Shown: one piece after another, positions 1 through 64,000 of the stretch | Numbering within the stretch: position 1 is the first letter of the stretch | How the letters are laid out: each line of letters begins with the position of its first letter | Assembly: GCA_963766735.1 (NCBI GenBank) | Contig: CAVYBU010000003.1 | Coordinates: forward strand, 96,001 to 160,000 | Direction: 5' to 3' | From: an uncultured Chloroflexia bacterium | Lineage (GTDB): Bacteria > Chloroflexota > Limnocylindria > Limnocylindrales > CSP1-4 | DNA: 64,000 nucleotides | Translations under genes and position numbers: made by a program | Notes under the pieces: model-generated | What the model was told of the DNA's origin: nothing | The model's database searches: none | Seen by the model: the letters and a program-made list of their open reading frames with translations, nothing else

Positions 1-824
1 TGGTGATGGTCGGTGACGGGATCAACGATGCCCCGGCCCTGGCCGCGGCCGACGTCGGGGTGGCGATGGGCGCCCGGGGAGCGACGGCCAGCTCCGAGGC
101 CGCGGACATCGTCATCACCGTGGACCGCCTGGACCGCCTCCCGGAGGCGATCCGGATCGCTCGTCGATCGAGGCTGATCGCCATTCAGAGCGTGGTCGTC
201 GGCATGGGCCTGTCCATCGCCGCGATGCTGTTCGCGATGACCGGGGCCCTGCCGCCCGTGGCGGGTGCGCTGCTCCAGGAGGCGATCGATGTCATCGTGA
301 TCCTCAACGCCCTGCGGGCGCTCTCCGGCGGCCTCGAGAAGACCCCCAGGATCCCCGGCTGGACGGAGATCAGCATCCGCCTGCACAACGAGCACCGCGA
401 GCTCGCTCCGTCCCTCGCCCGGATCCGCGCCCTCGCAGACGGGCTCGGATCCATGCCTCCGGCGCGCGCGCGCGATGAGCTGCAGCAGATCCGCTCATTC
501 CTCACCGGGACGCTCATCCCGCACGAGGAGGACGAGGACCGCGAGATCTTCCCGCTCGTCGCGACCGCGATGGGAAACGATGATGCGACCTCCTCCCTGC
601 ACCGGACGCACACCGAGATCTTCCACCTGATCCGCTTCATGGACCGACTGGTGGCGGAGGTCCCGGAAGAGGGCCCCGGCCCCGAGGATCTCAACGACCT
701 GCGCCGCGTGCTCTACGGCCTGGATGCCATCCTGCGACTCCACATGGCGCAGGAGGAGGAGCTGTACCTGGCACTCGGCGACGAGCATCCGCAGGCAGCC
801 CCGGTCGCGGCCAAGGCCGCCTGA
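1..824 (+). CDS. Heavy-metal P1B-type ATPase (3' part) with C-terminal hemerythrin-like domain; 5' truncated by window edge
   Basis: MVGDGINDAPALAAADVGVAMG hinge motif and two final TM helices, then a His/Glu-rich helical domain (EH, HEEDE, HRTH, HMAQEE). Confidence 0.9.
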   Translation, partial: VMVGDGINDAPALAAADVGVAMGARGATASSEAADIVITVDRLDRLPEAIRIARRSRLIAIQSVVVGMGLSIAAMLFAMTGALPPVAGALLQEAIDVIVILNALRALSGGLEKTPRIPGWTEISIRLHNEHRELAPSLARIRALADGLGSMPPARARDELQQIRSFLTGTLIPHEEDEDREIFPLVATAMGNDDATSSLHRTHTEIFHLIRFMDRLVAEVPEEGPGPEDLNDLRRVLYGLDAILRLHMAQEEELYLALGDEHPQAAPVAAKAA

Positions 825-846
825 ACTGGGCTGGGGGCGCCTCCGA

Positions 847-1860
847 TCAGGATCGGCCTCCGCCAGCCTCCCGGATCGCACACGTCAGGCGGTGCGTGAG
901 CAGCGCGTCCCCGTAGCTGCTGAACAGACGTCCCGCGTCGCCGTGCTCGATGGCGTCGAGGAACGCCCGATCCTCGTCACGGAACGGGTCGTTGCCGGTC
1001 GGCACGTAGCGGGTCGCCGTCACGCCCCACTGCCGGCTGCCGGTGAAGCCGTCGGTCGCGGTCACCGCCTTCGTGCGCGCGTCCTCGTACAGGACCCCCT
1101 GCTGGCGGATCGTTATCGCCAGGCCGTCCGCGAACAGGCGGACCTCCTGGGCGCTCGTTCCACCCAGGATGCACGTGGCGGTGAACGTGCCGACGGGACC
1201 GGCGTCGTAGCGGACGATGGCGGTGCTGACGTCGGCCACGGTGATGTCGGGGTGATCGGGGTGCTCGTGTCGATCCGCGGTGGCGCCGACCACCGTGGCC
1301 TCGCCCAGGAGCAGACGGGAGAGGTCGACGAGGTGGGTGGCCTGCTCCACCATCTGCCCTCCGCCGCGGCCCTCGTCACGCCACCACGCCGGGCCGGGCA
1401 GGCTGTCGTGCCAGTGGCCGTTGAGGAGCTTGACCGGGTTGGCAGCGATCAGGTCCTCGACCTCGCGCAGCGTGTCCATCGCCCGCCAGTGATAGGCCAC
1501 TCCGGCGACAACACCGGCCTTCTCGATGGCTGCCGCGATCCGCTCGGGCGTCTCGGCATCTGCGGCAAGCGGCTTCTCCGTGAACAGGTGGACCCCGCGC
1601 TCGATCAGCACCAGCTCCAGCTCGCCGTGCTGGTCGGGCGGAAGGCAGATCCAGGCCGCCTCGGGGCGCTCCCGGTCGAGCATGGCCTCGAGGTTGTCGT
1701 ACGGACGTCCGCCGAAGCGGTGCGCGGCGTCGTCCGCCTGTCCCGGTCGGCGGCCCAGGATTCCCACCAGCTCCACGTCCGGCTCAGAGCTCAGCACCTC
1801 GAGGTGGCGCTGCGCGATGAACCCGGGCCCGATGACGGCGACTCGCCGACGTCTTGTCAT
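847..1860 (-). CDS. Gfo/Idh/MocA family NAD(P)-dependent oxidoreductase
   Basis: VAVIGPGFIA Rossmann start, EKP motif, GGG..EQATHLVD. Start moved to ATG 1860 (MTRRRRVAVIG); the longer ORF call runs into the tmRNA. Confidence 0.9.
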   Translation of the reverse strand: MTRRRRVAVIGPGFIAQRHLEVLSSEPDVELVGILGRRPGQADDAAHRFGGRPYDNLEAMLDRERPEAAWICLPPDQHGELELVLIERGVHLFTEKPLAADAETPERIAAAIEKAGVVAGVAYHWRAMDTLREVEDLIAANPVKLLNGHWHDSLPGPAWWRDEGRGGGQMVEQATHLVDLSRLLLGEATVVGATADRHEHPDHPDITVADVSTAIVRYDAGPVGTFTATCILGGTSAQEVRLFADGLAITIRQQGVLYEDARTKAVTATDGFTGSRQWGVTATRYVPTGNDPFRDEDRAFLDAIEHGDAGRLFSSYGDALLTHRLTCAIREAGGGRS

Positions 1861-2127
1861 GCTTGGTCTCCAGTGCGTGGCGCCCAGCGTACCCGGGGAC
1901 CCGGCAAGCGAGGGAGCCTGCCATGGCCAACGGATGTGGTCGCCGCGCGCCCTGCCCCCGGTTTCGCCACGCCCCGGATGCTCCACTCCACCGGGACGCC
2001 GCTCCACGCGATCGAGAACACGGGGGCGGACGAAATGGTGGTGATCTGCAGTGGGCACAAGCCGCCGGCCAACGGGGCTGACGGAGCCGGGCGGGCTGCG
2101 GGAGGCGCCGCGCCGGGGCAGACGTGT

Positions 2128-2499
2128 TGGTGGAGATGGGGGAGAGTCGAACTCCCCGTCCAGAACCCTTCGCCAGGACCCACTACGAGCGTGTCCGATG
2201 ATTTTCGTCAGCCGGTCGGACGCCCATCGGCAGGCTGCCGTCCGGCCCATCTACGTGTCCCTAGATCGGGCTTCGCTCCGGAGTACGTAACCTCGTCCGG
2301 GCTGCACCTTCGCTAAGTGACGCTTCCACGGCCCGCGAAGGGGAGGCCGCTTCCACGCTCACCTTACCGCCTAAGCGGCGAGGGCGAGAGCAGGCTGCTT
2401 GTTGGCAGTTACTTCGTTTTGCCGCCGGTTTAACGAGGCCTGGCGGCACCTCGGCTCGCGTTCCCTGGCAACCAAGCCCTGTCGAAACCACGCATCCCC
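2128..2499 (-). ncRNA. ssrA: tmRNA (transfer-messenger RNA), tag peptide ANKQPALALAA*
   Basis: 5' GGGGATGCGTGGTTTCGACAGG; 3' GGGGAGTTCGACTCTCCCCCATCTCCACCA (T-arm, acceptor stem, CCA). GTAACT precedes the GCC resume codon; tag stop at 2371-2373; 372 nt. Confidence 0.97.
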
Positions 2500-2678
2500 A
2501 CAGGACCGAACCACCGTTCGGGGAGCGAATGGTAGCACCGGACTGTGGTGGAGGCGCCCGGGCGGGAGACCCCGGACCACAGCCCCGGGCCTGGGCCCGG
2601 AAGCGCGGAGCCGGGCCTCGTCGGCGCGTTCGGGATATCCTCGGCGACATTGTTCACGGGCTCAAGGAGTGAAGGGAG

Positions 2679-4838
2679 GTGGCCGTGGCGACGGACGTGC
2701 ATCCCGGCGTTCCCGATGCGCCCGGCCCGGCGGCGCCGGCAGTGTGGCCCGGTCGGCCGTACCCGCTGGGCGCGACGTTCGACGGCGCAGGCACCTCCTT
2801 CACGCTGTTCTCCGAGGTTGCCGACCGCGTCGAGCTGTGCCTGTTCGATGCCGATGGTGTCGAGACCCGGCTCGACCTGCCCGAGACGACCGGCCATGTC
2901 TGGCACGGGTACGTCCCGAGCGTCACGCCTGGGCAGCGGTACGGCTTCCGCGTCCATGGCCCCTGGGATCCGGCGCGCGGCCTGCGGAGCAACCCGGCAA
3001 AGCTGCTCATGGACCCGTACGCGAAGGCGATCGAGGGGTCGGTCGACTGGCACGAGGCGGTGTACCCGTACCGGTTCGGCTCCCCCGACGAGCTCGATGA
3101 CCGTGACAGCGCCCCATACGTTCCCCGATCGGTCGTCATCAACCCGTTCTTCGACTGGTCCGAGGACCGGTCCCCGCGTCGTGACCTGTACCAGGTCGTG
3201 ATCTACGAGACGCACGTCCGCGGGTTCACGATGACGCACCCCGAGATCCCGGAGGCGCTCCGCGGCACGTACGCCGGGCTCGCCCACCCGGCCGCCATCC
3301 GGCACCTCACGTCGCTGGGGGTCACCGCGGTGGAGCTGATGCCGGTCCACCAGTTCATCCACGACCAGCACCTGGTGGATCGCGGCCTGCGCAACTACTG
3401 GGGCTACAACTCGATCGGCTTCCTGGCACCCCACAACGAGTACGCGAGCTCGGGCCAGGCGGGCGAGCAGGTGGGCGAGTTCAAGGCGATGGTCCGCTCT
3501 CTCCACCAGGCCGGGATCGAGGTGATCCTCGATGTCGTCTACAACCACACCGCCGAAGGCAACCACCTGGGCCCGATGCTTGCCTTCAAGGGCATCGACA
3601 ACGTCGCCTTCTACCGGCTGATGAACGACGACCGGCGGCACTACATGGACTACACGGGGACCGGGAACTCCATCAACGTCCGCCACCCGCAGGTACTCCA
3701 GCTGATCATGGACAGCCTGCGGTACTGGGTGCTGGAGATGCACGTGGACGGGTTCCGATTCGACCTCGCCTCGACGCTTGCCAGGGAGCTCCACGACGTC
3801 GACCGCCTGTCTGCGTTCTTCGACCTCATCCACCAGGACCCGGTGATCAGCCAGGTCAAGCTGATCGCGGAGCCGTGGGACGTCGGCGAGGGCGGCTACC
3901 AGGTGGGCAACTTCCCCGTCCTGTGGTCGGAGTGGAACGGGCGCTACCGGGACACCGTGCGCGATTTCTGGCGCGGCGAGCCGGGCGCCATGAGCGACTT
4001 CGCCTACCGCCTGACGGGGAGCTCCGACCTGTACGAGGGCACCGGGCGGCGCCCGCATGCGAGCATCAACTTCGTCACCGCACACGACGGGTTCCCGCTG
4101 GCCGACCTCGTCGCCTACAACGAGAAGCACAACGACGCCAACGGTGAGGACGGCCGCGACGGGGAATCCCACAACCGTTCGTGGAACAGCGGTGTCGAGG
4201 GCCCGACGGATGACCACGGCGTGAACGCGCTGCGGCGTCGCCAGAGGCGCAACATGCTGGCGACCCTGTTCCTGTCGCAGGGCGTGCCGATGCTGCTTGG
4301 CGGCGATGAGCTGGGACGCAGCCAGGGCGGCAACAACAACGCGTATTGCCAGGACGGCCCCCTCTCGTGGTACGACTGGGAGCGGGCCGACGAGGACCAC
4401 CTCGCCTTCACCACCCACCTCCTGGCGTTCCGCCGGGACCACCCGGTGTTCCGCCGCCGCCGCTTCTTCCAGGGCAGGCCGATCCACGGCCAGGGCTTGA
4501 TGGATATCGAGTGGTTCACGACCGACGGTGCGGTGATGGAGGAGGAGTACTGGGGCCAGGACCACGCGCGCGACTTCGGGGTCCTGCTGTCCGGGGACGC
4601 GATCCCGACCCGCGACGAGCGGGGCGAGCCCGTCCGCGATGACACCTTCTACCTGCTGTTCAACGCGCGGAGCGAGGTGGTCCACGCGACACTCCCGCTC
4701 GGCAAGGGCCGGTGCTGGCGGGTGGTCCTGGACACCGGAGCCGACGAGCCCTTTCCGGCCGACGGCCCGTCATTCGCTCCCGGCGAGCGTTTGCGGTTGA
4801 CGGACCGCTCGGTCGTCGTCCTGCAGAGGGTCGAGTAG
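2679..4838 (+). CDS. glgX: Glycogen debranching enzyme (GH13)
   Basis: PYPLGAT, NYWGYN, DVVYNHT, DGFRFDLA, AEPWD, TAHDGF, GNNNAYCQD; RBS GAAGGGAGG. Confidence 0.97.
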   Translation: MAVATDVHPGVPDAPGPAAPAVWPGRPYPLGATFDGAGTSFTLFSEVADRVELCLFDADGVETRLDLPETTGHVWHGYVPSVTPGQRYGFRVHGPWDPARGLRSNPAKLLMDPYAKAIEGSVDWHEAVYPYRFGSPDELDDRDSAPYVPRSVVINPFFDWSEDRSPRRDLYQVVIYETHVRGFTMTHPEIPEALRGTYAGLAHPAAIRHLTSLGVTAVELMPVHQFIHDQHLVDRGLRNYWGYNSIGFLAPHNEYASSGQAGEQVGEFKAMVRSLHQAGIEVILDVVYNHTAEGNHLGPMLAFKGIDNVAFYRLMNDDRRHYMDYTGTGNSINVRHPQVLQLIMDSLRYWVLEMHVDGFRFDLASTLARELHDVDRLSAFFDLIHQDPVISQVKLIAEPWDVGEGGYQVGNFPVLWSEWNGRYRDTVRDFWRGEPGAMSDFAYRLTGSSDLYEGTGRRPHASINFVTAHDGFPLADLVAYNEKHNDANGEDGRDGESHNRSWNSGVEGPTDDHGVNALRRRQRRNMLATLFLSQGVPMLLGGDELGRSQGGNNNAYCQDGPLSWYDWERADEDHLAFTTHLLAFRRDHPVFRRRRFFQGRPIHGQGLMDIEWFTTDGAVMEEEYWGQDHARDFGVLLSGDAIPTRDERGEPVRDDTFYLLFNARSEVVHATLPLGKGRCWRVVLDTGADEPFPADGPSFAPGERLRLTDRSVVVLQRVE

Positions 4839-4844
4839 GCGCCC

Positions 4845-7607
4845 ATGCCCGATTCAGGCTCCCCCATCGAGGCGTTCGCAACCGGCCCCCGCCGGGTGGA
4901 TCCGCGCGCCACCTATCGGATCCAGCTGACGCCGGCGTTCACCTTCGACGATGCTGCCGGGATCGCGCCGTACCTGCAGGCCCTGGGGATCAGCCACGTC
5001 TACGCCTCGCCCTACCTGCGGGCGATGCCGGGCAGCCTCCACGGTTACGACGTCGTGGACCCGCGGAGGGTCAACCCGGAGCTCGGCGGCGAGGAGGGCC
5101 ACGCCCGGTTCAGCGCAACCCTGGGACGTCACGACCTGGGCCAGGTGCTCGACATCGTGCCCAACCACATGGCAATCGGGCCGGAGAACCCGTGGTGGTG
5201 GGACGTGCTCGAGAACGGGCCCGCCAGCCGCTGGGCGATGGCGTTCGACGTCGACTGGGCCCACCCGGAGCCACACCTCCGGGAGCGCGTCCTGCTGCCC
5301 GTTCTCGGCGACCACTACGGGCGGGTGCTCGAGGCCGGCGACCTGCGCCTCTCCTGGGATGGGCAGCGGTTCACCGTCCGGTACCACGAGCAGCGCTTCC
5401 CGGTGGCGCCCCGGAGCCTCGACGAGCTGCTCTCCCTCGCCGCCGAGCGGGCGGGCTCGGCCGAGCTCGCGTTCCTCGCCGACGCGTTCGGCGCGCTCCC
5501 GGCCTCGACCGTCGTCGAGCCGACGCTCCGCGAGCGCAGGCACCGCGACAAGGAGGTGCTCGAGGAGCGGCTCGAGGCCCTGGCCGTCGCCGAGCCCGGT
5601 GTCGCCGAGGCGATCGAGGCAGCCGTCGCCGCGACCAACGGCGACGTCGAGACCATGGACAGGATGCTCGAGCGCCAGAACTACCGCCTCTCCTGGTGGC
5701 GGGCGGCGCGCCGCGACCTCGGCTACCGCCGCTTCTTCGACGTGACGACCCTGGTCGGACTTCGGATCGAGGACCCGAGGGTGTTCGCCGAGACGCAGGC
5801 GCTGATCCTCGAGTGGCTCGCGGCCGGGGTCCTCGACGGCCTGCGGATCGACCACCCCGATGGTCTCCTCGATCCGGAGGGTTTCCTGCGGCGGCTTCGC
5901 TGGGCGAGCCCGCGGGCATGGATCGTCGTCGAGAAGATCCTGGAGCCCGGCGAGGAGCTGCGACGGAGCTGGCCGGTTGCCGGGACAAGCGGCTACGACT
6001 TCCTCCGCCGCGCAAACGGGCTGTTCGTGGACCCGGCCGGCGAGGGCCCGCTGACCGACCTGCAGACGCAGGTCACGGGCGAGGACCGTCCGTTCCGGGA
6101 CATCGCCCAGGAGTCGAAGGTGGCCATCCTCGACGAGGTCCTCGGGTCGGAGCTCGGGCGGCTCACGGCGCTCCTGCTCGACGTGCTCGAGCGGCTCCGC
6201 CGCCACCGGGACCACACTCGGCACGACCTGCACGACGCGCTCCGGGCCCTCCTGGTCGCGTTCCCCGTGTACCGGACCTACGTGCGGGTGGAGATCGCGG
6301 ACGATGGACGCCGCCTCACGCAGGTCGCCCCCGAAGACGAGGCGGTCGTGGGCGAGGCGGTCGAGGCCGCGAAGCTCCTCCGACCGGACCTGCCGCCCGA
6401 CCTGTTCGACATCCTCGGCGATCTGCTCCTGCTCCGCCGGCCGGGCGACGAGCTGGAGGAGGAGCTTGCCCTGCGGTTCCAGCAGCTCACGGGACCCGTC
6501 ATGGCAAAGGGCCTCGAGGACACGGCGTTCTACCGCGACCTGCGCCTCCTGGCGCTCAACGAGGTCGGCGGGGATCCGGGGACGTTCGGGACGAGCGTCG
6601 CCGACTTCCACGACGCGAACCGGATGGCGCAGGAGCGCTGGCCCCTCGGGATGCTCACGACCTCGACCCACGACACGAAGCGGAGCGAGGATGTCCGGAC
6701 GCGGCTCGCGGTCCTGTCCGAGGTACCCGACGCGTGGGCGCGGACGGTCTCGGAGTGGCGCCGGATGGGCGACCCGTATCGCACCGACGCAGGCCCGGAC
6801 GGTCACGCCGAGTACCTCCTCTACCAGACGCTGGTGGGCGCCTGGCCGATCGGCATGGACCGGCTCGGCCCCTACCTGTCAAAGGCCCTCCGCGAGGCCA
6901 AGCTCCGGACAACCTGGACCGCCCCAGATGCCGCCTACGAAGCCGCGGTGGTCTCGTTCGCGGAGGGCCTGCTGGGGGACGAGGAGTTCCGCACATCGCT
7001 CGAGGCGTTCATGGGCACGGTCCTCCGCCCGGGTCGCGTCAACTCGCTCGCCCAGCTCCTGGTCAAGCTCACGTCCCCCGGCGTCCCGGACGTCTACCAG
7101 GGGGCGGACCTGTGGGACATGAGCCTCGTCGATCCCGACAACCGGCGCCCGCTGGATGTCGGGATCCGGCATCGGATCCTCGCCGAGCTGACCGGCGATG
7201 GCGGACCCTCGCCCGAGGCACTGGCCGACCGGCTCGACGATCCGGCCGAGCCGGGATCGCCCAAGCTGGCTGTCCTCCGGGCGGCGCTCGCCGTCCGTGC
7301 CCGGGAGCCCGAGGCCTTCGGTCCGTCGGCGACCTACGAGCCGCTGACCGCCGACGGGACCGCGGCCGAGCACGTCATCGGGTTCGTCCGGACCGGCCGC
7401 GTCGCGACGATCGCTCCCCGCCTGACGGTCTCGCTCGGAGGTGACTGGTCCGACACGACGGTCGCCCTGGCCGCCGGTCGTTGGCGGAACGAGCTCACCG
7501 GTGAGGTCCACGAGGTAGGAGACACCCCGAAGTCCGGCCCCCTGCTGGTCGGCGACGTGCTCGGACGGTTCCCGGTCGCCCTGCTCGTCCGCGAGGAGGT
7601 GTCGTGA
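4845..7607 (+). CDS. treY: Malto-oligosyltrehalose synthase
   Basis: ATYRIQL, HGYDVVD, DIVPNHM, YRRFFDV, GLRIDHPDGL, TSTHDTKRSED. Confidence 0.97.
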   Translation: MPDSGSPIEAFATGPRRVDPRATYRIQLTPAFTFDDAAGIAPYLQALGISHVYASPYLRAMPGSLHGYDVVDPRRVNPELGGEEGHARFSATLGRHDLGQVLDIVPNHMAIGPENPWWWDVLENGPASRWAMAFDVDWAHPEPHLRERVLLPVLGDHYGRVLEAGDLRLSWDGQRFTVRYHEQRFPVAPRSLDELLSLAAERAGSAELAFLADAFGALPASTVVEPTLRERRHRDKEVLEERLEALAVAEPGVAEAIEAAVAATNGDVETMDRMLERQNYRLSWWRAARRDLGYRRFFDVTTLVGLRIEDPRVFAETQALILEWLAAGVLDGLRIDHPDGLLDPEGFLRRLRWASPRAWIVVEKILEPGEELRRSWPVAGTSGYDFLRRANGLFVDPAGEGPLTDLQTQVTGEDRPFRDIAQESKVAILDEVLGSELGRLTALLLDVLERLRRHRDHTRHDLHDALRALLVAFPVYRTYVRVEIADDGRRLTQVAPEDEAVVGEAVEAAKLLRPDLPPDLFDILGDLLLLRRPGDELEEELALRFQQLTGPVMAKGLEDTAFYRDLRLLALNEVGGDPGTFGTSVADFHDANRMAQERWPLGMLTTSTHDTKRSEDVRTRLAVLSEVPDAWARTVSEWRRMGDPYRTDAGPDGHAEYLLYQTLVGAWPIGMDRLGPYLSKALREAKLRTTWTAPDAAYEAAVVSFAEGLLGDEEFRTSLEAFMGTVLRPGRVNSLAQLLVKLTSPGVPDVYQGADLWDMSLVDPDNRRPLDVGIRHRILAELTGDGGPSPEALADRLDDPAEPGSPKLAVLRAALAVRAREPEAFGPSATYEPLTADGTAAEHVIGFVRTGRVATIAPRLTVSLGGDWSDTTVALAAGRWRNELTGEVHEVGDTPKSGPLLVGDVLGRFPVALLVREEVS

Positions 7608-9397
7608 CCGCGTTCCGCGTGTGGGCGCCGCGGCCGGAGCGCGTGGAACTGGCGATCGCACCCGCCGGAGACCAGGGCACCGGCGCCGGGACAGCGGGCG
7701 GCAGCGCCCGGAGCGCGTCGCCGGAGCGGCACGCCATGATCCGCGAGGAACGTGGCTGGTGGTCGGTCGACGTGCCTGAGGCGGGCCCGGGGTCGGACTA
7801 CGGATACGTGCTCGACGGGGCCGGCCCGTTCCCCGATCCACGGTCGCCCTGGCAGCCCGGCGGCGTCCACGCCCTGTCGCGGACCGTGGACCACGCCGCG
7901 TTCCCCTGGTCCGACCGCGGCTGGGAGGCACCTCCGCTGTCGGACGGGGTGATCTACGAGCTCCACGTCGGGACGTTCACGCCCGCCGGGACGTTCGAGG
8001 GGGCGATCGAGCGGCTGGACGACCTGGTCGAGCTCGGCATCAGCCACGTCGAGCTGATGCCCGTCGCCGAGTTCCCGGGCGATCGCGGCTGGGGCTACGA
8101 CGGGGTCGACCTGTTCGCCCCACACCACGCGTACGGCGGCCCGGAAGGCCTCAAGCGGCTCGTCGACGCATGCCACGCCCGCGGCCTTGCCGTGCTCGTC
8201 GACGTCGTCTGGAACCACCTCGGGCCGGACGGCAACTACCTCGGGCGCTTCGGGCCGTACTTCACGGATCGATACCACACCCCCTGGGGCGAGGCGGTCA
8301 ACTTCGACGGACCGGGATCGGACGAGGTCCGCGACTTCGTCATCGACAACGCACGGACGTGGCTCGAGGACTACCACGCCGACGGTCTCCGGATCGACGC
8401 CGTGCACGCGATCTTCGACCAGTCCGCCACGACGATCCTGGAGGCGGTGGCCGCGGCGGTCCACGTGCTCGGCGATCGCCTCGGACGGCGGCTCGTCGCC
8501 ATCGCAGAGAGCGACCTCAACGACCCCCGCCATGTGCGCGAGGTCGACCGGGGGGGCTACGGGCTCGACGCCCAGTGGAACGACGAGTTCCGCCATGCGC
8601 TTCACGTCGCGCTGACCGGCGAGTCGGACGGGTACCACGCGCAGTACACGGGCATCGAGGACGTGGCGACCGCCCTCCGGCAGGTGTTCGTCTTCGACGG
8701 GCGCTACTCCGCGTTCCGCGATCGATCCCACGGCCGGCCCGTCGGTGATCTGCCGGCGACCCGTTTCGTCGGGTTCCTGCAGAACCACGACCAGGTCGGG
8801 AACCGGGCCCTTGGGGATCGCATCGGTCACCTGGTGGTGCCGGAGGCGCAGCAGACCGCCGCGGCGCTGGTCCTGCTCGGGCCGTTCGTGCCGCTGCTGT
8901 TCGCAGGGGAGGAGTGGGCTGCGTCCAGCCCGTTCCAGTACTTCACCGATCACCGGGACGAGGTGCTCGGCTCCGCGGTGCGCGAGGGCCGTCGTCGGGA
9001 GTTTCCGGACTTCCTGCGCGACGGGATCGAGATCCCGGACCCCCAGGCGCCGGCGACATTCGAGCGCTCGCGACTCGACTGGGCAGAGCGGTCGCTCGAG
9101 CCCCACGCCTCGATGCTCGCCTGGTACCGCCGCCTGATCGCGTTCCGGGCAGAGCACGACGAGCTGCGCGACGGCAACCGCCCGATCGTGACCGTCAACG
9201 TCCAGGACAGCTGGATCGTCATGGCCCGGACGCGGCTGTGGGTCGTCGCCAACCTGGGTCCAGCCCCGCGAACCGTCCCGCTGGAGGACGGCCGGCCGTG
9301 GCGGATCGTGCTCGCGTCCGACGACGCGATCGCACTGGCCGGGGCCGCCGTGGCCCTGCCGGGGTGGTCGATGGCGGTGGTCGAGCCCGCGGGCTGA
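7604..9397 (+). CDS. treZ: Malto-oligosyltrehalose trehalohydrolase
   Basis: FRVWAP, IYELHVGTF, WGYDGV, GLRIDAVHA, QNHDQVGNR; GTGA overlap with treY. Confidence 0.97.
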   Translation: MTAFRVWAPRPERVELAIAPAGDQGTGAGTAGGSARSASPERHAMIREERGWWSVDVPEAGPGSDYGYVLDGAGPFPDPRSPWQPGGVHALSRTVDHAAFPWSDRGWEAPPLSDGVIYELHVGTFTPAGTFEGAIERLDDLVELGISHVELMPVAEFPGDRGWGYDGVDLFAPHHAYGGPEGLKRLVDACHARGLAVLVDVVWNHLGPDGNYLGRFGPYFTDRYHTPWGEAVNFDGPGSDEVRDFVIDNARTWLEDYHADGLRIDAVHAIFDQSATTILEAVAAAVHVLGDRLGRRLVAIAESDLNDPRHVREVDRGGYGLDAQWNDEFRHALHVALTGESDGYHAQYTGIEDVATALRQVFVFDGRYSAFRDRSHGRPVGDLPATRFVGFLQNHDQVGNRALGDRIGHLVVPEAQQTAAALVLLGPFVPLLFAGEEWAASSPFQYFTDHRDEVLGSAVREGRRREFPDFLRDGIEIPDPQAPATFERSRLDWAERSLEPHASMLAWYRRLIAFRAEHDELRDGNRPIVTVNVQDSWIVMARTRLWVVANLGPAPRTVPLEDGRPWRIVLASDDAIALAGAAVALPGWSMAVVEPAG

Positions 9398-9529
9398 CGG
9401 CGGCTGCCTTCATGCCAGCCTGCATCTTCGCCTGATGGCTCGCGATCCGGCCGGCGAACGGGACCGCACTGTCCGTCGCCCCCGGGGTCGCCGACGAGCG
9501 TTGGCCACGTCTGGTTCCCCGAGCACCGC

Positions 9530-9535
9530 TACCAT
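9530..9535 (+). promoter_or_regulatory. Putative -10 element (TACCAT) of a leaderless transcript for the urease-like genes
   Basis: TACCAT lies 6 nt before ATG 9542; no SD visible. Confidence 0.5.
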
Positions 9536-9541
9536 CCGCTG

Positions 9542-10156
9542 ATGCGCCTGATCCCCTGGGAAGAAGACCGCCTCGCGATCTTCGCCGCCGCCGAGCTGGC
9601 CCGCCGCCGCCGGGCAACCGGCCTGTCCCTCAATCACCCCGAGGCCGTCGCCGTCATCTGTGACGCGATGCTCGAGGCCGCCCGCGCAGGCGCGACGTAC
9701 GCGGAGGTGGAGGCGGCTGGGTGCGCCGCGGTGGACCCGGATGACGTGCTGGGCGGAGTCCGCGAGCTGCTGGACGAGGTCCGTCTGGAGGTGCTCCTGG
9801 GCGACGGGTCGCGGCTGATCGTGCTCAGAGATCCGCTGGACCGGGGAGTGCCACCCGACGCTTACGGCCCGGGCGCCCTCGTGATCGGCGACCAGCGGGA
9901 CGTGGAGGTGAACATGGGGCGCGAGACCGTCGAGCTGGCGGTCACCAGCCGCTCCCGGCGCCGCATCCGGATCTCCTCGCACTACCCGTTCCACCGCGTC
10001 AACCAGCGCCTGGAGTTCGATCGCACCGCCGCCGAAGGCTACCGTCTCGACATTCCGGCCGGGGGCCACGTGGGCTGGGAGCCGGGCGAGACGAAGACGG
10101 TTCTCCTCGTGCGCTACGCCGGCACACGCGGCCGGAGCCCCGGGGCCGCGCGATGA
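9542..10156 (+). CDS. ureAB: Urease gamma/beta fused subunit (divergent)
   Basis: Gamma part MRLIPWEEDRL..LNHPEAVA; beta part SSHYPFHRVN..LEFDR..GYRLDIPAG..EPGETK. Confidence 0.85.
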   Translation: MRLIPWEEDRLAIFAAAELARRRRATGLSLNHPEAVAVICDAMLEAARAGATYAEVEAAGCAAVDPDDVLGGVRELLDEVRLEVLLGDGSRLIVLRDPLDRGVPPDAYGPGALVIGDQRDVEVNMGRETVELAVTSRSRRRIRISSHYPFHRVNQRLEFDRTAAEGYRLDIPAGGHVGWEPGETKTVLLVRYAGTRGRSPGAAR

Positions 10157-11871
10157 TCCGCCTCTCCGCCGTGGAATACCGGGAGCGCTACGGGCCCACC
10201 ACGGGCGACCGGATCCGGCTGGGAGACACGGACCTCTGGATCCGCGTGCAGGAGGACCGCACCGCGCCCGGCGACGAGCCGATCTGGGGCTATGCCAAGA
10301 ACCTCCGGATGCGCATGGCGCAGACCGAGGGGCCCGCGGGACCGTCCGAGCTCGATTTCGTCATCGCCGGCGCGCTCGTCGTCGATCCCGTCATCGGCGC
10401 CGTCAAGGCGGACATCGGCATCAAGGACGGCAGGATCGCCGGTATCGGGCGCGCGGGAAGCCCCGAGATCAGCGATGGCATCGACCTGGTCGTCGGCCCG
10501 CACACCAAGCCGTACATGGCCTACGGGATGATCGTCACGCCGGGCGCGGTGGACTCGCACGTCCACACCATCAGCCCGGAGCTGCTCCCGGCGGCCCTCG
10601 CCGCGGGCGTGACCACGTTCATCACCGCCGGGTTCGAGGAGCCGCCGTACGCGATGGAGCGGGTGCTGGCGGGGCTCGAGAGCTGGCCGGTCAACGTCGC
10701 GATGCAGGCGGGCGCCCGGGCCATCGAGGACGGGCACCTGGACGCGCTGCTCGAGGCCGGTGCGGTGGGCTTCAAGATCCACGAGGACAACGGCGCCGAC
10801 CCGGACCTCATCGACCACGTGCTGCGGTACGCGGACCTGCGCGACGTCTCCGTGAGCCTCCATACGGACGGCCTGCACGAGTCCGCCGAGCTGGAGGACA
10901 CCGTCGCGGCCATCGCCGGGCGCACCGTCCACGCCTACCACGTGGAGGGGACGGGAGGCGGGCACGTGCCGGACCTGCTGGGACTGGTCCGCGAGCCGTC
11001 GATCCTGTGCTCGTCCACCACGCCCACGCTGCCGTTCGGCGTGCACGCGGCGGTGGAACACCTGCCGATGACGGTCCTGAACCACGGCCTGTCCTGGAAC
11101 GTTCCGGGGGACGTGGCGCTCGTTCTGGAGCGCATCCTGGAGGCCCGGATGGCGGCGGAGGGGCCGCTGCACGAGCTGGGGGCGATCGGGATCATCAACA
11201 GCGACTCGCAGGGGATGGGGCGCATCGGCGAGACGGTGCGGCGGGCTTTCCAGCTGGCGCACGTGATGAAGGCCTGGCGCCGTTCCGGGGCTGCCGACGG
11301 GTTGCCGGGCCTGCCCGATGATGACGGCCTCCTGGACCCCGACGATCGGGACGACACGGCGCGCGTGCTGCGCTACCTGGCGAAGGTGACGATCGAGCCC
11401 GCGATCACGCACGGCATCTCGGACCATGTCGGGTCGCTACAGGTGGGGCGGCTGGCGGACCTCGTGATATGGAAGCCCGGGTTCTTCGGCGTGAAGCCCG
11501 AGTGGGTGTTCAAGGGCGGCTTTCCGGCCTGGGGACCGCTGGGCGATGGGAACGCGTCGCTGGAGCGCACGGAGCCAACCCGGTACCGGCCGGACTGGGC
11601 CGGGATCTCCACGGCCGCGCCAAAGGTCACGGTCACCTTCGTGGCACCCGGGATCGATCGCGTGGGACTGGCACGGCGGCTGGGAACCCGGCGGGCGCTG
11701 CTCCCGGTCCACGGCCTGCGCGGGCTGACGCGTTCCTCGCTGCACGCCAACCGGGCCACGGCGCCGGTGGAGATCGACGTGCGGACGGGGGCGGTGTCCC
11801 TGGGCGGGCGGACGCTGGCCGTGGACCCGGTGACGGAGGTCCCGCTCAGCCGTCGCTACCTGCTGCGGTAG
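10153..11871 (+). CDS. ureC: Urease alpha subunit homolog (divergent amidohydrolase)
   Basis: YGPTTGDRIRL, DSHVH, FKIHED, LHTD, YHVEG.GGGH, SDSQGMGR; ATGA overlap with the upstream gene. Confidence 0.88.
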   Translation: MIRLSAVEYRERYGPTTGDRIRLGDTDLWIRVQEDRTAPGDEPIWGYAKNLRMRMAQTEGPAGPSELDFVIAGALVVDPVIGAVKADIGIKDGRIAGIGRAGSPEISDGIDLVVGPHTKPYMAYGMIVTPGAVDSHVHTISPELLPAALAAGVTTFITAGFEEPPYAMERVLAGLESWPVNVAMQAGARAIEDGHLDALLEAGAVGFKIHEDNGADPDLIDHVLRYADLRDVSVSLHTDGLHESAELEDTVAAIAGRTVHAYHVEGTGGGHVPDLLGLVREPSILCSSTTPTLPFGVHAAVEHLPMTVLNHGLSWNVPGDVALVLERILEARMAAEGPLHELGAIGIINSDSQGMGRIGETVRRAFQLAHVMKAWRRSGAADGLPGLPDDDGLLDPDDRDDTARVLRYLAKVTIEPAITHGISDHVGSLQVGRLADLVIWKPGFFGVKPEWVFKGGFPAWGPLGDGNASLERTEPTRYRPDWAGISTAAPKVTVTFVAPGIDRVGLARRLGTRRALLPVHGLRGLTRSSLHANRATAPVEIDVRTGAVSLGGRTLAVDPVTEVPLSRRYLLR

Positions 11872-11921
11872 CGTCCCGCCAGCGGGGACGGCGGCGTCGA
11901 CGGGCCCGGAAGTCGCGACGC

Positions 11922-12974
11922 CTACCAGATGTCCCCGACCGTGAACCCCTCGGGGAACGGGTCCGTGGGATCCACGACGTATGACGCGAAGCCCGTGATC
12001 CACGCCGTGCCGGTGATGGACGGGACGATGGCGGCACGCTCACCCACGGCTGTCTCCGCCTCCACCCGTCCAGCGAACACCGTGTCCAGGATGCTCTCGT
12101 GGCGGAACTCCTCACCCAGGCGGAGGCGGCCCCGTGCGTGCAGCGTGGCCATCTTTGCGCATGTCCCGGTCCCGCACGGAGAGCGATCCAGGACGCCGGT
12201 CCACGTGGACGGATCAGACCAATCGAGCGTTCGCGTGGAGACCGTCGTGGCGTTGCGCCACGAGTTGCGTGGGTCGTGCGGTGGACCGGACAGCTGGCCG
12301 ATGGTGATGCCGGCGAACCCGGGCTGCTCGGGGTGGACGACCGGGAGCTGCTCCGCTGCCGCCGCCTTGATCATCTCTGTGACGCGGGTGATGTCGCGAC
12401 CCTCGTCAGGGACAAGCCGAAAGCCGAGCGCCTCCGCGTCCGCGATGACGTGGAACATGCCGCCGTACGCCACGTCCACGGTCACCGTGCCCAGCTCCGG
12501 CACCTCGATCGGCGCGTCCAGGTGTGTGGCGAACGCCGGGACGTTGCTGAACGTGACACCGGTGACCTTGCCTCCGGCGCAGGTGGCGCGGATCCGGATC
12601 AGGCCGGCGGGCGCCTCCAGGACGATCTCGGTCACGGGTTCGTGCATCGGCAGCATGCCCGTCTCGAGCAGCGCGGTGGCGACGCAGATCGTGTTGGACC
12701 CGGACATGCCCGGGTACTCGACGTGCTCCATGATCACGAACCCCGCATCGGCGTCCGGCTGCGTGGGCGGCAGGATCACGTTGGCGCACAGGGCGGGGTA
12801 GCCGCGCGGCTCGCGGAGCAGGAGGCGCCGGAGCGAGTCGCCGTGGTGCTCGAGGTGCTGCGCCTTGTCGAACATGGTGGCGCCGGGGACGTCCAGCACG
12901 CCCCCGACGACGACGCGCCCCGGCTCGCCTGCCGCATGCAGGTCGACCGCCTGGATCATCCGCGCGAGCCGCAT
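11922..12974 (-). CDS. Proline racemase / hydroxyproline epimerase family protein (Ser/Cys catalytic pair)
   Basis: DLHAAGEPGR, EPRG, MSGSN, DRSPCGTGT; RBS AAGGAGG before ATG 12974. Confidence 0.9.
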   Translation of the reverse strand: MRLARMIQAVDLHAAGEPGRVVVGGVLDVPGATMFDKAQHLEHHGDSLRRLLLREPRGYPALCANVILPPTQPDADAGFVIMEHVEYPGMSGSNTICVATALLETGMLPMHEPVTEIVLEAPAGLIRIRATCAGGKVTGVTFSNVPAFATHLDAPIEVPELGTVTVDVAYGGMFHVIADAEALGFRLVPDEGRDITRVTEMIKAAAAEQLPVVHPEQPGFAGITIGQLSGPPHDPRNSWRNATTVSTRTLDWSDPSTWTGVLDRSPCGTGTCAKMATLHARGRLRLGEEFRHESILDTVFAGRVEAETAVGERAAIVPSITGTAWITGFASYVVDPTDPFPEGFTVGDIW

Positions 12975-13005
12975 CCGGCGTCCTCCTTGATCCCGTCGGG
13001 CGGCC

Positions 13006-13464
13006 CTAGCGCCTGCGCGCGTCGGCGACCTGGCGTTCCATGTCCCGCTTCGCGTCGCGCTCCGCGATCTCGCGCCGCCTGTCCCACGTCTGCTTGCCGC
13101 GCGCGAGGCCGAGCTCAACCTTCGCCCTGCCGCGGGAGATGTAGATCGAGAGGGGCACGATCGTCAGGCCCTTGGCCTTGGTCTTGCCCAGGAGCTCGTC
13201 GATCTCGCGCCGGTGGAGCAGCAGCTTCCGGGCACGCTTCGGCTCGTGGTTGAAGCGGACGTCGGTCGTCCCCCACGGGGCGATGTGGAGGCCGATGATC
13301 CAGGCCTCGTCGCGTTCGATGCGCGCGTAGGCGTCCGCGAGGCTCACCTTGTGGTCGCGGATGCTCTTGATCTCGGTGCCGCGCAGCACGATTCCGGCCT
13401 CGAAGGTGTCCTCGATGCTGTAGTCGTGGTGGGCTCTTCGGTTTCGGGCGATCGTGTCGCCCAT
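13006..13464 (-). CDS. smpB: SsrA-binding protein
   Basis: NRRAHHDY..EAGIVLRGTEIKS, RKLLLH, GLARGK; RBS AGGAGAGGAG before ATG 13464. Confidence 0.97.
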   Translation of the reverse strand: MGDTIARNRRAHHDYSIEDTFEAGIVLRGTEIKSIRDHKVSLADAYARIERDEAWIIGLHIAPWGTTDVRFNHEPKRARKLLLHRREIDELLGKTKAKGLTIVPLSIYISRGRAKVELGLARGKQTWDRRREIAERDAKRDMERQVADARRR

Positions 13465-13530
13465 GGCGGAGCTCCTCTCCTGGGGTGGAACGGCCAGTGT
13501 CGCACGGGCGACTCCGGACTCCGGACGCAC

Positions 13531-13560
13531 GAACGCCGGCCCGTTGCCGGACCGGCGTTC
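13531..13560 (-). terminator. GC-rich hairpin, probable intrinsic terminator
   Basis: GAACGCCGG...CCGGCGTTC 9-bp inverted repeat between the small ORF and smpB; the U-tract is weak. Confidence 0.6.
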
Positions 13561-13591
13561 ATTTGCTACCGACCACCCGTCGGGATCGCAA

Positions 13592-13642
13592 CTAGGCGGC
13601 GATCTCCAACGAGGTGGTGCAGCAACTACTACCGTCTATCAC
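13592..13642 (-). CDS. Putative 16-aa peptide MIDGSSCCTTSLEIAA
   Basis: AAAGGAGGTGAT SD at 13648-13659, GTG start 9 nt after AGGAGG, TAG stop; flanked by a promoter and a terminator. Confidence 0.6.
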   Translation of the reverse strand: MIDGSSCCTTSLEIAA

Positions 13643-13670
13643 TGCACATCACCTCCTTTCGTTCGGGAGG

Positions 13671-13699
13671 ACCGTAACCGATGATCCGGTTTGGTGCAA
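13671..13699 (-). promoter_or_regulatory. Sigma70-type promoter TTGCAC-N17-TACGGT
   Basis: -35 at 13694-13699, -10 at 13671-13676, exact 17-nt spacer, directly upstream of the strong SD. Confidence 0.6.
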
Positions 13700-13750
13700 C
13701 CCCGGTCCCGGCGAGGGATGCACAGCGGGCTCCTTCCGGGCCCGTCACGT

Positions 13751-13950
13751 ACCAGCGTGGCTGGTGATCGGCGCGATGCCGCCGGGTCGTGCCGCGTCCG
13801 AACGGTGCGGCCCAGGCAACCGGAGCGCGCAGACGGGGCCCCACAGGTCCGATCGAGCGCCGCCCGCGTTCCGGCCCCGACGAGCACCAGCTTGGCTGGT
13901 AGGTGACCGGAGCGCAGGCCCCGCGCCCGGCCGGTACCAGCTCCAGTGGT
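13751..13950. repeat. Three 15-bp ACCA-N7-TGGT palindromes
   Basis: ACCAGCGTGGCTGGT 13751-13765, ACCAGCTTGGCTGGT 13886-13900, ACCAGCTCCAGTGGT 13936-13950. Confidence 0.65.
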
Positions 13951-13995
13951 GCGTGTCGGGAGGTGCCGCGCGGCCGCGGCAGCCGAGCGCGGGAC

Positions 13996-15412
13996 TCAGG
14001 CGGCGGTACGGATGCCGAACCCCGTGACGGTCGCCCCCAGCTCCTCGAGCGCCGCGTCCAGGACCGGATCGTCGCCGGGCTTCGATGGAGCCGTGTCCAC
14101 CACGACGTCCGGCGTCAGGCCCTTGCCGTGGATCCAGGTCTTGTTCGGGGTCAGCCACTTCGCGATCGTCAACCGGAAGCCGCCGCTGTCGCCCTCGAGC
14201 TGTGTCCACTGCTGGACCGTGCCCTTGCCGAAGGTCTGGGTGCCGATCAGCTTCGCGCGCCCGCGATCCTGCAGCGCGCCGGCCACGATCTCGGATGCCG
14301 ACGCTGTGCCCCCATCGACGAGGACCACGAGCTGGATGGCAGGGTCCGCTGCCGCGCCGCCGGGCTGGGCCACGGTCTCGGTCAGGTTCCCGTCCGCGTC
14401 CTCCTGCCAGAAGACCGTGCCGTCCGCGAGGAACTGGCTGGCAACCTCGCGCGCCGCGGTCACGAACCCGCCGGGATTGCCCCGCAGGTCCAGGATCAGC
14501 TTCGTCCGCCCAGCCTTGACGTCCTCGGCCGCCGCCTCGTCCAGCGCCTCGGCCGAGTGGTCCGAGAACCCCGACAGGCGGATGTAGCCGACCGTCCCAC
14601 CGGCGAGATCCCGCGTCTGGACCTCCGGCGTGACGATCACGTCGCGCACGATCTCGATGTCGAGCTTCTCCGACCCGCGCTCGACCGACAGCACCACGGC
14701 GCTGCCCTTCGGTCCGCGGATCTGCCCGAGGGCCGCGTCGGTCGTGAGCCCGTCCAGCGGCTTGCCGTCGACCCTCGTGATCACGTCGCCCGGACGGAGG
14801 CCCGCCTTGTCCGCCGGTGAGCCCGGGATGGGTGCCACGACCGCAAGCCGGCAGTCGGCGCCGAGGGTTGTGCACCCCGAGGTGTCGCCGGCGGCGTCCA
14901 CCGTGCCGATCGTGGCCCCGATCCCCTCGAACTCGCCCGAGATGCTGCGGAGCGACTCCTTGTACTCGGCCGGGGTGAGGTACATGGAGTACGGGTCGCC
15001 AATGGCCGAGATCATCCCGTCGATCGCGCCCTGGATCAGGACGCGCCGGTCCACCTCGCCACCCGCGTAGCGCTCGGTCACCGCGCGGTACGCGTCCCAG
15101 AACGCCTGGAAGTCCTCGGCCTCGCTGGTCGGCGTGCCCGGGGTCAGCGCGGTCTGCCGGCCGAGGGTCCAGCCCGACAGGAACAGCGTTGCCCCGGCCA
15201 TCACCGCGATCAGCGCGATGGCGACGACGAGCACGCCGCCGCGGCGACCGGGTGGGGTGGCGGTGGCGGGCGCAACTGGTGGCGCGGGGAGCGGCCCGGG
15301 ATCCGGGGAGGCAGCGCTCGTCCGGCGCGCCGTCGGGTTCGCGGTCGGGTGCAGGAACCACCGGCGCTGCCTCGGCCGGGGTGTCCTGCGGGGTGGTCGG
15401 CTCAAGCTGCAT
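13996..15412 (-). CDS. Carboxy-terminal processing protease, S41 family (CtpA/Tsp-like); start uncertain, possible 1-nt frameshift near 15317
   Basis: TM anchor, GEFEGIG PDZ region, DLRGNPGG, TASASEI, TFGKGTVQ. Confidence 0.9.
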
Positions 15413-15581
15413 GAACGGATCTCGATCGGGTTCGGGTGCCGCTGTGGCGCGGGCCGCCAGCGTACAGCCGGACCCGGATCCGGGTCTTGAACGAGGTTGC
15501 GCGGAGGTGCCGGGCCGGCGCACCTGGCCGGGGTCCGGGCCGCCGGCGCACCCGAGCCGGGATCCCGAGTGCCGGCAGGTA

Positions 15582-16466
15582 TCAGCGGATCAGGTACGTC
15601 CGCACGGACACCCAGGAGCCCAGCACGCCCAGCCCCAGGCCCGTGGCGATCACGATCAGCGCCGTGTCCCGGCCGAGCGAGCCCAGCTGCAGCGGCAGCA
15701 CGTTGAAGAAGCCGACCATCGCCGCCGAGAGAGGATCGGCCGCGGCGACGAGCAGTCCGATGGTGATCAGCGCGCCCAGCAGTCCCACGAGAGCTCCCTC
15801 GAACACGAACGGCCAGCGGATGAACGCATCCGACGCCCCCACCAGCCGCATGATCTCGATCTCCTCGGCGCGCGCGACCACCGCGAGCCGGATGGTGTTC
15901 ACGATGATGAACAGCACGATCACCCCGACGACCGCCACCATCGCCACGCCAGCCGTGCGGACGAAGGACGTGATGGTGACCACGCGTTCGACCAGCGCCT
16001 CGATGTTCAGCACGCTGCGCACGATCGGCTCGTCGCGCAGTGCCGACGCCACCGCGTCCAGGTCGCGCGGTGTCCGGAGCCCGACGTTGATGCTGGCGTA
16101 GAGCGGATTGGCCTCGAGGTACTTCGTCAGGTCCTCGCGTCCCTGCGCCTCCTGCGCCTCACGGAACCTGCGGAGCGCCTCGTCACGCGACACGAACTCG
16201 ACCGAGGTCGACTCCGGCATCGCGTCGACCGTGGTCACGAGCGCATCGACCTGCTCCTGCGTGGCCGTGTTCTCGACGTAGGCGACCACCTCGACCTTCT
16301 GCTCGACATACGAGAGGCTGGCGAGGAGCACGTTCTGAAGGATCAGGAAGCTGGCCAGCAGCAGGAGCATGAGCACCATCGTGAGCGTGGCCGCGAGGCT
16401 CATCAGCGCGTTCCGCCAGAACCCCTGCCAGGCTCTCCGGAGCGAGAAGGCGACGAAGGTGATCAC
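15582..16466 (-). CDS. ftsX: Cell division permease FtsX
   Basis: Four-TM pattern, NTIRLAV..RAEEIEIMRLVGA, PF..EG. Confidence 0.95.
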   Translation of the reverse strand: MITFVAFSLRRAWQGFWRNALMSLAATLTMVLMLLLLASFLILQNVLLASLSYVEQKVEVVAYVENTATQEQVDALVTTVDAMPESTSVEFVSRDEALRRFREAQEAQGREDLTKYLEANPLYASINVGLRTPRDLDAVASALRDEPIVRSVLNIEALVERVVTITSFVRTAGVAMVAVVGVIVLFIIVNTIRLAVVARAEEIEIMRLVGASDAFIRWPFVFEGALVGLLGALITIGLLVAAADPLSAAMVGFFNVLPLQLGSLGRDTALIVIATGLGLGVLGSWVSVRTYLIR

Positions 16467-16472
16467 GATCCG

Positions 16473-17240
16473 TCAGTCCTCGCGATGATAGGTCGCGCCG
16501 ATCTCGTCGCGGATGACCCGGCCATCCTCCAGCGCCACGACGCGCTTTCGCAGCGCGGTGACCACGTCGGCCTGGTGGGTGGCCATCAGGATGGTGACCC
16601 CCATCCCGTTGATCCGGAGCAGGAGCTGGATGATCTCCCAGCTGATGACCGGGTCAAGGTTCCCGGTCGGCTCGTCCGCGATGATGAGGCGCGGGTCGTG
16701 CACGAGCGCACGCGCGATCGCCGTCCGCTGCTGCTCCCCGCCCGAGAGCTGGGTGGGGAGCTGGGCCGCCTGGCCCGTGAGGCCCACGAGCGCCAGGACG
16801 CGGTCAACGGACGGGCGCACGGCCTTCCGCGGCGAACCGGTGACCTCGAGCGCGAAGGCCACGTTCTCCCAGACGGTCTTGCGCGGCAGCAGCTTGAAGT
16901 CCTGGAAGACGATGCCGATCTTGCGGCGGACCTTCGGCACCATCCGGCGCGGGAGCCGGGCAAGGTCGTGGCCGTCCACCAGGACGTCGCCGCGCGTCGC
17001 CAGCTCATCGCGGATCAGCAGCTTCATCAGCGTGGACTTGCCGGCCCCGGATGGTCCGACCAGGAACACGAAGTCGCCCTCCGGCACCACGAGATCAACC
17101 TCGCGAAGTGCCTCATTGCCGTTGGGATAGCGCATCGTCACGTCGTGCAGGACGACGACGTTGTGATCCGCACGCTCCGGGCGACGGCGCCCGCGGAGGC
17201 GATCGAGGAGGGACGGCAGCGTGCCGGGGGAGGCGGTCAT
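16473..17240 (-). CDS. ftsE: Cell division ATP-binding protein FtsE
   Basis: GPSGAGKST, IGIVFQDFKLL, LSGGEQQR, ADEPTGNLDP; upstream of ftsX. Confidence 0.95.
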   Translation of the reverse strand: MTASPGTLPSLLDRLRGRRRPERADHNVVVLHDVTMRYPNGNEALREVDLVVPEGDFVFLVGPSGAGKSTLMKLLIRDELATRGDVLVDGHDLARLPRRMVPKVRRKIGIVFQDFKLLPRKTVWENVAFALEVTGSPRKAVRPSVDRVLALVGLTGQAAQLPTQLSGGEQQRTAIARALVHDPRLIIADEPTGNLDPVISWEIIQLLLRINGMGVTILMATHQADVVTALRKRVVALEDGRVIRDEIGATYHRED

Positions 17241-17301
17241 GGCTTGATCCCGAGGCTAGCACAGCGCGCCTCCACGTCCGTCCGGGTCGACGGGGCGACC
17301 C

Positions 17302-18321
17302 TCACACCAGCGCGAGCGAGATCGGCAGGTAACGCTCGAACGGGTGGGCCGCCGAGGACCAGCACAACAGCGCCGGAAAGCCGTCGAGCCGGAGGCCGGT
17401 CTCCAGCAGCGCCCGCGTTGCCTCCGCCGCGGTGCCCGGCACCCAGATCGCCACGGGGCCCAGGGCGGGCGTCTCGCGTACCACCGCGCCAAGGATCGCG
17501 GGGTGGAGCGCAGGATCCAGCGCGGCGACGGGCCCCAGCCGTCCCACGGAGCTCCCGTACCCATACCCGAGCGCCCGCCCGGTTCCCCGCTCGCGAACGA
17601 GAAAGCCGCTCCTCCCGTCCCGGCGGAGATACGCGTGGTCGGCGGGATGGGCCGCCCCCACGATCTCGCGGTCCAGCGTGTCGATGATGCCGGTCAGGCG
17701 CCGATGCCCGTCCCTGCCATCGGCGGCCATCGTCTCGAACGGCACGGACTCCAGCGTTGCGGGGAGGGGCGGGATGGCGGCCCAGCGCCGCGGCTCGCCG
17801 AACAGGCGCCAGACGGGCACCCGTGGCAGCATGCCGCGCCGTGCGTACATGCCGTTGGAGACGGGCTGCGCGGTGTCGGTGCCCACGCCCCAGGTGGTGA
17901 TGCCGCTGTCAAGCGGCTGATCCGGGCCCGGCACCGCCGGTCCACCCGGGTCCACGTCCCGGCCCGCCTGTGCCCGATCCAGCAGCGCAGACCCGACGCC
18001 GCGGGCCTGGGCGTCCGGCTCCACGAACAGCATGCCCAGGAACCAGAGCCCTTCGCGGACCGTCGCGGACGAGAAGCCGATCAGTCGCTCCGGTACCCCG
18101 ATCCCGCCATCCCCGGCAGGCGCCACGGCCACCCAGAACCGATCCGGATCCGTGGCCAGCACGTGGGCGAGCAGTCGCCGCAGGGGTCCGAGGTCGTTGG
18201 CGACCGGCGGCAGCCCGAACCCCGCCTGGTAGCCCTCGAGGCCGGCTCTCCAGATCCGGAGGCACGCGTCGAGGTCGTCGTCCCGCCCCGGCCTGTACGT
18301 GACGGCGGGGCCCGCAGCCAC
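17302..18321 (-). CDS. GNAT family N-acetyltransferase
   Basis: LFVEPDAQARGVGSALL acetyl-CoA motif A; GTG start just after the prfB stop. Confidence 0.8.
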   Translation of the reverse strand: MAAGPAVTYRPGRDDDLDACLRIWRAGLEGYQAGFGLPPVANDLGPLRRLLAHVLATDPDRFWVAVAPAGDGGIGVPERLIGFSSATVREGLWFLGMLFVEPDAQARGVGSALLDRAQAGRDVDPGGPAVPGPDQPLDSGITTWGVGTDTAQPVSNGMYARRGMLPRVPVWRLFGEPRRWAAIPPLPATLESVPFETMAADGRDGHRRLTGIIDTLDREIVGAAHPADHAYLRRDGRSGFLVRERGTGRALGYGYGSSVGRLGPVAALDPALHPAILGAVVRETPALGPVAIWVPGTAAEATRALLETGLRLDGFPALLCWSSAAHPFERYLPISLALV

Positions 18322-18325
18322 GGGC

Positions 18326-19451
18326 TCAGGCGTCCCCGTCGTCGTCCGCCGAGGGCGGGCGCCCGGTGGCCACCCGCTCCAGTTCGGCCTGCATGAAGGC
18401 GTCGAGGTCTCCGTCCAGCGTGGCACCCGTGTTGGACGTCTCGTGCCCGGACCGCAGGTCCTTGACCATCTGGTACGGATGCAGGACGTAGGAACGGATC
18501 TGGTTGCCCCAGCCGGCGGTCACGTGCTCGCCGCGGAGCTTGCGCAGGTCCTCCTCGCGCTTCTCCAGCTCCAGCTCCAGGAGCCGGGACTTGAGGACGC
18601 GGATCGCGATCTCGCGGTTCTGGGTGGCGGAGCGCTCGTTCTGGCACGCGACGACGATCCCGGTGGGGATGTGCGTCAGCCGGATGGCGGACTCCGTCTT
18701 CTGGACGTGCTGGCCGCCGGCGCCCGAGGAGCGGAACGTGTCAGTCCGGATCTCGTCCCAGTTGAGCTCGATCTCGACGTCCTCGTCCGCCTCCGGCATG
18801 ACCTCGATCAGGGCGAACGTGGTCTGGCGCCGCTTCTGGGCGTCGTATGGGCTGATCCGCACGAGGCGGTGGACGCCGCGCTCCACGCGCAGCCAGCCAT
18901 AGACGAACCGGCCGTTGATCTCGATCGTGGCGCTCTTGATACCGGCCTGCTCACCCTCAAGGGAGTCGATGATGGTGGTCCTGAAGCGGTGGCGCTCGGC
19001 CCAGCGGAGGTACATCCGGAGGAGCATCTCCGCCCAGTCCGTGGCCTCCGTCCCGCCCGCGCCGGCGCTGATCGTCAGCACCGCGTTCTTGGCGTCGTAC
19101 TCGCCGGAGAACAGCAGGAGCGTGCGCTCACGCTCGAATTCGGCGCGGAGGGCGTCTGCCTCGCGCTCGACATCGCTCTCGGTCTCCGGATCGGGCGATT
19201 CCTGGAGCAGGTCCAGGAGCTCCTCCAGGTCGCCGGCGCGCTTCTCGAGCGAGCGCCACAGAGCGATCTCCTGGCGCAGCCACTCGGCCTCGCGGGTCAC
19301 CTTCTGGGCGGCCCGCTGATCGTCCCAGAAGTCGGGCTCGGTCGCGCGAGCGTCGAGTTCCGCGACGCGTGCTTCCTTGGCGGCTAGGTCAAAGCCGCCC
19401 CGAGGTCGACCGAATCCGCTCCGCCAGGTCGCGCGTGGACGTGGCGTCCAC
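18326..19451 (-). CDS. prfB: Peptide chain release factor 2, translated via +1 programmed frameshift
   Basis: GAGGTEA.DW, GVHRLVRISPY, GAGGQHV, GWGNQIRSY. The first frame (GTG 19451) ends CTT TGA C; the +1 frame continues DLAAKEAR..PDFWDD. Confidence 0.96.
19388..19401 (-). promoter_or_regulatory. prfB autoregulatory +1 frameshift site
   Basis: GGGGCGG CTT TGA C: SD-like element followed by the slippery CTT-TGA-C. Confidence 0.93.
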
Positions 19452-19675
19452 TAGGCGCGCACCTGGAGATCCTGGAGCAGGATCGGACGGAGTTCGATCA
19501 ACCGCAGGGCTGTCTTGCTCCGGGCGACGACGGGGTTCACGCAGGGGCAGTAGGAGTTGTGGGTGCAGACACCACAGTTGCCATCGCAGTCGAGGGCAGC
19601 GGCATAGCTGCAGGACCGGCAGTCCCGTTCGCAAGCGATGAGATCCACGAACTGGGCTTCTTCGGCCTGCTTCAC
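19451..19675 (-). CDS. Small Cys-rich hypothetical protein (74 aa; two CX3CX2C motifs plus CPC)
   Basis: RBS GAGAGAGGGAG before GTG 19675 (alternative ATG 19696); TAG overlaps the prfB start (TAGTG). Confidence 0.75.
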   Translation of the reverse strand: MKQAEEAQFVDLIACERDCRSCSYAAALDCDGNCGVCTHNSYCPCVNPVVARSKTALRLIELRPILLQDLQVRA

Positions 19676-19801
19676 GGCTCCCTCTCTCTGGTCCATCGGT
19701 TGTCGGTCGAGCGTGACGGATCGGGACGGAAACGCCGCGAGGAGCTCAGGGCAATGCTTGGGGCTCGGCGTCTATCCCTGGGTGTCGAAGGACTTGGCCC
19801 G

Positions 19802-19830
19802 AGTATAGGAGAGGGCTCCGTGCATTCCAA
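19802..19830 (-). promoter_or_regulatory. Sigma70-type promoter TTGGAA-N17-TATACT for the Cys-rich gene/prfB unit
   Basis: -35 at 19825-19830, -10 at 19802-19807, 17-nt spacer. Confidence 0.65.
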
Positions 19831-19984
19831 GAGGGGGAATCGGTTTCCGGCGGCCAAAATCGATCATTTGGGGTCGTTTGCCCGTGGATTCCGGTGTCCA
19901 TCGCGAACGTTCACGGGATTCGACCCCACGAGAGAGTCTCCGGGCTCGCTCGAGGCGGCGGTTCGGCCGCGGTTGGGCCGGGAC

Positions 19985-20587
19985 TCAGCCCCCCGTCTGT
20001 TCGACCGCCGGAGCCCCGGCCGAGAGGAAGTACAGGCCCAGGGCGCCGAGTTCGTGGAGCAGCGCGCTCGCCGTCCGGACCGGGTCACCGGCAATAGGCG
20101 ACGTTGTCGTGGGCGACCCCCACGCTTCGATGCCCAGGTCATCCGCGATCCGGAGAGCCCGCAGCATGTGCGTCGGATCGGACACGACCACCGCCGTCCG
20201 CAGGTCGCGCGCCCGCATCTGCCCAGCAACGACCGCGAGGGAGTCGAGCGTGTTGTGGGCCTCGTCCTCGCCGAAGATGGCGCTCTCCGGGACCCCGTTG
20301 GCGATCGCGTACTCGCGGGCGACGGCGGCCTCCGTGGTCCGGTCGCCCGGCAGCTTGCCACCCGTCACCACGAACCAGGGGGCGACCCCCTCCTTCCAGA
20401 GCGCGACAGCATGCTCCAGCCGGGCCTCGAGCACGGGCGATGGCCGGCCGTCGTACTGGGCCGCACCGAGGACGATGACCGCATCGACCGATCGCCGCTC
20501 GTCCGTGCCTCCCTGCTGCCAGATACGGAGGGTGGCGAAGCCGGCCGCGAGCACGATCGCCAGGCCGCCGGCAAGGATCAGGCGCAT
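19985..20587 (-). CDS. YdcF/DUF218 family protein
   Basis: N-terminal TM, DAVIVLGAA, ARL, VTGG, TEA, NT..S, VSDPTHMLRA. Confidence 0.88.
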   Translation of the reverse strand: MRLILAGGLAIVLAAGFATLRIWQQGGTDERRSVDAVIVLGAAQYDGRPSPVLEARLEHAVALWKEGVAPWFVVTGGKLPGDRTTEAAVAREYAIANGVPESAIFGEDEAHNTLDSLAVVAGQMRARDLRTAVVVSDPTHMLRALRIADDLGIEAWGSPTTTSPIAGDPVRTASALLHELGALGLYFLSAGAPAVEQTGG

Positions 20588-20610
20588 CACATCCCGGGTC
20601 CGGGCGGGGG

Positions 20611-23646
<3,036 letters not shown>

Positions 23647-23706
23647 GGCCGGCTGAGTATAGGGTGCGTGCGCGGGAGCCCCCTTCGGGGCGCTCGCCCG
23701 GGCCGT

Positions 23707-23907
23707 CTACTTCTCGGCGGGGACCTCGATCACCGCCGGCTCGGGCGCCGGAACGGCCATCCCGTCCTTGGCCCACACCGTGCCGCCGTTCCAGCCGGCG
23801 GACACGGTGGCGCCGTTGGGGAAGGCCAGGGAGACGAGGGCGGCAGCTGCGAAGACAAGCACGGTACCGAGGCCGAGGACTCCTGAGACGATGAAGCCGG
23901 CGCGCAT
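23707..23907 (-). CDS. Small membrane-anchored hypothetical protein (66 aa)
   Basis: RBS GGAGGAGG; N-terminal hydrophobic helix. Confidence 0.65.
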   Translation of the reverse strand: MRAGFIVSGVLGLGTVLVFAAAALVSLAFPNGATVSAGWNGGTVWAKDGMAVPAPEPAVIEVPAEK

Positions 23908-24050
23908 CAGTGGGCCTCCTCCCGGGCGGGCAATGCGACGGGGACGCTGGCCTGCAGCCTGACCACCGGGACCGTCAGGATGTCTGGAGCGCCAGAGGCG
24001 AAGGCAGTCGCCTCGCCCAGGATGCCGGGGCAGATGAGGATCCGCTGCAT
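23907..24050 (-). CDS. Putative 47-aa hypothetical protein, possibly a degenerate paralog of the downstream gene
   Basis: MQRILICPGILGEATAFA...EEAH*; GGGGA before the ATG; TGATG overlap with the next gene. Confidence 0.4.
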   Translation of the reverse strand: MQRILICPGILGEATAFASGAPDILTVPVVRLQASVPVALPAREEAH

Positions 24051-24093
24051 GGTGGTCCCCGGACGCCGGGTGCCGCGATCGGGTTCCCGGTTC

Positions 24094-24348
24094 CTACAGG
24101 CTCCAGAAGCCAGAGCCGTAGCCGGCCACGATGACCACGAAGGTGATCAGCGCGAGCACACCCCAGAACGCGACCGAGCGCGTGGACGAGGTGGGGTTCA
24201 TCTCCGGGTTCGCGAGGCCGGGCAGCATGCCGCCCTTGAGCGCCGCGCCCCAGCGCGAGGAGCGGAGCTCGCTCCGCCAGTCCTTGTCCGGCGCGTTCCG
24301 GACCTCGAGGCCGCCCTTGCCGTCCGGGCGGTGCAGCTGCAGGCTCAT
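24094..24348 (-). CDS. Small hypothetical protein with C-terminal TM helix (84 aa)
   Basis: RBS GGAG; VAFWGVLALITFVVIVAGYG hydrophobic segment; directly follows prs. Confidence 0.7.
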   Translation of the reverse strand: MSLQLHRPDGKGGLEVRNAPDKDWRSELRSSRWGAALKGGMLPGLANPEMNPTSSTRSVAFWGVLALITFVVIVAGYGSGFWSL

Positions 24349-24372
24349 AGGTCTCCGTGTGGTGGCGGGCGC

Positions 24373-25464
24373 TCAGACGCCGGCCGGTGCGGGTGTGACT
24401 GATGGTACGCCGTCCGCGGCTGGCTCCGGGACGCTGGCCTGGTTGTCGTCCATGTCGTCCCACAGGAGCATCTCCTGGGTGAACGAGACCTCCGAGGAGA
24501 ACAGCGCTCCCACGGACTCGCCGCGGTGGATGCGCCTGATCGCCTCCCCGATGAGGGGCGCCACAGAGAGCACCTTGATCTTGGGGATGCGTCGCTCGAG
24601 CGCAAGCGGGATCGTGTCGGTGATGACGACTTCGGCCACGTTCGCGTTCGCGATCCGCTCGATCGCCGGCTCGGACAGGACGCCGTGGGTGGCGCAGGCG
24701 TAGATCTCGTGAACACCCTCACGTTCGAGGGCGCGGGTGATCTCGATCAGGGTGCCGGCGGTGTCGATCTCGTCGTCCACGATGATCGCGCGACGCCCGC
24801 GGACCTCGCCGATGACGTTGATCACCTCCGCGCGGTCCATGTTGCCGTGGCGCCGCTTCTCCACGATCGCCAGCGGGGCGTCGAGAAGCTCGGCGAACGT
24901 CCGGGCGCGCTTGGCGAATCCGAGGTCCGTCACGACCACGCAATCCTCGATCTTGCGGTCGAGGAAATGCCGACTGAGCATGTGGACCGCGGTCAGCTCA
25001 TCCACGGGGATGTTGAAGAACCCCTGGATCTGGCCCTGGTGGAGATCCATCGTCAGCATCCGGTCCGCGCCTGCCACCGAGATCATGTCGGCGACCAGGC
25101 GGGCGGTAATCGGGACCCGGGGCTGGTCCTTCTTGTCGGAGCGGCCGTAGGCGTAGTACGGGACCACGGCGGTGATCCGCCCGGCCGATGCCCTCTTGAA
25201 GGCGTCGATCATGATCAGGAGTTCCATGATCGACTGGTTGACGGGCCGCGACGTGGGCTGGACCACGAACACGTCCTTCTCGCGCACGTTGTCGATGATC
25301 CGGACGAAGATGTTCTCGTTCGCGAACTGGAACACCTCGGCCTTGCCCGGCGTGCCCCCCAGCCAGCGCGAGATCTTCCGGGCCAGCTCCGGGTTGGCGT
25401 TGCCGTGGTAGATCTCGAACTGATCCGCGTACACGCCAGCCTCCCGTGCGCCGAAGGCGGTCAC
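24373..25464 (-). CDS. prs: Ribose-phosphate pyrophosphokinase
   Basis: [54 protein letters not shown]. Confidence 0.97.
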
Positions 25465-28028
25465 GCCCGACTTTGGCCCGAGTCCGCCGGATCGCCACCG
25501 GTGGGCTGGGGCTCGTCATTGTCCTCGATCCCACCCCGCTCCGCCAGTCCCGCCCGGAAGGCCGCGATCGCGACCACCCTGTCGTCGTCGGCGAGCCGCA
25601 TGACGATCACGCCGCGCGCCGCCGCGGAGTAGCGGTTGATGGAGTTGGTCTCGGTCCGGATGACCTGGCCGTAGGACGAGATCAGCAGCAGCTCCTCGTC
25701 CTCGGGGGTGACCTGCTGGACCGCCGCGACGAGCCCCGTCTTCCGACCCTCGAGTGCGATCAGCCGGACTCCCTGGCCGCCGCGATGCTTGCGCCGGAAC
25801 TCCGGCAGCCCCACGCGCTTGCCGTAGCCGGTCTCGGTGAGGACCAGGAGATCGGTCTCCGGCTGCACGACGCTCATCGAGACCACCGCGTCGCCCTGCC
25901 GGGCCAGCCTGATCGCGATGACGCCGGCCGCGTCCCTCCCCATCGCCCGGACCTCCCCCTCTGAGAACCGCGCGAGCATGCCCTGCGCGGTGGCGATGAT
26001 CACGTCATCCTCGCCGCTGGACACGTCGACCCACGCCAGCTCGTCGCCGTCGGCGATCGTGATGGCCCGGATGCCGGTCGATCGGACACGCTCGAACTGC
26101 TCGAGCGGGGTCTTCTTGATGATCCCGCTCCGGGTGGCCATGACCAGGTAGTGGCCCGGCCCGAAGTCAGGCAGGCAGATGGTCGCCACCGGCACCTCGC
26201 CGGACTCCACCTGGACGCCCGGCAGGTTGATGATCGCCATGCCCTTGGCCTGGCGGGACGCGTCCGGGATGGCGTGCACCTTGGCCGAGAACACGCGACC
26301 ACGGTTGGTGAAGAACAGCGCCCAGTCGTGCGTGTTCGCCGCCAGGAGGTGCTCGACCGCGTCCTCCTCGCGAGTGACGTGTCCGATGATTCCCTTGCCA
26401 CCACGGTGCTGGCGGCGATAGGTGGCGACCGGCTGGCGCTTGATGTACCCGCGGCGGCTGATCGTGACGACGACGTCCTCGTCGGCGATCAGGTCCTCGT
26501 CGGTCAGCTCGCGGTTGGAGTCCTCGACGACGCGCGTCCGCCGCTCGCCGGCGTACTTCCGCTTGAGCTCGGTGAGCTCGTCCTTGATGATGGCCAGGAC
26601 GCGCTGCGGGTTGGCCAGGATGTCCTCCAGCTCCGCGATGAGCTGGATGACCGCGAGGTACTCGTCCTCGATCTTCTGGCGCTCGAGGGCCGCGAGGCGG
26701 GCGAGGCGCATGTCCAGGATCGCCTGCGCCTGCAGCTCCGAGAGCCCGAACCGGTCCATGAGGTTGTGGCGGGCCGTCTCGACGTCCGCGGACTCGCGAA
26801 TGGTCTTGATGACCGCATCGAGGTTGTCCAGTGCGATCTTGAGGCCTTCGAGGATGTGGGCCCGTGCGCGCGCCTTCTCGAGGTCGAATTCGGTCCGGCG
26901 CCGGACGATCTCGCGCCGGTGATCCACGTAGTGGGTCAGGACGGCCTTGAGCGGGAGGGTCTGCGGCTGCCCATCCACCAGCGCGAGCATGTTCAGGTTG
27001 AAGGCCATCTGCAGCGACGTGTGCTTGAACAGGTTGTTCAGCACCTTGTGCGGGTTGGCGTCCCGCTTGATCTCGATGTAGATCCGCATCCCATCGCGGT
27101 CGGACTCGTCCCGGAGGTCAGCGATGCCGTCGATCTTCTTGTCCTTGACCAGGTCGGCGATCTTCTCGAGCAACGTCGCCTTGTTCACCTGGTACGGCAG
27201 CTCGGTGACGATGATCGCCGTCCGGTCGAGGCGGGTCTCCTCGAACGCGACCTGTGCCCGCATGACCACGCGCCCGTGCCCGTGCGCATACATCTCGCGG
27301 ATGGCGTCGATGGTCTCGTGCTCACCGCTGAACGTGTTGCGCCGGGTCTCGAACCGGAAGATGGAGCCGCCGGTCGGGAAGTCCGGACCCCTGACGTACC
27401 GGCACAGGTCGTCGTTGGTGATGCCCGGGTCCTCGATGATGGCCATCGTGGCGTCCGCGATCTCGCCCAGGTGGTGAGGCGGGATGTTGGTGGCCATGCC
27501 CACCGCGATGCCCGAGGACCCGTTGATCAGCAGGTTCGGGAGCTTGGCCGGCAGGACCGTCGGCTGCTTCTGGGTGCCGTCGTAGTTGTCGACGTAATCG
27601 ACGGTGTCCTTGTCGATGTCGGCCAGCATCTCCGCGGAGATCGCCGTGAGGCGGGCCTCCGTGTACCGCATCGCGGCGGCGGAATCGCCGTCGATGGAGC
27701 CGAAGTTGCCCTGGCCGTCCACGAGCGGGTAGCGGAGGGAGAAGTCCTGGGCCAGCCGGACCAGGGCGTCGTACAACGCCACGTCGCCGTGCGGGTGGTA
27801 CTTGCCCATCACCTCGCCGACGATGGCCGCGCACTTGCGGTAGGAGCTCGTGGCGGAGAGCCCCATCTCGCCCATCGTGTACAGGATTCGCCGGTGGACG
27901 GGCTTGAGGCCGTCCCGGACGTCCGGAAGCGCGCGCGAGACGATGACGCTCATCGCGTAGTCGAGGTACGAGACGCGCATCTCGTCCTCGATGTGGATCG
28001 CTCGGACGTTGCCCAGGTCGTCGGTCAC
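25461..28028 (-). CDS. gyrA: DNA gyrase subunit A
   Basis: [37 protein letters not shown], GyrA box QHRGGKG. Confidence 0.98.
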
Positions 28029-28060
28029 GTGGTGGAGCTCCTCCGGTCGGTCAGGTCAGG

Positions 28061-29052
28061 TCAGGATCGGACAACGATGGGGCGTTCGGACGGCGGGACG
28101 CCGACGCCGAGGCCCAGGAAGTCGGCGGCGGTCGCCGAGGCGCGGGATGTCGAAGGCGCGCCGGGCCGCTTGCGGATGCCGGCGAGGGTGGCACCGAGCT
28201 CGGCCGCCACATCGGGAGGGATCTTCTCGAACGTGTTGCGGATCACCCACGCGCTGTGACCGTCGGACGTGGCCGCGGCGCGCCTGGCCGCCGTGCGCAG
28301 GAACGCGACGGTGGCGGGCTGGTCGATCAGGGCCATGGAGCGGAGCGCCCATGCGAGGGCCTTCTGGACGTCCGGCTCTGCCTCGCCCAGCAGGTCGCCG
28401 ACCAGGGACAGGCCGCGGCGCGCGACCTCCGGTGTACGGCCCGCGGTCCGGTCGGTGAACGGGATGGTGGCGACCGTCGAGCCGACGAGGCGGCGTTCCC
28501 AGCGGGACGGCGAGTAAACGAGCTGCTCGAGCTCGGCCCAGCGGTACGACTCGGCGAGGACTCCGCGGCCCGCGGCATGGGCGAGGGTGTCCACGGTGAT
28601 CCAGTCTCCGGCCGTCCTCGCTTCTGCGCGCACGAGCTGCCAGGTCCGCTCGGGCTCGGCGGCGATCGTGCGCTCCAGGATCTCGAACGCGAGCCAGTGC
28701 ATCTCGAGAGGCTCCTCACGAAGGAGCCGCTCGGCGAGGTCGAGCAGGACGGCACTGCGGTCCTGGCGCGTGGTGGAGCGGAGCCCGCGGCCGACGGCAT
28801 GAAGCAGCGGGCCCCGGACGCCCAGGACGGTTCCGATGCCGGGAGCCACCCTGTCGATGCCCTGCCGGTACTCGGGGTCCGCGAGGTCCTCCAGGCCGCG
28901 GCGAACGATCTCCACCGCGGCGTCCGGATCCGGCGCGACATCGCCTGCTGCGCGGCCTATGGCCACGGCGTGGGGCGTCCGCTCGGCGACCAGGGAGCGG
29001 GCTCGCGCTGTGGTGGCGCTCGGCACACCGACGCCCGCCGGGGTGGGTGACG

Positions 29053-29056
<4 letters not shown>
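28061..29056 (-). CDS. DNA alkylation repair (AlkD-like, helical-repeat) family protein
   Basis: LGVR.P.L, DW.TVD, W.RR, DVQKALAWALR motifs. Confidence 0.75.
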
Positions 29057-32420
<3,364 letters not shown>

Positions 32421-32424
<4 letters not shown>

Positions 32425-33236
32425 GCGACGGCTCCGGCGACGACCGATGCCGGCACCTCGACCCGCTCGAACGCTCCACGGCGGGTGCGGATCTCCCTGG
32501 CAAGGCGCGCGTAGGCGTCGGCCCCCTTGGAATCCGGCCGGTAGAGCGCGATCGGGAGCCCGTGGCTCGGCGCCTCGGACAGCCGCACGCTGCGCGGGAC
32601 GATCGTCTCGAAGACGGCCCCGTGCAGGTGGCGGCGGACCTCGGCAGCAACCTCGGAGGACAGGTTCGTGCGGGCATCGAACATCGTGAGCACAACGCCC
32701 GTGATCTCGAGATCGGGGTTCAGGTGGTCTCGGACGAGGTTGATGGTCGCGATGAGCTGCGTGAGCCCCTCGAGCGCGTAGTACTCGCACTGGATCGGGA
32801 CGAGCACGGCGTCCGCGCCGGTCAACGCGTTGACCGTGAGCAGGCCCAGGGATGGCGGGCAGTCGATGAGGATCCAGTCCCAGGCAGCCCTCTCCTGCTC
32901 CACGGCCCGGCTGAGACGGCGCTCGCGTCCGGCGACGGGCGCCAACTCCACCTCGGCGCCGGCCAGCGAGATGGACGAGGGAACCAGCCGGAGACCGCCC
33001 ACCGGCGTGGCGACGTGCAGTTCCGAGAGCGGGCGCCCGTCGATGAGCGCGTCGTAGACCGACCCCGCGACGGCGGCACGATCGATGCCAAAGCCGCTCG
33101 TGGCGTTGCCTTGGGGATCGAGATCGATGACGAGGACGCGGTCACCGAGGAGAGCGAGATAGGTTGCGAGATTGACCACCGTCGTGGTTTTCCCGACGCC
33201 GCCCTTCTGGTTCGTGCAGGCGATCGTCCGGCCCAC
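32421..33236 (-). CDS. parA: Chromosome partitioning ATPase ParA/Soj
   Basis: NQKGGVGKTT, DLDPQGNAT, IDCPPSLG, QCEYYALEG, LSEAPSHG. Confidence 0.97.
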
Positions 33237-33384
33237 TCAGCCTCCCGCTCCAATCATTCCCATGAAGGTCAATTCTAGCATCGGAGGCCCGATTCTCGAT
33301 CGACCGAGCCCCTCCGCCGCGGTCCCCATGGTGCCGTCGTCCGCTTATCGTCCACTTACCCCGACCCCAGGCACCCGGTCGCGA

Positions 33385-33400
33385 TGTTTCACGTGCAACA
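33385..33400. promoter_or_regulatory. parS: parS site 1
   Basis: TGTTTCACGTGCAACA, 15/16 match to consensus TGTTTCACGTGAAACA, upstream of parAB. Confidence 0.9.
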
Positions 33401-33455
33401 GTGGAACCGGGCGCCTGATTGCGGACGTCCCGTCGGGCGACCAGCCCGGTCGCGA

Positions 33456-33471
33456 TGTTTCACGTGCAACA
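33456..33471. promoter_or_regulatory. parS: parS site 2
   Basis: Identical TGTTTCACGTGCAACA, 71 bp after site 1. Confidence 0.9.
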
Positions 33472-33605
33472 TGCAGTGGGCGTGACGATTGCTGGTTCCG
33501 GGGTCGCGTGGGATACTCACCAAGCGCAAGCTGTCACCCCGTCGTCGCGGTCGCCACCCGCCTGCACCCGACCGTCGGCTCGTCAGCCGAGGATCGAACG
33601 CCCCC

Positions 33606-34106
33606 ATGCATCTCATCATTGCCGCGGCTGCCGCGGTAGTCGCCGCGCTCGCCGAGTTCACGATCGTTCCCTACCTCCAGATCGGTGATGCCACCCTGCA
33701 CCCGGTCCTCGTCTTCGGGGTCATCTGGGCTCTCGCCGGGGGACTCGAAGCCGGTCTTGTCTGGGCCTTCGTCGGAGGCCTGGCGCTCGACATCCTGGGC
33801 CAGCGACCGCTCGGCTCGTCCGCATTCTCGGCTCTCATCGCCATCGGGATCGCCTCCCTCGTCGGCGGCCTCCTCAGCCGCGCACGGATCATCGCCCCCG
33901 TCATCGTCACGCCGATCGCGAGCATCGTCTACTCCATGCTTCTCCTCCTGACCACCACAGCCCTGACCAACGTGCCGCTCTCGAGCGAGGCGCTCAACGT
34001 CGTGGTTCCGTCTGCCGTGTACGACACGGTGCTCGCCGCACTGGTTGGCCCGCTTGTCGTGGCCATCGTCTGGCGCCGCCGCGAGGCCGAACGGGTGGAC
34101 TGGTGA
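33606..34106 (+). CDS. mreD: Rod shape-determining protein MreD
   Basis: Multi-TM protein, GLVWAFVGGLALD...PLG motif; overlaps the start of mrdA. Confidence 0.85.
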   Translation: MHLIIAAAAAVVAALAEFTIVPYLQIGDATLHPVLVFGVIWALAGGLEAGLVWAFVGGLALDILGQRPLGSSAFSALIAIGIASLVGGLLSRARIIAPVIVTPIASIVYSMLLLLTTTALTNVPLSSEALNVVVPSAVYDTVLAALVGPLVVAIVWRRREAERVDW

Positions 34107-36004
34107 ACGACGCCTACCTGGTCCCACGCCCGGAGCGCGATCGTCGCCCGATCCGCTTCCTCGCGTTCGGGCTGGCGGCGATCGTGGTTTTCGGCCTCCT
34201 CACCACCCGGCTCGGATACCTGCAGCTGTCGAACGGGCGCGAGTACGCGGCGCAGGCGGAGGCGAACCGAACGGCGGAGGTGGCGGTGCCGGCACCTCGC
34301 GGCCTCATCTACGACCGAGCCGGCGAGCCGCTGGTCACCAATATCGCAACCTTCGCCGTGCGGATCACCCCGGCCAACCTCCCCTTCAGTCGCCGCGACG
34401 ACGTCGCGAGCCGTCTCGGGGGCCTGCTGGGCATCGAGGCGTCGGACATCATCACGACGCTCGACGGCACGCCTGGCTCGAGGTTCGACCCCGTTCGGAT
34501 TGCACAGGACGTCCCCGAGGACGTGGCACGCGTCGTCGCCGAATCGTCGGACGAGCTGCCCGGCGTCCGGGTCTCGGTCGAGACCCGACGGGAGTACCCG
34601 GACGGTCCGCTTCTCTCCCACATCCTCGGGTATACGGGACCCGTCGACGGTCCCACCCTCAAGAGGCTCGCTGACAGCGGGTACCTGCCCGACGACATGA
34701 TCGGCAAGGCCGGGGTGGAGGCGAGCTTCGAGTCGGCACTGCGCGGGACGTACGGCATTGAGCTGGTGGAGCGCGATGCCACCGGACGGGACCTCCAGGT
34801 GCTGCGGACCGAACAGGATGCGAAGCCGGGCGCATCACTGACGCTGACGATCGACCGGACCGTCCAGAAGGAAGCCACGGCCGCGCTCAAGTGGGGCATC
34901 AAGGCAGCAGGCCTCAAGCGCGGCGTGTTCATCGTCATGAACCCGCAGACCGGCGAGGTGCTCGCGCTTGTCAGCCTCCCCTCGTACGACAACAACCTGT
35001 TTGCGAAGGGGATCTCCAACAAGGACTTCCAGGCGCTCGTCGCGAACAAGGAGAAGCCCCTGACCAACCATGCGGTGCAGGCGCATTACCCGCCGGGCTC
35101 CACCTACAAGCTGGTCACCGGCACCGGCGCCATCCAGGACCGCAAGATCACGGCCGCGACGAAGATCCGGACGAAGCCCTACCTGCTCCTGGGATCGACC
35201 CGCTTCTATGACTGGAACCGCCGCGGCTTCGGGGCCTGCAACATGAACTGCGGGTTCGGGCACTCGTCCGACACGTACTTCTACCAGCTCGCGGGCATGC
35301 TCGGGGCGGATCGCCTGGCCTACTGGGGCAAGATGTACGGCTTTGGCACACCCACCGGCATCGACCTGCCGGGCGAGGCGGCCGGCATCGTGCCATCCAA
35401 CGAGTGGAAGATCGACGCCTTGGGCCAGCCGATGTTCGCCGGCGAGGTCTACCAGTCTGGCATCGGGCAGGGCTACGACGTCGTCACGCCGATCCAGCTG
35501 ATCAACGCTTTTGCCGCGCTGGCCAACGGCGGCAAGCTGTACCGCCCGCAGCTCGTCCGCGAGATCGTCGGGCCCGACGGCGAGGTCGTCCAGTCGTTTG
35601 AGCCGGATCTGATCCGGAAGTTGCCGGTCTCGGCCAAGACGCTGCGGTCGATGCGGCTGGCGGCCCGCTCCACCGTCACCCTCCGCCACACGTACAACCT
35701 GGTGGACATGCCCGTGAAGGTGGCCGGCAAGTCCGGCACGGCGGAGTTCGGGAACCGTGACAGCAAGGGTCGCCTGCCGTTCCACTCCTGGTTCGTCGGG
35801 TTCGTGCCCAAGGACCCGTACAAAGCCGACTTCACCAAGGCCACTTCCGAGCTGGTGTTCCTCGCCTTCGCCTACGACTCCCGGACAAAGGGCAACGCGG
35901 CGACGGAGATCGCAAAGGCGTTCCTCCAGAACCACTTCCACATCAAGAAGGACTACCTGAACCGCGACCTGCTCAAGCGCGGCAACTTCTACCAGAGCAA
36001 CTAG
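34103..36004 (+). CDS. mrdA: Penicillin-binding protein 2 (class B)
   Basis: APRGLIYDR, YPPGSTYK (SxxK), SSDTYFY (SxD variant), GKSGTAE; lies between mreD and rodA. Confidence 0.93.
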   Translation: MNDAYLVPRPERDRRPIRFLAFGLAAIVVFGLLTTRLGYLQLSNGREYAAQAEANRTAEVAVPAPRGLIYDRAGEPLVTNIATFAVRITPANLPFSRRDDVASRLGGLLGIEASDIITTLDGTPGSRFDPVRIAQDVPEDVARVVAESSDELPGVRVSVETRREYPDGPLLSHILGYTGPVDGPTLKRLADSGYLPDDMIGKAGVEASFESALRGTYGIELVERDATGRDLQVLRTEQDAKPGASLTLTIDRTVQKEATAALKWGIKAAGLKRGVFIVMNPQTGEVLALVSLPSYDNNLFAKGISNKDFQALVANKEKPLTNHAVQAHYPPGSTYKLVTGTGAIQDRKITAATKIRTKPYLLLGSTRFYDWNRRGFGACNMNCGFGHSSDTYFYQLAGMLGADRLAYWGKMYGFGTPTGIDLPGEAAGIVPSNEWKIDALGQPMFAGEVYQSGIGQGYDVVTPIQLINAFAALANGGKLYRPQLVREIVGPDGEVVQSFEPDLIRKLPVSAKTLRSMRLAARSTVTLRHTYNLVDMPVKVAGKSGTAEFGNRDSKGRLPFHSWFVGFVPKDPYKADFTKATSELVFLAFAYDSRTKGNAATEIAKAFLQNHFHIKKDYLNRDLLKRGNFYQSN

Positions 36005-36018
36005 GGGATCGCGACCCG

Positions 36019-37179
36019 ATGCGCGTGATGCGGGCGGAGCCAAACCGTTTCGCCGACATGACCTCGCGGTCGATCGGTGCGGCCTGGCGTTCCTATGACC
36101 TGCAGCTCACCACGTACGCGGCGTTGCTCGCGGCCATCGGCCTGGTCATGGCCTACACCAACAGCGTCGAGGCCGGCCAGTCGGTCCTCACGGGCGGAAC
36201 GGTCTTCTCGCGAGCCCTCATGTGGTCCGCGCTGGCCATGATCGTGTTCGTGCTGGTCACCCTGTTCGACTACCGGTGGTTCAAGACGCTGGCCTGGCCG
36301 ATCTACGGGATCAACGTCGGGCTGCTGATCCTGACCCTCGCCATCGGCGACGGTGTCGGCGGCTCGGCGCGCTGGGTGGCGGTCGGGCCGTTCACGTTCC
36401 AGTTCTCCGAGCTCGCGAAGATCCTGATGATGATCGTGCTGGCGACGTACCTCGGCAACCGGGAAGGCCACCTGGACTCGATTTCGGCGATCCTGGGCGC
36501 CTGCCTCCTCATGGGTCCGCCGTGGATCCTGGTCATGCTGCAGCCGGATCTGGGGACCTCCCTCGTCCTCGCCTCGATCCTCGCCGGGATGCTGTTCATG
36601 TCCGGGGCCAGCCTCCGCTGGCTCCTCGCGATGGCGGCCGGCGTGCTGGCGGCGATCCCATTGGCCTGGACGTACGTGCTGCGCGACTACCAGAAGGACC
36701 GGATCCTTTCGTTCCTGGATCCCTCCGCAGACGCGCAAGGGTCCGGCTGGCAGGTGATCCAGTCCCAGATCGCGGTCGGATCGGGCGGTTTCTTTGGCAC
36801 CGGTCTCACCAACGGCACCCAGAGCCGAGGCGAGTTCCTGCCGGTCCAGGAGAGCGACTTCGTGTTCGCCGTGCTCGCCCAGGAGCTGGGGTTCATCGGC
36901 GCGCTCGTCGTGTTCGTGCTGTTCGCCGCGCTGCTGTGGCGGATCCTCGCCTGCGCCTGGCGGTCGCGGGATCCGTTCGGGACCCTGTTCGGGGCCGGGC
37001 TGGCCACCATGGTGCTGTTCCAGGTCTTCGTCAACGTCGGCATGGTGATCGGGATCCTGCCGGTCACCGGCATCCCGCTGCCGTTCATCACGCACGGCGG
37101 GGCATCGCTGGTGAGCATCGCCATCGGACTGGGGATCGTGCAGAGCGTCAACATCCGCCAGCATCGCGCGGAGTGGTGA
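36019..37179 (+). CDS. rodA: SEDS family peptidoglycan glycosyltransferase RodA
   Basis: GSARW, FQFSELAK, QPDLGT, SQIAVGSGG, DFVF..LAQELG, PVTGIPLPF..GG. Confidence 0.93.
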   Translation: MRVMRAEPNRFADMTSRSIGAAWRSYDLQLTTYAALLAAIGLVMAYTNSVEAGQSVLTGGTVFSRALMWSALAMIVFVLVTLFDYRWFKTLAWPIYGINVGLLILTLAIGDGVGGSARWVAVGPFTFQFSELAKILMMIVLATYLGNREGHLDSISAILGACLLMGPPWILVMLQPDLGTSLVLASILAGMLFMSGASLRWLLAMAAGVLAAIPLAWTYVLRDYQKDRILSFLDPSADAQGSGWQVIQSQIAVGSGGFFGTGLTNGTQSRGEFLPVQESDFVFAVLAQELGFIGALVVFVLFAALLWRILACAWRSRDPFGTLFGAGLATMVLFQVFVNVGMVIGILPVTGIPLPFITHGGASLVSIAIGLGIVQSVNIRQHRAEW

Positions 37180-37207
37180 CGGCAGCGGCGCTGGCAGCCA
37201 GTCGCAA

Positions 37208-37951
37208 TCAGCGCCGGCGGAAGAGCCCTCGCCGCTGAGGCTGGACGGGCGCCGTGGCCCGGCGTCCATGGGAGCGCAAGAGGCCGTCGATCTCGAATTG
37301 ATACGTCCGGCCGACCGGCATTCGCTCCAGCCACTCCAGGTATTCGAGATCCGTCCGTGCTATCTCGCCCAGCGTCCAGCCGGAGTACCGACCGAAGTTG
37401 AGGAGGCTCCCGGACGGGTTGCCCGGTGGCGGTCCGGCGGACCCGGCGCCCTGGGCAGTCCCCATCGTCCGCGGGTCGTAGCCCCCGCCGGCTGCCGAGC
37501 GTCCGGCCGACCAGTCGGGTGAGACGGGGTTTGAGTGGTGGCTTGACTGGCCCCCCGCATCGTGTCCGCCCTGGAACGGTGGCGTTGGTCGCCGACCCGG
37601 CGTTGCGGCACCCGTCACGCCCGATCCGCGCTCCCCACCCGTCGCTCGAGACTGTCCTGGGTAGTCGGTGGTTCCCGGTTGCGACCGGACGTGCCTGTGT
37701 GCGTTGGCGGCGGCCACGCGTGCCGCAGAGTCGGCGGCACGCGCCTGAGCCCTGTCCACGGCTGCACGACGGACCGGGTCCCGCAGCATCTCCCAGGCCT
37801 GGTTGATCTGGACCATGCGCTGTTGCGCGTCGGGTCCGGTCGTGACGTCCGGGTGGTACTCGCGGGCCAGCCTCCGGTAGGCCGCCCGGATGACATCGTG
37901 ATCGGCCTTGGGGTCAACCTGGAGGATCTTGTAGGGGTCGGGGCTGCTCAT
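37208..37951 (-). CDS. J-domain protein with a small C-terminal FGRY-type domain
   Basis: DPYKILQV..AYRRLAREYHPD..INQAWEML; C-terminal LNFGRYSGWTLGEIARTDLEYLEWL. Confidence 0.85.
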   Translation of the reverse strand: MSSPDPYKILQVDPKADHDVIRAAYRRLAREYHPDVTTGPDAQQRMVQINQAWEMLRDPVRRAAVDRAQARAADSAARVAAANAHRHVRSQPGTTDYPGQSRATGGERGSGVTGAATPGRRPTPPFQGGHDAGGQSSHHSNPVSPDWSAGRSAAGGGYDPRTMGTAQGAGSAGPPPGNPSGSLLNFGRYSGWTLGEIARTDLEYLEWLERMPVGRTYQFEIDGLLRSHGRRATAPVQPQRRGLFRRR

Positions 37952-38077
37952 CGCAGCCCATCGGTGACCGCGCGGACCCGGCACCCGGACCCGCGGACGG
38001 AGCACGATCGCCCGGGCCGGATCGGTTGACCGGGATCCATCGGGACAGCAGGCCGCATCGGCGGCAGACTAGCACGC

Positions 38078-38890
38078 GTGACCGGCGACCCCGCACCCCC
38101 TCAGCCCACCCCTCTGCCGCCGCGGCAGCCTGTCCAGCGATGGCGGCTCGTCCTGGCTCGAGCCCCGCTTGCCCTGGGTGACGCCCAGCGATCGCAGCAG
38201 ACGGCCTGGGAGACTGCGCTCGCGGGATCTGGGCTTCCCGTGGCCGGGCTGGACGGGCCGCGAGGCCGGCCTCGCTTCGCCGCCGCCGCGCCGCTGGCCG
38301 CTGCCATCCCCGGCGAGGCGGAGCTGCTGGACGTGTGGCTCACGCAGCGGCTCCCGCGCTGGCGGGTCCGCGAGGCGCTGGCGGCCGTCCTCCCGCCCGG
38401 GCATTCGATGGGGGACGTATACGACGTATGGCTCGGCGAGGCGCCGCTGCCGGGACGCGTCACGGCCTCGGTCTACCGGGCCGTCCTGCCGCCGGACGCC
38501 GACCCCGCGGCCGTCCGGGCTGCGGCCGAAGCGCTTCTCGCTGCGGGGGCGCTCCCGCGCGAGCGGCGGAAGGGTGAGGCCATGATCGCCTACGACCTGC
38601 GGCCGTTCGTGCAGGCGATCGAGGTCGCGGAGGTCGATGCCGTCCCCGGCGGCGGCATCCCGATCGTGGGCCCGACCCTCCGGATGACGCTCCGGCACGA
38701 TCCCGAGAAGGGCATTGGCCGGCCCGAGGACCTCCTTGCCGCGCTCGAGGAGCAGGTGGGGTTCGCCCTGGAGATCCGCTCTCTCGTCCGCGAGCGGCTG
38801 GTCCTGGCGGCGTTGCCCGTCGCGGAGGAACCGGGGCCGCGACGTCGACGAACGCTCCCCGTCCGGGCGCCAGCGGGTCGCGCTTCGTAG
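38078..38890 (+). CDS. DUF2344 / radical SAM-associated family protein (divergent)
   Basis: WETALAGSGLPVA....RPRFAAAAPL..IPGEAELLD, R.RKG....DLRP, GRPEDLL. Confidence 0.7.
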   Translation: MTGDPAPPQPTPLPPRQPVQRWRLVLARAPLALGDAQRSQQTAWETALAGSGLPVAGLDGPRGRPRFAAAAPLAAAIPGEAELLDVWLTQRLPRWRVREALAAVLPPGHSMGDVYDVWLGEAPLPGRVTASVYRAVLPPDADPAAVRAAAEALLAAGALPRERRKGEAMIAYDLRPFVQAIEVAEVDAVPGGGIPIVGPTLRMTLRHDPEKGIGRPEDLLAALEEQVGFALEIRSLVRERLVLAALPVAEEPGPRRRRTLPVRAPAGRAS

Positions 38891-39058
38891 CGGAGCCTTG
38901 ACCCGCGGCGGCGACCCGGCTGCAGATGACGCACGGGCGCTTTGACGCACGTGGCCGTTCCGCTCTACACTCTCCGTTCGCGCCCGCGATGGTCGCAGGC
39001 GTATCTCCGTGTCCGCGCCGCGATCCCCCGCGGCCGCCATCGCTCTTTCCGAGGACCC

Positions 39059-39730
39059 ATGTACGCAGTCATCGAGACCGGCGGGAAGCAGTACCGCGTC
39101 GAGGTCGGCACCGAGCTCGAGGTGGAGCTGCTCGACGTCGAGCCCGGCCAGTCGATCACGCTGGAGCGCGTGCTCCTTGTCGCCGACGGAGCCGAGGCCG
39201 CCATCGGCACCCCCATGGTGGACGGCGCGGCCGTCGAGGCCGAGGTCGTCGGCCAGACCCGCGGTGACAAGGTCATCGCGTTCAAGTACCGCCCGAAGGC
39301 CCGCCGCCGCGTGAAGAAGGGCCACCGCCAGGATCTGACGGTGCTCCGTATCGCGGACATCCGCTTCAACGGCAAGAGCGCCGCGGAGGGCGTCGAGAAG
39401 CCGGCGAGCAGCAAGGCTGCCGAGCGCCGGATGATCGAGGAGGCCGCGGCCCGCCAGGCGGCCGAGGACGCTGCCCTCGCCGCCAAGCTCGCGGCGACTG
39501 CTGCGCCCACCAAGGAGCCCACAGCACCAAAGCGCACCCGCACCAAGGCGGCCCCCGCCGAGACGCCCGCAGAGGCGGTGGCCCCCGAGGCCGGCGAAGC
39601 CGCGACAGCCGAGGCCGGCGAAGCCGTGACAGCCGAGGCTGCACCGGCGACCGAGAAGGCCCCGAAGGCAAAGAAGACCCCGGCAGCGGCGCCGCGCAAG
39701 CGGACCACCGCCGCGAAGAAGGACGAGTAA
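39059..39730 (+). CDS. rplU: 50S ribosomal protein L21 with long C-terminal extension
   Basis: MYAVIETGGKQYRV..KGHRQ; RBS GAGGA. Confidence 0.96.
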   Translation: MYAVIETGGKQYRVEVGTELEVELLDVEPGQSITLERVLLVADGAEAAIGTPMVDGAAVEAEVVGQTRGDKVIAFKYRPKARRRVKKGHRQDLTVLRIADIRFNGKSAAEGVEKPASSKAAERRMIEEAAARQAAEDAALAAKLAATAAPTKEPTAPKRTRTKAAPAETPAEAVAPEAGEAATAEAGEAVTAEAAPATEKAPKAKKTPAAAPRKRTTAAKKDE

Positions 39731-39733
39731 GCG

Positions 39734-40015
39734 ATGGCCCACAAGAAGGCAGGCGGCAGCGTCAAGAACGGCCGCGACAGCGCTGGTCAGAGACTCGGCG
39801 TCAAGGCCGGCGACGGCCAGCTGGTCCGGTCCGGCTCGATCATCGTGCGCCAGCGCGGGATGACGTTCAAGGCGGGCGAGGGCACCGGGCTCGGCCATGA
39901 CTACACGATCTTCGCCAAGGTTGACGGGCGCGTGCGCTTCGAGCACGAGACCCGCGACAAGAAGCGCGTCCGCGTGATCCCGGTTGCGGTCGAGCAGGCC
40001 GCGGCCGAGGCCTAG
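39734..40015 (+). CDS. rpmA: 50S ribosomal protein L27
   Basis: [24 protein letters not shown]. Confidence 0.98.
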
Positions 40016-40087
40016 AACCTCTCCGCCCAGCCACAGCGGCGACCACCGGCGGGCCTGACCCGCACGGACGGCGCCTGAGGAGCCCCC

Positions 40088-40300
40088 GTGAAGCCCAATA
40101 CGCACCCCAAGTACCACCTCGCGAAGATCCACTGCGGTTCGTGCGGCCTGGATTTCGAGCTCGGCTCCACGCGCGAGGAATTGCGCGTGGACGTCTGCAG
40201 CAACTGCCACCCGTTCTTCACCGGCAAGCAGAACATCATCGACACTGCCGGCCAGGTCGAGCGCTTCCAGCGCCGCATGGAGCGCCAGGCCCGCGCCTGA
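40088..40300 (+). CDS. rpmE: 50S ribosomal protein L31 (Zn-binding type)
   Basis: HPKY, CGSC, CSNCHPFFTG, DTAGQVERF. Confidence 0.97.
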   Translation: MKPNTHPKYHLAKIHCGSCGLDFELGSTREELRVDVCSNCHPFFTGKQNIIDTAGQVERFQRRMERQARA

Positions 40301-40339
40301 CGCCGGGCGGGGATCTCCCCCGTCCCCCCGTGGCAACCC

Positions 40340-40365
40340 GAACGGCGCCCGCCAGGGCGCCGTTC
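40340..40365. terminator. Probable bidirectional terminator hairpin
   Basis: GAACGGCGCCC-GCCA-GGGCGCCGTTC between convergent genes. Confidence 0.7.
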
Positions 40366-40391
40366 CTGATTCGCGGTCCCGGACGACTCGG

Positions 40392-41165
40392 CTACAGCTC
40401 CCGGTGCCGGAACACCGCGATCGCTCCCCCCAGCGCGGCCGCGATCAGGACGAGGGACCCGATCACGGCGGTCGCGAGGCGTGCGCCATCCACCGCCGCA
40501 CCGGTGCCCGCCGCCAGCTCGATCGCCGGGACCGTCAGCCCTGTTGGCAGGAACCGGTCGAGAGCGGGGGAGATGGCCAGCAGTCCGATGCCGACCAGGG
40601 CGACGAACCCGAGACCTGCAGCGGCCATGGTGGAGCCCGTGACCGCCGACGCGAGGAACGTCAGTGATGCCCAGGCGACAAGCGACAGCCATGACAGCGC
40701 GGCCATCGCGAGCCAGCCGCCGATGGGGAGAGGCTCGAACAGGATCGCCGTGTAGACCCAGGCCACGACGCATGCCAGCAGCGTCGCGATCCCGAGCACG
40801 ATTGCGATCGCGAGCAGCTTCGCCGCCAGGAATGCGGGGCGCCCCACCGGCTGGGCGAGCACCATCGCGACCGTCCCCCGGTCCAGCTCTCCCGAGACGC
40901 TGCCCATCGCAAGCGCGATCGCGGCCAGCGCGCCGAGCTGTCCCATGTTCTTCTGGAGCTGCTCCAGGGCCATTGCGGCCGTGGGTTCAGGCAGGATCAT
41001 GGGGAGCTGGTCGCCGAGCGCCAGGTCCAGGATCTCATTCAGGTACCGGGCGGTCAGCGGCGACAGGATGCCGATGACGAGGAACATCACCGCGAGAACG
41101 GGAAGGCGCCGTGTCCGCCACGACTCCATGAGTTCCTTGCGCAGGAGGATGCCAAACCCGCTCAT
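40392..41165 (-). CDS. ABC-2 type exporter permease
   Basis: LRKELMESWRT, six TM segments, GELDRGT..LAQPV.R..FLAAK. Confidence 0.88.
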   Translation of the reverse strand: MSGFGILLRKELMESWRTRRLPVLAVMFLVIGILSPLTARYLNEILDLALGDQLPMILPEPTAAMALEQLQKNMGQLGALAAIALAMGSVSGELDRGTVAMVLAQPVGRPAFLAAKLLAIAIVLGIATLLACVVAWVYTAILFEPLPIGGWLAMAALSWLSLVAWASLTFLASAVTGSTMAAAGLGFVALVGIGLLAISPALDRFLPTGLTVPAIELAAGTGAAVDGARLATAVIGSLVLIAAALGGAIAVFRHREL

Positions 41166-42532
41166 GCGGCCGTCTCCCGCGTGCCGCCGGTCAACCGGAG
41201 GAAGACATCCTCCAGGGTGGGACGGGCCCGTGCAACGGAGATGACGGCCAGGTCCTGCGCCCCGACAAGCTGCAGGAGCTCGCGGGCAGCCACGCTGGGG
41301 TCACCCACGGCCACGGTCAGCAGACCGTGGTCCACGCCCACGGCGGTCACCCAGGTCAGCCCGCGCAGCCGCGCGGCCAGCGCCTCGACCGCCGCCTCCT
41401 GCCCGGGCTCGGCTTCGACCCTCCAGACTGGCAGCGCGTACCTGTCCAGCAGGTCCTCGAGGGGTCCCTCTACGACCAGCCTCCCGTGGTCCAGGATCCC
41501 GACGCGGTCGCAGATGCGCTCCACGTCCGCCAGCACGTGGGTGGAGAAGAGGACGGTGGTCTCGCCGCGCAGGGCGGCGATCAGGCCCAGCACGTCCCGC
41601 CGGCCCTCGGGATCCAGGGCGCTGACGGGCTCGTCCAGGATGACGATGGGCGGGTGGTGGACCATCGCCCCAGCGATCCCGAGCCGCTGGCGCATGCCGC
41701 CCGAGTACGTGGCGGCTCGCCGGTCCGCGGCGCCGACCAGATCCACGCGGGCCAGCGTGTCGTCGATCGCGGCCTCGAGGACCGAGCCCTCCATCCCGTG
41801 CAGGCGCCCGAGAAGGCGGATCTGTTCCCGGCCGGTCATCCAGCCGTAGGCTCGAGGATCCTGCTCGAGGTAGCCCAGGCCGCGGCGCGCGGCGAGCACA
41901 TCCCCCTCGACGACCGTGCCGCCCACGATGGCACGCCCGCCGGTTGGTCGGGTAAGCCCGGCCAGCAGACGCAGGCAGGTGGTCTTGCCGGCGCCATTGG
42001 GTCCCAGGAGGCCGAACACCGACCCGGTCGGGACGGCCATCGACAGCGCGTCGAGCGCGATCACCCCGCCGGGAAAGCGCTTGGTGAGCCCCTCGACCCG
42101 GATCGCGGCGGGCGCGTCGGGCAGCGGCGCCCGCGGTGGCGGAGCGGGCGCGGCATCGACGGGAGCGACCGGGGACGCTTTGGTCCGCGCGACGTCGGCG
42201 GGCCCTCCCGGCGCAGCCACGCCCGCCTGCGGCCCGACCAGGATCGGCGGGTCGTGCGGGCTCCCCCAGCCAGGCACGGCGCCCGGACCCGGGCCACGTG
42301 TCTCTGATGGCCCCTCGTCCCGGCCGACCAGGAAGTACAGGATCGGGCCCAGGAGGTTGACGAACACGATGATGAGCGCCCAGACGCCCTTGTTCCCGCC
42401 GCGCACCCGGCGATCATCCCGCAGCAGGTCCACGACGGCCACGACCGTCAACCCGAGCTGGATCACCAGCAGCGGCACGACGAGCAACAGGATGCCCGGG
42501 TCGAAATTGCCCAGATCCGGGATGTTCACCAT
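41162..42532 (-). CDS. ABC ATP-binding protein with N-terminal PLDc_N-like two-TM domain
   Basis: RGGNKGVWALIIVFVNLLGPILYFLVGR, Pro-rich linker, GPNGAGKTT, YSGGMRQRL, LDEP. Confidence 0.88.
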   Translation of the reverse strand: MVNIPDLGNFDPGILLLVVPLLVIQLGLTVVAVVDLLRDDRRVRGGNKGVWALIIVFVNLLGPILYFLVGRDEGPSETRGPGPGAVPGWGSPHDPPILVGPQAGVAAPGGPADVARTKASPVAPVDAAPAPPPRAPLPDAPAAIRVEGLTKRFPGGVIALDALSMAVPTGSVFGLLGPNGAGKTTCLRLLAGLTRPTGGRAIVGGTVVEGDVLAARRGLGYLEQDPRAYGWMTGREQIRLLGRLHGMEGSVLEAAIDDTLARVDLVGAADRRAATYSGGMRQRLGIAGAMVHHPPIVILDEPVSALDPEGRRDVLGLIAALRGETTVLFSTHVLADVERICDRVGILDHGRLVVEGPLEDLLDRYALPVWRVEAEPGQEAAVEALAARLRGLTWVTAVGVDHGLLTVAVGDPSVAARELLQLVGAQDLAVISVARARPTLEDVFLRLTGGTRETAA

Positions 42533-42643
42533 GCCCTCCAAGGTAGTACCTGGCAGCCGGTCCTGTCACGGCGCGCTGTAGACTCAGCAGTGCCTGCGAC
42601 GCATCACGTCGCGGCAGTCCCGACACGTCCCCGGAGGAGCACC

Positions 42644-43465
42644 ATGACCGACGACCGCGAGCGCTGGGCCCTGATCCTCGGGGCGTCCTCCGGGATGGGC
42701 CAGGCCACCGCGCTCGCGCTGGCCGCGAATGGCTACCGCATCGCCGGCATCCACCTCGACTTCCGCGCCGCCCTCGCGCACGTGGAGGAGGTCAAGGGCC
42801 AGATCACCGCACTCGGGTCCGAGGCGCTCTACATCAACATGAACGCGGCCGACGACGAGAAGCGCCGCGCGGCCCTCGTGACGCTCGGCGAGCGCTTCGA
42901 TCGATCGCGTGCCGAAGGCCGGCATCCGTACGTGCGCGTCGTCATGCACTCTCTCGCCTTCGGGTCGCTGGTCCCGTACCTGGCCGAGGATCCGAAGGCC
43001 GCCGTGGACCGCAAGAAGATGGAGATGACCCAGGACGTCATGGCGAACAGCCTCGTCTACTGGGTGCAGGACCTCTGGCGGGGCGGGTTCCTGGAGCAGG
43101 GCTCCAAGATCTACGCGATGACGTCGGAGGGCTCGACCCGCGTGGTCCCGAGCTACGGCGTCGTCTCGTCCGCCAAGGCGGCGCTCGAGTCCCACACCCG
43201 GCAGCTGGCGATGGAGCTGGCGCGGCTGGGCACGGGGGTCACGGCCAACACGATCCGCGCGGGCGTCACGAAGACCCCGGCTCTGATGAAGATCCCGGAG
43301 CACGACGCCATCATCGAATCCGCCACGCGGCGGAACCCCACCGGACGGATGACGACGCCCCAGGACGTGGCCAGCACGATCCTCGCGCTGTCCGGCGAGG
43401 GAACGGAGTTCATCAACGGCGAGGTCATCGGCGTCGACGGTGGCGAGTACATCACCGGGTCGTAG
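42644..43465 (+). CDS. SDR family oxidoreductase (enoyl-ACP reductase FabL/FabI-like)
   Basis: LILGASSGMG, YGVVSSAK (Yx6K), TPAL, NPTGR; RBS GGAGGAG. Confidence 0.8.
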   Translation: MTDDRERWALILGASSGMGQATALALAANGYRIAGIHLDFRAALAHVEEVKGQITALGSEALYINMNAADDEKRRAALVTLGERFDRSRAEGRHPYVRVVMHSLAFGSLVPYLAEDPKAAVDRKKMEMTQDVMANSLVYWVQDLWRGGFLEQGSKIYAMTSEGSTRVVPSYGVVSSAKAALESHTRQLAMELARLGTGVTANTIRAGVTKTPALMKIPEHDAIIESATRRNPTGRMTTPQDVASTILALSGEGTEFINGEVIGVDGGEYITGS

Positions 43466-43490
43466 CCGGACAGGAAGGGGCGTCACTCCG

Positions 43491-44537
43491 ATGAGCGGTC
43501 GGGTCCTCGTCGTCGGATCGGTCAACGTGGATCTCGTGGTCCAGGCGGAGCGCCTGCCGCTGCCCGGCGAGACCGTCATGGGCGGCACGTTCAGCCGCTT
43601 CCACGGCGGCAAGGGAGGCAACCTGTCGGTGGCCGCGGCCAGGCTCGGCGTGCCGGTCATGCTGGTCGCCGCGCTCGGCGACGACGCGTTCGGCGACGAG
43701 GCGCGGGCCGCGCTGGCGCGCGAGGGCGTGGGCACAGACGTCCTGGTCACCCTGGAGCGCACCGCCACCGGCGTGGCCCTGATCATCGTGGACGCCAAGG
43801 CCGAGAACCAGATCACCGTGGCGCCGGGTGCGAACGCAGGGCTTACCGCAGCCCACGTCCGGGCGGCCCTCGGGCGGCTCGCGCCGCACCGCGGCGATGT
43901 CGTCATCACGAACCACGAGATCCCGGCCGAGGCGGCCCGTGAGGCGCTCCGGATTGGCCGCGAGGGCGGCGCCTGGACGATCCTCAACCCGGCTCCGGCC
44001 AGCGGCCTGGATCGCTCCGTCATTGGCCTGGCCGACGTGCTGACGCCAAATCGCGGGGAGCTGGCCAGGCTGGCAGCGGACGATGCACGTCGCTCCGGAC
44101 GCGCCGCCACCGGTGCCGAGGAGACGATCAGGACCGCCCGGACCCTGCTCGAGACCACGAGCGAGGGACCCGGCGCCGGCGAGGCCATGCTGGTCAGCCT
44201 TGGCCCGGGCGGGGCGGTGCTCGTCAGGCGCGGCGGGCCGGCGATCGACATCAAGGCGCCCAGGGTGAAGGCGATCGACGCGACCGGGGCTGGCGACGCG
44301 CTGAACGGGGCGCTGGCCGCCGCGCTCGCGGGCGGGCTCAGCCTCGAGGCGGCCGCGCGCCGCGCGGTCGTGGCGGCGAGCCTATCGGTCACCCGCGCCG
44401 GCGCTCGCGAGGGCTACCCGACCCTGGACGAGCTGGCGGCGGCTCTCGGGGAGACGCCGGTGCCTGTAGTGCCGGTGGTGCCGGTGGTGCCGGCCGGGAA
44501 CCCGGCTGACGCGCCCGACGAGGCGCCCCCGGCCTGA
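43491..44537 (+). CDS. Ribokinase / PfkB family sugar kinase
   Basis: VGSVNVD, GGKGGN, NPAP, DATGAGD. Confidence 0.88.
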   Translation: MSGRVLVVGSVNVDLVVQAERLPLPGETVMGGTFSRFHGGKGGNLSVAAARLGVPVMLVAALGDDAFGDEARAALAREGVGTDVLVTLERTATGVALIIVDAKAENQITVAPGANAGLTAAHVRAALGRLAPHRGDVVITNHEIPAEAAREALRIGREGGAWTILNPAPASGLDRSVIGLADVLTPNRGELARLAADDARRSGRAATGAEETIRTARTLLETTSEGPGAGEAMLVSLGPGGAVLVRRGGPAIDIKAPRVKAIDATGAGDALNGALAAALAGGLSLEAAARRAVVAASLSVTRAGAREGYPTLDELAAALGETPVPVVPVVPVVPAGNPADAPDEAPPA

Positions 44538-44582
44538 CCCAGGACCACACCCGGGCCGGACCGCGGGCGGGCCTATCGCGAC

Positions 44583-45653
44583 TCAGCCGACCCGACCCTC
44601 GGCAACCCACGCGCTGCACTGGCGCGCCTCAGGGGTCATTCCCAGGCGCGCGGCGTCGTCGACCCACCACGCCGCCAGCCCGCGCGCCCGTGCCTCCTCT
44701 CCGATGCCATCCCTGCCGGCCAGGAACAGGGCCTTGCTCCAGACCTCGGACCAGGCGGGATCGAGGCCGGCAACGGTGACGGCGATCAGGCCGGTCCTGG
44801 CAGGGGCACCGGTGTTCGGGTCCAGCAGGTGGTGGACCCGCGCGCCGTCCGGTCCCACCCAGTTGCGGACCCGGACGGAGGACGTCGCAACCGCGCCGCG
44901 CTCCATGGCCAGGACGGCCAGCGGCTCGGCGTCCGGTCCCGCGAGCACGGGGTCCTCGACCCCCACTCGCCAGCCGCCTGGCGGGGCCGCACCGGCGCTC
45001 ACGATGTCGCCCCCGGAGTCGAGGAGCAGCCCGGCGCCGGCGGGGAGGCCCTCGATGGCCGCCGCGGCGGCCCACCGCAGCGCGAGGCCCTTGCCGATCC
45101 CCCCGCTGTCCACGGGCGCCGCGGGTGCCTGGACGAGGCTGGCGCCAGGCGTTCCGGCCGGGATGAGGCGGACGACCGCCTCGGTGTCCGCCCGGGCACG
45201 ATCGAGCACCTCGAGCGCCGCACCGCGCTCCCCGATCCGCTCGAGGTCAGTCAGCACCGACGCGTCGAACCGGCCGCCGGTCAGGCGGCGCGCGCGGTCG
45301 ATAGCCGCCAGCATCGTCCGGAGCCGCCACGAGACCGCGATGACGCGACCGGTCCCGGCGAGCCGGTTGAGCGCGGTCAGCTCGCTGTCGTCGCGGAACC
45401 GTGAGAGGGCGTGGTCGACCTGATCGAACTCCGTCCGGACCCGGTCCCAGGCGAGGGTTGGGGCGTCGAGGCCAACGGCTCCGGAGCGCCCCGGGGCATC
45501 GCCGGTGCCGGCGAGCCGAACGTGGAGCGTCAGCCTCGATCCCAGCGCACGCGACGAGAACTCGACGACATGCTCGGGATCGTCGGGTTCGGGATCGGAT
45601 CCCGGTGGCCCCAGCGCCGTGACGTCCTTCCCGGCGCCGGCGGGCCGGCCCAC
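44583..45653 (-). CDS. apbE: FAD:protein FMN transferase (ApbE family), no obvious signal peptide; start may be 45623
   Basis: LSRFRDDSEL, DSGGIGKG, DSGGD, ATSS, HHLLDP.TG.P. Confidence 0.9.
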   Translation of the reverse strand: MGRPAGAGKDVTALGPPGSDPEPDDPEHVVEFSSRALGSRLTLHVRLAGTGDAPGRSGAVGLDAPTLAWDRVRTEFDQVDHALSRFRDDSELTALNRLAGTGRVIAVSWRLRTMLAAIDRARRLTGGRFDASVLTDLERIGERGAALEVLDRARADTEAVVRLIPAGTPGASLVQAPAAPVDSGGIGKGLALRWAAAAAIEGLPAGAGLLLDSGGDIVSAGAAPPGGWRVGVEDPVLAGPDAEPLAVLAMERGAVATSSVRVRNWVGPDGARVHHLLDPNTGAPARTGLIAVTVAGLDPAWSEVWSKALFLAGRDGIGEEARARGLAAWWVDDAARLGMTPEARQCSAWVAEGRVG

Positions 45654-45658
45654 GGGCG

Positions 45659-46216
45659 TCAGCCGCCCGAGGCGGCGGTGGTGGCCTTCGTGGCCGGTGC
45701 CCTGCTGCTGCTGCCGCCCCCGCTGCCGGCGCTCCGAACGGAGACCGTCGGGAGGCTGATGCGGGTCGGAAGGGCAGCAGCGGATCCCCGGACCTCGGCG
45801 ACGAGCGCGGCCAGCTCGTCCAGCCGGGACTGGTACGAGGCGACGTCCCCACCCACGGCCGCATAGTCGCCGGCGAGCGCTCGAGCCGCATCGTCGGCCT
45901 TGACGACCGCGATTTCGAGCGCGTCGTTGGCGGAGCGGGCGGCCGCCACGGCCTCCAGGTACGGCTGGCGCCGGGCCACGATCGCGGCGTCTGAGTCCGC
46001 CTGCATGACCGAGACGCCCGCGAGGGTGACGGCGTAGATCGCCGCGGACGCGCCGATCAGCATGCCGGCCCGGGTCGGGGTGCTGAGAACCGCCTCTGTC
46101 CGCTGGACGGCCGGCCGCGCAGGCCGATCAGTGGGCCGTGCGGCGCCTTCCCGGAGGTAGCGGGGTCGCGCGGGCGACGGGAACGCGACGGCCGGCAGGA
46201 CGCGCTCAGTCGTCAT
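45659..46216 (-). CDS. Membrane-anchored coiled-coil protein with C-terminal TTAASGG
   Basis: Hydrophobic segment, Ala/Leu helical run, GSGGGSS linker; overlaps the upstream gene. Confidence 0.8.
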   Translation of the reverse strand: MTTERVLPAVAFPSPARPRYLREGAARPTDRPARPAVQRTEAVLSTPTRAGMLIGASAAIYAVTLAGVSVMQADSDAAIVARRQPYLEAVAAARSANDALEIAVVKADDAARALAGDYAAVGGDVASYQSRLDELAALVAEVRGSAAALPTRISLPTVSVRSAGSGGGSSSRAPATKATTAASGG

Positions 46217-46703
46217 CGTCGTGCTCGCGCGGCGGGGCGGCGGCCTTGGTCGTGGTCGGGGTGCTCCTTCGCGCCGCCGCGTTGATGGCGGCCTGGCGAG
46301 CGGCGGCCTTGTTCAGGGCGGCAAGGCGCGCCTGCCCTGCCTTGAGCTGCGACTGCAGGCTGTCCAGCTTCACCTTTGCCTTGGCCAGGTCGGCCTGGAG
46401 CGACGTGGCGGTCGAGGCGTCGGCCACCACCGCGCCGTTGGCCGTCACGATGGCGCCCTCGAGCGTCGACAGCTGCCCGGCGACCAAGTCGATCTGACCG
46501 GAGAGGTCCTCGGTGCGGGCGACCTCGGCCTCGATGTCGGCGTCGATGCTGGACATCGAGACCGGCGCCGTATCCAGCGGAGCTGCCTCGGCCCGCCAGG
46601 CCGCGGCAACCTGCACGGTCACGACCGCGACCGCGATAACCGCGCCGGTGGCAGCGAGCACCATGGCTCGGCGCACGATGCGGTTGAGCAATTCTCTCGA
46701 CAT
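46206..46703 (-). CDS. Exported or anchored coiled-coil protein
   Basis: RR before a hydrophobic N-terminus, heptad-like repeats, acidic C-terminus; RBS GGAGGAG; TGATG coupling. Confidence 0.8.
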   Translation of the reverse strand: MSRELLNRIVRRAMVLAATGAVIAVAVVTVQVAAAWRAEAAPLDTAPVSMSSIDADIEAEVARTEDLSGQIDLVAGQLSTLEGAIVTANGAVVADASTATSLQADLAKAKVKLDSLQSQLKAGQARLAALNKAAARQAAINAAARRSTPTTTKAAAPPREHDDDD

Positions 46704-47413
46704 CAGGACTCCTCCACCAGGACGGGCACCGGCTGAGGCCGGTCAATTGGTGCCTCGGACGCACCGGTGGCAAGTGCGGGGCGCAGCGGGCGTGACCGGG
46801 CGGTCCACCAGCGGTGCCCAACACCCGCCAGAATCGGCAGGCCGGTGGCGAGATACAGGGGGGTCAGCGCGCCGCTGTCGGTGCCGGCGAGCACCGCATG
46901 CACCCAGGCGAGCAGGAAGGTCACGGCCGCGATGCGGTGCACCTTGAGCCACCACCCGGCGGGGAGGAGGCGGGTCCACTTGGCGGTGGCCGCGGTGAAG
47001 ATCATCGCGTAGAGCGCCACCGTCCCAAGGCCCACGGCGACCGGGCGGAACGTCGAGAAGCCCGGCACGAGCGCCCCCATGATGCCGACGTTGGCGAAGG
47101 GATCGATGGCGAGCAGCACGATGTGGAGGACCAGGAAGGCGCCGGTGAACACCGTGACCATCTCGTGCCACGGGAGGACCTGCCTGGTCTTGCGCCACTC
47201 CGCGGTGTTGCGCGGATGGCTCAGGACCAGGCCGAGACCCACTTCCAGCGCGAGCAGCAGGTACGCCGTGATGCCCAGGGCACGCGCCGCGATCCAGGGC
47301 CGCATCTCCACCGTCCGCGGATCCGCAGCCGGGAGGATCTGGTCCGTCACGCCGATGGCGACGAGCGCGGCAACCGCGCACAGGATGACGAGGGTGACGG
47401 GGCTCAGGCGCAC
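46703..47413 (-). CDS. Ferric reductase-like (MsrQ-like) transmembrane cytochrome b
   Basis: W..ARALG motif; four TM His (WHE, LHI, VHR, VHA); GTD. Confidence 0.82.
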   Translation of the reverse strand: MRLSPVTLVILCAVAALVAIGVTDQILPAADPRTVEMRPWIAARALGITAYLLLALEVGLGLVLSHPRNTAEWRKTRQVLPWHEMVTVFTGAFLVLHIVLLAIDPFANVGIMGALVPGFSTFRPVAVGLGTVALYAMIFTAATAKWTRLLPAGWWLKVHRIAAVTFLLAWVHAVLAGTDSGALTPLYLATGLPILAGVGHRWWTARSRPLRPALATGASEAPIDRPQPVPVLVEES

Positions 47414-47593
47414 AAAGCCACCCCCGCCCGGTACGGCGGCTGGCACGTGATCTCGGATTGCGGCGGACGCTTGCGCATGAGGACTCCAAAAGTGTCAGGT
47501 ACCGCTCCGAGTCCGTGCATCGCCCGAAGGTTTCAGCGGCCACGCCACCAATGGTCCCGGGTGGCCGCGGGTCGTCCGTCCGCGCCGCCCCGG

Positions 47594-48559
47594 TCAGGGG
47601 GCGGCAAGCACCTCCGCCACGCGGTCCACGTTCCAGCGCATGAGACCGGTGTACGTGTCCTGCGGCGCGTCTCCGGTGCTGTCGGTGTAGAGCCCCGAGA
47701 CGACGGTCGCGCCGGTCTCGTCCGCGATGGTCCGGGCCAGGTCCTCGCTGAACTGGGCCTCGGCGAAGATGGCCTTGATGCCCTTCTCCCGCACGACGCG
47801 TACCAGTGCCGCGATCTGCGCCGCGCTGGGGTCCTGGCCGGGCGAATCCACGATCGTGCCGTCGATCGTCAGGCCGTACGCAGTGGCGAAGTACGGGAAT
47901 GCGTCGTGGAACGAGAGCACGGTGCGATCGGACGGGGGAATCGCCTCCATCTTCGACCGCAGCTCCGCGTCCAGGTCCGCAAGCGTTCGCCCGTAGACCG
48001 CAGCCTGGTCTCGATAGGCTGCAGCGTTGGCGGGATCCACCTCGGCCAGCGACTCGCCGATCCGTTGCGCGTACTTGGCCGCATACGCGGCGTTGAGCCA
48101 GAGGTGCGGGTTGACGGCCGCCTGGTCCTGCCCGTCGCCGGCGAGGTAGGTCACCCCGGGCAGGTTCTCGCCCAGGTCCACGACCGGCGCATCCGTGCCG
48201 GCGTCGGTCACGAGGTTCCCGAGCCACCCGTCCAGGCCCAGGCCGTTCACAAACACGATGTCCGCCTCCGACACCCGCCGGACGTCGGAAGGTGTGGGAT
48301 CGAACGTATGCACCTCCCCGCCCTTGGGCACCAGGCTGTCAACGTGCACGCGCTGGCCGCCCACCTGGGCAACGAGATCCGCCAGGATCGTGGTGGTGGT
48401 GACGACCCGGAGGGTTCCGGCAGGGACGTCGCCGGACGGGCTCCCACCGCCGCATGCGGCGGTGGCGAGCGCGATCAGCGCCACGAGCGCGATCAGCCGA
48501 GCGCCGCGCGATCGCGTGTTTCCGTCGAGGCGGGATCGGCGGCCGAGCGGCGGGATCAT
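47594..48559 (-). CDS. Zn/Mn ABC transporter substrate-binding lipoprotein
   Basis: Lipobox TAAC, EVHTFDP, NGLGLD, NPHLWL, FHDAF.YF. Confidence 0.93.
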   Translation of the reverse strand: MIPPLGRRSRLDGNTRSRGARLIALVALIALATAACGGGSPSGDVPAGTLRVVTTTTILADLVAQVGGQRVHVDSLVPKGGEVHTFDPTPSDVRRVSEADIVFVNGLGLDGWLGNLVTDAGTDAPVVDLGENLPGVTYLAGDGQDQAAVNPHLWLNAAYAAKYAQRIGESLAEVDPANAAAYRDQAAVYGRTLADLDAELRSKMEAIPPSDRTVLSFHDAFPYFATAYGLTIDGTIVDSPGQDPSAAQIAALVRVVREKGIKAIFAEAQFSEDLARTIADETGATVVSGLYTDSTGDAPQDTYTGLMRWNVDRVAEVLAAP

Positions 48560-49020
48560 GCAGGCTCATCCTGTCTGGCCTGGCACGCCGAGCACAGGCC
48601 GAAGACCTCGAGTCGGTGGGCCGTGACGCGGAAGCCGGACCGTTGGCCGACCTCCGCGAGTGCCCGGGTCAGGCCGAAGTCATCGACGTCCAGCGACCGC
48701 CCGCAGCCGGTGCAGATCGCGTGATGGTGGTGCACCGGATCGCATGCCACGTAGGCGTGCTCGCCGTCCGGCAGGTCCACGCGCTCCACCAGCCCCAGGG
48801 ACGCGAACAGGTCCAGCGCGCGGAAGATGGTTGCCCGCCCGATCCTTGGCTGGCGTCGGCCCGCGTCCGCCGCGAGGTCGGCTGCGGTGAAGTACCCGTC
48901 GCGACGCGCGACCAGCTCCGCCACCGTGAGGCGCGGGCCTGTGAGCCGGCGGCCTGCCTGGCCCAGGGCCTTGGCCAGGTGGTTCTCGGCTTGCGCCGCC
49001 GGCTCGCGTGTCCCGGTCAT
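48556..49020 (-). CDS. Fur family regulator, probably Zur
   Basis: RLT..R, ATIFRAL, HHHHAICTGC, GLCSAC; located inside a metal ABC operon. Confidence 0.9.
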   Translation of the reverse strand: MTGTREPAAQAENHLAKALGQAGRRLTGPRLTVAELVARRDGYFTAADLAADAGRRQPRIGRATIFRALDLFASLGLVERVDLPDGEHAYVACDPVHHHHAICTGCGRSLDVDDFGLTRALAEVGQRSGFRVTAHRLEVFGLCSACQARQDEPA

Positions 49021-49892
49021 GCGGTCGCCGCCGTTTCATCGAGCGTGTCCGCGATGGCCTCACCGCCCCGCCGCCGCCCCAGCATTCCCCGTGGCCCGAA
49101 CACGAGCGCGACGACGAACATGCCGGTCTGGACGAGGACGATCGTGGCACCGCTGGCGACGTCCAGCCAGTAGGAGAGGTACAGGCCGAGGATGGAGCTT
49201 GCGATCCCGACCAGCGCCGCCAGGACCATCAGGCGCGTGAACCGGACCGTGAGCATCTGGGCCGTCGCCGCTGGCGTGACCAGCATCGCCACGACCAGGA
49301 TGATCCCGACCGCCTGCAGGCTGACGACGATCGTGAGCGCCACGAGGGCCAGGAACAGGTACTCGAGACGGTCGACCTTGATCCCTGATGCGGCGGCACC
49401 CAACGGGTCGAATGTTGCGTACAGCAGCTCCTTCCACAGCAGCGCGACGATCGCGAGCACGAGGAGGCCCAGCACCATCAGCCCGACGAGATCCTCGGCG
49501 CTGATCGCCAGGACGTTGCCCAGCAGGAAGCTGAACAGGTCGGCAACGTAACCGTCGATCGTGCTGAACAGGAACACGCCGAACGCGAACGTGCCCGCGA
49601 ACAGGACTCCGATCGCCGTGTCCTGGCGGATGCCCGCCCGCTTCGTCACGAACCCGATCGCGAGGGCTGTTCCCACGGCTGCGATCGCGGCCCCGATGTA
49701 GAACGGGATCGACAGCATGAAGGCGGCGACCACGCCCGGAAACGCGGCGTGAGCGATGGCGTCCCCGATGAACGCGACCCCGCGCAGGACGACGTAGGTG
49801 CCGACGACAGCGCACACCACCCCGACCATCATCGAAGCGATCAGGGCGCGGACGAAGAACCCGAGCGCCAGCGGTTCCAGGACGAGATCCAT
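49017..49892 (-). CDS. Zn/Mn ABC transporter permease
   Basis: GDAIAHAAFPG, QDTAIG, FDP, VGIILV.AMLVTPAATA. Confidence 0.93.
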   Translation of the reverse strand: MDLVLEPLALGFFVRALIASMMVGVVCAVVGTYVVLRGVAFIGDAIAHAAFPGVVAAFMLSIPFYIGAAIAAVGTALAIGFVTKRAGIRQDTAIGVLFAGTFAFGVFLFSTIDGYVADLFSFLLGNVLAISAEDLVGLMVLGLLVLAIVALLWKELLYATFDPLGAAASGIKVDRLEYLFLALVALTIVVSLQAVGIILVVAMLVTPAATAQMLTVRFTRLMVLAALVGIASSILGLYLSYWLDVASGATIVLVQTGMFVVALVFGPRGMLGRRRGGEAIADTLDETAATA

Positions 49893-50803
49893 CAGCGCTG
49901 ATCCCCCTGGTCGTGGAAGTGGCGCTCGCCCGGGGCGGCGTCATCGTGATGGTGGGCGTCGTCCAGGACGACGGTGCTGCCCTCCAGCACCAGCAGGTGC
50001 CCGCCGTACGCCCGCTCGAGGACACCGGCGTCCAGGACGAGGTTGGACGGGCCGTAGGCGATGACGGTGCGGTTGATCGCCAGGACCTGCTGGAACCGAT
50101 CGGCGGCGCAGGCGAGGTCGTGCGTGGTTGCCACCACGGTCTTGCCGCGGGCCGCCTGCGCCTCGAGGAGATCCATGAGGAGCTCCTGCGTCGTGGCGTC
50201 GATGCCGGTGACGGGCTCATCGAGCAGGAACAGGTCCGGTTCCGCGGCGAGCGCCCGGGCAAGGAACACCCGCCGGCGCTGTCCGCCTGACAGCCGTCCG
50301 ACCTGGGTCCGGCGGTGCGGATCCATCCGCACCTGCTTCAGCGCCTCGGCGACCGCTCGCCTGTCGTCGGGGCCGGGCCGGCGGACGGACCCCAGGCGCG
50401 GGAAGCGGCCCATCATCACCACATCCTCGACCGTGACCGGGAACGCCCAGTCGACCAGCTCTGCCTGCGGGACGTAGGCGACGCGCCGGGACTCACGACC
50501 GGGGACCGCACCGAGGATCTCGATGCGCCCGGTCCAGGGGCGCGCAAGACCGGCCATGAGCTTGAGCAGCGTGCTCTTGCCGGCACCGTTGGGCCCGACC
50601 ACGGCGAGCAGGCTGCCGGGCTCGACTGCCAGCGTCACGTGCTCCAGGGCCGCGCGCTCACCGTACCCGGCCGTCACGTCGCTCAGCCACACGTCCGCGT
50701 GCGCATGGGCGTGCGGTGCCGACAGCTCGTCCTCGTGCACGTGCGGCGGCCGGGCGCCGCGGCCGGAAGGCGCCAGCGTGGCGGTAGGGCTCTCTGGTTC
50801 CAT
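49892..50803 (-). CDS. Zn/Mn ABC transporter ATP-binding protein with His-rich termini
   Basis: GPNGAGKST, AYVPQ..DW.FP, LSGGQ, LDEP, THDL; start ATG 50803. Confidence 0.93.
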   Translation of the reverse strand: MEPESPTATLAPSGRGARPPHVHEDELSAPHAHAHADVWLSDVTAGYGERAALEHVTLAVEPGSLLAVVGPNGAGKSTLLKLMAGLARPWTGRIEILGAVPGRESRRVAYVPQAELVDWAFPVTVEDVVMMGRFPRLGSVRRPGPDDRRAVAEALKQVRMDPHRRTQVGRLSGGQRRRVFLARALAAEPDLFLLDEPVTGIDATTQELLMDLLEAQAARGKTVVATTHDLACAADRFQQVLAINRTVIAYGPSNLVLDAGVLERAYGGHLLVLEGSTVVLDDAHHHDDAAPGERHFHDQGDQR

Positions 50804-50820
50804 ATGAGACAGAGTATCAT
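50804..50820. promoter_or_regulatory. Putative Zur/Fur box
   Basis: ATGAGAC-AGA-GTATCAT imperfect inverted repeat (6/7 arms), AT-rich, abutting the first start codon of the operon. Confidence 0.6.
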
Positions 50821-50990
50821 CTGGCGCAAGTTCAGCGCCAAGGTCGGCGGCAACGACAGCGGCAGGTACGGAGGCGGGCGGCCGTGGACACGGCACGACG
50901 CTCTTGGCCGATCCCGCCGATCTGCGCCACAATGCCTCGGCATCCCACCCGAGTACGACCCTTCCTCGAACACGAATTCGGAGGCACCCC

Positions 50991-51833
50991 CTGAGCGGCA
51001 AGCAGCCCACCACCCAGACCACGCGCCGGGAGCGTCGCGCCTCGGAGCGCCAGGACCGGTTCAGCAAGGATCGTGACGAGCGCCGCGGCCGGGCCCCCGG
51101 CGGCGAGGGCGCCGGTTCGTCGCTCATCAACACCCGGAACATGACCATCGCCGGCGTGATCGCCGGCGTGCTGATCGTCGTGGTCGTCGGCATCGGCCAG
51201 CTCGGCGGCAGGGTCACCGGGACTCTCCAGGATCCGGCAACGGCCTACCCGGCGGCGCTCCTCGACGGGACTGCGATCGGGAAGGCGGACGCGCCGGTCA
51301 CCATGGAGGTCTACGAGGACTACCAGTGCCCGTACTGCGGGCAGTACTCGCTGGACGTCGAGCCCGTGCTGGTCAGCCAGTACGTGACGCCGGGCACGCT
51401 GCGGATCGTGCACAACGACATCGGGATCCTCGGCCGTGGCGGGCCGGACGACGAGTCGGTCCTCACGGCACGTGGTGCCTTCTGCGCCAACGAGCAGGGC
51501 AAGTACTGGGACTACGCGCACTGGGTGTACGCCAACCAGGACGGCGAGAACGCCGGCGGCTTCCGCAGGGAGCGGTTGACGGCGATTGCCGAGGCCGCGG
51601 GCATCGAGCCGGTGGCCTTCTCGGCCTGCCTCGATGGCGCCGCCGCGACGGCTGCGGTCGACCAGGCGAACGCCGAAGCGACCGCCCTGGGAATCAACTC
51701 CACACCGACGATGTACGTCAACGGCAAGAGGATCGAGGTGTCCCTCGATCCCAGCGCGATCGGGGCGGAGATCGAAGCCGCTGCCGCTGCCGCGGCCGGC
51801 GTGCCTGACGCCTCGGCGAGCACGGTCCCCTGA
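50991..51833 (+). CDS. DsbA family thioredoxin-fold protein (start uncertain)
   Basis: TM anchor, YEDYQCPYC, GINSTPT cis-Pro loop. Confidence 0.9.
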   Translation: MSGKQPTTQTTRRERRASERQDRFSKDRDERRGRAPGGEGAGSSLINTRNMTIAGVIAGVLIVVVVGIGQLGGRVTGTLQDPATAYPAALLDGTAIGKADAPVTMEVYEDYQCPYCGQYSLDVEPVLVSQYVTPGTLRIVHNDIGILGRGGPDDESVLTARGAFCANEQGKYWDYAHWVYANQDGENAGGFRRERLTAIAEAAGIEPVAFSACLDGAAATAAVDQANAEATALGINSTPTMYVNGKRIEVSLDPSAIGAEIEAAAAAAAGVPDASASTVP

Positions 51834-52270
51834 CCGAGGCAACACCGGGGCAGGCTGTCCGCGGCCCGCTCGGCCTGCCCCTGATTGCGGTCGCCCTCTT
51901 CGGGCTCGCGGCCTCGGGCTATCTCGCGCTGGTGAGGCTTGCGGGGGAGACGGCAGTGTGCGGGCCGTCGAAGGGTTGCGAGACCGTCGCGGCCTCTGAG
52001 TACTCGGTGGTGCTCGGGGTGCCGGTCGCGTTCCTGGGCGTCCTGTTCTCCCTCGCCGTTCTTGCCTCTGCCATCGCCTGGTGGCGCCGCGCCGACCGAC
52101 GTGCCCTGCTGCTCGCCTATCTGCTGCTGCTCGTTGGGACGCTGGCCGTCGCCTACCTCACCTACCTCGAGCTGTTCGTCATCCACGCGATCTGCCTGTG
52201 GTGCGTCTCGTACGCGGTGGCGGTCGTGGGCTCGCTCGGCATCGCTGCGCTGGCGTTGCGTCGGAGCTGA
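51830..52270 (+). CDS. Vitamin K epoxide reductase family protein (VKOR)
   Basis: CGPSKGCETV..S loop, GVPVA.LG, ICLWC; in-frame TM1 lies upstream of the called GTG 51932. Confidence 0.9.
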   Translation: MTEATPGQAVRGPLGLPLIAVALFGLAASGYLALVRLAGETAVCGPSKGCETVAASEYSVVLGVPVAFLGVLFSLAVLASAIAWWRRADRRALLLAYLLLLVGTLAVAYLTYLELFVIHAICLWCVSYAVAVVGSLGIAALALRRS

Positions 52271-52435
52271 CCCGGGCCCTACAGGTCCGGGCCGGCCAGG
52301 GTGACCCGCCTGGTCGTTCCGGCCATGCAGTGCGACTGCCTCGCGCCGGTACCAGCGAGCCCGGACCATCGTCGGGGTGCTGGCGGGCCAGGTCCCGGAC
52401 TACGATGCCGGCACCGTTCGCGAACTGGAGTGGCA

Positions 52436-53290
52436 ATGGCGCTCGACGGCCTGCGGTCCGTCGTCAGGCGGATCGCCGAAACGCTCACCGCGACCCCTGC
52501 GATCGTGCCTCCGTGGGCCGACGCTGCATCGCCGGGTGATGCCGCGGCCTCCGCGGCCTCCGCGCCAACGTACGCCGATGGCACCGAGGTCAGGCCAGCC
52601 GGTGAAGACGCGCAATTCCCCTGCCCCACCTGCGCGCGCCCACTCGGCCGGGGCACCGGCCGTTGCGACGGGTGCGGGACCAGGCTGGTCCTGGAGGTCC
52701 CGATGGCGCGGGCATCCATCCTGGCGGGCGCCGGGCTCGTGGTGGGCCTGCTCGTCGGCGGCCTGGGGATGGCGCTGCTCCTGCCGCGGGATAGCTCTCT
52801 GCCGGCCGTGTCTGCGGCGTCCGGTGGACCGGGTTCGACCGGCGCCGCAGCGATCGGCGTGACGGTGCCGGCGTCCGCCGGGGCGGCCCTCCGCGGTACG
52901 ACGGCACTCAATGGCAGGCTTGCAGCCGAGGCCGAGCCACTGGCCCGGGCCGTGGCGGCCAAACCGTTTCACACGTCGGATGTCATCCGGGTTCTGAGGC
53001 GCATGGGCAACGACGTCCGTGCCGCGTCAAGGATGGTCGCCGCGCTGGGGGCGTGGTCGCAGGCCGCCGGGCAGCAGGCCGCACTCTCGGCGTTCTACGC
53101 TGAGCTCGGCGAGGAGATCGAAGGCGCCCTCGCCGCCTCGGTGAACAGCAAGGGCGCGTACAAGGCCGCGGCGAAGAAGGTGATCGCCACGCTGGCCGAT
53201 GTGCCAGGACTCGACCTGGACGCGCGCGTCCTTGCCGACGCCGCCGGGTTGGCGCTGCCGGTCGTCACGATCCCGGAGGCGCTGCGCTGA
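52436..53290 (+). CDS. Hypothetical membrane protein with zinc-ribbon-like motif
   Basis: CPTC-x9-CDGC, then a TM helix and a helical domain; RBS GGAG. Confidence 0.72.
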   Translation: MALDGLRSVVRRIAETLTATPAIVPPWADAASPGDAAASAASAPTYADGTEVRPAGEDAQFPCPTCARPLGRGTGRCDGCGTRLVLEVPMARASILAGAGLVVGLLVGGLGMALLLPRDSSLPAVSAASGGPGSTGAAAIGVTVPASAGAALRGTTALNGRLAAEAEPLARAVAAKPFHTSDVIRVLRRMGNDVRAASRMVAALGAWSQAAGQQAALSAFYAELGEEIEGALAASVNSKGAYKAAAKKVIATLADVPGLDLDARVLADAAGLALPVVTIPEALR

Positions 53291-53291
53291 C

Positions 53292-54467
53292 CTACGGGCC
53301 CGCGGCGTACCCGGTCAACTCCACGTAGGCCTCGCCTCCGAGGGTCCTGCCGGCCCGGGTCGCGGATGTCAGCTGGGAACCTTCCCAGTAGACGACACCG
53401 GTCGTCGCGCGGGTATCCAGCTCCTGTTGCGCGACGGACGGCTCCAGGCGGATGACCAGGTCCTCGCTCGGGAGGGTCACGGTCCAGCCGGCGGGCCACG
53501 TCGTGCCGGTGGTCGGGCTTGCCCAGTCGCCCACCACCTCCACCGCGACATCGGTGCCGCCCAGGTGCCGGGTCACGCCCACCTCGTCGACCAGGGTCCC
53601 ATACACCAGCGGGTACGACCCGTCTGCCGCCCGCACCAGCGAGATCGTGATATCCGTGCCGTCGTCGAGGTTGATCGCGAACCAGTCCCATCCGCCCGCG
53701 CCCACCGAGATGAAGTCGCCCCACTGGTGGTCGAACCAGGCACTTCCGTCCACGGCCAGCCTCCGATCCCCAACGCTGATCGTCCCCGTGGCGGTCATGG
53801 CCGTCCGGGAGTAGTAGTAGGAGCCCCCGGCGGCGCCGAAGTCGACGTAGCCGTCGCGGTCGTGGAGGGCCGGTGGCTTGGTGGCAGTCACGTCCAGCAC
53901 CACGCCGAAGCCGCCGGACGGATCGCCCTCTGCCTCGGTCGCGGTCGCGGTGGCTTCAAGGCGGTCCGCGCCGTCCGCGCCGGTCATCGCCCAGGGGGTC
54001 CGGGTGAAGGTCGCCGGATCCGACGGGTCCAGACCCCGGACGCCGAGAGAGAACCCGGGCGCACCGGGCGCCGCCATGTTGACCTGCGGCCCGATATCTG
54101 CCCGTTCGGCGTAGTGAAACCGCCCTCCGGTCTCGTCCGTGAGCGCCAGGTGCGAGGCCCAGGTCACCGGGAAGCTGCCACGTTCGGCGCGGAAGACGAC
54201 GAACTCGAAGCCCCAGCGACCGCCAGTCTCGTCGCGCAGGTGGCCCGTGTAGTACCACCATTCCGTGAGCCGGTCGTGGGGGGCGTCGTCGGCGGGGAGG
54301 GTGACCGGCTGAGGGTCTGCCGGGCGCGAGCTGGTCTCCGGCGCCGGCGTGACCTCCGGGCGGGCGACCGGCGGGTTGGCGAGGACGGGACCGCTACACG
54401 CCGCCAGGGCTGTGGCGAGGAGCACGAGCCCTGCGAGGGCTCCGTTGAGGCGCGATCGGGTGCTCAT
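53292..54467 (-). CDS. AttH/CrtC-like lipocalin-fold lipoprotein
   Basis: Lipobox LAAC, EWWYYTGHL, SYYYS, AWFDHQW, GWDWF, YWEG, YVELTGY. Confidence 0.85.
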   Translation of the reverse strand: MSTRSRLNGALAGLVLLATALAACSGPVLANPPVARPEVTPAPETSSRPADPQPVTLPADDAPHDRLTEWWYYTGHLRDETGGRWGFEFVVFRAERGSFPVTWASHLALTDETGGRFHYAERADIGPQVNMAAPGAPGFSLGVRGLDPSDPATFTRTPWAMTGADGADRLEATATATEAEGDPSGGFGVVLDVTATKPPALHDRDGYVDFGAAGGSYYYSRTAMTATGTISVGDRRLAVDGSAWFDHQWGDFISVGAGGWDWFAINLDDGTDITISLVRAADGSYPLVYGTLVDEVGVTRHLGGTDVAVEVVGDWASPTTGTTWPAGWTVTLPSEDLVIRLEPSVAQQELDTRATTGVVYWEGSQLTSATRAGRTLGGEAYVELTGYAAGP

Positions 54468-56731
54468 CGGACCGCTGCCTCCACTTCCGCCTCGGTCTGC
54501 GGCAGAATGCCCCGGAGCGCCCGGTCCAGCCGCACCGGGACCCACCAGTTCCAGCGGCCGAGGAGGCGCATCGTCGCGGGCACAAGCAGCGCCCGGACCA
54601 CGGTCGCGTCGAGCGCCACCGCGATCGCCACGCCAAGGCCCAGCGCCTTGATCAGGACGATGTCCGCGAACGCGAAGCTGCCCGCTACCACCACCACGAC
54701 CAGCGCCGCGGAGCTCACGATCCGTCCGCTCCGCTCCAGGCCGCGTGCCACCGCCTCGGTGTTGTCGCCGGTCCGGTCCCAGACCTCCTTCATTCTCGAC
54801 AACAGGAAGACCTCGTAGTCCATCGACAGCCCGAACAGGACGCAGAACAGGATCACGGGCTGGGTGGTCTCCACGAACCCCAGCGGCTGGAACCCGAGCG
54901 GGGCGGACAGGTTGCCGTCCTGGAAGATCCAGACGAGCGCGCCGAAGCTGGCCACGATCGACAGGGTGTTCATGACCAGCGCCTTGACCGGGAGGACGAC
55001 GGACCGGAGCAGGACGAACAGGACGAGGAACGTGCTGACGATGATGAACGCGGCCGTGCGCGGGAAGTCCGACCACACGCGCGAGACGACGTCGTCCACG
55101 TCCGCGGCGCCGCCGCCCACCTGCACAGAGAAGCCCGTGGGGGGCGCCAGGGGTCCGGCCGGATCACGCAGCTCGCGGACGAGCGCCCGACCCTCGTCCC
55201 GATTGGGCCCGTAGGGCGTGGTGACGGTGAACGCCGTCAGGTCGCCCTTCGTGGTGGCCGCCAGGGACTCGGCCACGAAGCGGTCCGGCGGACCGCCCTC
55301 GCCGCCGTAGAGCAGCCGGTACTGGTCCAGGGTGAGGCGCGGATCAACGTCCACGAGGCTTGACACGCGGCTCACGCGCGGATCCGCCGCCAGGCGCCGG
55401 GAGTAGTCGTAGAGCTTCGCCACGTTCTCCGGCGCGGTTGCATCGCCGCTGGTGCGCACGGCCAGGACGATGGGGGCGAAGTCGCCCTCGCCGAACTCGC
55501 GGGCGAGGATGTCGTACGTCTCGCGGGACGGCACCGACGACGGGAGGATCGTGGCATCCGGGGCGTTGAAACGCACCTGGAGGAACGGGACGCCAAGCAG
55601 GAGCAGCAGCGAGAGGGTCGGCACCAGGACGGCCACCGGATGGCGCATCACGCGCCGGGCGAGCCGTGCCCACGGGCCATCGGCGCCGGGCTCCACGGTG
55701 ACTCCCCGGACTGCGAGGGCATCGATCCGCGTCCCGACGATCGCCAGGATCGCCGGCAGCAGCGTGAGGGCCGAGGCGACCGCCAGGCCGACGACGATCG
55801 CCCCCGCGATGCCGACCGAGCGCAGGATCATGAACTCGAACAGGACGAGGCCCAGCAGGCCGAGGAGCACCGTCAGGCCGGAGAAGAACACGGCCCGGCC
55901 GGCGGTCGCGACGGTGATGCGGACCGCCTCCGCGACGCGGTCCGGTCCCTCGCGATGGGCCAGCTCCTCGCGGAACCGGCTCGTCATGAGCAGCGAGTAG
56001 TCCACGCCCAGGCCCAGCCCGAGGAGCGTGGCCAGGTTGAGCACGAAGATGCTCATTGGAACGAACGAGGCGACGACGAAGATCCCGGCCAGCGCGACGA
56101 GGACGGCCGCGCCCCCGACGGCGAGCGGAATGCCGGCAGCGATGAGGCTTCCGAAGACGAGGAGCAGGACGAGCGCGGCCAGGGGGAACGAGATGAGCTC
56201 GGAGCGCTGGAGGTCCCGCTCCGTCACGGCTTGCACGTCGCCGTAGAACGCCGGGCCGCCACCGATGCGGACCGTCAGCCCGGGCACATCCCGGATGGCG
56301 GCGGCGACCGGGGGGATCGCGTCCGGGGAATCGTCCGGGGCGAGGTCCAGGAAGACGATGTCGTAGGCGGTGTGTCCGTCGGCCGAGACCTGGCGCGGGG
56401 CGAGGACGTGCGAGAGGACACGCGTGACATGTGGGGCGCTGGCGACATCCTTCGTGGCCTGAGACACGGCAGTGAGCCAGGCAGGGGTGCCGGCCTTGAG
56501 GTTGTCCGAGGTGTAGACGAGGACGAAGGCCGATGGCTCCAGGCCCAGCTCCTCCTGGAGGACCTGCTTGGCGCGGGCGGACTCCAGGTCATCCAGGATG
56601 AAGCCGCCCGCAGACAACGCCCCGGGCGCCTGCGGCGCGAACGGGAGCGCAACGAGGATGAGGACGGCCCATGCGGCGACGATCCACCAGCGGCGGCGGA
56701 CCGTGAACCGACCGAGACGATCGAAGCTCAT
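54464..56731 (-). CDS. MMPL family (RND) transporter
   Basis: GLGLGVDYSL, TAGRAVFFSG, FGLSMDYEVFLLSR, LDATVVR..LVPA. Confidence 0.94.
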   Translation of the reverse strand: MSFDRLGRFTVRRRWWIVAAWAVLILVALPFAPQAPGALSAGGFILDDLESARAKQVLQEELGLEPSAFVLVYTSDNLKAGTPAWLTAVSQATKDVASAPHVTRVLSHVLAPRQVSADGHTAYDIVFLDLAPDDSPDAIPPVAAAIRDVPGLTVRIGGGPAFYGDVQAVTERDLQRSELISFPLAALVLLLVFGSLIAAGIPLAVGGAAVLVALAGIFVVASFVPMSIFVLNLATLLGLGLGVDYSLLMTSRFREELAHREGPDRVAEAVRITVATAGRAVFFSGLTVLLGLLGLVLFEFMILRSVGIAGAIVVGLAVASALTLLPAILAIVGTRIDALAVRGVTVEPGADGPWARLARRVMRHPVAVLVPTLSLLLLLGVPFLQVRFNAPDATILPSSVPSRETYDILAREFGEGDFAPIVLAVRTSGDATAPENVAKLYDYSRRLAADPRVSRVSSLVDVDPRLTLDQYRLLYGGEGGPPDRFVAESLAATTKGDLTAFTVTTPYGPNRDEGRALVRELRDPAGPLAPPTGFSVQVGGGAADVDDVVSRVWSDFPRTAAFIIVSTFLVLFVLLRSVVLPVKALVMNTLSIVASFGALVWIFQDGNLSAPLGFQPLGFVETTQPVILFCVLFGLSMDYEVFLLSRMKEVWDRTGDNTEAVARGLERSGRIVSSAALVVVVVAGSFAFADIVLIKALGLGVAIAVALDATVVRALLVPATMRLLGRWNWWVPVRLDRALRGILPQTEAEVEAAVR

Positions 56732-56953
56732 GCAGGAACGGGTTCGCCGGGGGGCCGGGTGCGAACAGGGGCCGGGAGCAACATGCAAGTCACAAGTAGC
56801 ATGTTATCCGGGATCGGCACAGCGACTGTTCCGGACGCTCTGCCCGGGCACACGGCATGTTTCATCCGGGTGCGTCATTCTGCTAGCATCGTCCGGCCGC
56901 GCTGGAGCGCGGGTGTCAGTCGCCCAACTCCGCCTGTCCGAGGATCTCCCAAC

Positions 56954-57289
56954 GTGACGATCTTCACGATCTGGTTCCAGGACTTCCCGAACAACTTCGT
57001 GATCCTCCTCCTCGCAACGGCGATGGCCGGAGGGTTCGTGTACACGTTCGCGCGCTCGGCGATGGTTGCCGAGGGAGGCCGCCAGACCTGGGCCCGCAAG
57101 ATCACCGGCCCCAATTCCAGGCTCCTGTTCGCGACGTTGTTCGTGGTCTGGGCCATCGTGTTCGGGATCACGTTGCAGCTCGTCCCGCACGAGGGCGCGA
57201 ACTCGCCCTACGGCGGCATCGGGCTCATCGCGATGTTCAGCGGGTTCTTCATCATGATGGGCCTGATCTGGAGCGTGATCGGCGACTAG
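56954..57289 (+). CDS. Small three-TM hypothetical membrane protein (111 aa)
   Basis: Coding-like GC3 bias, three hydrophobic helices, AGGA upstream of the GTG. Confidence 0.72.
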   Translation: MTIFTIWFQDFPNNFVILLLATAMAGGFVYTFARSAMVAEGGRQTWARKITGPNSRLLFATLFVVWAIVFGITLQLVPHEGANSPYGGIGLIAMFSGFFIMMGLIWSVIGD

Positions 57290-57460
57290 CCCCCGCCTTT
57301 CGACTGACTGCCCAGGAGCCCGGCTCTCGCCGGGCTTCTCGATTCCCGGGTCCCGTCCCACCCAATCGTGGACGCGGGCACGGCGCGACGCCCGATCGTC
57401 AGCGCGGATGGGTTGGTCGTCCTGCGCTGGCCCGCCACCGGATGCCCGGCCCCGAAATGT

Positions 57461-57491
57461 CGAACCCGGCCGGGTCGTCCGGCCGGGTTCG
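57461..57491. terminator. Hairpin terminator
   Basis: CGAACCCGGCCGG-GTCGT-CCGGCCGGGTTCG, 13-bp stem between convergent genes. Confidence 0.72.
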
Positions 57492-57527
57492 TGATGTCTC
57501 CGCGGCCGGCAAGTCCGGCCCGTCAGG

Positions 57528-58178
57528 TCAGGGGAGCTGCTCGAAGATCGCGGTCGCGACCTCCTGGTCCGCGAGCAGCACCATGTACAGCACGTCGTCC
57601 TTGGGATAGGCGAAGATGCCGAAGCCGCCCGCCGCCTCGCCGTAGACGGTCTTGCCGCCGAGCGTGATCTCGGGCATGGAGCTCGTGTCCGCGTTCATGC
57701 TGTTGGCGAACTCGTCCGCCGGGACTCCCTCGACCTGGAGGGCGAAGATCATGGCCGTCGCACCGGTCGAGGTGGGCGAGGCGATCGCGAAGTTGACGTC
57801 GTTGAACGTCTTGCCGTTGGCTTTCAGGATCGGGTCGAGCTCATCGCTGTTGAAACCCGCCGCCGCCCCGAAGATGCCCAGCTGGTCGCCGTTGTAGCCG
57901 GCACGGTCGAACGTCACGCCTCCGGCCGACTCCGGGAGCTTGGAGGCGAGGTCGTTGAGGGAGCCGGTGCTGCCACCGTCGTCGGTGGCATCTTCCGTTG
58001 CCGCGGGAGTGTCCGTCGCCGCCGGCGTGGCGGCGGGCTCGGCGGGCTCGGCGGTGGGGGCGTCCGTGGCGGCAGCGGTGCCGGCCGGCGCCGTTGTTGC
58101 AGTGGAGGTGCCGCCGCAGGCGGCGAGCACCAGGGTGAGGCCGAGGGCGCCCGCGATCAGGCGTCGGTCAATCGTCAT
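57528..58178 (-). CDS. Hypothetical lipoprotein
   Basis: Lipobox LAAC, Ala/Thr/Pro linker, acidic globular domain. Confidence 0.82.
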   Translation of the reverse strand: MTIDRRLIAGALGLTLVLAACGGTSTATTAPAGTAAATDAPTAEPAEPAATPAATDTPAATEDATDDGGSTGSLNDLASKLPESAGGVTFDRAGYNGDQLGIFGAAAGFNSDELDPILKANGKTFNDVNFAIASPTSTGATAMIFALQVEGVPADEFANSMNADTSSMPEITLGGKTVYGEAAGGFGIFAYPKDDVLYMVLLADQEVATAIFEQLP

Positions 58179-58437
58179 CGGATTGGTTCCCAGTACGCCG
58201 AGGGACACGGGCGCCGCGCGGACCCCCGGCTCCGAGGCGGCGGGCGCACTGTACGAAGCGCGGGCGGCCCGGTCAACCCCCCAGATTGCCGGAGCACCGG
58301 GGACTCACGGTGTCGGCATCCGTAGACGGTCCCGGGTGCCTCCGCTATGATCAAACCTCATACAGGATGCATAGGATTTATGCGTCCGAGCGGTGGCGGG
58401 ACGCCCGCCGGGAAACGGGCATCGGGAGGTTCGGCTG

Positions 58438-59931
58438 GTGGATTCACAGGTGCAGGCGCAGGGTTCGGGCAGCGTGACGGCAGTGGAGGCGGCTCCCTTC
58501 GTGAACCTGCGTGATCCCGCCCAGCGCCTCGGACCCGACGGGAAGCCGGCCGTCAGCCGACGTGCTCCCATCTGGGAGGACGTCCCGGACGAGAAGTGGA
58601 ACGACTGGCGCTGGCAGCTGTCCAACCGGGTCAACGACCTCGCGGACATCGAGAAGATCCTGGAGCTGACCGACGAGGAGCGCGAGGGCCTCTCCGCCCC
58701 CGACAAGTTCCGCGTGGACGTCACCCCGTACTTCATCAGCCTGATCGATCCGAAGGATCCCGAGGACCCGATCCGCCGCCAGATCATCCCGCTCGGCCGC
58801 GAGCTGCGGGCCTTCACCGGGATGATGGAGGACAGCCTGGCCGAAGACCGCCACTCGCCGGTGCCGGGACTGGTCCATCGGTACCCCGACCGCGTCCTGA
58901 TGCTCATCACCACGCAGTGCGCGGTCTACTGCCGCTACTGCACCCGGAGCCGGATCGTCGGCGACGCGACCCAGAACTTCAACCGCAAGGAGCACGAGGC
59001 CCAGCTCGACTACATCCGGCGGACCCCCCAGATCCGCGACGTGCTGATCTCGGGCGGCGACGGCCTGACGCTGGCGCCGAAGCTGCTTGAATTGGCGCTC
59101 CGCAGCCTGCGCGAGATCCCTCACGTGGAGGTCATCCGGATCGGCTCGCGCGTGCCGGTGTTCCTGCCCCAGCGGATCGACGACGAGCTGTGCGAGATGC
59201 TCGCCAAGTACCACCCGCTGTGGCTGAACATCCACGTCAACCACCCCAACGAGATCACGCCGGAGCTGGCACGCGCCTGCGACAAGCTGAGCCGCGCCGG
59301 CGTACCGCTGGGCAACCAGTCCGTGCTCCTGGCCGGCATCAACGACTGCGTTCACACCCAGCGCGAGCTCGTCCAGCGGCTCGTCGAGAACCGGGTCCGC
59401 CCCTACTACCTCTACCAGTGCGACCTGGTCGAGGGTGCCGGGCACTTCCGGACGCCGGTGGGCAAGGGCCTCGAGATCATCGAGGGCCTCCGGGGGCACA
59501 CCTCCGGCTATGCGGTTCCGCAGTACATCGTGGACGCTCCCGGTGGCGGCGGGAAGATCCCCGTCATGCCGAACTACGTCGTGTCCTACTCGGACCACAA
59601 GGTGATCGTCCGTAACTACGAGGGCTACATCACCACGTACGAGGAGCCCGCCGAGTACACGCCCCACGACTCGTCGAAGTGCCACTACTGCCAGAACCCT
59701 CGGCCGGAGCCCGGCCAGGAGGGCATCACGGGGCTGCTGGACGGCAAGAAGATGTGGATCGAGCCTGCGGGCTTCGGCCAGGTGCACGAGCGCGGCAACG
59801 TCGAGGCCCATCGCCTCAGCGACCCGTCGAAGTGGGTGCCGTACGGCGTCGGAGCGATCGAGGGGCAGTCGGCCGAGGGTGGCGCGCGCGCGTTGCCGGT
59901 CCTGGAGTCGGGGCCGGACACGGCCGAGTAG
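58438..59931 (+). CDS. kamA: Lysine 2,3-aminomutase (radical SAM, PLP)
   Basis: WNDWRWQL, GLVHRYPDR, CAVYCRYCTR, SGGD, NQSVLL, DAPGGGGK, RNYEG; RBS GGGAGG before GTG 58438. Confidence 0.92.
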   Translation: MDSQVQAQGSGSVTAVEAAPFVNLRDPAQRLGPDGKPAVSRRAPIWEDVPDEKWNDWRWQLSNRVNDLADIEKILELTDEEREGLSAPDKFRVDVTPYFISLIDPKDPEDPIRRQIIPLGRELRAFTGMMEDSLAEDRHSPVPGLVHRYPDRVLMLITTQCAVYCRYCTRSRIVGDATQNFNRKEHEAQLDYIRRTPQIRDVLISGGDGLTLAPKLLELALRSLREIPHVEVIRIGSRVPVFLPQRIDDELCEMLAKYHPLWLNIHVNHPNEITPELARACDKLSRAGVPLGNQSVLLAGINDCVHTQRELVQRLVENRVRPYYLYQCDLVEGAGHFRTPVGKGLEIIEGLRGHTSGYAVPQYIVDAPGGGGKIPVMPNYVVSYSDHKVIVRNYEGYITTYEEPAEYTPHDSSKCHYCQNPRPEPGQEGITGLLDGKKMWIEPAGFGQVHERGNVEAHRLSDPSKWVPYGVGAIEGQSAEGGARALPVLESGPDTAE

Positions 59932-60034
59932 TGGGCGGGCGGCTCCGGCCGCAGGGGCCCGCGTCTTCGATCCTGATCCCGGCTGGGATGTAACGTCCCG
60001 GGGCTTCCCGCGTCATCCGTGCGGGAGGTGCATC

Positions 60035-61171
60035 GTGGCGACCCCGCTCGTGATCAGGCGCATCGAGGCGTGGCAGGCGTCCGGCCTCATCGATCCCGCG
60101 ACGGCGGACCGGCTCCGCGAGGCTGAGGCGAACGCAGCGCCGGAGCCGGACCAGGCCGAGGCACGTGCCCCCGGCGCCGGGCGGGCGCTCGGTGTCACGG
60201 CAGTCGAGCTGTTCGTCTACCTCGGCGCCGCGTTCGTGCTGGGTGCCTGGTATGCGCTGGTCGCCTCGACGAACCCGACGTGGGACGATTCCTCATCCCG
60301 GTTCGCAGCGGCGGGCCTCATCGCCGCCATCGCACTCGGTCTCGTGGGCATGGCGATGGCCCGTCGGGATGCCCGATTCCGCCGGGCCGCGGGGATCGCG
60401 TTCCTGGCGGCGCTGCCGAACCTCGGGGTCGGGGTCTACCTGCTCGCCGACACACTGCATAACGAGAACTACCTCGATGCACCGACCAATGCGCTGGTCG
60501 CAGCGATCGTGGTGCTGGTCGCCGCGCTTGGGGCCCGCCATGCGGTGCCGGCGCTGACGACCCAGTTGGGGCTGGCCTTCGCGGCCGCGTCGGTCGGGGG
60601 GTTCGCGATGGGCTGGCTCGACGCGGTCCTCTTCCCGCGCGGCGGGGTGGAGTGGGAGCCTCGCCCGCTCGACGCGACGGCCTCGCTCGTCCGGGTGGTG
60701 CTGTCGATGGCATGGTGGTGGGCCGTGGCGGCTGTCATGGCCGTCCTGCTCATCGTCCTGGACCCCCAGCCGAGGACCGAGGGCCGGACACGCCTCGGGC
60801 GGATCGCTGTCGGGCTGACCGCCGTGCTCGGCACGACGTCGGCGGTGATGATCCGGCACGAGTGGAACGAGGGGTCCAGCCTCTCCGACCAGCCCGTCCT
60901 GGAGCCGTTGATCGGCGCGGCGATCATCGTTGCCGTGAGCGGGGTGCTGCTGGGACTCGCGGTGAAGCGCCAGTCGGTCGGCTACCTGTGGCCCGGCGGG
61001 CTGGGCCTGTTCATCGCGCTGAGCTGGCTCAACGCCGAGTACCTGGCCGTCGAGTCCGGGCTGTGGATCGCGCTGCTGGTCGAGGCGGCGGTCCTGTTCG
61101 GGGTCGCGTTCGGGGTCAACCGGATGGGCAGGCGGCTCCAGCCGGTGGAGATGGAGACCCCGGTCGGGTAG
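60035..61171 (+). CDS. Multi-pass membrane protein (DUF2157-like N-terminus)
   Basis: W...GLI....ADRL N-terminal motif, about ten TM helices; RBS GGGAGG. Confidence 0.75.
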   Translation: MATPLVIRRIEAWQASGLIDPATADRLREAEANAAPEPDQAEARAPGAGRALGVTAVELFVYLGAAFVLGAWYALVASTNPTWDDSSSRFAAAGLIAAIALGLVGMAMARRDARFRRAAGIAFLAALPNLGVGVYLLADTLHNENYLDAPTNALVAAIVVLVAALGARHAVPALTTQLGLAFAAASVGGFAMGWLDAVLFPRGGVEWEPRPLDATASLVRVVLSMAWWWAVAAVMAVLLIVLDPQPRTEGRTRLGRIAVGLTAVLGTTSAVMIRHEWNEGSSLSDQPVLEPLIGAAIIVAVSGVLLGLAVKRQSVGYLWPGGLGLFIALSWLNAEYLAVESGLWIALLVEAAVLFGVAFGVNRMGRRLQPVEMETPVG

Positions 61172-61182
61172 GCTCTGGGGGG

Positions 61183-61470
61183 ATGACGAAGCCGAAGAAG
61201 ACGAAGAAGAAGCCGCTGGGCCAGACGATCGGCGGCGTGCTGTTCGGGTTCGAGCAGCAGGTGCTTCGGACGATGCCGCCAACGCAGGAGCTGGTCCACC
61301 GGGCGCGACCTGATCATCCCCTGCCCGCGGGTGACGGCGGCATCGTGACGATCGCGATGCCGGCCGATGACGAGCCCCCGCTGCCATCCGCCACCGACCT
61401 CGACCCGGGGACCGCATCCGACCCGGAGCCGCCCAATCCCGCCCGCGAACCCGGAGCCGACGAACAGTGA
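61183..61470 (+). CDS. Hypothetical protein (95 aa)
   Basis: MTKPKKTKKKPLGQTIGG..FEQQV; GTGA overlap with the next gene. Confidence 0.6.
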   Translation: MTKPKKTKKKPLGQTIGGVLFGFEQQVLRTMPPTQELVHRARPDHPLPAGDGGIVTIAMPADDEPPLPSATDLDPGTASDPEPPNPAREPGADEQ

Positions 61471-61910
61471 CCGCCGAACCCGGCGCCGTGGGCCGGCGGT
61501 CCGCCCCGGCCGGCCTTCCCGTCGCCCTCCCGCAGCCCCCGGTCCTCGCCGAGTCCGGCGACCCGTTCAGCGCGCTCCGCGTCATCGATCTCGTCGCCCG
61601 AATGGACCGGGGCCGCCCGATCCGCCTGGACGCCATGGTCGACCGTCTCAATGCCACATACCTGGACTGGCTGTTCACGCGCACCGTTGTGGCGGACGTG
61701 CTGGTGGCGCTCCAGGCGAACTGGATGGCCGATTACCGCAACGCATCGGGCATCGTCCTGGAGGATGGCCCGGCGGGACCGGTGGTCACGCTGGAGGACT
61801 CCAGTCGGGTGGACCCATGGATCACGGGCCAGGCGCAGCGCGAAGCGGCAGCGTGCGCTGAGGCGCTGGCCGAGTTCGCGCGCCGGGACCGCCCCGTGAC
61901 CGGCGGCTGA
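61467..61910 (+). CDS. Hypothetical protein (147 aa)
   Basis: Globular-looking composition and coding-like codon usage. Confidence 0.72.
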   Translation: MTAEPGAVGRRSAPAGLPVALPQPPVLAESGDPFSALRVIDLVARMDRGRPIRLDAMVDRLNATYLDWLFTRTVVADVLVALQANWMADYRNASGIVLEDGPAGPVVTLEDSSRVDPWITGQAQREAAACAEALAEFARRDRPVTGG

Positions 61911-61941
61911 GCCCGGTACCCCGGCAACGTCCCGCATCGCC

Positions 61942-62649
61942 ATGCCCAGGACTCGCCCCGCCACACCGCCCGAAACCTCGCTCTATGCGCCGGTCAAGGC
62001 GCTGCTCGAAGACCAGGGCTACCTGGTCAAGGGCGAGATCAATGGTTGCGACGTGGTGGGCGTGCGCGGCGACGAGCCACCGGTGGTCGTGGAGCTGAAG
62101 CGGACGTTCGGCCTGGGGCTGGTGATGCAGGGGATCGACAGGCTGGCGATGACCGACGCCGTGTACGTTGCGGTTGGAGCCTGGCCGACTCGCCAGCCAG
62201 AGACGACACGGCTCTGCCGGCGGTTGGGCCTCGGGCTCATCGTGGTGACCCACGGCCGGGCGGAGGTCGTGCAGGACCCCGTGCCGTACCGGCCGCGCAG
62301 GGACCGACGGCGGGCGGGCGCCCTGCTGCGCGAGCACCAGCGACGGATCGGGGATCCGACGGAGGGTGGCGCGACCCGCCGACCGATCATGACGGCGTAC
62401 CGCCAGGAGGCCATGCGGTGCGCCACGTTGCTCTCCGCCGGCCCGATGCAGCTGCGGGCGATGCGGTCGGCGGCGGACGTGCCGAACGCGGGCCGCATCG
62501 TGCGGGACAATGTCTACGGGTGGTTCGAACGGGTGGAACGGGGCGTGTACATGCTGACACCCCGGGGCTTTGCCGCGCTCGAACCGCGCGCCGGGGCCGC
62601 CACGGGAGCCGCCATCGGCACGGCCGCGGTGGCGAAGGGGTCCGGCTAG
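61942..62649 (+). CDS. DUF2161 family putative PD-(D/E)XK-fold protein
   Basis: E..LY.PVK..L..QGY.VKGE..CDVV, ELK, MTAYRQEA, NVYGWFERV.RG.Y.LT. Confidence 0.82.
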   Translation: MPRTRPATPPETSLYAPVKALLEDQGYLVKGEINGCDVVGVRGDEPPVVVELKRTFGLGLVMQGIDRLAMTDAVYVAVGAWPTRQPETTRLCRRLGLGLIVVTHGRAEVVQDPVPYRPRRDRRRAGALLREHQRRIGDPTEGGATRRPIMTAYRQEAMRCATLLSAGPMQLRAMRSAADVPNAGRIVRDNVYGWFERVERGVYMLTPRGFAALEPRAGAATGAAIGTAAVAKGSG

Positions 62650-63497
62650 AGCATCCCCGGGTTCGGGACCAGGCGCGCCGGGTCAACCAGGCCGGGCTCG
62701 CTGGCCATGAACTGGTCCCGCTCCTCGACCATGAAGCCGGCGTCCAGCAGCGTCCGGATCACGGGGCTCGGGCCCTGGAGGAACGCCTGGACGCTGCCGC
62801 CCCGGGCGGCTCGCCGGAGAGCCGCCACCGTTGGCGCCACCGGGTCCGCGCCCGGCCGGACGAGCAGCCGGTCGATGAGACGAACCGGCGATGCCTGCCG
62901 GGCGCGCGCGTAGGCGAACGCCACGACCTCTCCCCGTTCCGCCACCACGAACGCGTCGGCGGCAGCCTGCGATCCCCAGAACGCGTGGTCGAGGGACCGA
63001 TCCGCCCCCGTCCAATCCTCTTCCAGCGCCGCCAGCCGGGTCGGATTCGCGGAAACCGTCTCAAGTGGGCCTCGCGTCACGGGGAGCGATGCCGCGGCGC
63101 CCTCGACATAGAGACAGGCCCACCACGGGCGCATCCCCGCTCGCACGTAGAGGGGCAGGGCGCGCGGGTCGTTCGAGGCGAATGTGGTGCGCCGGGCGGC
63201 TCCGTTGAAGAGGGCGGCAAGGAGCGGCCGGCCGATCCCCTCGCCCAGCCGGTCGGGCAGCACGAACAGGTCCGCCAGGTGGATGGCAAACCCCACGTCC
63301 ACGGTGGCGCCGAACGCGATGACCGCGCCGTCCTGCTCCGTCACCATCGCCCGGTGGTGCGTCACCAGGTGGCGCACGTACGGCCCGATGATGTCCGCGT
63401 ACAGGGCCGGCCCGTCGTTGCCATGGGCAGTCAGGACCACCCGAATCGCCGGGATGTCGTCCGGCGTGGCAGCCCGGATCTCGCGGCCGGTGGTCAT
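62646..63497 (-). CDS. GNAT family N-acetyltransferase
   Basis: LADLFV.P...GEGIGRPLL, ALPLY.RAGM. Confidence 0.8.
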   Translation of the reverse strand: MTTGREIRAATPDDIPAIRVVLTAHGNDGPALYADIIGPYVRHLVTHHRAMVTEQDGAVIAFGATVDVGFAIHLADLFVLPDRLGEGIGRPLLAALFNGAARRTTFASNDPRALPLYVRAGMRPWWACLYVEGAAASLPVTRGPLETVSANPTRLAALEEDWTGADRSLDHAFWGSQAAADAFVVAERGEVVAFAYARARQASPVRLIDRLLVRPGADPVAPTVAALRRAARGGSVQAFLQGPSPVIRTLLDAGFMVEERDQFMASEPGLVDPARLVPNPGML

Positions 63498-63511
63498 CGC
63501 ACGCCCACCGA

Positions 63512-64000
63512 TCAGCCCGTCTTCGCCTGCGGGCCGCGGCCATATCGGGCCATGACGTCCAGCAGCCGGTCGTGGTCCAGGGCATGCGCGGTGATCCCGT
63601 CCCGCCCGGTCAGCGTCCGGGCGGCCAGGAGAGCATTGACGATCGCGGCCTCAGTCGCCTCGATGGCGGCCTGGAACAGCGGGGAGATGGCACGGTCCAC
63701 GACCATCCGTGTCTCCACGGTTCGGCGGGCGTCCCGCTCGCCGGCGGTCTGCGAAAGCCCGCGGTTGCCGGTTGCGAACGCGAGGAACAGGTCGCCAGAG
63801 CCATGCGACGCGATGCTGCCCATCCGGGCGAGGCCCAGGCCGGCGCGCTGGGCCAGCCGCGCGCACTGGTGGGGGAGCAGTGGTGCGTCCGTCGCCAGGA
63901 TCACGATGATCGAGCCGCCGCCGGGTCCCGTCCGGGAGGACATGCCCGGGGCCGCGTCTGTCACCGCGGCGCCGACCAGTGCCTCCTCCTGGTCCCAGGC
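63512..64000 (-). CDS. Peptidase S58 / DmpA (P1) family, 5' truncated
   Basis: G-SIIVILATDAPL autocleavage region, GSGDLFLAFATGN, LFQAAIEATEAAIVNAL. Confidence 0.88.
   Translation of the reverse strand, partial: AWDQEEALVGAAVTDAAPGMSSRTGPGGGSIIVILATDAPLLPHQCARLAQRAGLGLARMGSIASHGSGDLFLAFATGNRGLSQTAGERDARRTVETRMVVDRAISPLFQAAIEATEAAIVNALLAARTLTGRDGITAHALDHDRLLDVMARYGRGPQAKTG

Follow-up and report, generated by a model that had tools for sequence, protein, structure and literature searches.

Urease is the textbook nickel enzyme, its dependence on UreD, UreE, UreF and UreG serves as a model for metal-centre loading, and ureC commonly serves as the marker gene for ureolysis. In canonical ureases, the backbone of Ala167 binds the amino group of urea. 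Two helper-free precedents are described. In Helicobacter mustelae, the iron urease UreA2B2 needs neither accessory proteins nor nickel for its activity; closely paralogous to ordinary urease, it has a canonical loop and flap, and the genome also carries a full nickel urease system. The UreABC of Bacillus subtilis is likewise canonical in sequence. In Streptomyces, SCO5525/SCO5526 and SAV2715 consist of a fused ureAB and a ureC with no adjoining accessory genes and are annotated as urease (PMC2492869, 2008; PMC5489568, 2017); the accessible portions of these two papers report no enzyme test of the ure(AB)C cluster. Outside subscription journals, no biochemistry of ure(AB)C-only clusters or of loop-deleted UreC was found in the literature. 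Two literature hits were set aside, as the 'SCO5526' of PMC4991794 designates ribonucleotide reductase genes and not a urease, and the 'urease' of PMC13625781 is an assay reagent.

The window considered here (the whole stretch of DNA analysed, 64,000 nucleotides) possessed a two-gene ure(AB)C locus with the following layout:

9530..9535, + strand: TACCAT, a -10-like hexamer, probable promoter of a leaderless transcript
9542..10156, + strand: ureAB-like gene, fused urease gamma and beta subunits, 204 aa (Pfam domains)
10153..10156, + strand: ATGA, in which the stop codon of ureAB overlaps the start codon of ureC, suggesting translational coupling
10153..11871, + strand: ureC-like gene, urease alpha homolog of the non-canonical short-loop class, 572 aa (Pfam)

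The fused protein contained the Pfam domains Urease_gamma (residues 1-98) and Urease_beta (110-196) and aligned collinearly with UreA of H. pylori, also a gamma-beta fusion (residues 1-196 versus 1-193), with a score under the cut-off of the NCBIfam model NF009671 (209.7 < 243). The 572-aa protein contained Urease_alpha (PF00449, 125.6 bits) and Amidohydro_1 (PF01979, 125.2 bits). The TACCAT hexamer stood 6 nt ahead of the ureAB ATG, with no Shine-Dalgarno sequence and no match to the sigma-70 consensus. Of 44 related loci, 40 had a TA[CG][CG]AT hexamer 6-7 nt 5' of the start codon, the DNA around it being unconserved. The apparently leaderless character noticed in the first-pass annotation was thereby supported; the start given there, 9530, was that of the promoter-like hexamer, the gene itself starting at 9542. 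The ureAB and ureC genes are probably translationally coupled and transcribed from this conserved -10-like box at the start codon. They were flanked upstream by treY/treZ and downstream by a convergent Pro_racemase-family gene, in agreement with the two-gene unit bounded by a convergent gene that had been described. In one metatranscriptome run (X20), contigs of depth 2-3, 95-99% alike, partly covered ureC, treZ and the racemase gene, at most a weak hint of transcription given that DNA may occur in such libraries; stretches lacking coverage carry no information.

The residues of the active site were checked by alignment to H. pylori UreB (1e9z), in a 64-row alignment and by translation of the coordinates, and are located as follows:

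10285..10299, + strand: WGYAK instead of the canonical FGGGK (alignment)
10558..10566, + strand: HVH, metal ligands H136 and H138 (K. aerogenes H134 and H136; alignments)
10624..10650, + strand: TAGFEEPPY, replacing the canonical pocket-wall loop GGGTGPAxGTxATTCTPG and 11 residues shorter (alignments)
10774..10788, + strand: KIHED, with K208, H210 and D212 (K. aerogenes K217, H219 and D221), K208 being at the position of the carbamylated bridging lysine
10861..10863, + strand: H237 (K. aerogenes H246), metal ligand, in LHTD
10939..10941, + strand: H263 (K. aerogenes H272), metal ligand, in YHVEG
11068..11091, + strand: flap MTVLNHGL, with N310 for Cys319, H311 kept (His320) and G312 for His321
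11131..11133, + strand: R327 (K. aerogenes R336), retained
11203..11214, + strand: DSQG, with metal ligand D351 (K. aerogenes D360) and G354 replacing Ala363

All six metal-site residues (H136, H138, K208, H237, H263 and D351) were retained in the three checks, as had been read from the letters alone, and the two-metal site with its bridging lysine is intact. The catalytic set H210, D212, H311 and R327, equivalent to K. aerogenes H219, D221, H320 and R336, was retained as well. The K. aerogenes numbering of these catalytic residues was backed by the titles of variant structures among the structural matches.

The pocket, by contrast with canonical UreC, was rebuilt. In the alignment with 1e9z, the loop GGGTGP-ADGTNATTI-TPGRRN became TAGFEEPPY, and the spacing from HxH to KxHED was 74 residues versus 85 in 18 of 18 classified canonical UreC, so that the loop has lost 11 residues. 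By our own count from the 1e9z alignment, with an offset of H. pylori = K. aerogenes + 2, the deleted stretch includes the Ala167 position of K. aerogenes. The flap MLMVCHHL was changed to MTVLNHGL, SDSQAMG to SDSQGMG and FGGGK to WGYAK, in the alignment as in the translation. Both the loop shortening by about 11 residues and these three substitutions had been proposed by comparison with the K. aerogenes sequence, and both held.

At the level of the whole protein, the top PDB match of UreC was a urease alpha subunit (E 2e-138), its AF2 model (pLDDT 84.3, low for residues 46-55 in the WGYAK region) reached a TM of 0.89-0.92 to ureases in Foldseek, and every source naming the protein annotated it as 'urease subunit alpha'. 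It passed the NCBIfam subfamily model NF009686 (617.8 > 354) and remained under all four NCBIfam urease-alpha equivalog cut-offs, namely TIGR01792 (546.6 < 680), NF009685 (553.3 < 907), NF009834 (508.2 < 1001) and NF010591 (486.2 < 1083). With the subfamily model alone passed, the protein does not nest among characterised ureases, a point in favour of the first-pass reading. The fold, the domains, the two-metal site and the adjoining gamma/beta gene all fit membership of the broad UreC family. The protein shares the equivalents of H219, D221, H320 and R336 with canonical nickel urease (EC 3.5.1.5) and departs from it in equivalog score, in the loop, in the C-H-H flap and Ala363, and in the maturation genes.

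The window protein falls within a large clade of non-canonical UreC whose members come from Chloroflexota (Ca. Limnocylindrales) and Actinomycetota. The clade was defined by a spacing of 74-82, Gly at position 363, the lack of Cys-His-His, a single branch and no adjoining ureG; the window UreC has a spacing of 74, G354 and an N-H-G flap. All non-canonical UreC formed one branch (SH-aLRT 99) in a quick tree of 39 rows, in which short-loop 18+19 had a support of 97 and short-loop 18 a support of 99. The alignment, the tree and the spacing classification together bore out the expectation that a distinct clade would share the loop deletion, and the same loop motif occurred across the clade in two phyla. 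Among 225 short-class sequences, T158, A159, F161, E162, E163 and P164 were at least 95% conserved, and 28 canonical sequences had different invariant residues at the positions of the TAGFEEPPY loop. G312 was present in 97% of the short class, whereas the canonical sequences had His in 96%; the 363 position was Gly in 100% of the short class and 98% of the mid class and Ala in 93% of canonical sequences. Residues 45, 47 and 48, in the WGYAK region, were clade-specific. Overall, a canonical invariant residue was swapped for another one invariant in the non-canonical clade at 26 positions, which concentrate in the loop, in the flap and at SDSQG. The non-canonical type coexisted with a second UreC in seven actinobacterial genomes, all large and GC-rich, where it had a mid-loop form (spacing 82, QEFGPVWGVGV). 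In a metagenome scan for the mid class, the matches listed were mostly canonical ureases (~40% identity) and included the mid class only at L141-L146; the canonical loci were reused as controls for the neighbourhood counts. Long 'fused' UreC ORFs (616-883 aa) in Actinomycetota were discarded as over-extended calls, no gamma or beta domain being found in them with Pfam.

Loss of the accessory genes could have left behind a urease that is decaying or no longer catalytic. This would agree with the absence of those genes, with damaged copies among the relatives (a two-frame split in G001, only the last 90 residues in G003, residues 158-213 missing in G043) and with the degenerate UreC-like proteins without ligands held in databases. 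Both genes of the window are nevertheless full length, with a GC3 (0.89 for ureAB, 0.94 for ureC) similar to that of neighbouring genes, and dN/dS stayed within 0.10-0.28 (0.10-0.23 for ureC and 0.13-0.28 for ureAB, 10 pairwise comparisons). Moreover, 206 of the 572 positions were at least 95% conserved among 225 clade members, every ligand included, the clade extends over two phyla with the same loop motif, and the ureC-like gene was retained in 19 of 24 genomes of the genus. Given this purifying selection and retention, decay was rejected, as the full length and normal codon bias had suggested at the outset; we consider it highly improbable and close to refuted.

The host genome (3.62 Mb, 35 contigs, 93.85% complete) possessed a single ureC, of the type described above, and no match for UreD, UreE, UreF or UreG was obtained in the 93.85% of it that is represented; control organisms with known urease did give accessory-gene matches. 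NicO, the nickel/cobalt transporter, had no match in the host genome either, and the Pfam search of the 48 further ORFs of the window turned up neither urease accessory genes nor a Ni transporter. The lack of ureD/E/F/G announced for the window extends to the genome, in which no canonical ureC was found either. UreG adjoined 0/57 short-loop and 0/14 mid-loop loci (0/71) versus 28/31 canonical loci, and was over cut-off in none of 41 relatives and none of 23 further holders. In a draw of 251 Chloroflexota genomes, UreG was found in 17 of the 18 genomes with classified canonical UreC and in none of the eight with non-canonical UreC alone.

Such a pattern could be that of a genuine urease, converting urea to ammonia and carbamate, that loads its metal without helpers and recycles arginase-derived urea nitrogen; the loop and flap changes would then reflect lost UreD/F/G docking and tunnel surfaces, or tuning to another metal. 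We regard this as possible but rather doubtful. The host genome, devoid of canonical urease and accessory genes, contained three genes of the arginase family, whose enzymes form urea, and lacked any other system for degrading urea, urea carboxylase having no match over cut-off, which fits a plain urease; two mid-class loci (L221 and L222) also adjoined two arginase-family genes and a DUF1989 gene. All metal ligands and the H219/D221/H320/R336 equivalents are retained, so that with the exception of the Ala167 loop every residue with a known part in hydrolysing urea is kept and urea may still be the substrate, and the name 'urease subunit alpha' is given by every naming source. The H. mustelae iron urease UreA2B2 (3qga), a close structural match, offers a helper-independent precedent, but both helper-free precedents have a canonical loop. 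The second of them is B. subtilis, with ureABC lacking accessory genes and a very low activity, as described in the accessible text of PMC8600894. Deletion of the Ala167 segment in favour of a conserved acidic motif argues against a genuine urease, as do the scores below all four urease-alpha equivalog cut-offs. The UrtA urea transporter was found neither in the host genome nor in any of the eight Chloroflexota genomes with only non-canonical UreC, and the 10 of 251 Chloroflexota genomes with UrtA over cut-off all had canonical UreC, a co-occurrence that points away from a genuine urease but has little weight because most canonical holders are also without UrtA and the numbers are too small.

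The neighbours of 79 loci were clustered, and a conserved partner at the window locus was rejected: only housekeeping synteny was found downstream (a Pro_racemase-family gene, smpB, S41 peptidase, ftsX, ftsE and prfB), the upstream neighbours were variable (treYZ, serpin, GNAT, MFS and TetR), and these neighbours included neither accessory genes nor metal transporters. A Limnocylindrales subgroup has an MFS gene upstream of ureAB, but the MFS gene adjoining ureC at L244 showed no homology to it. Non-canonical loci adjoined organic-solute transporters (NCS1 permease, MFS, a family-5 solute-binding-protein ABC system and a PotA-like ABC ATPase), with no urea transporter among these transporter neighbours.

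A recurrent association was observed with PAD_porph, of the agmatine-deiminase family. Among loci with full flanks, this gene was found beside ure(AB)C in 2/57 short-loop loci (L076 and L244), in 0/31 canonical loci and in 7/14 mid-loop loci (L226-L232), the seven mid-class genomes being closely related, so that the independent lineages with the link number about three to four. Further cases were seen on shorter flanks, in the short (L061, L075 and L191) and mid (L142, L143 and L145) classes. PAD_porph was on the same strand as ure(AB)C in all four loci read for strand (L061, L143, L226 and L230), with a gene order varying by lineage. The link was restricted to Actinomycetota relatives, PAD_porph lying beside none of ~60 Limnocylindrales loci, that of the window included. 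Within the genus of the window, the link was rejected, as the gene was present anywhere in the genome in only 3 of the 20 genomes holding the ureC-like gene, and the copy of the host genome was broken across two frames. Its absence from the other 17 holders is in keeping with a genuine urease, and since the lineage of the window is without the link, plain urea hydrolysis by a self-activating urease stays a close rival; that explanation nevertheless leaves the recurrent operon with genes whose products are substituted ureas unaccounted for.

AguB has a Cys-Glu-Lys triad and no metal. We know of no urease-fold protein that acts on N-carbamoylputrescine, and no such activity was found in the literature. 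In the pathway described in PMC9397018, agmatine deiminase yields the mono-substituted urea N-carbamoylputrescine, from which AguB then releases putrescine, CO2 and ammonia. The AguB equivalog was over cut-off in none of the nine PAD-linked genomes; the search gave no match at 1e-20 in G556 and only 99.6 bits in G042.

Other small C-N substrates, such as guanidine or a guanidino compound, biuret, a carbamate ester, formamide or another amide, or citrulline, seem unlikely. The rebuilt pocket could suit them, and several loci have suggestive neighbours: ornithine carbamoyltransferase and a carbamate-type amino-acid kinase, both encoded upstream in the same orientation, at L062 only (G043, with a UreC lacking residues 158-213), Amidohydro_3 genes adjoining L083, L144 and L245, hydantoinase A near L071 and L222, and an NCS1 permease adjoining five mid-class loci. 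None of these neighbours was as recurrent as PAD_porph, however, and the window locus had none of them. Conservation of the urease catalytic set favours a substrate that ends in a ureido or amide group.

Our tentative preference goes to an active, helper-independent metallo-amidohydrolase of the urease fold that is predicted to act on an N-substituted urea, for example N-carbamoylputrescine, urea being possibly also accepted. A substituted urea is suggested by the loss of the pocket wall together with the acidic F-E-E motif, able to hold a charged substituent, and by the agmatine-deiminase-family gene often found in operon with the clade in Actinomycetota. The larger substrate or other metal put forward in the first-pass annotation may thus apply, the indirect support for a substituted urea coming from relatives and not from the window locus. 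The fused gamma/beta chain and the alpha chain would build the enzyme, a member of an ancient, distinct lineage within the urease family that would work without UreD/E/F/G. By analogy with other amidohydrolase-superfamily enzymes, the metal centre may self-assemble, CO2 carbamylating the lysine and the metal being Ni or Fe, Mn, Zn or Co. A metal-bridging hydroxide would then attack the ureido carbonyl (H2N-CO-N) in a urease-like manner. Deletion of the loop would remove the wall that closes the canonical pocket round the amino group of urea (the Ala167 segment), the conserved F-E-E motif in its place could hold the charged substituent, and hydrolysis would yield the free amine together with CO2 and ammonia.

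With more reserve, the proposal may be extended to the whole non-canonical branch, short and mid loop together, whose members, from soil and freshwater Chloroflexota and Actinomycetota, could be helper-independent, probably non-nickel N-carbamoyl-amine amidohydrolases and not ureases, probably including the second 'urease' of Streptomyces and replacing AguB as the final step of an agmatine-deiminase pathway in many actinomycetes. A deep conserved branch with the catalytic core and without the helpers constitutes a natural experiment on self-assembly and metal choice. If the substrate is a substituted urea, it would represent a new reaction for the urease fold and the missing enzyme of an agmatine/polyamine nitrogen route in soil and freshwater bacteria. 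If the branch is not ureolytic, ureC counts and genome-based predictions of urea use would be inflated for Chloroflexota and Actinomycetota, and, should the reading hold for the whole branch, a share of environmental 'ureC' reads would not report ureolysis.

Compared with canonical UreABC (K. aerogenes 2KAU/1FWJ, S. pasteurii 4UBP/5A6T, H. pylori 1E9Z), the window proteins have the same gamma/beta/alpha make-up and the same fold, with 38-42% identity and shared six metal-site residues and H219/D221/H320/R336 equivalents; unlike canonical UreABC, the window UreC has a short loop, an N-H-G flap, Gly for Ala363 and WGYAK, and is without ureD/E/F/G. H. mustelae UreA2B2 (3QGA), a fused gamma-beta plus an alpha subunit, matches both window proteins. 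B. subtilis, like the host, encodes the structural subunits and none of the accessory proteins, and its urease has a very low intrinsic activity (PMC8600894). Its UreABC also differs from the window proteins in its three separate subunits and in its occurrence in a single species versus a deep clade. The seven actinobacterial genomes with Streptomyces-like two-gene clusters have a UreC of the same non-canonical clade, in a mid-loop form (82, QEFGPVWGVGV) versus the short-loop form of the window (74, AGFEEPP), and with a second UreC present. AguB, a member of the carbon-nitrogen hydrolase family, is proposed as a functional analogue only, its fold and chemistry being unrelated to those of the urease-fold window protein.

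The ureC-like gene of the window encodes a urease alpha homologue whose catalytic core is intact and whose pocket wall and flap are, on alignment, rebuilt in a form conserved across a whole clade. The window had a GC content of ~0.71 and came from a genome of 3.62 Mb (35 contigs, completeness 93.85%), the close relatives of which were metagenome-assembled genomes of Chloroflexota or Candidatus Limnocylindrales. The locus was arranged as follows:

2679-9397, + strand: CBM48/alpha-amylase (glycogen-debranching-type) gene, then treY-like and treZ-like (alpha-amylase family) genes, directly 5' of ureAB
9542-10156, + strand: ureAB-like gene, 204 aa (Pfam Urease_gamma 1-98, Urease_beta 110-196)
10153-11871, + strand: ureC-like gene, 572 aa (Pfam Urease_alpha and Amidohydro_1)
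11922-13118, - strand: Pro_racemase-family gene, convergent with ureC

The ureAB stop overlapped the ureC start (ATGA), and 145 bp separated the treZ-like gene from ureAB; the debranching-type/treY/treZ arrangement 5' of ureAB was common to only 6-10 related loci. Beyond the Pro_racemase-family gene, 3' of ureC, the order was smpB, S41 peptidase, ftsX and ftsE. The top NCBIfam match of the Pro_racemase-family gene was trans-3-hydroxy-L-proline dehydratase (372 bits vs a cut-off of 550), and its ORF, which overlapped smpB (13006-13530), is probably ~48 codons too long at the 5' end. A GC-rich inverted repeat (GTCCCGC..GCGGGAC, 11872-11895) lay directly 3' of the ureC stop, between the convergent genes; it possessed no T-run and received no call in the terminator scan.

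Residues were checked on a HMMER alignment to H. pylori UreB (1e9z, E 2e-138) and on a 64-row alignment, which bore out every residue listed in the first-pass annotation. The two-metal site was complete (H136, H138, K208, H237, H263 and D351), and the residues matching K. aerogenes H219, D221, H320 and R336, which act in substrate binding and catalysis, were retained; the K. aerogenes numbering was consistent with the titles of variant urease structures. TAGFEEPPY substituted for the canonical loop GGGTGP-ADGTNATTI-TPGRRN, leaving a HxH-to-KxHED spacing of 74 residues vs 85 in 18 of 18 classified canonical Chloroflexota UreC, and the K. aerogenes Ala167 position, counted along the 1e9z alignment, fell inside the deleted stretch. 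The flap read MTVLNHGL (Cys319 to Asn, His320 retained, His321 to Gly), SDSQAMG was changed to SDSQGMG, and FGGGK to WGYAK. The NCBIfam subfamily NF009686 was the sole model passed (617.8 > 354), the protein scoring below the cut-off of all four NCBIfam urease-alpha equivalogs. An AlphaFold2 model built from a 36-row alignment (mean pLDDT 84.3, pTM 0.91) matched solved ureases with TM scores of 0.89-0.92, the next-best folds being hydantoinase and allantoinase at 0.43-0.47.

The first-pass annotation had judged that the genes did not look decayed, and this view held: GC3 was similar to that of neighbour genes (0.89 for ureAB and 0.94 for ureC), dN/dS against ten orthologous loci was 0.10-0.23 for ureC and 0.13-0.28 for ureAB, and ureC was present as a single copy in 19 of the 24 other genus genomes, at 79-91% identity. 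The pair is thus under purifying selection, and its interpretation as a decaying urease remnant is highly improbable. Two of these copies, those of G001 and G003, were damaged. A copy split over two frames (G001:C2:148738-150454), a remnant of the C-terminal 90 residues (G003:C19:59944-60213) and a UreC lacking residues 158-213, bridging lysine included (G043:C59:24184-25755), represent either occasional loss in an otherwise conserved clade or assembly faults. In the protein database, at least 7745 relatives were present among 8000 scored candidates, and the best 120 of the 7745 were all 79-96% identical.

A search of 1.84 billion representatives returned 4159 matches. When the full-length ones were aligned, those with intact ligands fell into three UreC classes: canonical (a segment of 29 residues, C-H-H flap, Ala363), mid (24-25 residues, e.g. 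QEFGPFWGVGV, Gly363) and short, the class of the window (18-19 residues, AGFEEPP, Gly363). A quick, unrooted maximum-likelihood tree (39 rows, several of them odd in composition) placed the non-canonical (short and mid) UreC on one branch (SH-aLRT 99), with support of 97 for short 18+19 and 99 for short 18. The proposed distinct clade sharing the loop deletion was recovered, the short UreC grouping together in both alignment and tree. Comparison of 225 short (mostly close kin), 44 mid and 28 canonical sequences identified 26 positions invariant in canonical UreC and invariant for a different residue in the short class, including 158-164 (loop), 312/324/326 (flap) and 349/354 (SDSQG), while 106 positions were invariant in both groups. 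The short class was found in Limnocylindrales (67-96% identity) and in actinomycetotal (Actinomycetota) MAGs (57-63%). One Chloroflexota genome, G055, possessed two short-class UreC (C11:204201-205901 and C79:29592-31295; 72% and 70% identity to the window protein). A Pro_racemase-family homologue was found in 39 of 57 short-class loci.

No Shine-Dalgarno sequence was found upstream of the ureAB start, and the hexamer TACCAT (9530-9535) lay six bases 5' of its ATG. A TA[CG][CG]AT hexamer preceded the start in 40 of 44 related loci, at 6 bases (28 loci) or 7 bases (12 loci); the four loci without it were three Actinomycetota loci and L082. This footprint, in upstream DNA that is otherwise not alike among loci, supports a putative promoter whose transcript would start at or next to the ureAB start codon. 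The region, a leaderless-promoter footprint in Limnocylindrales, covered window positions 9500-9541 and loci L013-L091.

The window's genome possessed one ureC copy, and searches for UreD, UreF, UreG and UreE, each positive in known-urease control genomes, gave no match in it; the UreG model weakly matched HypB-type GTPases in controls (e.g. E. coli) and nothing in this genome, where a NicO transporter was also not found. A metal-uptake cluster (47594-51217, - strand: ZnuA-type binding protein, Fur-family regulator, ABC-3 permease and ABC ATPase) lay ~36 kb from the urease-like genes, with no sign of linkage to them. UreG was above cut-off in none of 41 relatives, among which UreF gave a single weak match (G019), and in none of 23 further genomes holding a short-class UreC as their only UreC. 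Of 251 Chloroflexota genomes drawn, 18 carried a classified canonical UreC, and UreG was above cut-off in 17 of these (split in the eighteenth); it was above cut-off in none of the eight with non-canonical UreC only (6 short, 2 mid); two genomes combined a mid-class gene with a second UreC adjoining UreG on another contig. Among loci with at least 3.5 kb of upstream and 5 kb of downstream flank, a UreG homologue adjoined 28 of the 31 canonical loci and none of the 57 short or 14 mid ones. The non-canonical clade is thus helper-free as a rule, and its metal centre would self-assemble.

Regarding the substrate, the neighbour survey identified no informative linked gene at the window locus or in its lineage. 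Elsewhere in the clade, the neighbouring genes point to the metabolism of guanidino and ureido compounds:

Neighbours of urease-like loci (locus, UreC class where assigned, genes)
L061, short: PAD_porph gene (agmatine-deiminase family) abutting the ureA-like gene
L244, short: order PAD, ureAB, ureC, MFS
L076, L191 and L075, short: PAD_porph near UreC by tblastn
L143, mid: PAD_porph upstream
L226 and L230, mid: order ureAB, ureC, PAD, TetR, with a divergent NCS1 permease
L226-L232 (all seven large actinobacterial genomes), L145 and L142, mid: PAD_porph by tblastn
L221 and L222 (genomes G228 and G293), mid: two tandem arginase-family genes and DUF1989, converging on ureABC
L062 (genome G043): ornithine carbamoyltransferase and amino-acid kinase
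L083, L144 and L245: Amidohydro_3 genes
L224 and L225: family-5 solute-binding ABC systems within the operon

DUF1989 proteins occur together with systems for urea or guanidine carboxylation. In the mid-class locus L224 (G297:C1, 8050-12079), two opposite-strand Uma2-family genes (putative restriction endonuclease) lay between ureA/ureB and ureC. With the same flank filter, PAD_porph adjoined 2 of 57 short, 7 of 14 mid and 0 of 31 canonical loci; since the seven PAD-linked mid-class genomes are close kin, the independent lineages with the link are estimated at three or four, and gene order varied between them. The agmatine-deiminase family yields N-carbamoyl products, e.g. N-carbamoylputrescine from agmatine, the carbamoyl group being subsequently removed by N-carbamoylputrescine amidohydrolase (AguB) or a transcarbamylase (PMC9397018). 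The AguB equivalog was above cut-off in none of nine PAD-linked genomes, the best match in the two short-class ones being none (G556) and 99.6 bits (G042). These neighbours tentatively suggest an N-substituted urea (N-carbamoyl-amine) as substrate, the leading reading, though somewhat short of an even chance. A urease-type attack would fall on a ureido group.

Only 4 of 41 relatives carried PAD_porph (3 of the 20 genus holders), and it was never adjacent to ure genes in Limnocylindrales, so the enzyme of this lineage is not dependent on the organism's own agmatine deiminase. The sole PAD_porph gene of the window's genome (C2:30030-31050) was split between two frames that overlap (235.8 and 69.2 bits), through a frameshift or sequencing error, and its AguB-like hydrolase was far under cut-off. 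The three arginase-family genes of this genome and the lack of another urea-degrading system, urea carboxylase not being found, fit an ordinary urease that hydrolyses urea made within the cell; plain urea is the next most probable substrate, though less likely than not. UrtA, not above cut-off in the window's genome, exceeded it in 10 of the 251 Chloroflexota genomes (9 if the unpublished G101 is left out), all ten with canonical UreC, and in none of the eight non-canonical-only genomes, a contrast that weighs little because most canonical holders also lacked UrtA. Another small C-N compound is improbable. The initial observations on residues and missing helpers were confirmed, and the accompanying interpretation was partly supported.

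The literature covered, which included few subscription journals, yielded nothing on loop-deleted UreC or on urease in Limnocylindria, nor any urease-fold enzyme with N-carbamoylputrescine as its substrate. For Streptomyces, papers of 2008 and 2017 (PMC2492869, PMC5489568) mentioned ure(AB)C clusters of two genes that lacked accessory genes and took them for ureases, and SCO5525-5526 were counted among urea-utilising genes (PMC3293853); the available portions of these three papers reported no loop change or enzyme test for the clusters. B. subtilis possesses ureABC without helpers and shows very low activity (PMC8600894). The window's enzyme is of interest because a urease-type centre would assemble in it without helpers and because its substrate class may be new. 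The known urease that needs neither helpers nor nickel is the iron enzyme of H. mustelae (3qga).

What the first reader, a model, noticed from the sequence alone, without database searches (positions are those of the whole stretch)
13525..13699. Hidden ~140-nt transcription unit upstream of smpB encoding a 16-aa Cys/Ser/Thr peptide with an ssrA-like tail and a self-sequestered ribosome-binding site
Seen on the minus strand, in order: promoter TTGCAC-N17-TACGGT; AAAGGAGGTGAT (12-nt complement of the usual 16S rRNA 3' end, the strongest SD I saw in the window); GTG-started ORF MIDGSSCCTTSLEIAA* (13642-13592); terminator-like hairpin (13560-13531); then smpB 66 nt later. The SD and spacer (GAGGUGAUGUGCAG, 13655-13642) can pair with the Cys-Thr-Thr-Ser codons (CUGCACCACCUC, 13622-13611) in 12 bp with a 2-nt bulge, so the coding region occludes its own RBS. 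The segment is also less GC-rich than its flanks. The C-terminal EIAA resembles this genome's tmRNA tag end (LALAA), and the neighbours are smpB and a tail-specific S41 protease. Inference, with alternatives: a leader peptide or attenuator tuning smpB; a tag-mimic peptide acting on tag-recognising proteases; a dual-function sRNA or thermosensor-like switch; or a metal-binding/RiPP-like peptide (SSCCTTS), although no modifying enzymes are nearby. It is below the ORF-track cutoff and matches no family I recognise.
Basis: partly seen in the sequence, partly recalled or inferred. Interest (0 to 1): 0.82.

Follow-up and report, generated by a model that had tools for sequence, protein, structure and literature searches.

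The report
Conserved translated mini-gene before smpB
Just upstream of the ribosome-rescue gene smpB lies a small transcription unit, conserved across a whole class of Chloroflexota, whose very strong ribosome-binding site is alternately hidden and exposed by its own RNA and whose short reading frame is kept open although the peptide sequence is not conserved.

Summary
Window 13699-13523 (minus strand) holds a promoter, a 13-nt complement of this genome's 16S rRNA 3' end, a 16-codon GTG ORF, two alternative pairings for the middle of the ORF, and a GC-rich hairpin 66 nt before smpB. The 12-mer core of the SD occurs elsewhere in the 3.6-Mb assembly only at the 16S gene itself.

A covariance model finds one copy per genome in 140 of 151 genomes of the class (Candidatus Limnocylindria by record titles). 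It lies directly upstream of smpB. Looser relatives in other Chloroflexota classes stand away from smpB.

The frame is under selection. Starts are GTG, ATG or TTG, all three stop codons are used, and indels come in threes. The peptide is not: variation is equal at all three codon positions, and the "AA" tail is not conserved.

No antiterminator better than chance exists, so it is not a classical attenuator. No Rfam family reaches threshold.

Best reading: a translated leader or small mRNA with a self-sequestering RBS switch that engages ribosomes at the 5' end of the smpB transcription unit. What it controls downstream is inferred, not shown.

The parts
13694..13699 (-). -35 hexamer TTGCAC
   Evidence: TTG is invariant in the 20-genome genus alignment. 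164 of 197 distinct relatives have TTGNNN-N16-18-TANNNT.
13671..13676 (-). -10 hexamer TACGGT. The predicted 5' end of the RNA is about 13665-13663, by inference from usual spacing.
   Evidence: In relatives the -10 ends 10-12 nt before AAAGGAGG, and in 121 of 164 it ends exactly 11 nt before. The SD therefore sits about 3-6 nt from the RNA 5' end (inferred).
13648..13660 (-). 13-nt Shine-Dalgarno GAAAGGAGGTGAT, a perfect complement of the 16S rRNA 3' end
   Evidence: The 12-mer is found only here and at the 16S gene 3' end in the assembly. The 16S 3' sequence was read. The motif is invariant in 20 of 20 genus members.
13638..13655 (-). Segment 1: SD core, spacer and start codon. 5' strand of the 'closed' helix.
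   Evidence: MFE fold. 97% of cells are paired in the outer 9 pairs across 65 class members, but those pairs are almost invariant.
13592..13642 (-). Short ORF, GTG...TAG, 16 codons plus stop (MIDGSSCCTTSLEIAA)
   Evidence: The frame is kept in 194 distinct relatives with start and stop codon turnover and 3n indels. There is no amino-acid-level selection.
13611..13626 (-). Segment 2 (anti-SD-like, codons 6-11). Pairs either with segment 1 or with segment 3.
13581..13608 (-). Hairpin P2 with the stop codon in its loop
   Evidence: 8 of 9 pairs show compensatory changes across 65 sequences.
13565..13579 (-). Segment 3 (resembles segment 1). Pairs with segment 2 in the 'open' state.
   Evidence: RNAalifold consensus. 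The 7 outer pairs all show changes on both sides (the alignment was fitted to this structure). Shuffling this part raises the cost of opening the SD from 1.5 to 11.9 kcal/mol, and 0 of 30 shuffles are as low.
13530..13561 (-). GC-rich terminal hairpin (terminator-like; no U-tract in this genus)
   Evidence: -29 kcal/mol. 12 of 14 pairs are compensatory and 97% of cells are paired. Relatives in other families and classes carry U-rich tails.
13523..13529 (-). Invariant tail TGCGTCC following the hairpin
   Evidence: Invariant in 20 of 20 genus members. Function unknown.
13006..13464 (-). smpB (ATG at 13464)
   Evidence: tblastn synteny in relatives.
13996..15405 (-). S41 C-terminal processing peptidase gene upstream (context only)
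   Evidence: Upstream of the element in 19 of 20 genus loci, but not detected in most f3 loci.

Best explanation
This is a small, strongly promoted transcription unit that forms the 5' part of the smpB transcription unit in this class. It is a translated leader or mini-mRNA whose function lies in engaging ribosomes, not in its peptide.

Proposed working:
- The RNA starts a few bases before a 13-nt complement of the 16S 3' tail.
- A start codon follows 9 nt after GGAGG, then a 13-28-codon frame.
- The middle of that frame (segment 2) can pair with the SD/start region (segment 1, RBS closed). Alternatively it pairs with a look-alike of that region just past the stop codon (segment 3, RBS open).
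- In this genus the two states differ by only a few kcal/mol, so the RNA is a two-state switch.

Inferred mechanism: 30S binding to the exposed super-SD competes with closure. A translating ribosome unzips segment 2 from segment 3. When it stops, segment 2 has left the ribosome while segment 3 is still partly covered, which favours re-closure unless another 30S has already bound. RBS occupancy would therefore follow the supply of free 30S subunits.

A stable hairpin ends most transcripts as an RNA of about 140 nt. smpB, 13-66 nt further on in many genomes, is probably reached by read-through. It would then inherit a ribosome-bound 5' end that could protect the transcript from RNase J, as a STAB-SD element does.

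Shown: anatomy, conservation, frame selection, two-state energetics, synteny.
Inferred: transcript ends, read-through, 30S sensing, stabilisation.
For: Conservation:
- About 160 nt (window roughly 13683-13521) is 83-94% identical in 23 of 24 genus genomes, while the rest of the 531-nt spacer is not conserved.
- The covariance model gives one copy in the window's own genome and hits in 140 of 151 class genomes (mostly one match each, 2 in a minority, most of which were not examined). That is 135 of 146 without the five unpublished genomes.
- Of the 11 misses, 5 were checked. Four hold the full element upstream of smpB and the fifth is masked but shows part of it.

Synteny:
- 20 of 20 genus loci have smpB downstream.
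- 25 of 27 class hits lie upstream of smpB; the other 2 are spurious hits.
- 65 of 80 loci from the species-wide scan have smpB within 600 nt downstream. Of the other 15, 5 lack room and 8 are other classes or unrelated.
- The S41 neighbour is lost in f3, but the smpB link stays.

Translation is selected (194 distinct sequences):
- Starts: GTG 171, ATG 22, TTG 1.
- Stops: TAG 105, TAA 62, TGA 24.
- Distance from start codon to the RCCRCC motif is 18, 21, 24 or 27 nt in 147 of 149.

The peptide is not selected. Summed column entropy by codon position:
- f1: 9.2 / 10.4 / 9.4
- f4: 4.6 / 5.8 / 4.8
- f3: 13.3 / 13.0 / 12.2

Switch:
- The MFE has the SD closed, while the RNAalifold consensus has segment 2 paired with segment 3.
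- Forcing the SD open costs a median 2.9 kcal/mol in the genus, against 10.6 when the downstream part is shuffled. In f4 the figures are 8.5 against 15.1.
- The three-segment logic recurs with different sequences in f3, f2 and other classes.

SD:
- Unique 12-mer in the genome.
- The G variant in f4/f2 still pairs with an unchanged 16S tail by G-U.

Other:
- RNase J is encoded: 598 bits against a cut-off of 400.
- The gap from hairpin to smpB start has a median of 64 nt and a minimum of 13. It is under 40 nt in 15 of 120.
- A metatranscriptome contig runs unbroken across 13166-13703.
Against: - No transcript ends, ribosome footprints or read-through were measured. The RNA data are assembled contigs, which cannot show ends, strand or level, and the bridging contig also runs 98 nt beyond the promoter.
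- Relatives in Ktedonobacterales and other Chloroflexota classes stand free, with no smpB within about 1.5 kb. The unit can therefore work without smpB.
- In one MAG (L198) the element is inverted relative to smpB.
- In f4 several gaps hold TAGCAT- or TAGGAT-like hexamers 12-20 nt before the smpB ATG. smpB may therefore have its own promoter with a short leader.
- The stop codon lies 22-36 nt before the hairpin (by hand from the sequences), too far for a terminating ribosome to affect it, and no antiterminator exists. Nothing in the RNA visibly links the switch to read-through.
- The feedback has no obvious homeostatic sign: fewer free ribosomes would mean less protection.
- Within the class the closed helix is conserved rather than covarying. 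Only 1 of its 9 outer pairs changes on both sides.
Confidence: 0.45

Rival explanations
1. An autonomous small gene: a dual-nature sRNA/mini-mRNA with a general role in translation, such as a 30S-binding RNA that buffers or reports the free-subunit pool, or a trans-acting RNA that exposes its anti-SD-like segment 2. Its position before smpB in this class would be inherited synteny or mere promoter sharing, not regulation of smpB.
For: - It has its own promoter and its own stable terminal hairpin.
- Free-standing relatives with canonical U-tract terminators exist in other Chloroflexota classes, with varied neighbours.
- No structural coupling to the hairpin was found.
- In one genome the element is inverted relative to smpB.
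- In three of the four metatranscriptomes laid (X2, X3, X5) RNA-library contigs cover the element. Contigs do not show transcription.
Against: - The link to smpB persists through a whole class (SmpB identity down to about 48-54%) even where the upstream neighbour changed.
- Gaps as short as 13-30 nt leave little room for a separate smpB promoter.
- No trans target was found. Complementarity to this genome's tmRNA and to the smpB 5' region was no better than for shuffled sequence.
Confidence: 0.3
2. A classical leader-peptide transcription attenuator. Ribosome stalling at particular codons (Ser, Cys, Thr) or slow translation would remodel the RNA so that an antiterminator replaces the terminator and smpB is transcribed.
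For: - It has a leader ORF, alternative pairings, a terminator-like hairpin and a downstream gene in the usual order.
- In this genus segment 3 can form an interrupted 10-bp helix with the hairpin's 5' arm in truncated transcripts.
Against: - That helix is no better than chance. The gain is -9.1 kcal/mol, against -9.7 for shuffled arms, and 23 of 40 shuffles do as well. The result is the same in every family.
- The helix is not predicted in f4 or f2.
- No run of any one codon is conserved. Cys is missing in many f4 members and the Thr pair is Ala-Ala in f2.
- The Ser/Cys/Thr codons coincide with RNA pairing segments.
- The stop codon is 22-36 nt from the hairpin.
Confidence: 0.1
3. The product is a bioactive 16-residue peptide: a tag mimic for tail-specific proteases, a metal-binding Cys peptide, or a RiPP precursor.
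For: - The ORF is translated by evolutionary criteria.
- Neighbours include an S41 protease and smpB.
- An S-C-C-T-T-S core is present in this genus.
Against: - Variation is equal at codon positions 1, 2 and 3. Nonsynonymous single-nucleotide differences outnumber synonymous ones 2024 to 794 in f1, 491 to 227 in f4 and 846 to 242 in f3.
- Length varies from 13 to 28 codons.
- The C-terminus is not conserved.
- The conserved residues are exactly those encoded by the pairing segments.
- The S41 gene is absent beside the element in f3.
- No gene for a modifying enzyme was recognised among the ORFs listed for 10500-17000 (read by eye).
Confidence: 0.05
4. A purely non-coding structured sRNA. The SD-like 5' end would only bind 30S subunits as a stabiliser or sponge, and the ORF would be incidental. 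The in-frame stop would be kept only so that accidental translation does not run to the 3' end and create non-stop complexes.
For: - All conserved amino acids are explained by RNA pairing.
- STAB-SD elements work without translation (review PMC4113751, passages).
- In GC-rich sequence, loss of the stop would send ribosomes to the RNA end.
Against: - A start codon at optimal spacing (8-11 nt after GGAGG) is present in all 194 distinct sequences, with GTG/ATG/TTG turnover. If translation were unwanted, loss of the start would be the simplest solution.
Confidence: 0.1

Closest known systems
Leader-peptide transcription attenuators (trp, his, thr type) and attenuator-derived sRNAs such as rnTrpL/peTrpL
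   Same: A short translated ORF in a 5' leader, mutually exclusive RNA pairings, a terminator hairpin before the regulated gene, and a short terminated RNA as a by-product. For rnTrpL only the search listing and abstract were seen.
   Different: There is no run of regulatory codons. There is no antiterminator overlapping the terminator. The switch acts on the leader's own RBS, and the stop codon is far from the hairpin.
Translational attenuation leaders of the ermC/cat type (description recalled, not from a call)
   Same: A leader ORF whose translation rearranges helices that hide a Shine-Dalgarno sequence.
   Different: There the hidden SD belongs to the downstream gene and a drug-stalled ribosome opens it. 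Here the hidden SD is the leader's own, and no arrest motif is conserved.
STAB-SD 5' mRNA stabiliser of Bacillus thuringiensis cry3A
   Same: An SD-like sequence complementary to the 16S 3' end, placed close to the mRNA 5' end. A 30S subunit bound there blocks 5'-3' decay by RNase J1 (review PMC4113751, passages). This genome encodes RNase J, and the SD is predicted to lie 3-6 nt from the 5' end.
   Different: [quoted passage not shown] This element has a conserved start codon, frame and stop, plus a switch that hides the SD.
Rfam RF01867, CC2171 sRNA of Alphaproteobacteria
   Same: It is the best, though weak, Rfam match: 24.8 bits, E = 0.02. The family consensus also begins with an extended complement of the 16S 3' end followed by GUG, and it ends in a GC-rich hairpin. 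It is an expressed sRNA of unknown function (bioRxiv 10.1101/2022.01.24.477521, passages).
   Different: The score is far below the gathering score of 75. The middle of the model does not align. The same model also gives weak hits in 5 further control genomes, 6 of 14 in all and only 1 over the cut-off, so the likeness is generic: strong SD plus hairpin. Homology is not shown.

Membership tests
Rfam RF01867 (CC2171) | Covariance-model score at or above the curated gathering score (75 bits) | tested here: not met
   24.8 bits, with E = 0.02 in the 4-kb scan and E = 0.004 genome-wide.
Any Rfam 15 family | A match reaching that family's gathering score over 11500-15500 | tested here: not met
   6 matches at E up to 10, none at threshold.
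Leader-peptide transcription attenuator | Short translated leader ORF upstream of the regulated gene | tested here: met
   Frame, start and stop are conserved in 194 distinct sequences. smpB lies downstream.
Leader-peptide transcription attenuator | Tandem regulatory codons for the sensed amino acid | tested here: not met
   No codon run is conserved across families. The conserved codons coincide with the pairing segments.
Leader-peptide transcription attenuator | Antiterminator helix that excludes the terminator | tested here: not met
   The pairing gain of the 5' arm with upstream RNA equals that of shuffled arms in all six groups.
Leader-peptide transcription attenuator | Intrinsic terminator before the structural gene | tested here: inconclusive
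   A stable covarying hairpin is present. U-rich tails occur in f3, f4 and other classes, but not in this genus.
STAB-SD-type 5' stabiliser | SD-like sequence complementary to the 16S 3' end near the mRNA 5' end | tested here: met
   13-nt complement. The -10 ends 10-12 nt upstream. The 5' end itself is inferred.
STAB-SD-type 5' stabiliser | Does not direct translation initiation | tested here: not met
   A start codon 8-11 nt after GGAGG is conserved, with an in-frame stop.
STAB-SD-type 5' stabiliser | Protects the transcript from 5'-3' exonuclease (RNase J) | not testable with these tools
   An RNase J gene is present. RNA half-lives cannot be measured here.
Dual-function sRNA (sRNA that also encodes a peptide) | Independent promoter and terminator, translated ORF, plus base-pairing targets in trans | tested here: inconclusive
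   The first two features are met by sequence evidence. No trans target was found, and only tmRNA and the smpB 5' region were tried.
RiPP precursor / bioactive peptide | Conserved core peptide and neighbouring modification genes | tested here: not met
   No amino-acid-level selection. Neighbours are ftsX, S41, smpB and metabolic genes, named by eye from the translations; only SmpB and S41 were used as queries.

The most novel reading that the evidence does not exclude
The unit is a kinetic sensor of the free 30S subunit pool, found across much of the phylum. The proposed logic:
- A 13-nt SD at the very 5' end races against an anti-SD embedded in the ORF.
- The frame-conserved but sequence-free ORF resets the switch after each round of translation.
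- In Limnocylindria the sensor has been wired to smpB, so that ribosome-rescue capacity follows ribosome availability.

This would be a new type of ribosome-sensing leader and the first cis-regulator described for smpB.
Probability: 0.15. Interest if true: 0.85.

Novelty: new variant of a known kind. Interest (0 to 1): 0.62.

Why it matters
Little is known about how smpB, a core component of bacterial ribosome rescue, is regulated. Three full-text searches found no description of an smpB leader.

This element is conserved class-wide, single-copy in the window's genome and translated. It holds the only full complement of the 16S 3' tail in the genome, placed directly before smpB. Its sequence constraints say that ribosome engagement, not the peptide, is what selection sees.

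If the switch reports ribosome availability, it would link the free-ribosome pool to rescue capacity. Even if it does not, it is a well-defined new RNA family for Rfam-type curation, with about 200 distinct sequences collected here. It is also a clear example of an ORF where the frame is conserved but the amino acids are free to vary.

Tried and rejected
- **Rfam match.** Only a sub-threshold CC2171 hit. Rejected as membership.
- **Antiterminator.** An interrupted 10-bp helix between segment 3 and the hairpin's 5' arm appears in this genus but is no better than shuffled arms. Rejected.
- **Pairing with tmRNA or the smpB 5' region.** Duplex energies were weaker than for shuffled sequence. The unrestricted duplex method is crude, so this is only a lack of support.
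- **Tag mimicry.** The tmRNA tag is ANKQPALALAA. The ORF end is not conserved. Rejected.
- **Covariation of the SD with the 16S tail.** The 16S 3' end in f4 is unchanged, so the A-to-G difference there is a G-U wobble and follows segment 2 instead.
- **RNA evidence.** One search and one laying of four metatranscriptomes gave assembled contigs only.
  - One contig bridges the element and smpB, but also runs past the promoter.
  - One smpB contig ends at 13509.
  - Parts without cover, depths and contig ends cannot be interpreted.
- **Generic scans.** The promoter scan found nothing, and the terminator scan flagged only the plus strand.
- **Literature.** Seven searches were sent, six were answered and one was rejected for syntax. 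None describes this element. Supplementary files were not consulted.
Full report
**1. What is there**

| Feature | Window position |
|---|---|
| -35 TTGCAC | 13699-13694 |
| spacer | 17 nt |
| -10 TACGGT | 13676-13671 |
| GAAAGGAGGTGAT | 13660-13648 |
| GTG start | 13642 |
| TAG stop (16 codons) | 13594-13592 |
| GC-rich hairpin | 13561-13530 |
| smpB ATG | 13464, 66 nt after the hairpin |

- The region folds far better than chance: -81.5 kcal/mol, z = -6.56, 0 of 200 shuffles.
- The minimum-energy fold pairs the SD, spacer and start codon (13655-13638) with codons 6-11 (13626-13611).
- GC falls to 0.573 over 13550-13699, against 0.68-0.77 on either side.
- The 12-mer AAAGGAGGTGAT occurs only twice in the 3.6-Mb assembly. 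One copy is here. The other is the complement of the last bases of the 16S rRNA gene.
- Read against the 16S sequence, the complementarity is 13 consecutive bases.
- The generic promoter scan found nothing, and the terminator scan flagged the hairpin only on the other strand. In this genus the hairpin is not followed by a U-tract.

**2. It is conserved, single-copy and tied to smpB**

*Within the genus*
- BLAST of the 531-nt spacer against relatives matched only about 160 nt (window roughly 13683-13521), at 83-94% identity. This was seen in 23 of 24 genomes of the genus. The rest of the spacer is not conserved.
- In 20 aligned genus members the mean column identity is 92%. The SD/start block, the middle of the ORF and the hairpin are invariant.
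- smpB follows in 20 of 20.

*Within the class*
- A covariance model built from this alignment finds one true copy in the window's genome.
- It finds matches in 140 of 151 genomes sampled across the class:

| Family | Genomes with a match |
|---|---|
| f1 | 44 of 44 |
| f2 | 6 of 6 |
| f3 | 42 of 49 |
| f4 | 46 of 50 |
| f5 | 1 of 1 |

- Five of these genomes are flagged unpublished and all five had hits. Without them the tally is 135 of 146.
- Five of the 11 misses were inspected through their smpB genes. Four have the complete element and the fifth has a masked stretch with the end of the element visible.
- Of 27 class hits cut out, 25 lie directly upstream of smpB on the same strand. The other two are spurious matches to another RNA with a similar hairpin.

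*Across all species genomes*
Nearly all are titled Chloroflexota or Candidatus Limnocylindria.
- Of the 80 stretches loaded, 65 have smpB within 600 nt downstream. The other 15 break down as follows:
  - 5 lack room downstream;
  - 6 are a longer Ktedonobacterales form without smpB;
  - 2 are unrelated genes;
  - 1 is unexplained;
  - 1 (L198) has the element inverted relative to smpB.

*Outside the class*
- Only 9 of the 136 other Chloroflexota genomes sampled gave hits. These have the same layout but no smpB nearby.

**3. Translated, but the peptide is not what is conserved**

Among 194 distinct sequences:
- A start codon sits 8-11 nt after GGAGG in every one: GTG 171, ATG 22, TTG 1.
- The frame closes with TAG 105, TAA 62 or TGA 24. 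In the other three the sequence held ends first.
- Length is 13-17 codons in f1, f2 and f4, and 26-28 in f3.
- The distance from the start codon to the conserved RCCRCC motif takes four values (18, 21, 24, 27 nt) in 147 of 149 short ORFs. Insertions and deletions therefore come in threes.

Yet variation is spread evenly over the three codon positions, and nonsynonymous single-base differences outnumber synonymous ones about as neutrality predicts:

| Group | Summed entropy, codon positions 1 / 2 / 3 | Nonsynonymous : synonymous |
|---|---|---|
| f1 | 9.2 / 10.4 / 9.4 | 2024 : 794 |
| f4 | 4.6 / 5.8 / 4.8 | 491 : 227 |
| f3 | 13.3 / 13.0 / 12.2 | 846 : 242 |

- The residues that do stay (C/A-T-T-S/E and a Glu four or five codons from the end) are encoded by the RNA pairing segments.
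- The "EIAA" tail is one of many endings.

Selection therefore keeps the act of translation and the place where it stops, not the product.

**4. A three-segment switch**

- RNAalifold on the genus alignment pairs the middle of the ORF (segment 2) not with the SD but with a purine-rich look-alike of the SD region just past the stop codon (segment 3, 13579-13565). This encloses a small hairpin whose loop holds the stop codon.
- The two pairings exclude each other.
- Forcing the SD open costs only 1.5 kcal/mol in the window sequence, because segment 2 re-pairs with segment 3. With the downstream part shuffled the cost is 11.9, and 0 of 30 shuffles are as low.
- Median cost of opening, real against shuffled:

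| Group | Real (kcal/mol) | Shuffled (kcal/mol) |
|---|---|---|
| genus (f1g1) | 2.9 | 10.6 |
| rest of f1 | 4.1 | 7.7 |
| f2 | 8.4 | 15.4 |
| f4 | 8.5 | 15.1 |
| f3 | 2.6 | 5.5 |

Pair counts on 65 class members:
- The hairpin is strongly supported: 12 of 14 pairs are compensatory and 97% of cells are paired.
- The small hairpin is supported: 8 of 9 pairs.
- The outer part of the segment 2:3 helix is supported: 7 of 7 pairs. That alignment was fitted to this structure, which favours it.
- The closed helix is 97% paired in its outer 9 pairs, but those pairs are nearly invariant. Within the class it is therefore conserved rather than covarying.
- Between classes the closed helix does change on both sides. 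In L065 GAUGCCU pairs with AGGCAUC, where this class has GUGCAG pairing with CUGCAC.
- f3 hides its SD with a different downstream sequence while keeping an SD-like third segment.

**5. What it is not**

- No Rfam family reaches threshold. The best match is CC2171 at 24.8 of 75 bits, and that model also rings weakly in unrelated control genomes.
- It is not a classical attenuator.
  - In truncated transcripts the 5' arm of the hairpin can pair with segment 3 in this genus. A shuffled arm of the same composition does as well in every family.
  - The stop codon lies 22-36 nt before the hairpin, out of reach of a terminating ribosome.
- It shows no special complementarity to this genome's tmRNA or to the smpB 5' region.

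**6. Relation to smpB**

- In 120 distinct loci the gap from hairpin to smpB start has a median of 64 nt and a minimum of 13. Fifteen gaps are under 40 nt. In those genomes a separate promoter hardly fits, which argues for read-through from the leader promoter.
- One RNA-library contig runs unbroken from inside smpB to 13703. It also continues beyond the promoter, and contigs show neither ends nor strand.
- Against obligatory coupling:
  - free-standing relatives exist in other classes;
  - one locus is inverted;
  - -10-like hexamers lie shortly before the SD-less smpB start in part of f4.

**7. Most likely mechanism**

Promoter spacing puts the SD within a few bases of the RNA 5' end. The -10 ends 10-12 nt before AAAGGAGG in 162 of the 164 promoters found, which were found in 164 of 197 distinct sequences.

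I read the unit as a ribosome-engaging leader. A 30S subunit captured by the 13-bp duplex competes with closure of the RBS. Translation of the short frame resets the switch, and the in-frame stop releases the ribosome well before the RNA end. The bound ribosome may protect the 5' end from RNase J, which this genome encodes. This would resemble the STAB-SD element (review PMC4113751, passages), except that translation is involved.

smpB would share this 5' end in read-through transcripts. The anatomy, conservation, frame selection and energetics are shown. Transcript ends, read-through, 30S sensing and stabilisation are inferred. I give the whole picture 0.45.

The main rival is an autonomous small gene whose place before smpB is only synteny. 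I give that 0.30.

**8. Novelty**

The parts are known kinds: leader ORF, SD sequestration, 5' SD stabiliser. The combination is not described in Rfam 15 or in the papers found by my searches. It has four features:
- a full-length anti-SD complement at the 5' terminus;
- an anti-SD embedded in the ORF with a downstream decoy;
- a frame that is conserved without a conserved peptide;
- class-wide linkage to smpB.

Taxon names come from record titles. The gene names birA, greA and lysS used under 'noticed in passing' are my reading of N-terminal sequences and were not tested.

Noticed in passing
window 13950-13936, 13900-13886, 13765-13751 (minus strand): Three imperfect 15-nt palindromes (ACCAG/ACCAC-N5-CTGGT) lie in the non-conserved part of the S41-smpB spacer. 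That part of the spacer also has a weak match on another contig of the same genome (G000:C32, E = 9e-7). This could be a repeat element or an operator.
   Followed up: no
L198 about 4610-6823 (MAG contig): In this one genome the element lies on the strand opposite to smpB and the S41 gene, between them. It may be a natural inversion or an assembly error. If real, smpB is expressed there without the leader promoter.
   Followed up: partly
L157, L163, L172, L167, L218, L193 (Ktedonobacterales-titled contigs): These hold a longer form with a 24-codon ORF and a long-range helix between the ORF and a segment about 150 nt downstream. It is not next to smpB. In three loci an ORF that looks like biotin ligase, followed by greA- and lysS-like ORFs, starts 350-520 nt downstream. 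These names are by eye and were not tested.
   Followed up: partly
L046, L085, L087, L091 (family f3): A mid-ORF indel shifts the frame, so the conserved C-terminal half is in frame with the other GTG, 4 nt after GGAGG, instead of the usual start. These could be real alternative starts or assembly indels.
   Followed up: no
window 13647-13639 (minus strand): A two-codon mini-frame GTG-CAG-TGA overlaps the main start codon. It is present in 20 of 20 loci of the first genus set (L001-L020) and in many other members, but not in all.
   Followed up: no
window 13506-13496 and 13530-13523 (minus strand): The invariant tail after the hairpin (GTGCGTCC) is echoed by CGTGCGACACT about 25 nt further on. 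That motif recurs before smpB in several genus members. It may be a protein site or a promoter element. The end of one RNA contig (13509) lies next to it, which proves nothing.
   Followed up: no
L056, L063 (family f4, genus g26): A second RNA-like stretch with a very similar GC-rich hairpin was picked up by the model. It has no SD, no ORF and no smpB nearby, and no Rfam search was run on it.
   Followed up: no
L148, L165, L166, L201, L216: Contigs titled Bathyarchaeia, Alphaproteobacteria, Zixiibacteriota, Steroidobacteraceae and Saccharimonadales carry typical Limnocylindria-type elements. Four of them (L165, L166, L201, L216) have smpB downstream; L148 has no room for it. These are probably mis-binned or mislabelled contigs.
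   Followed up: partly
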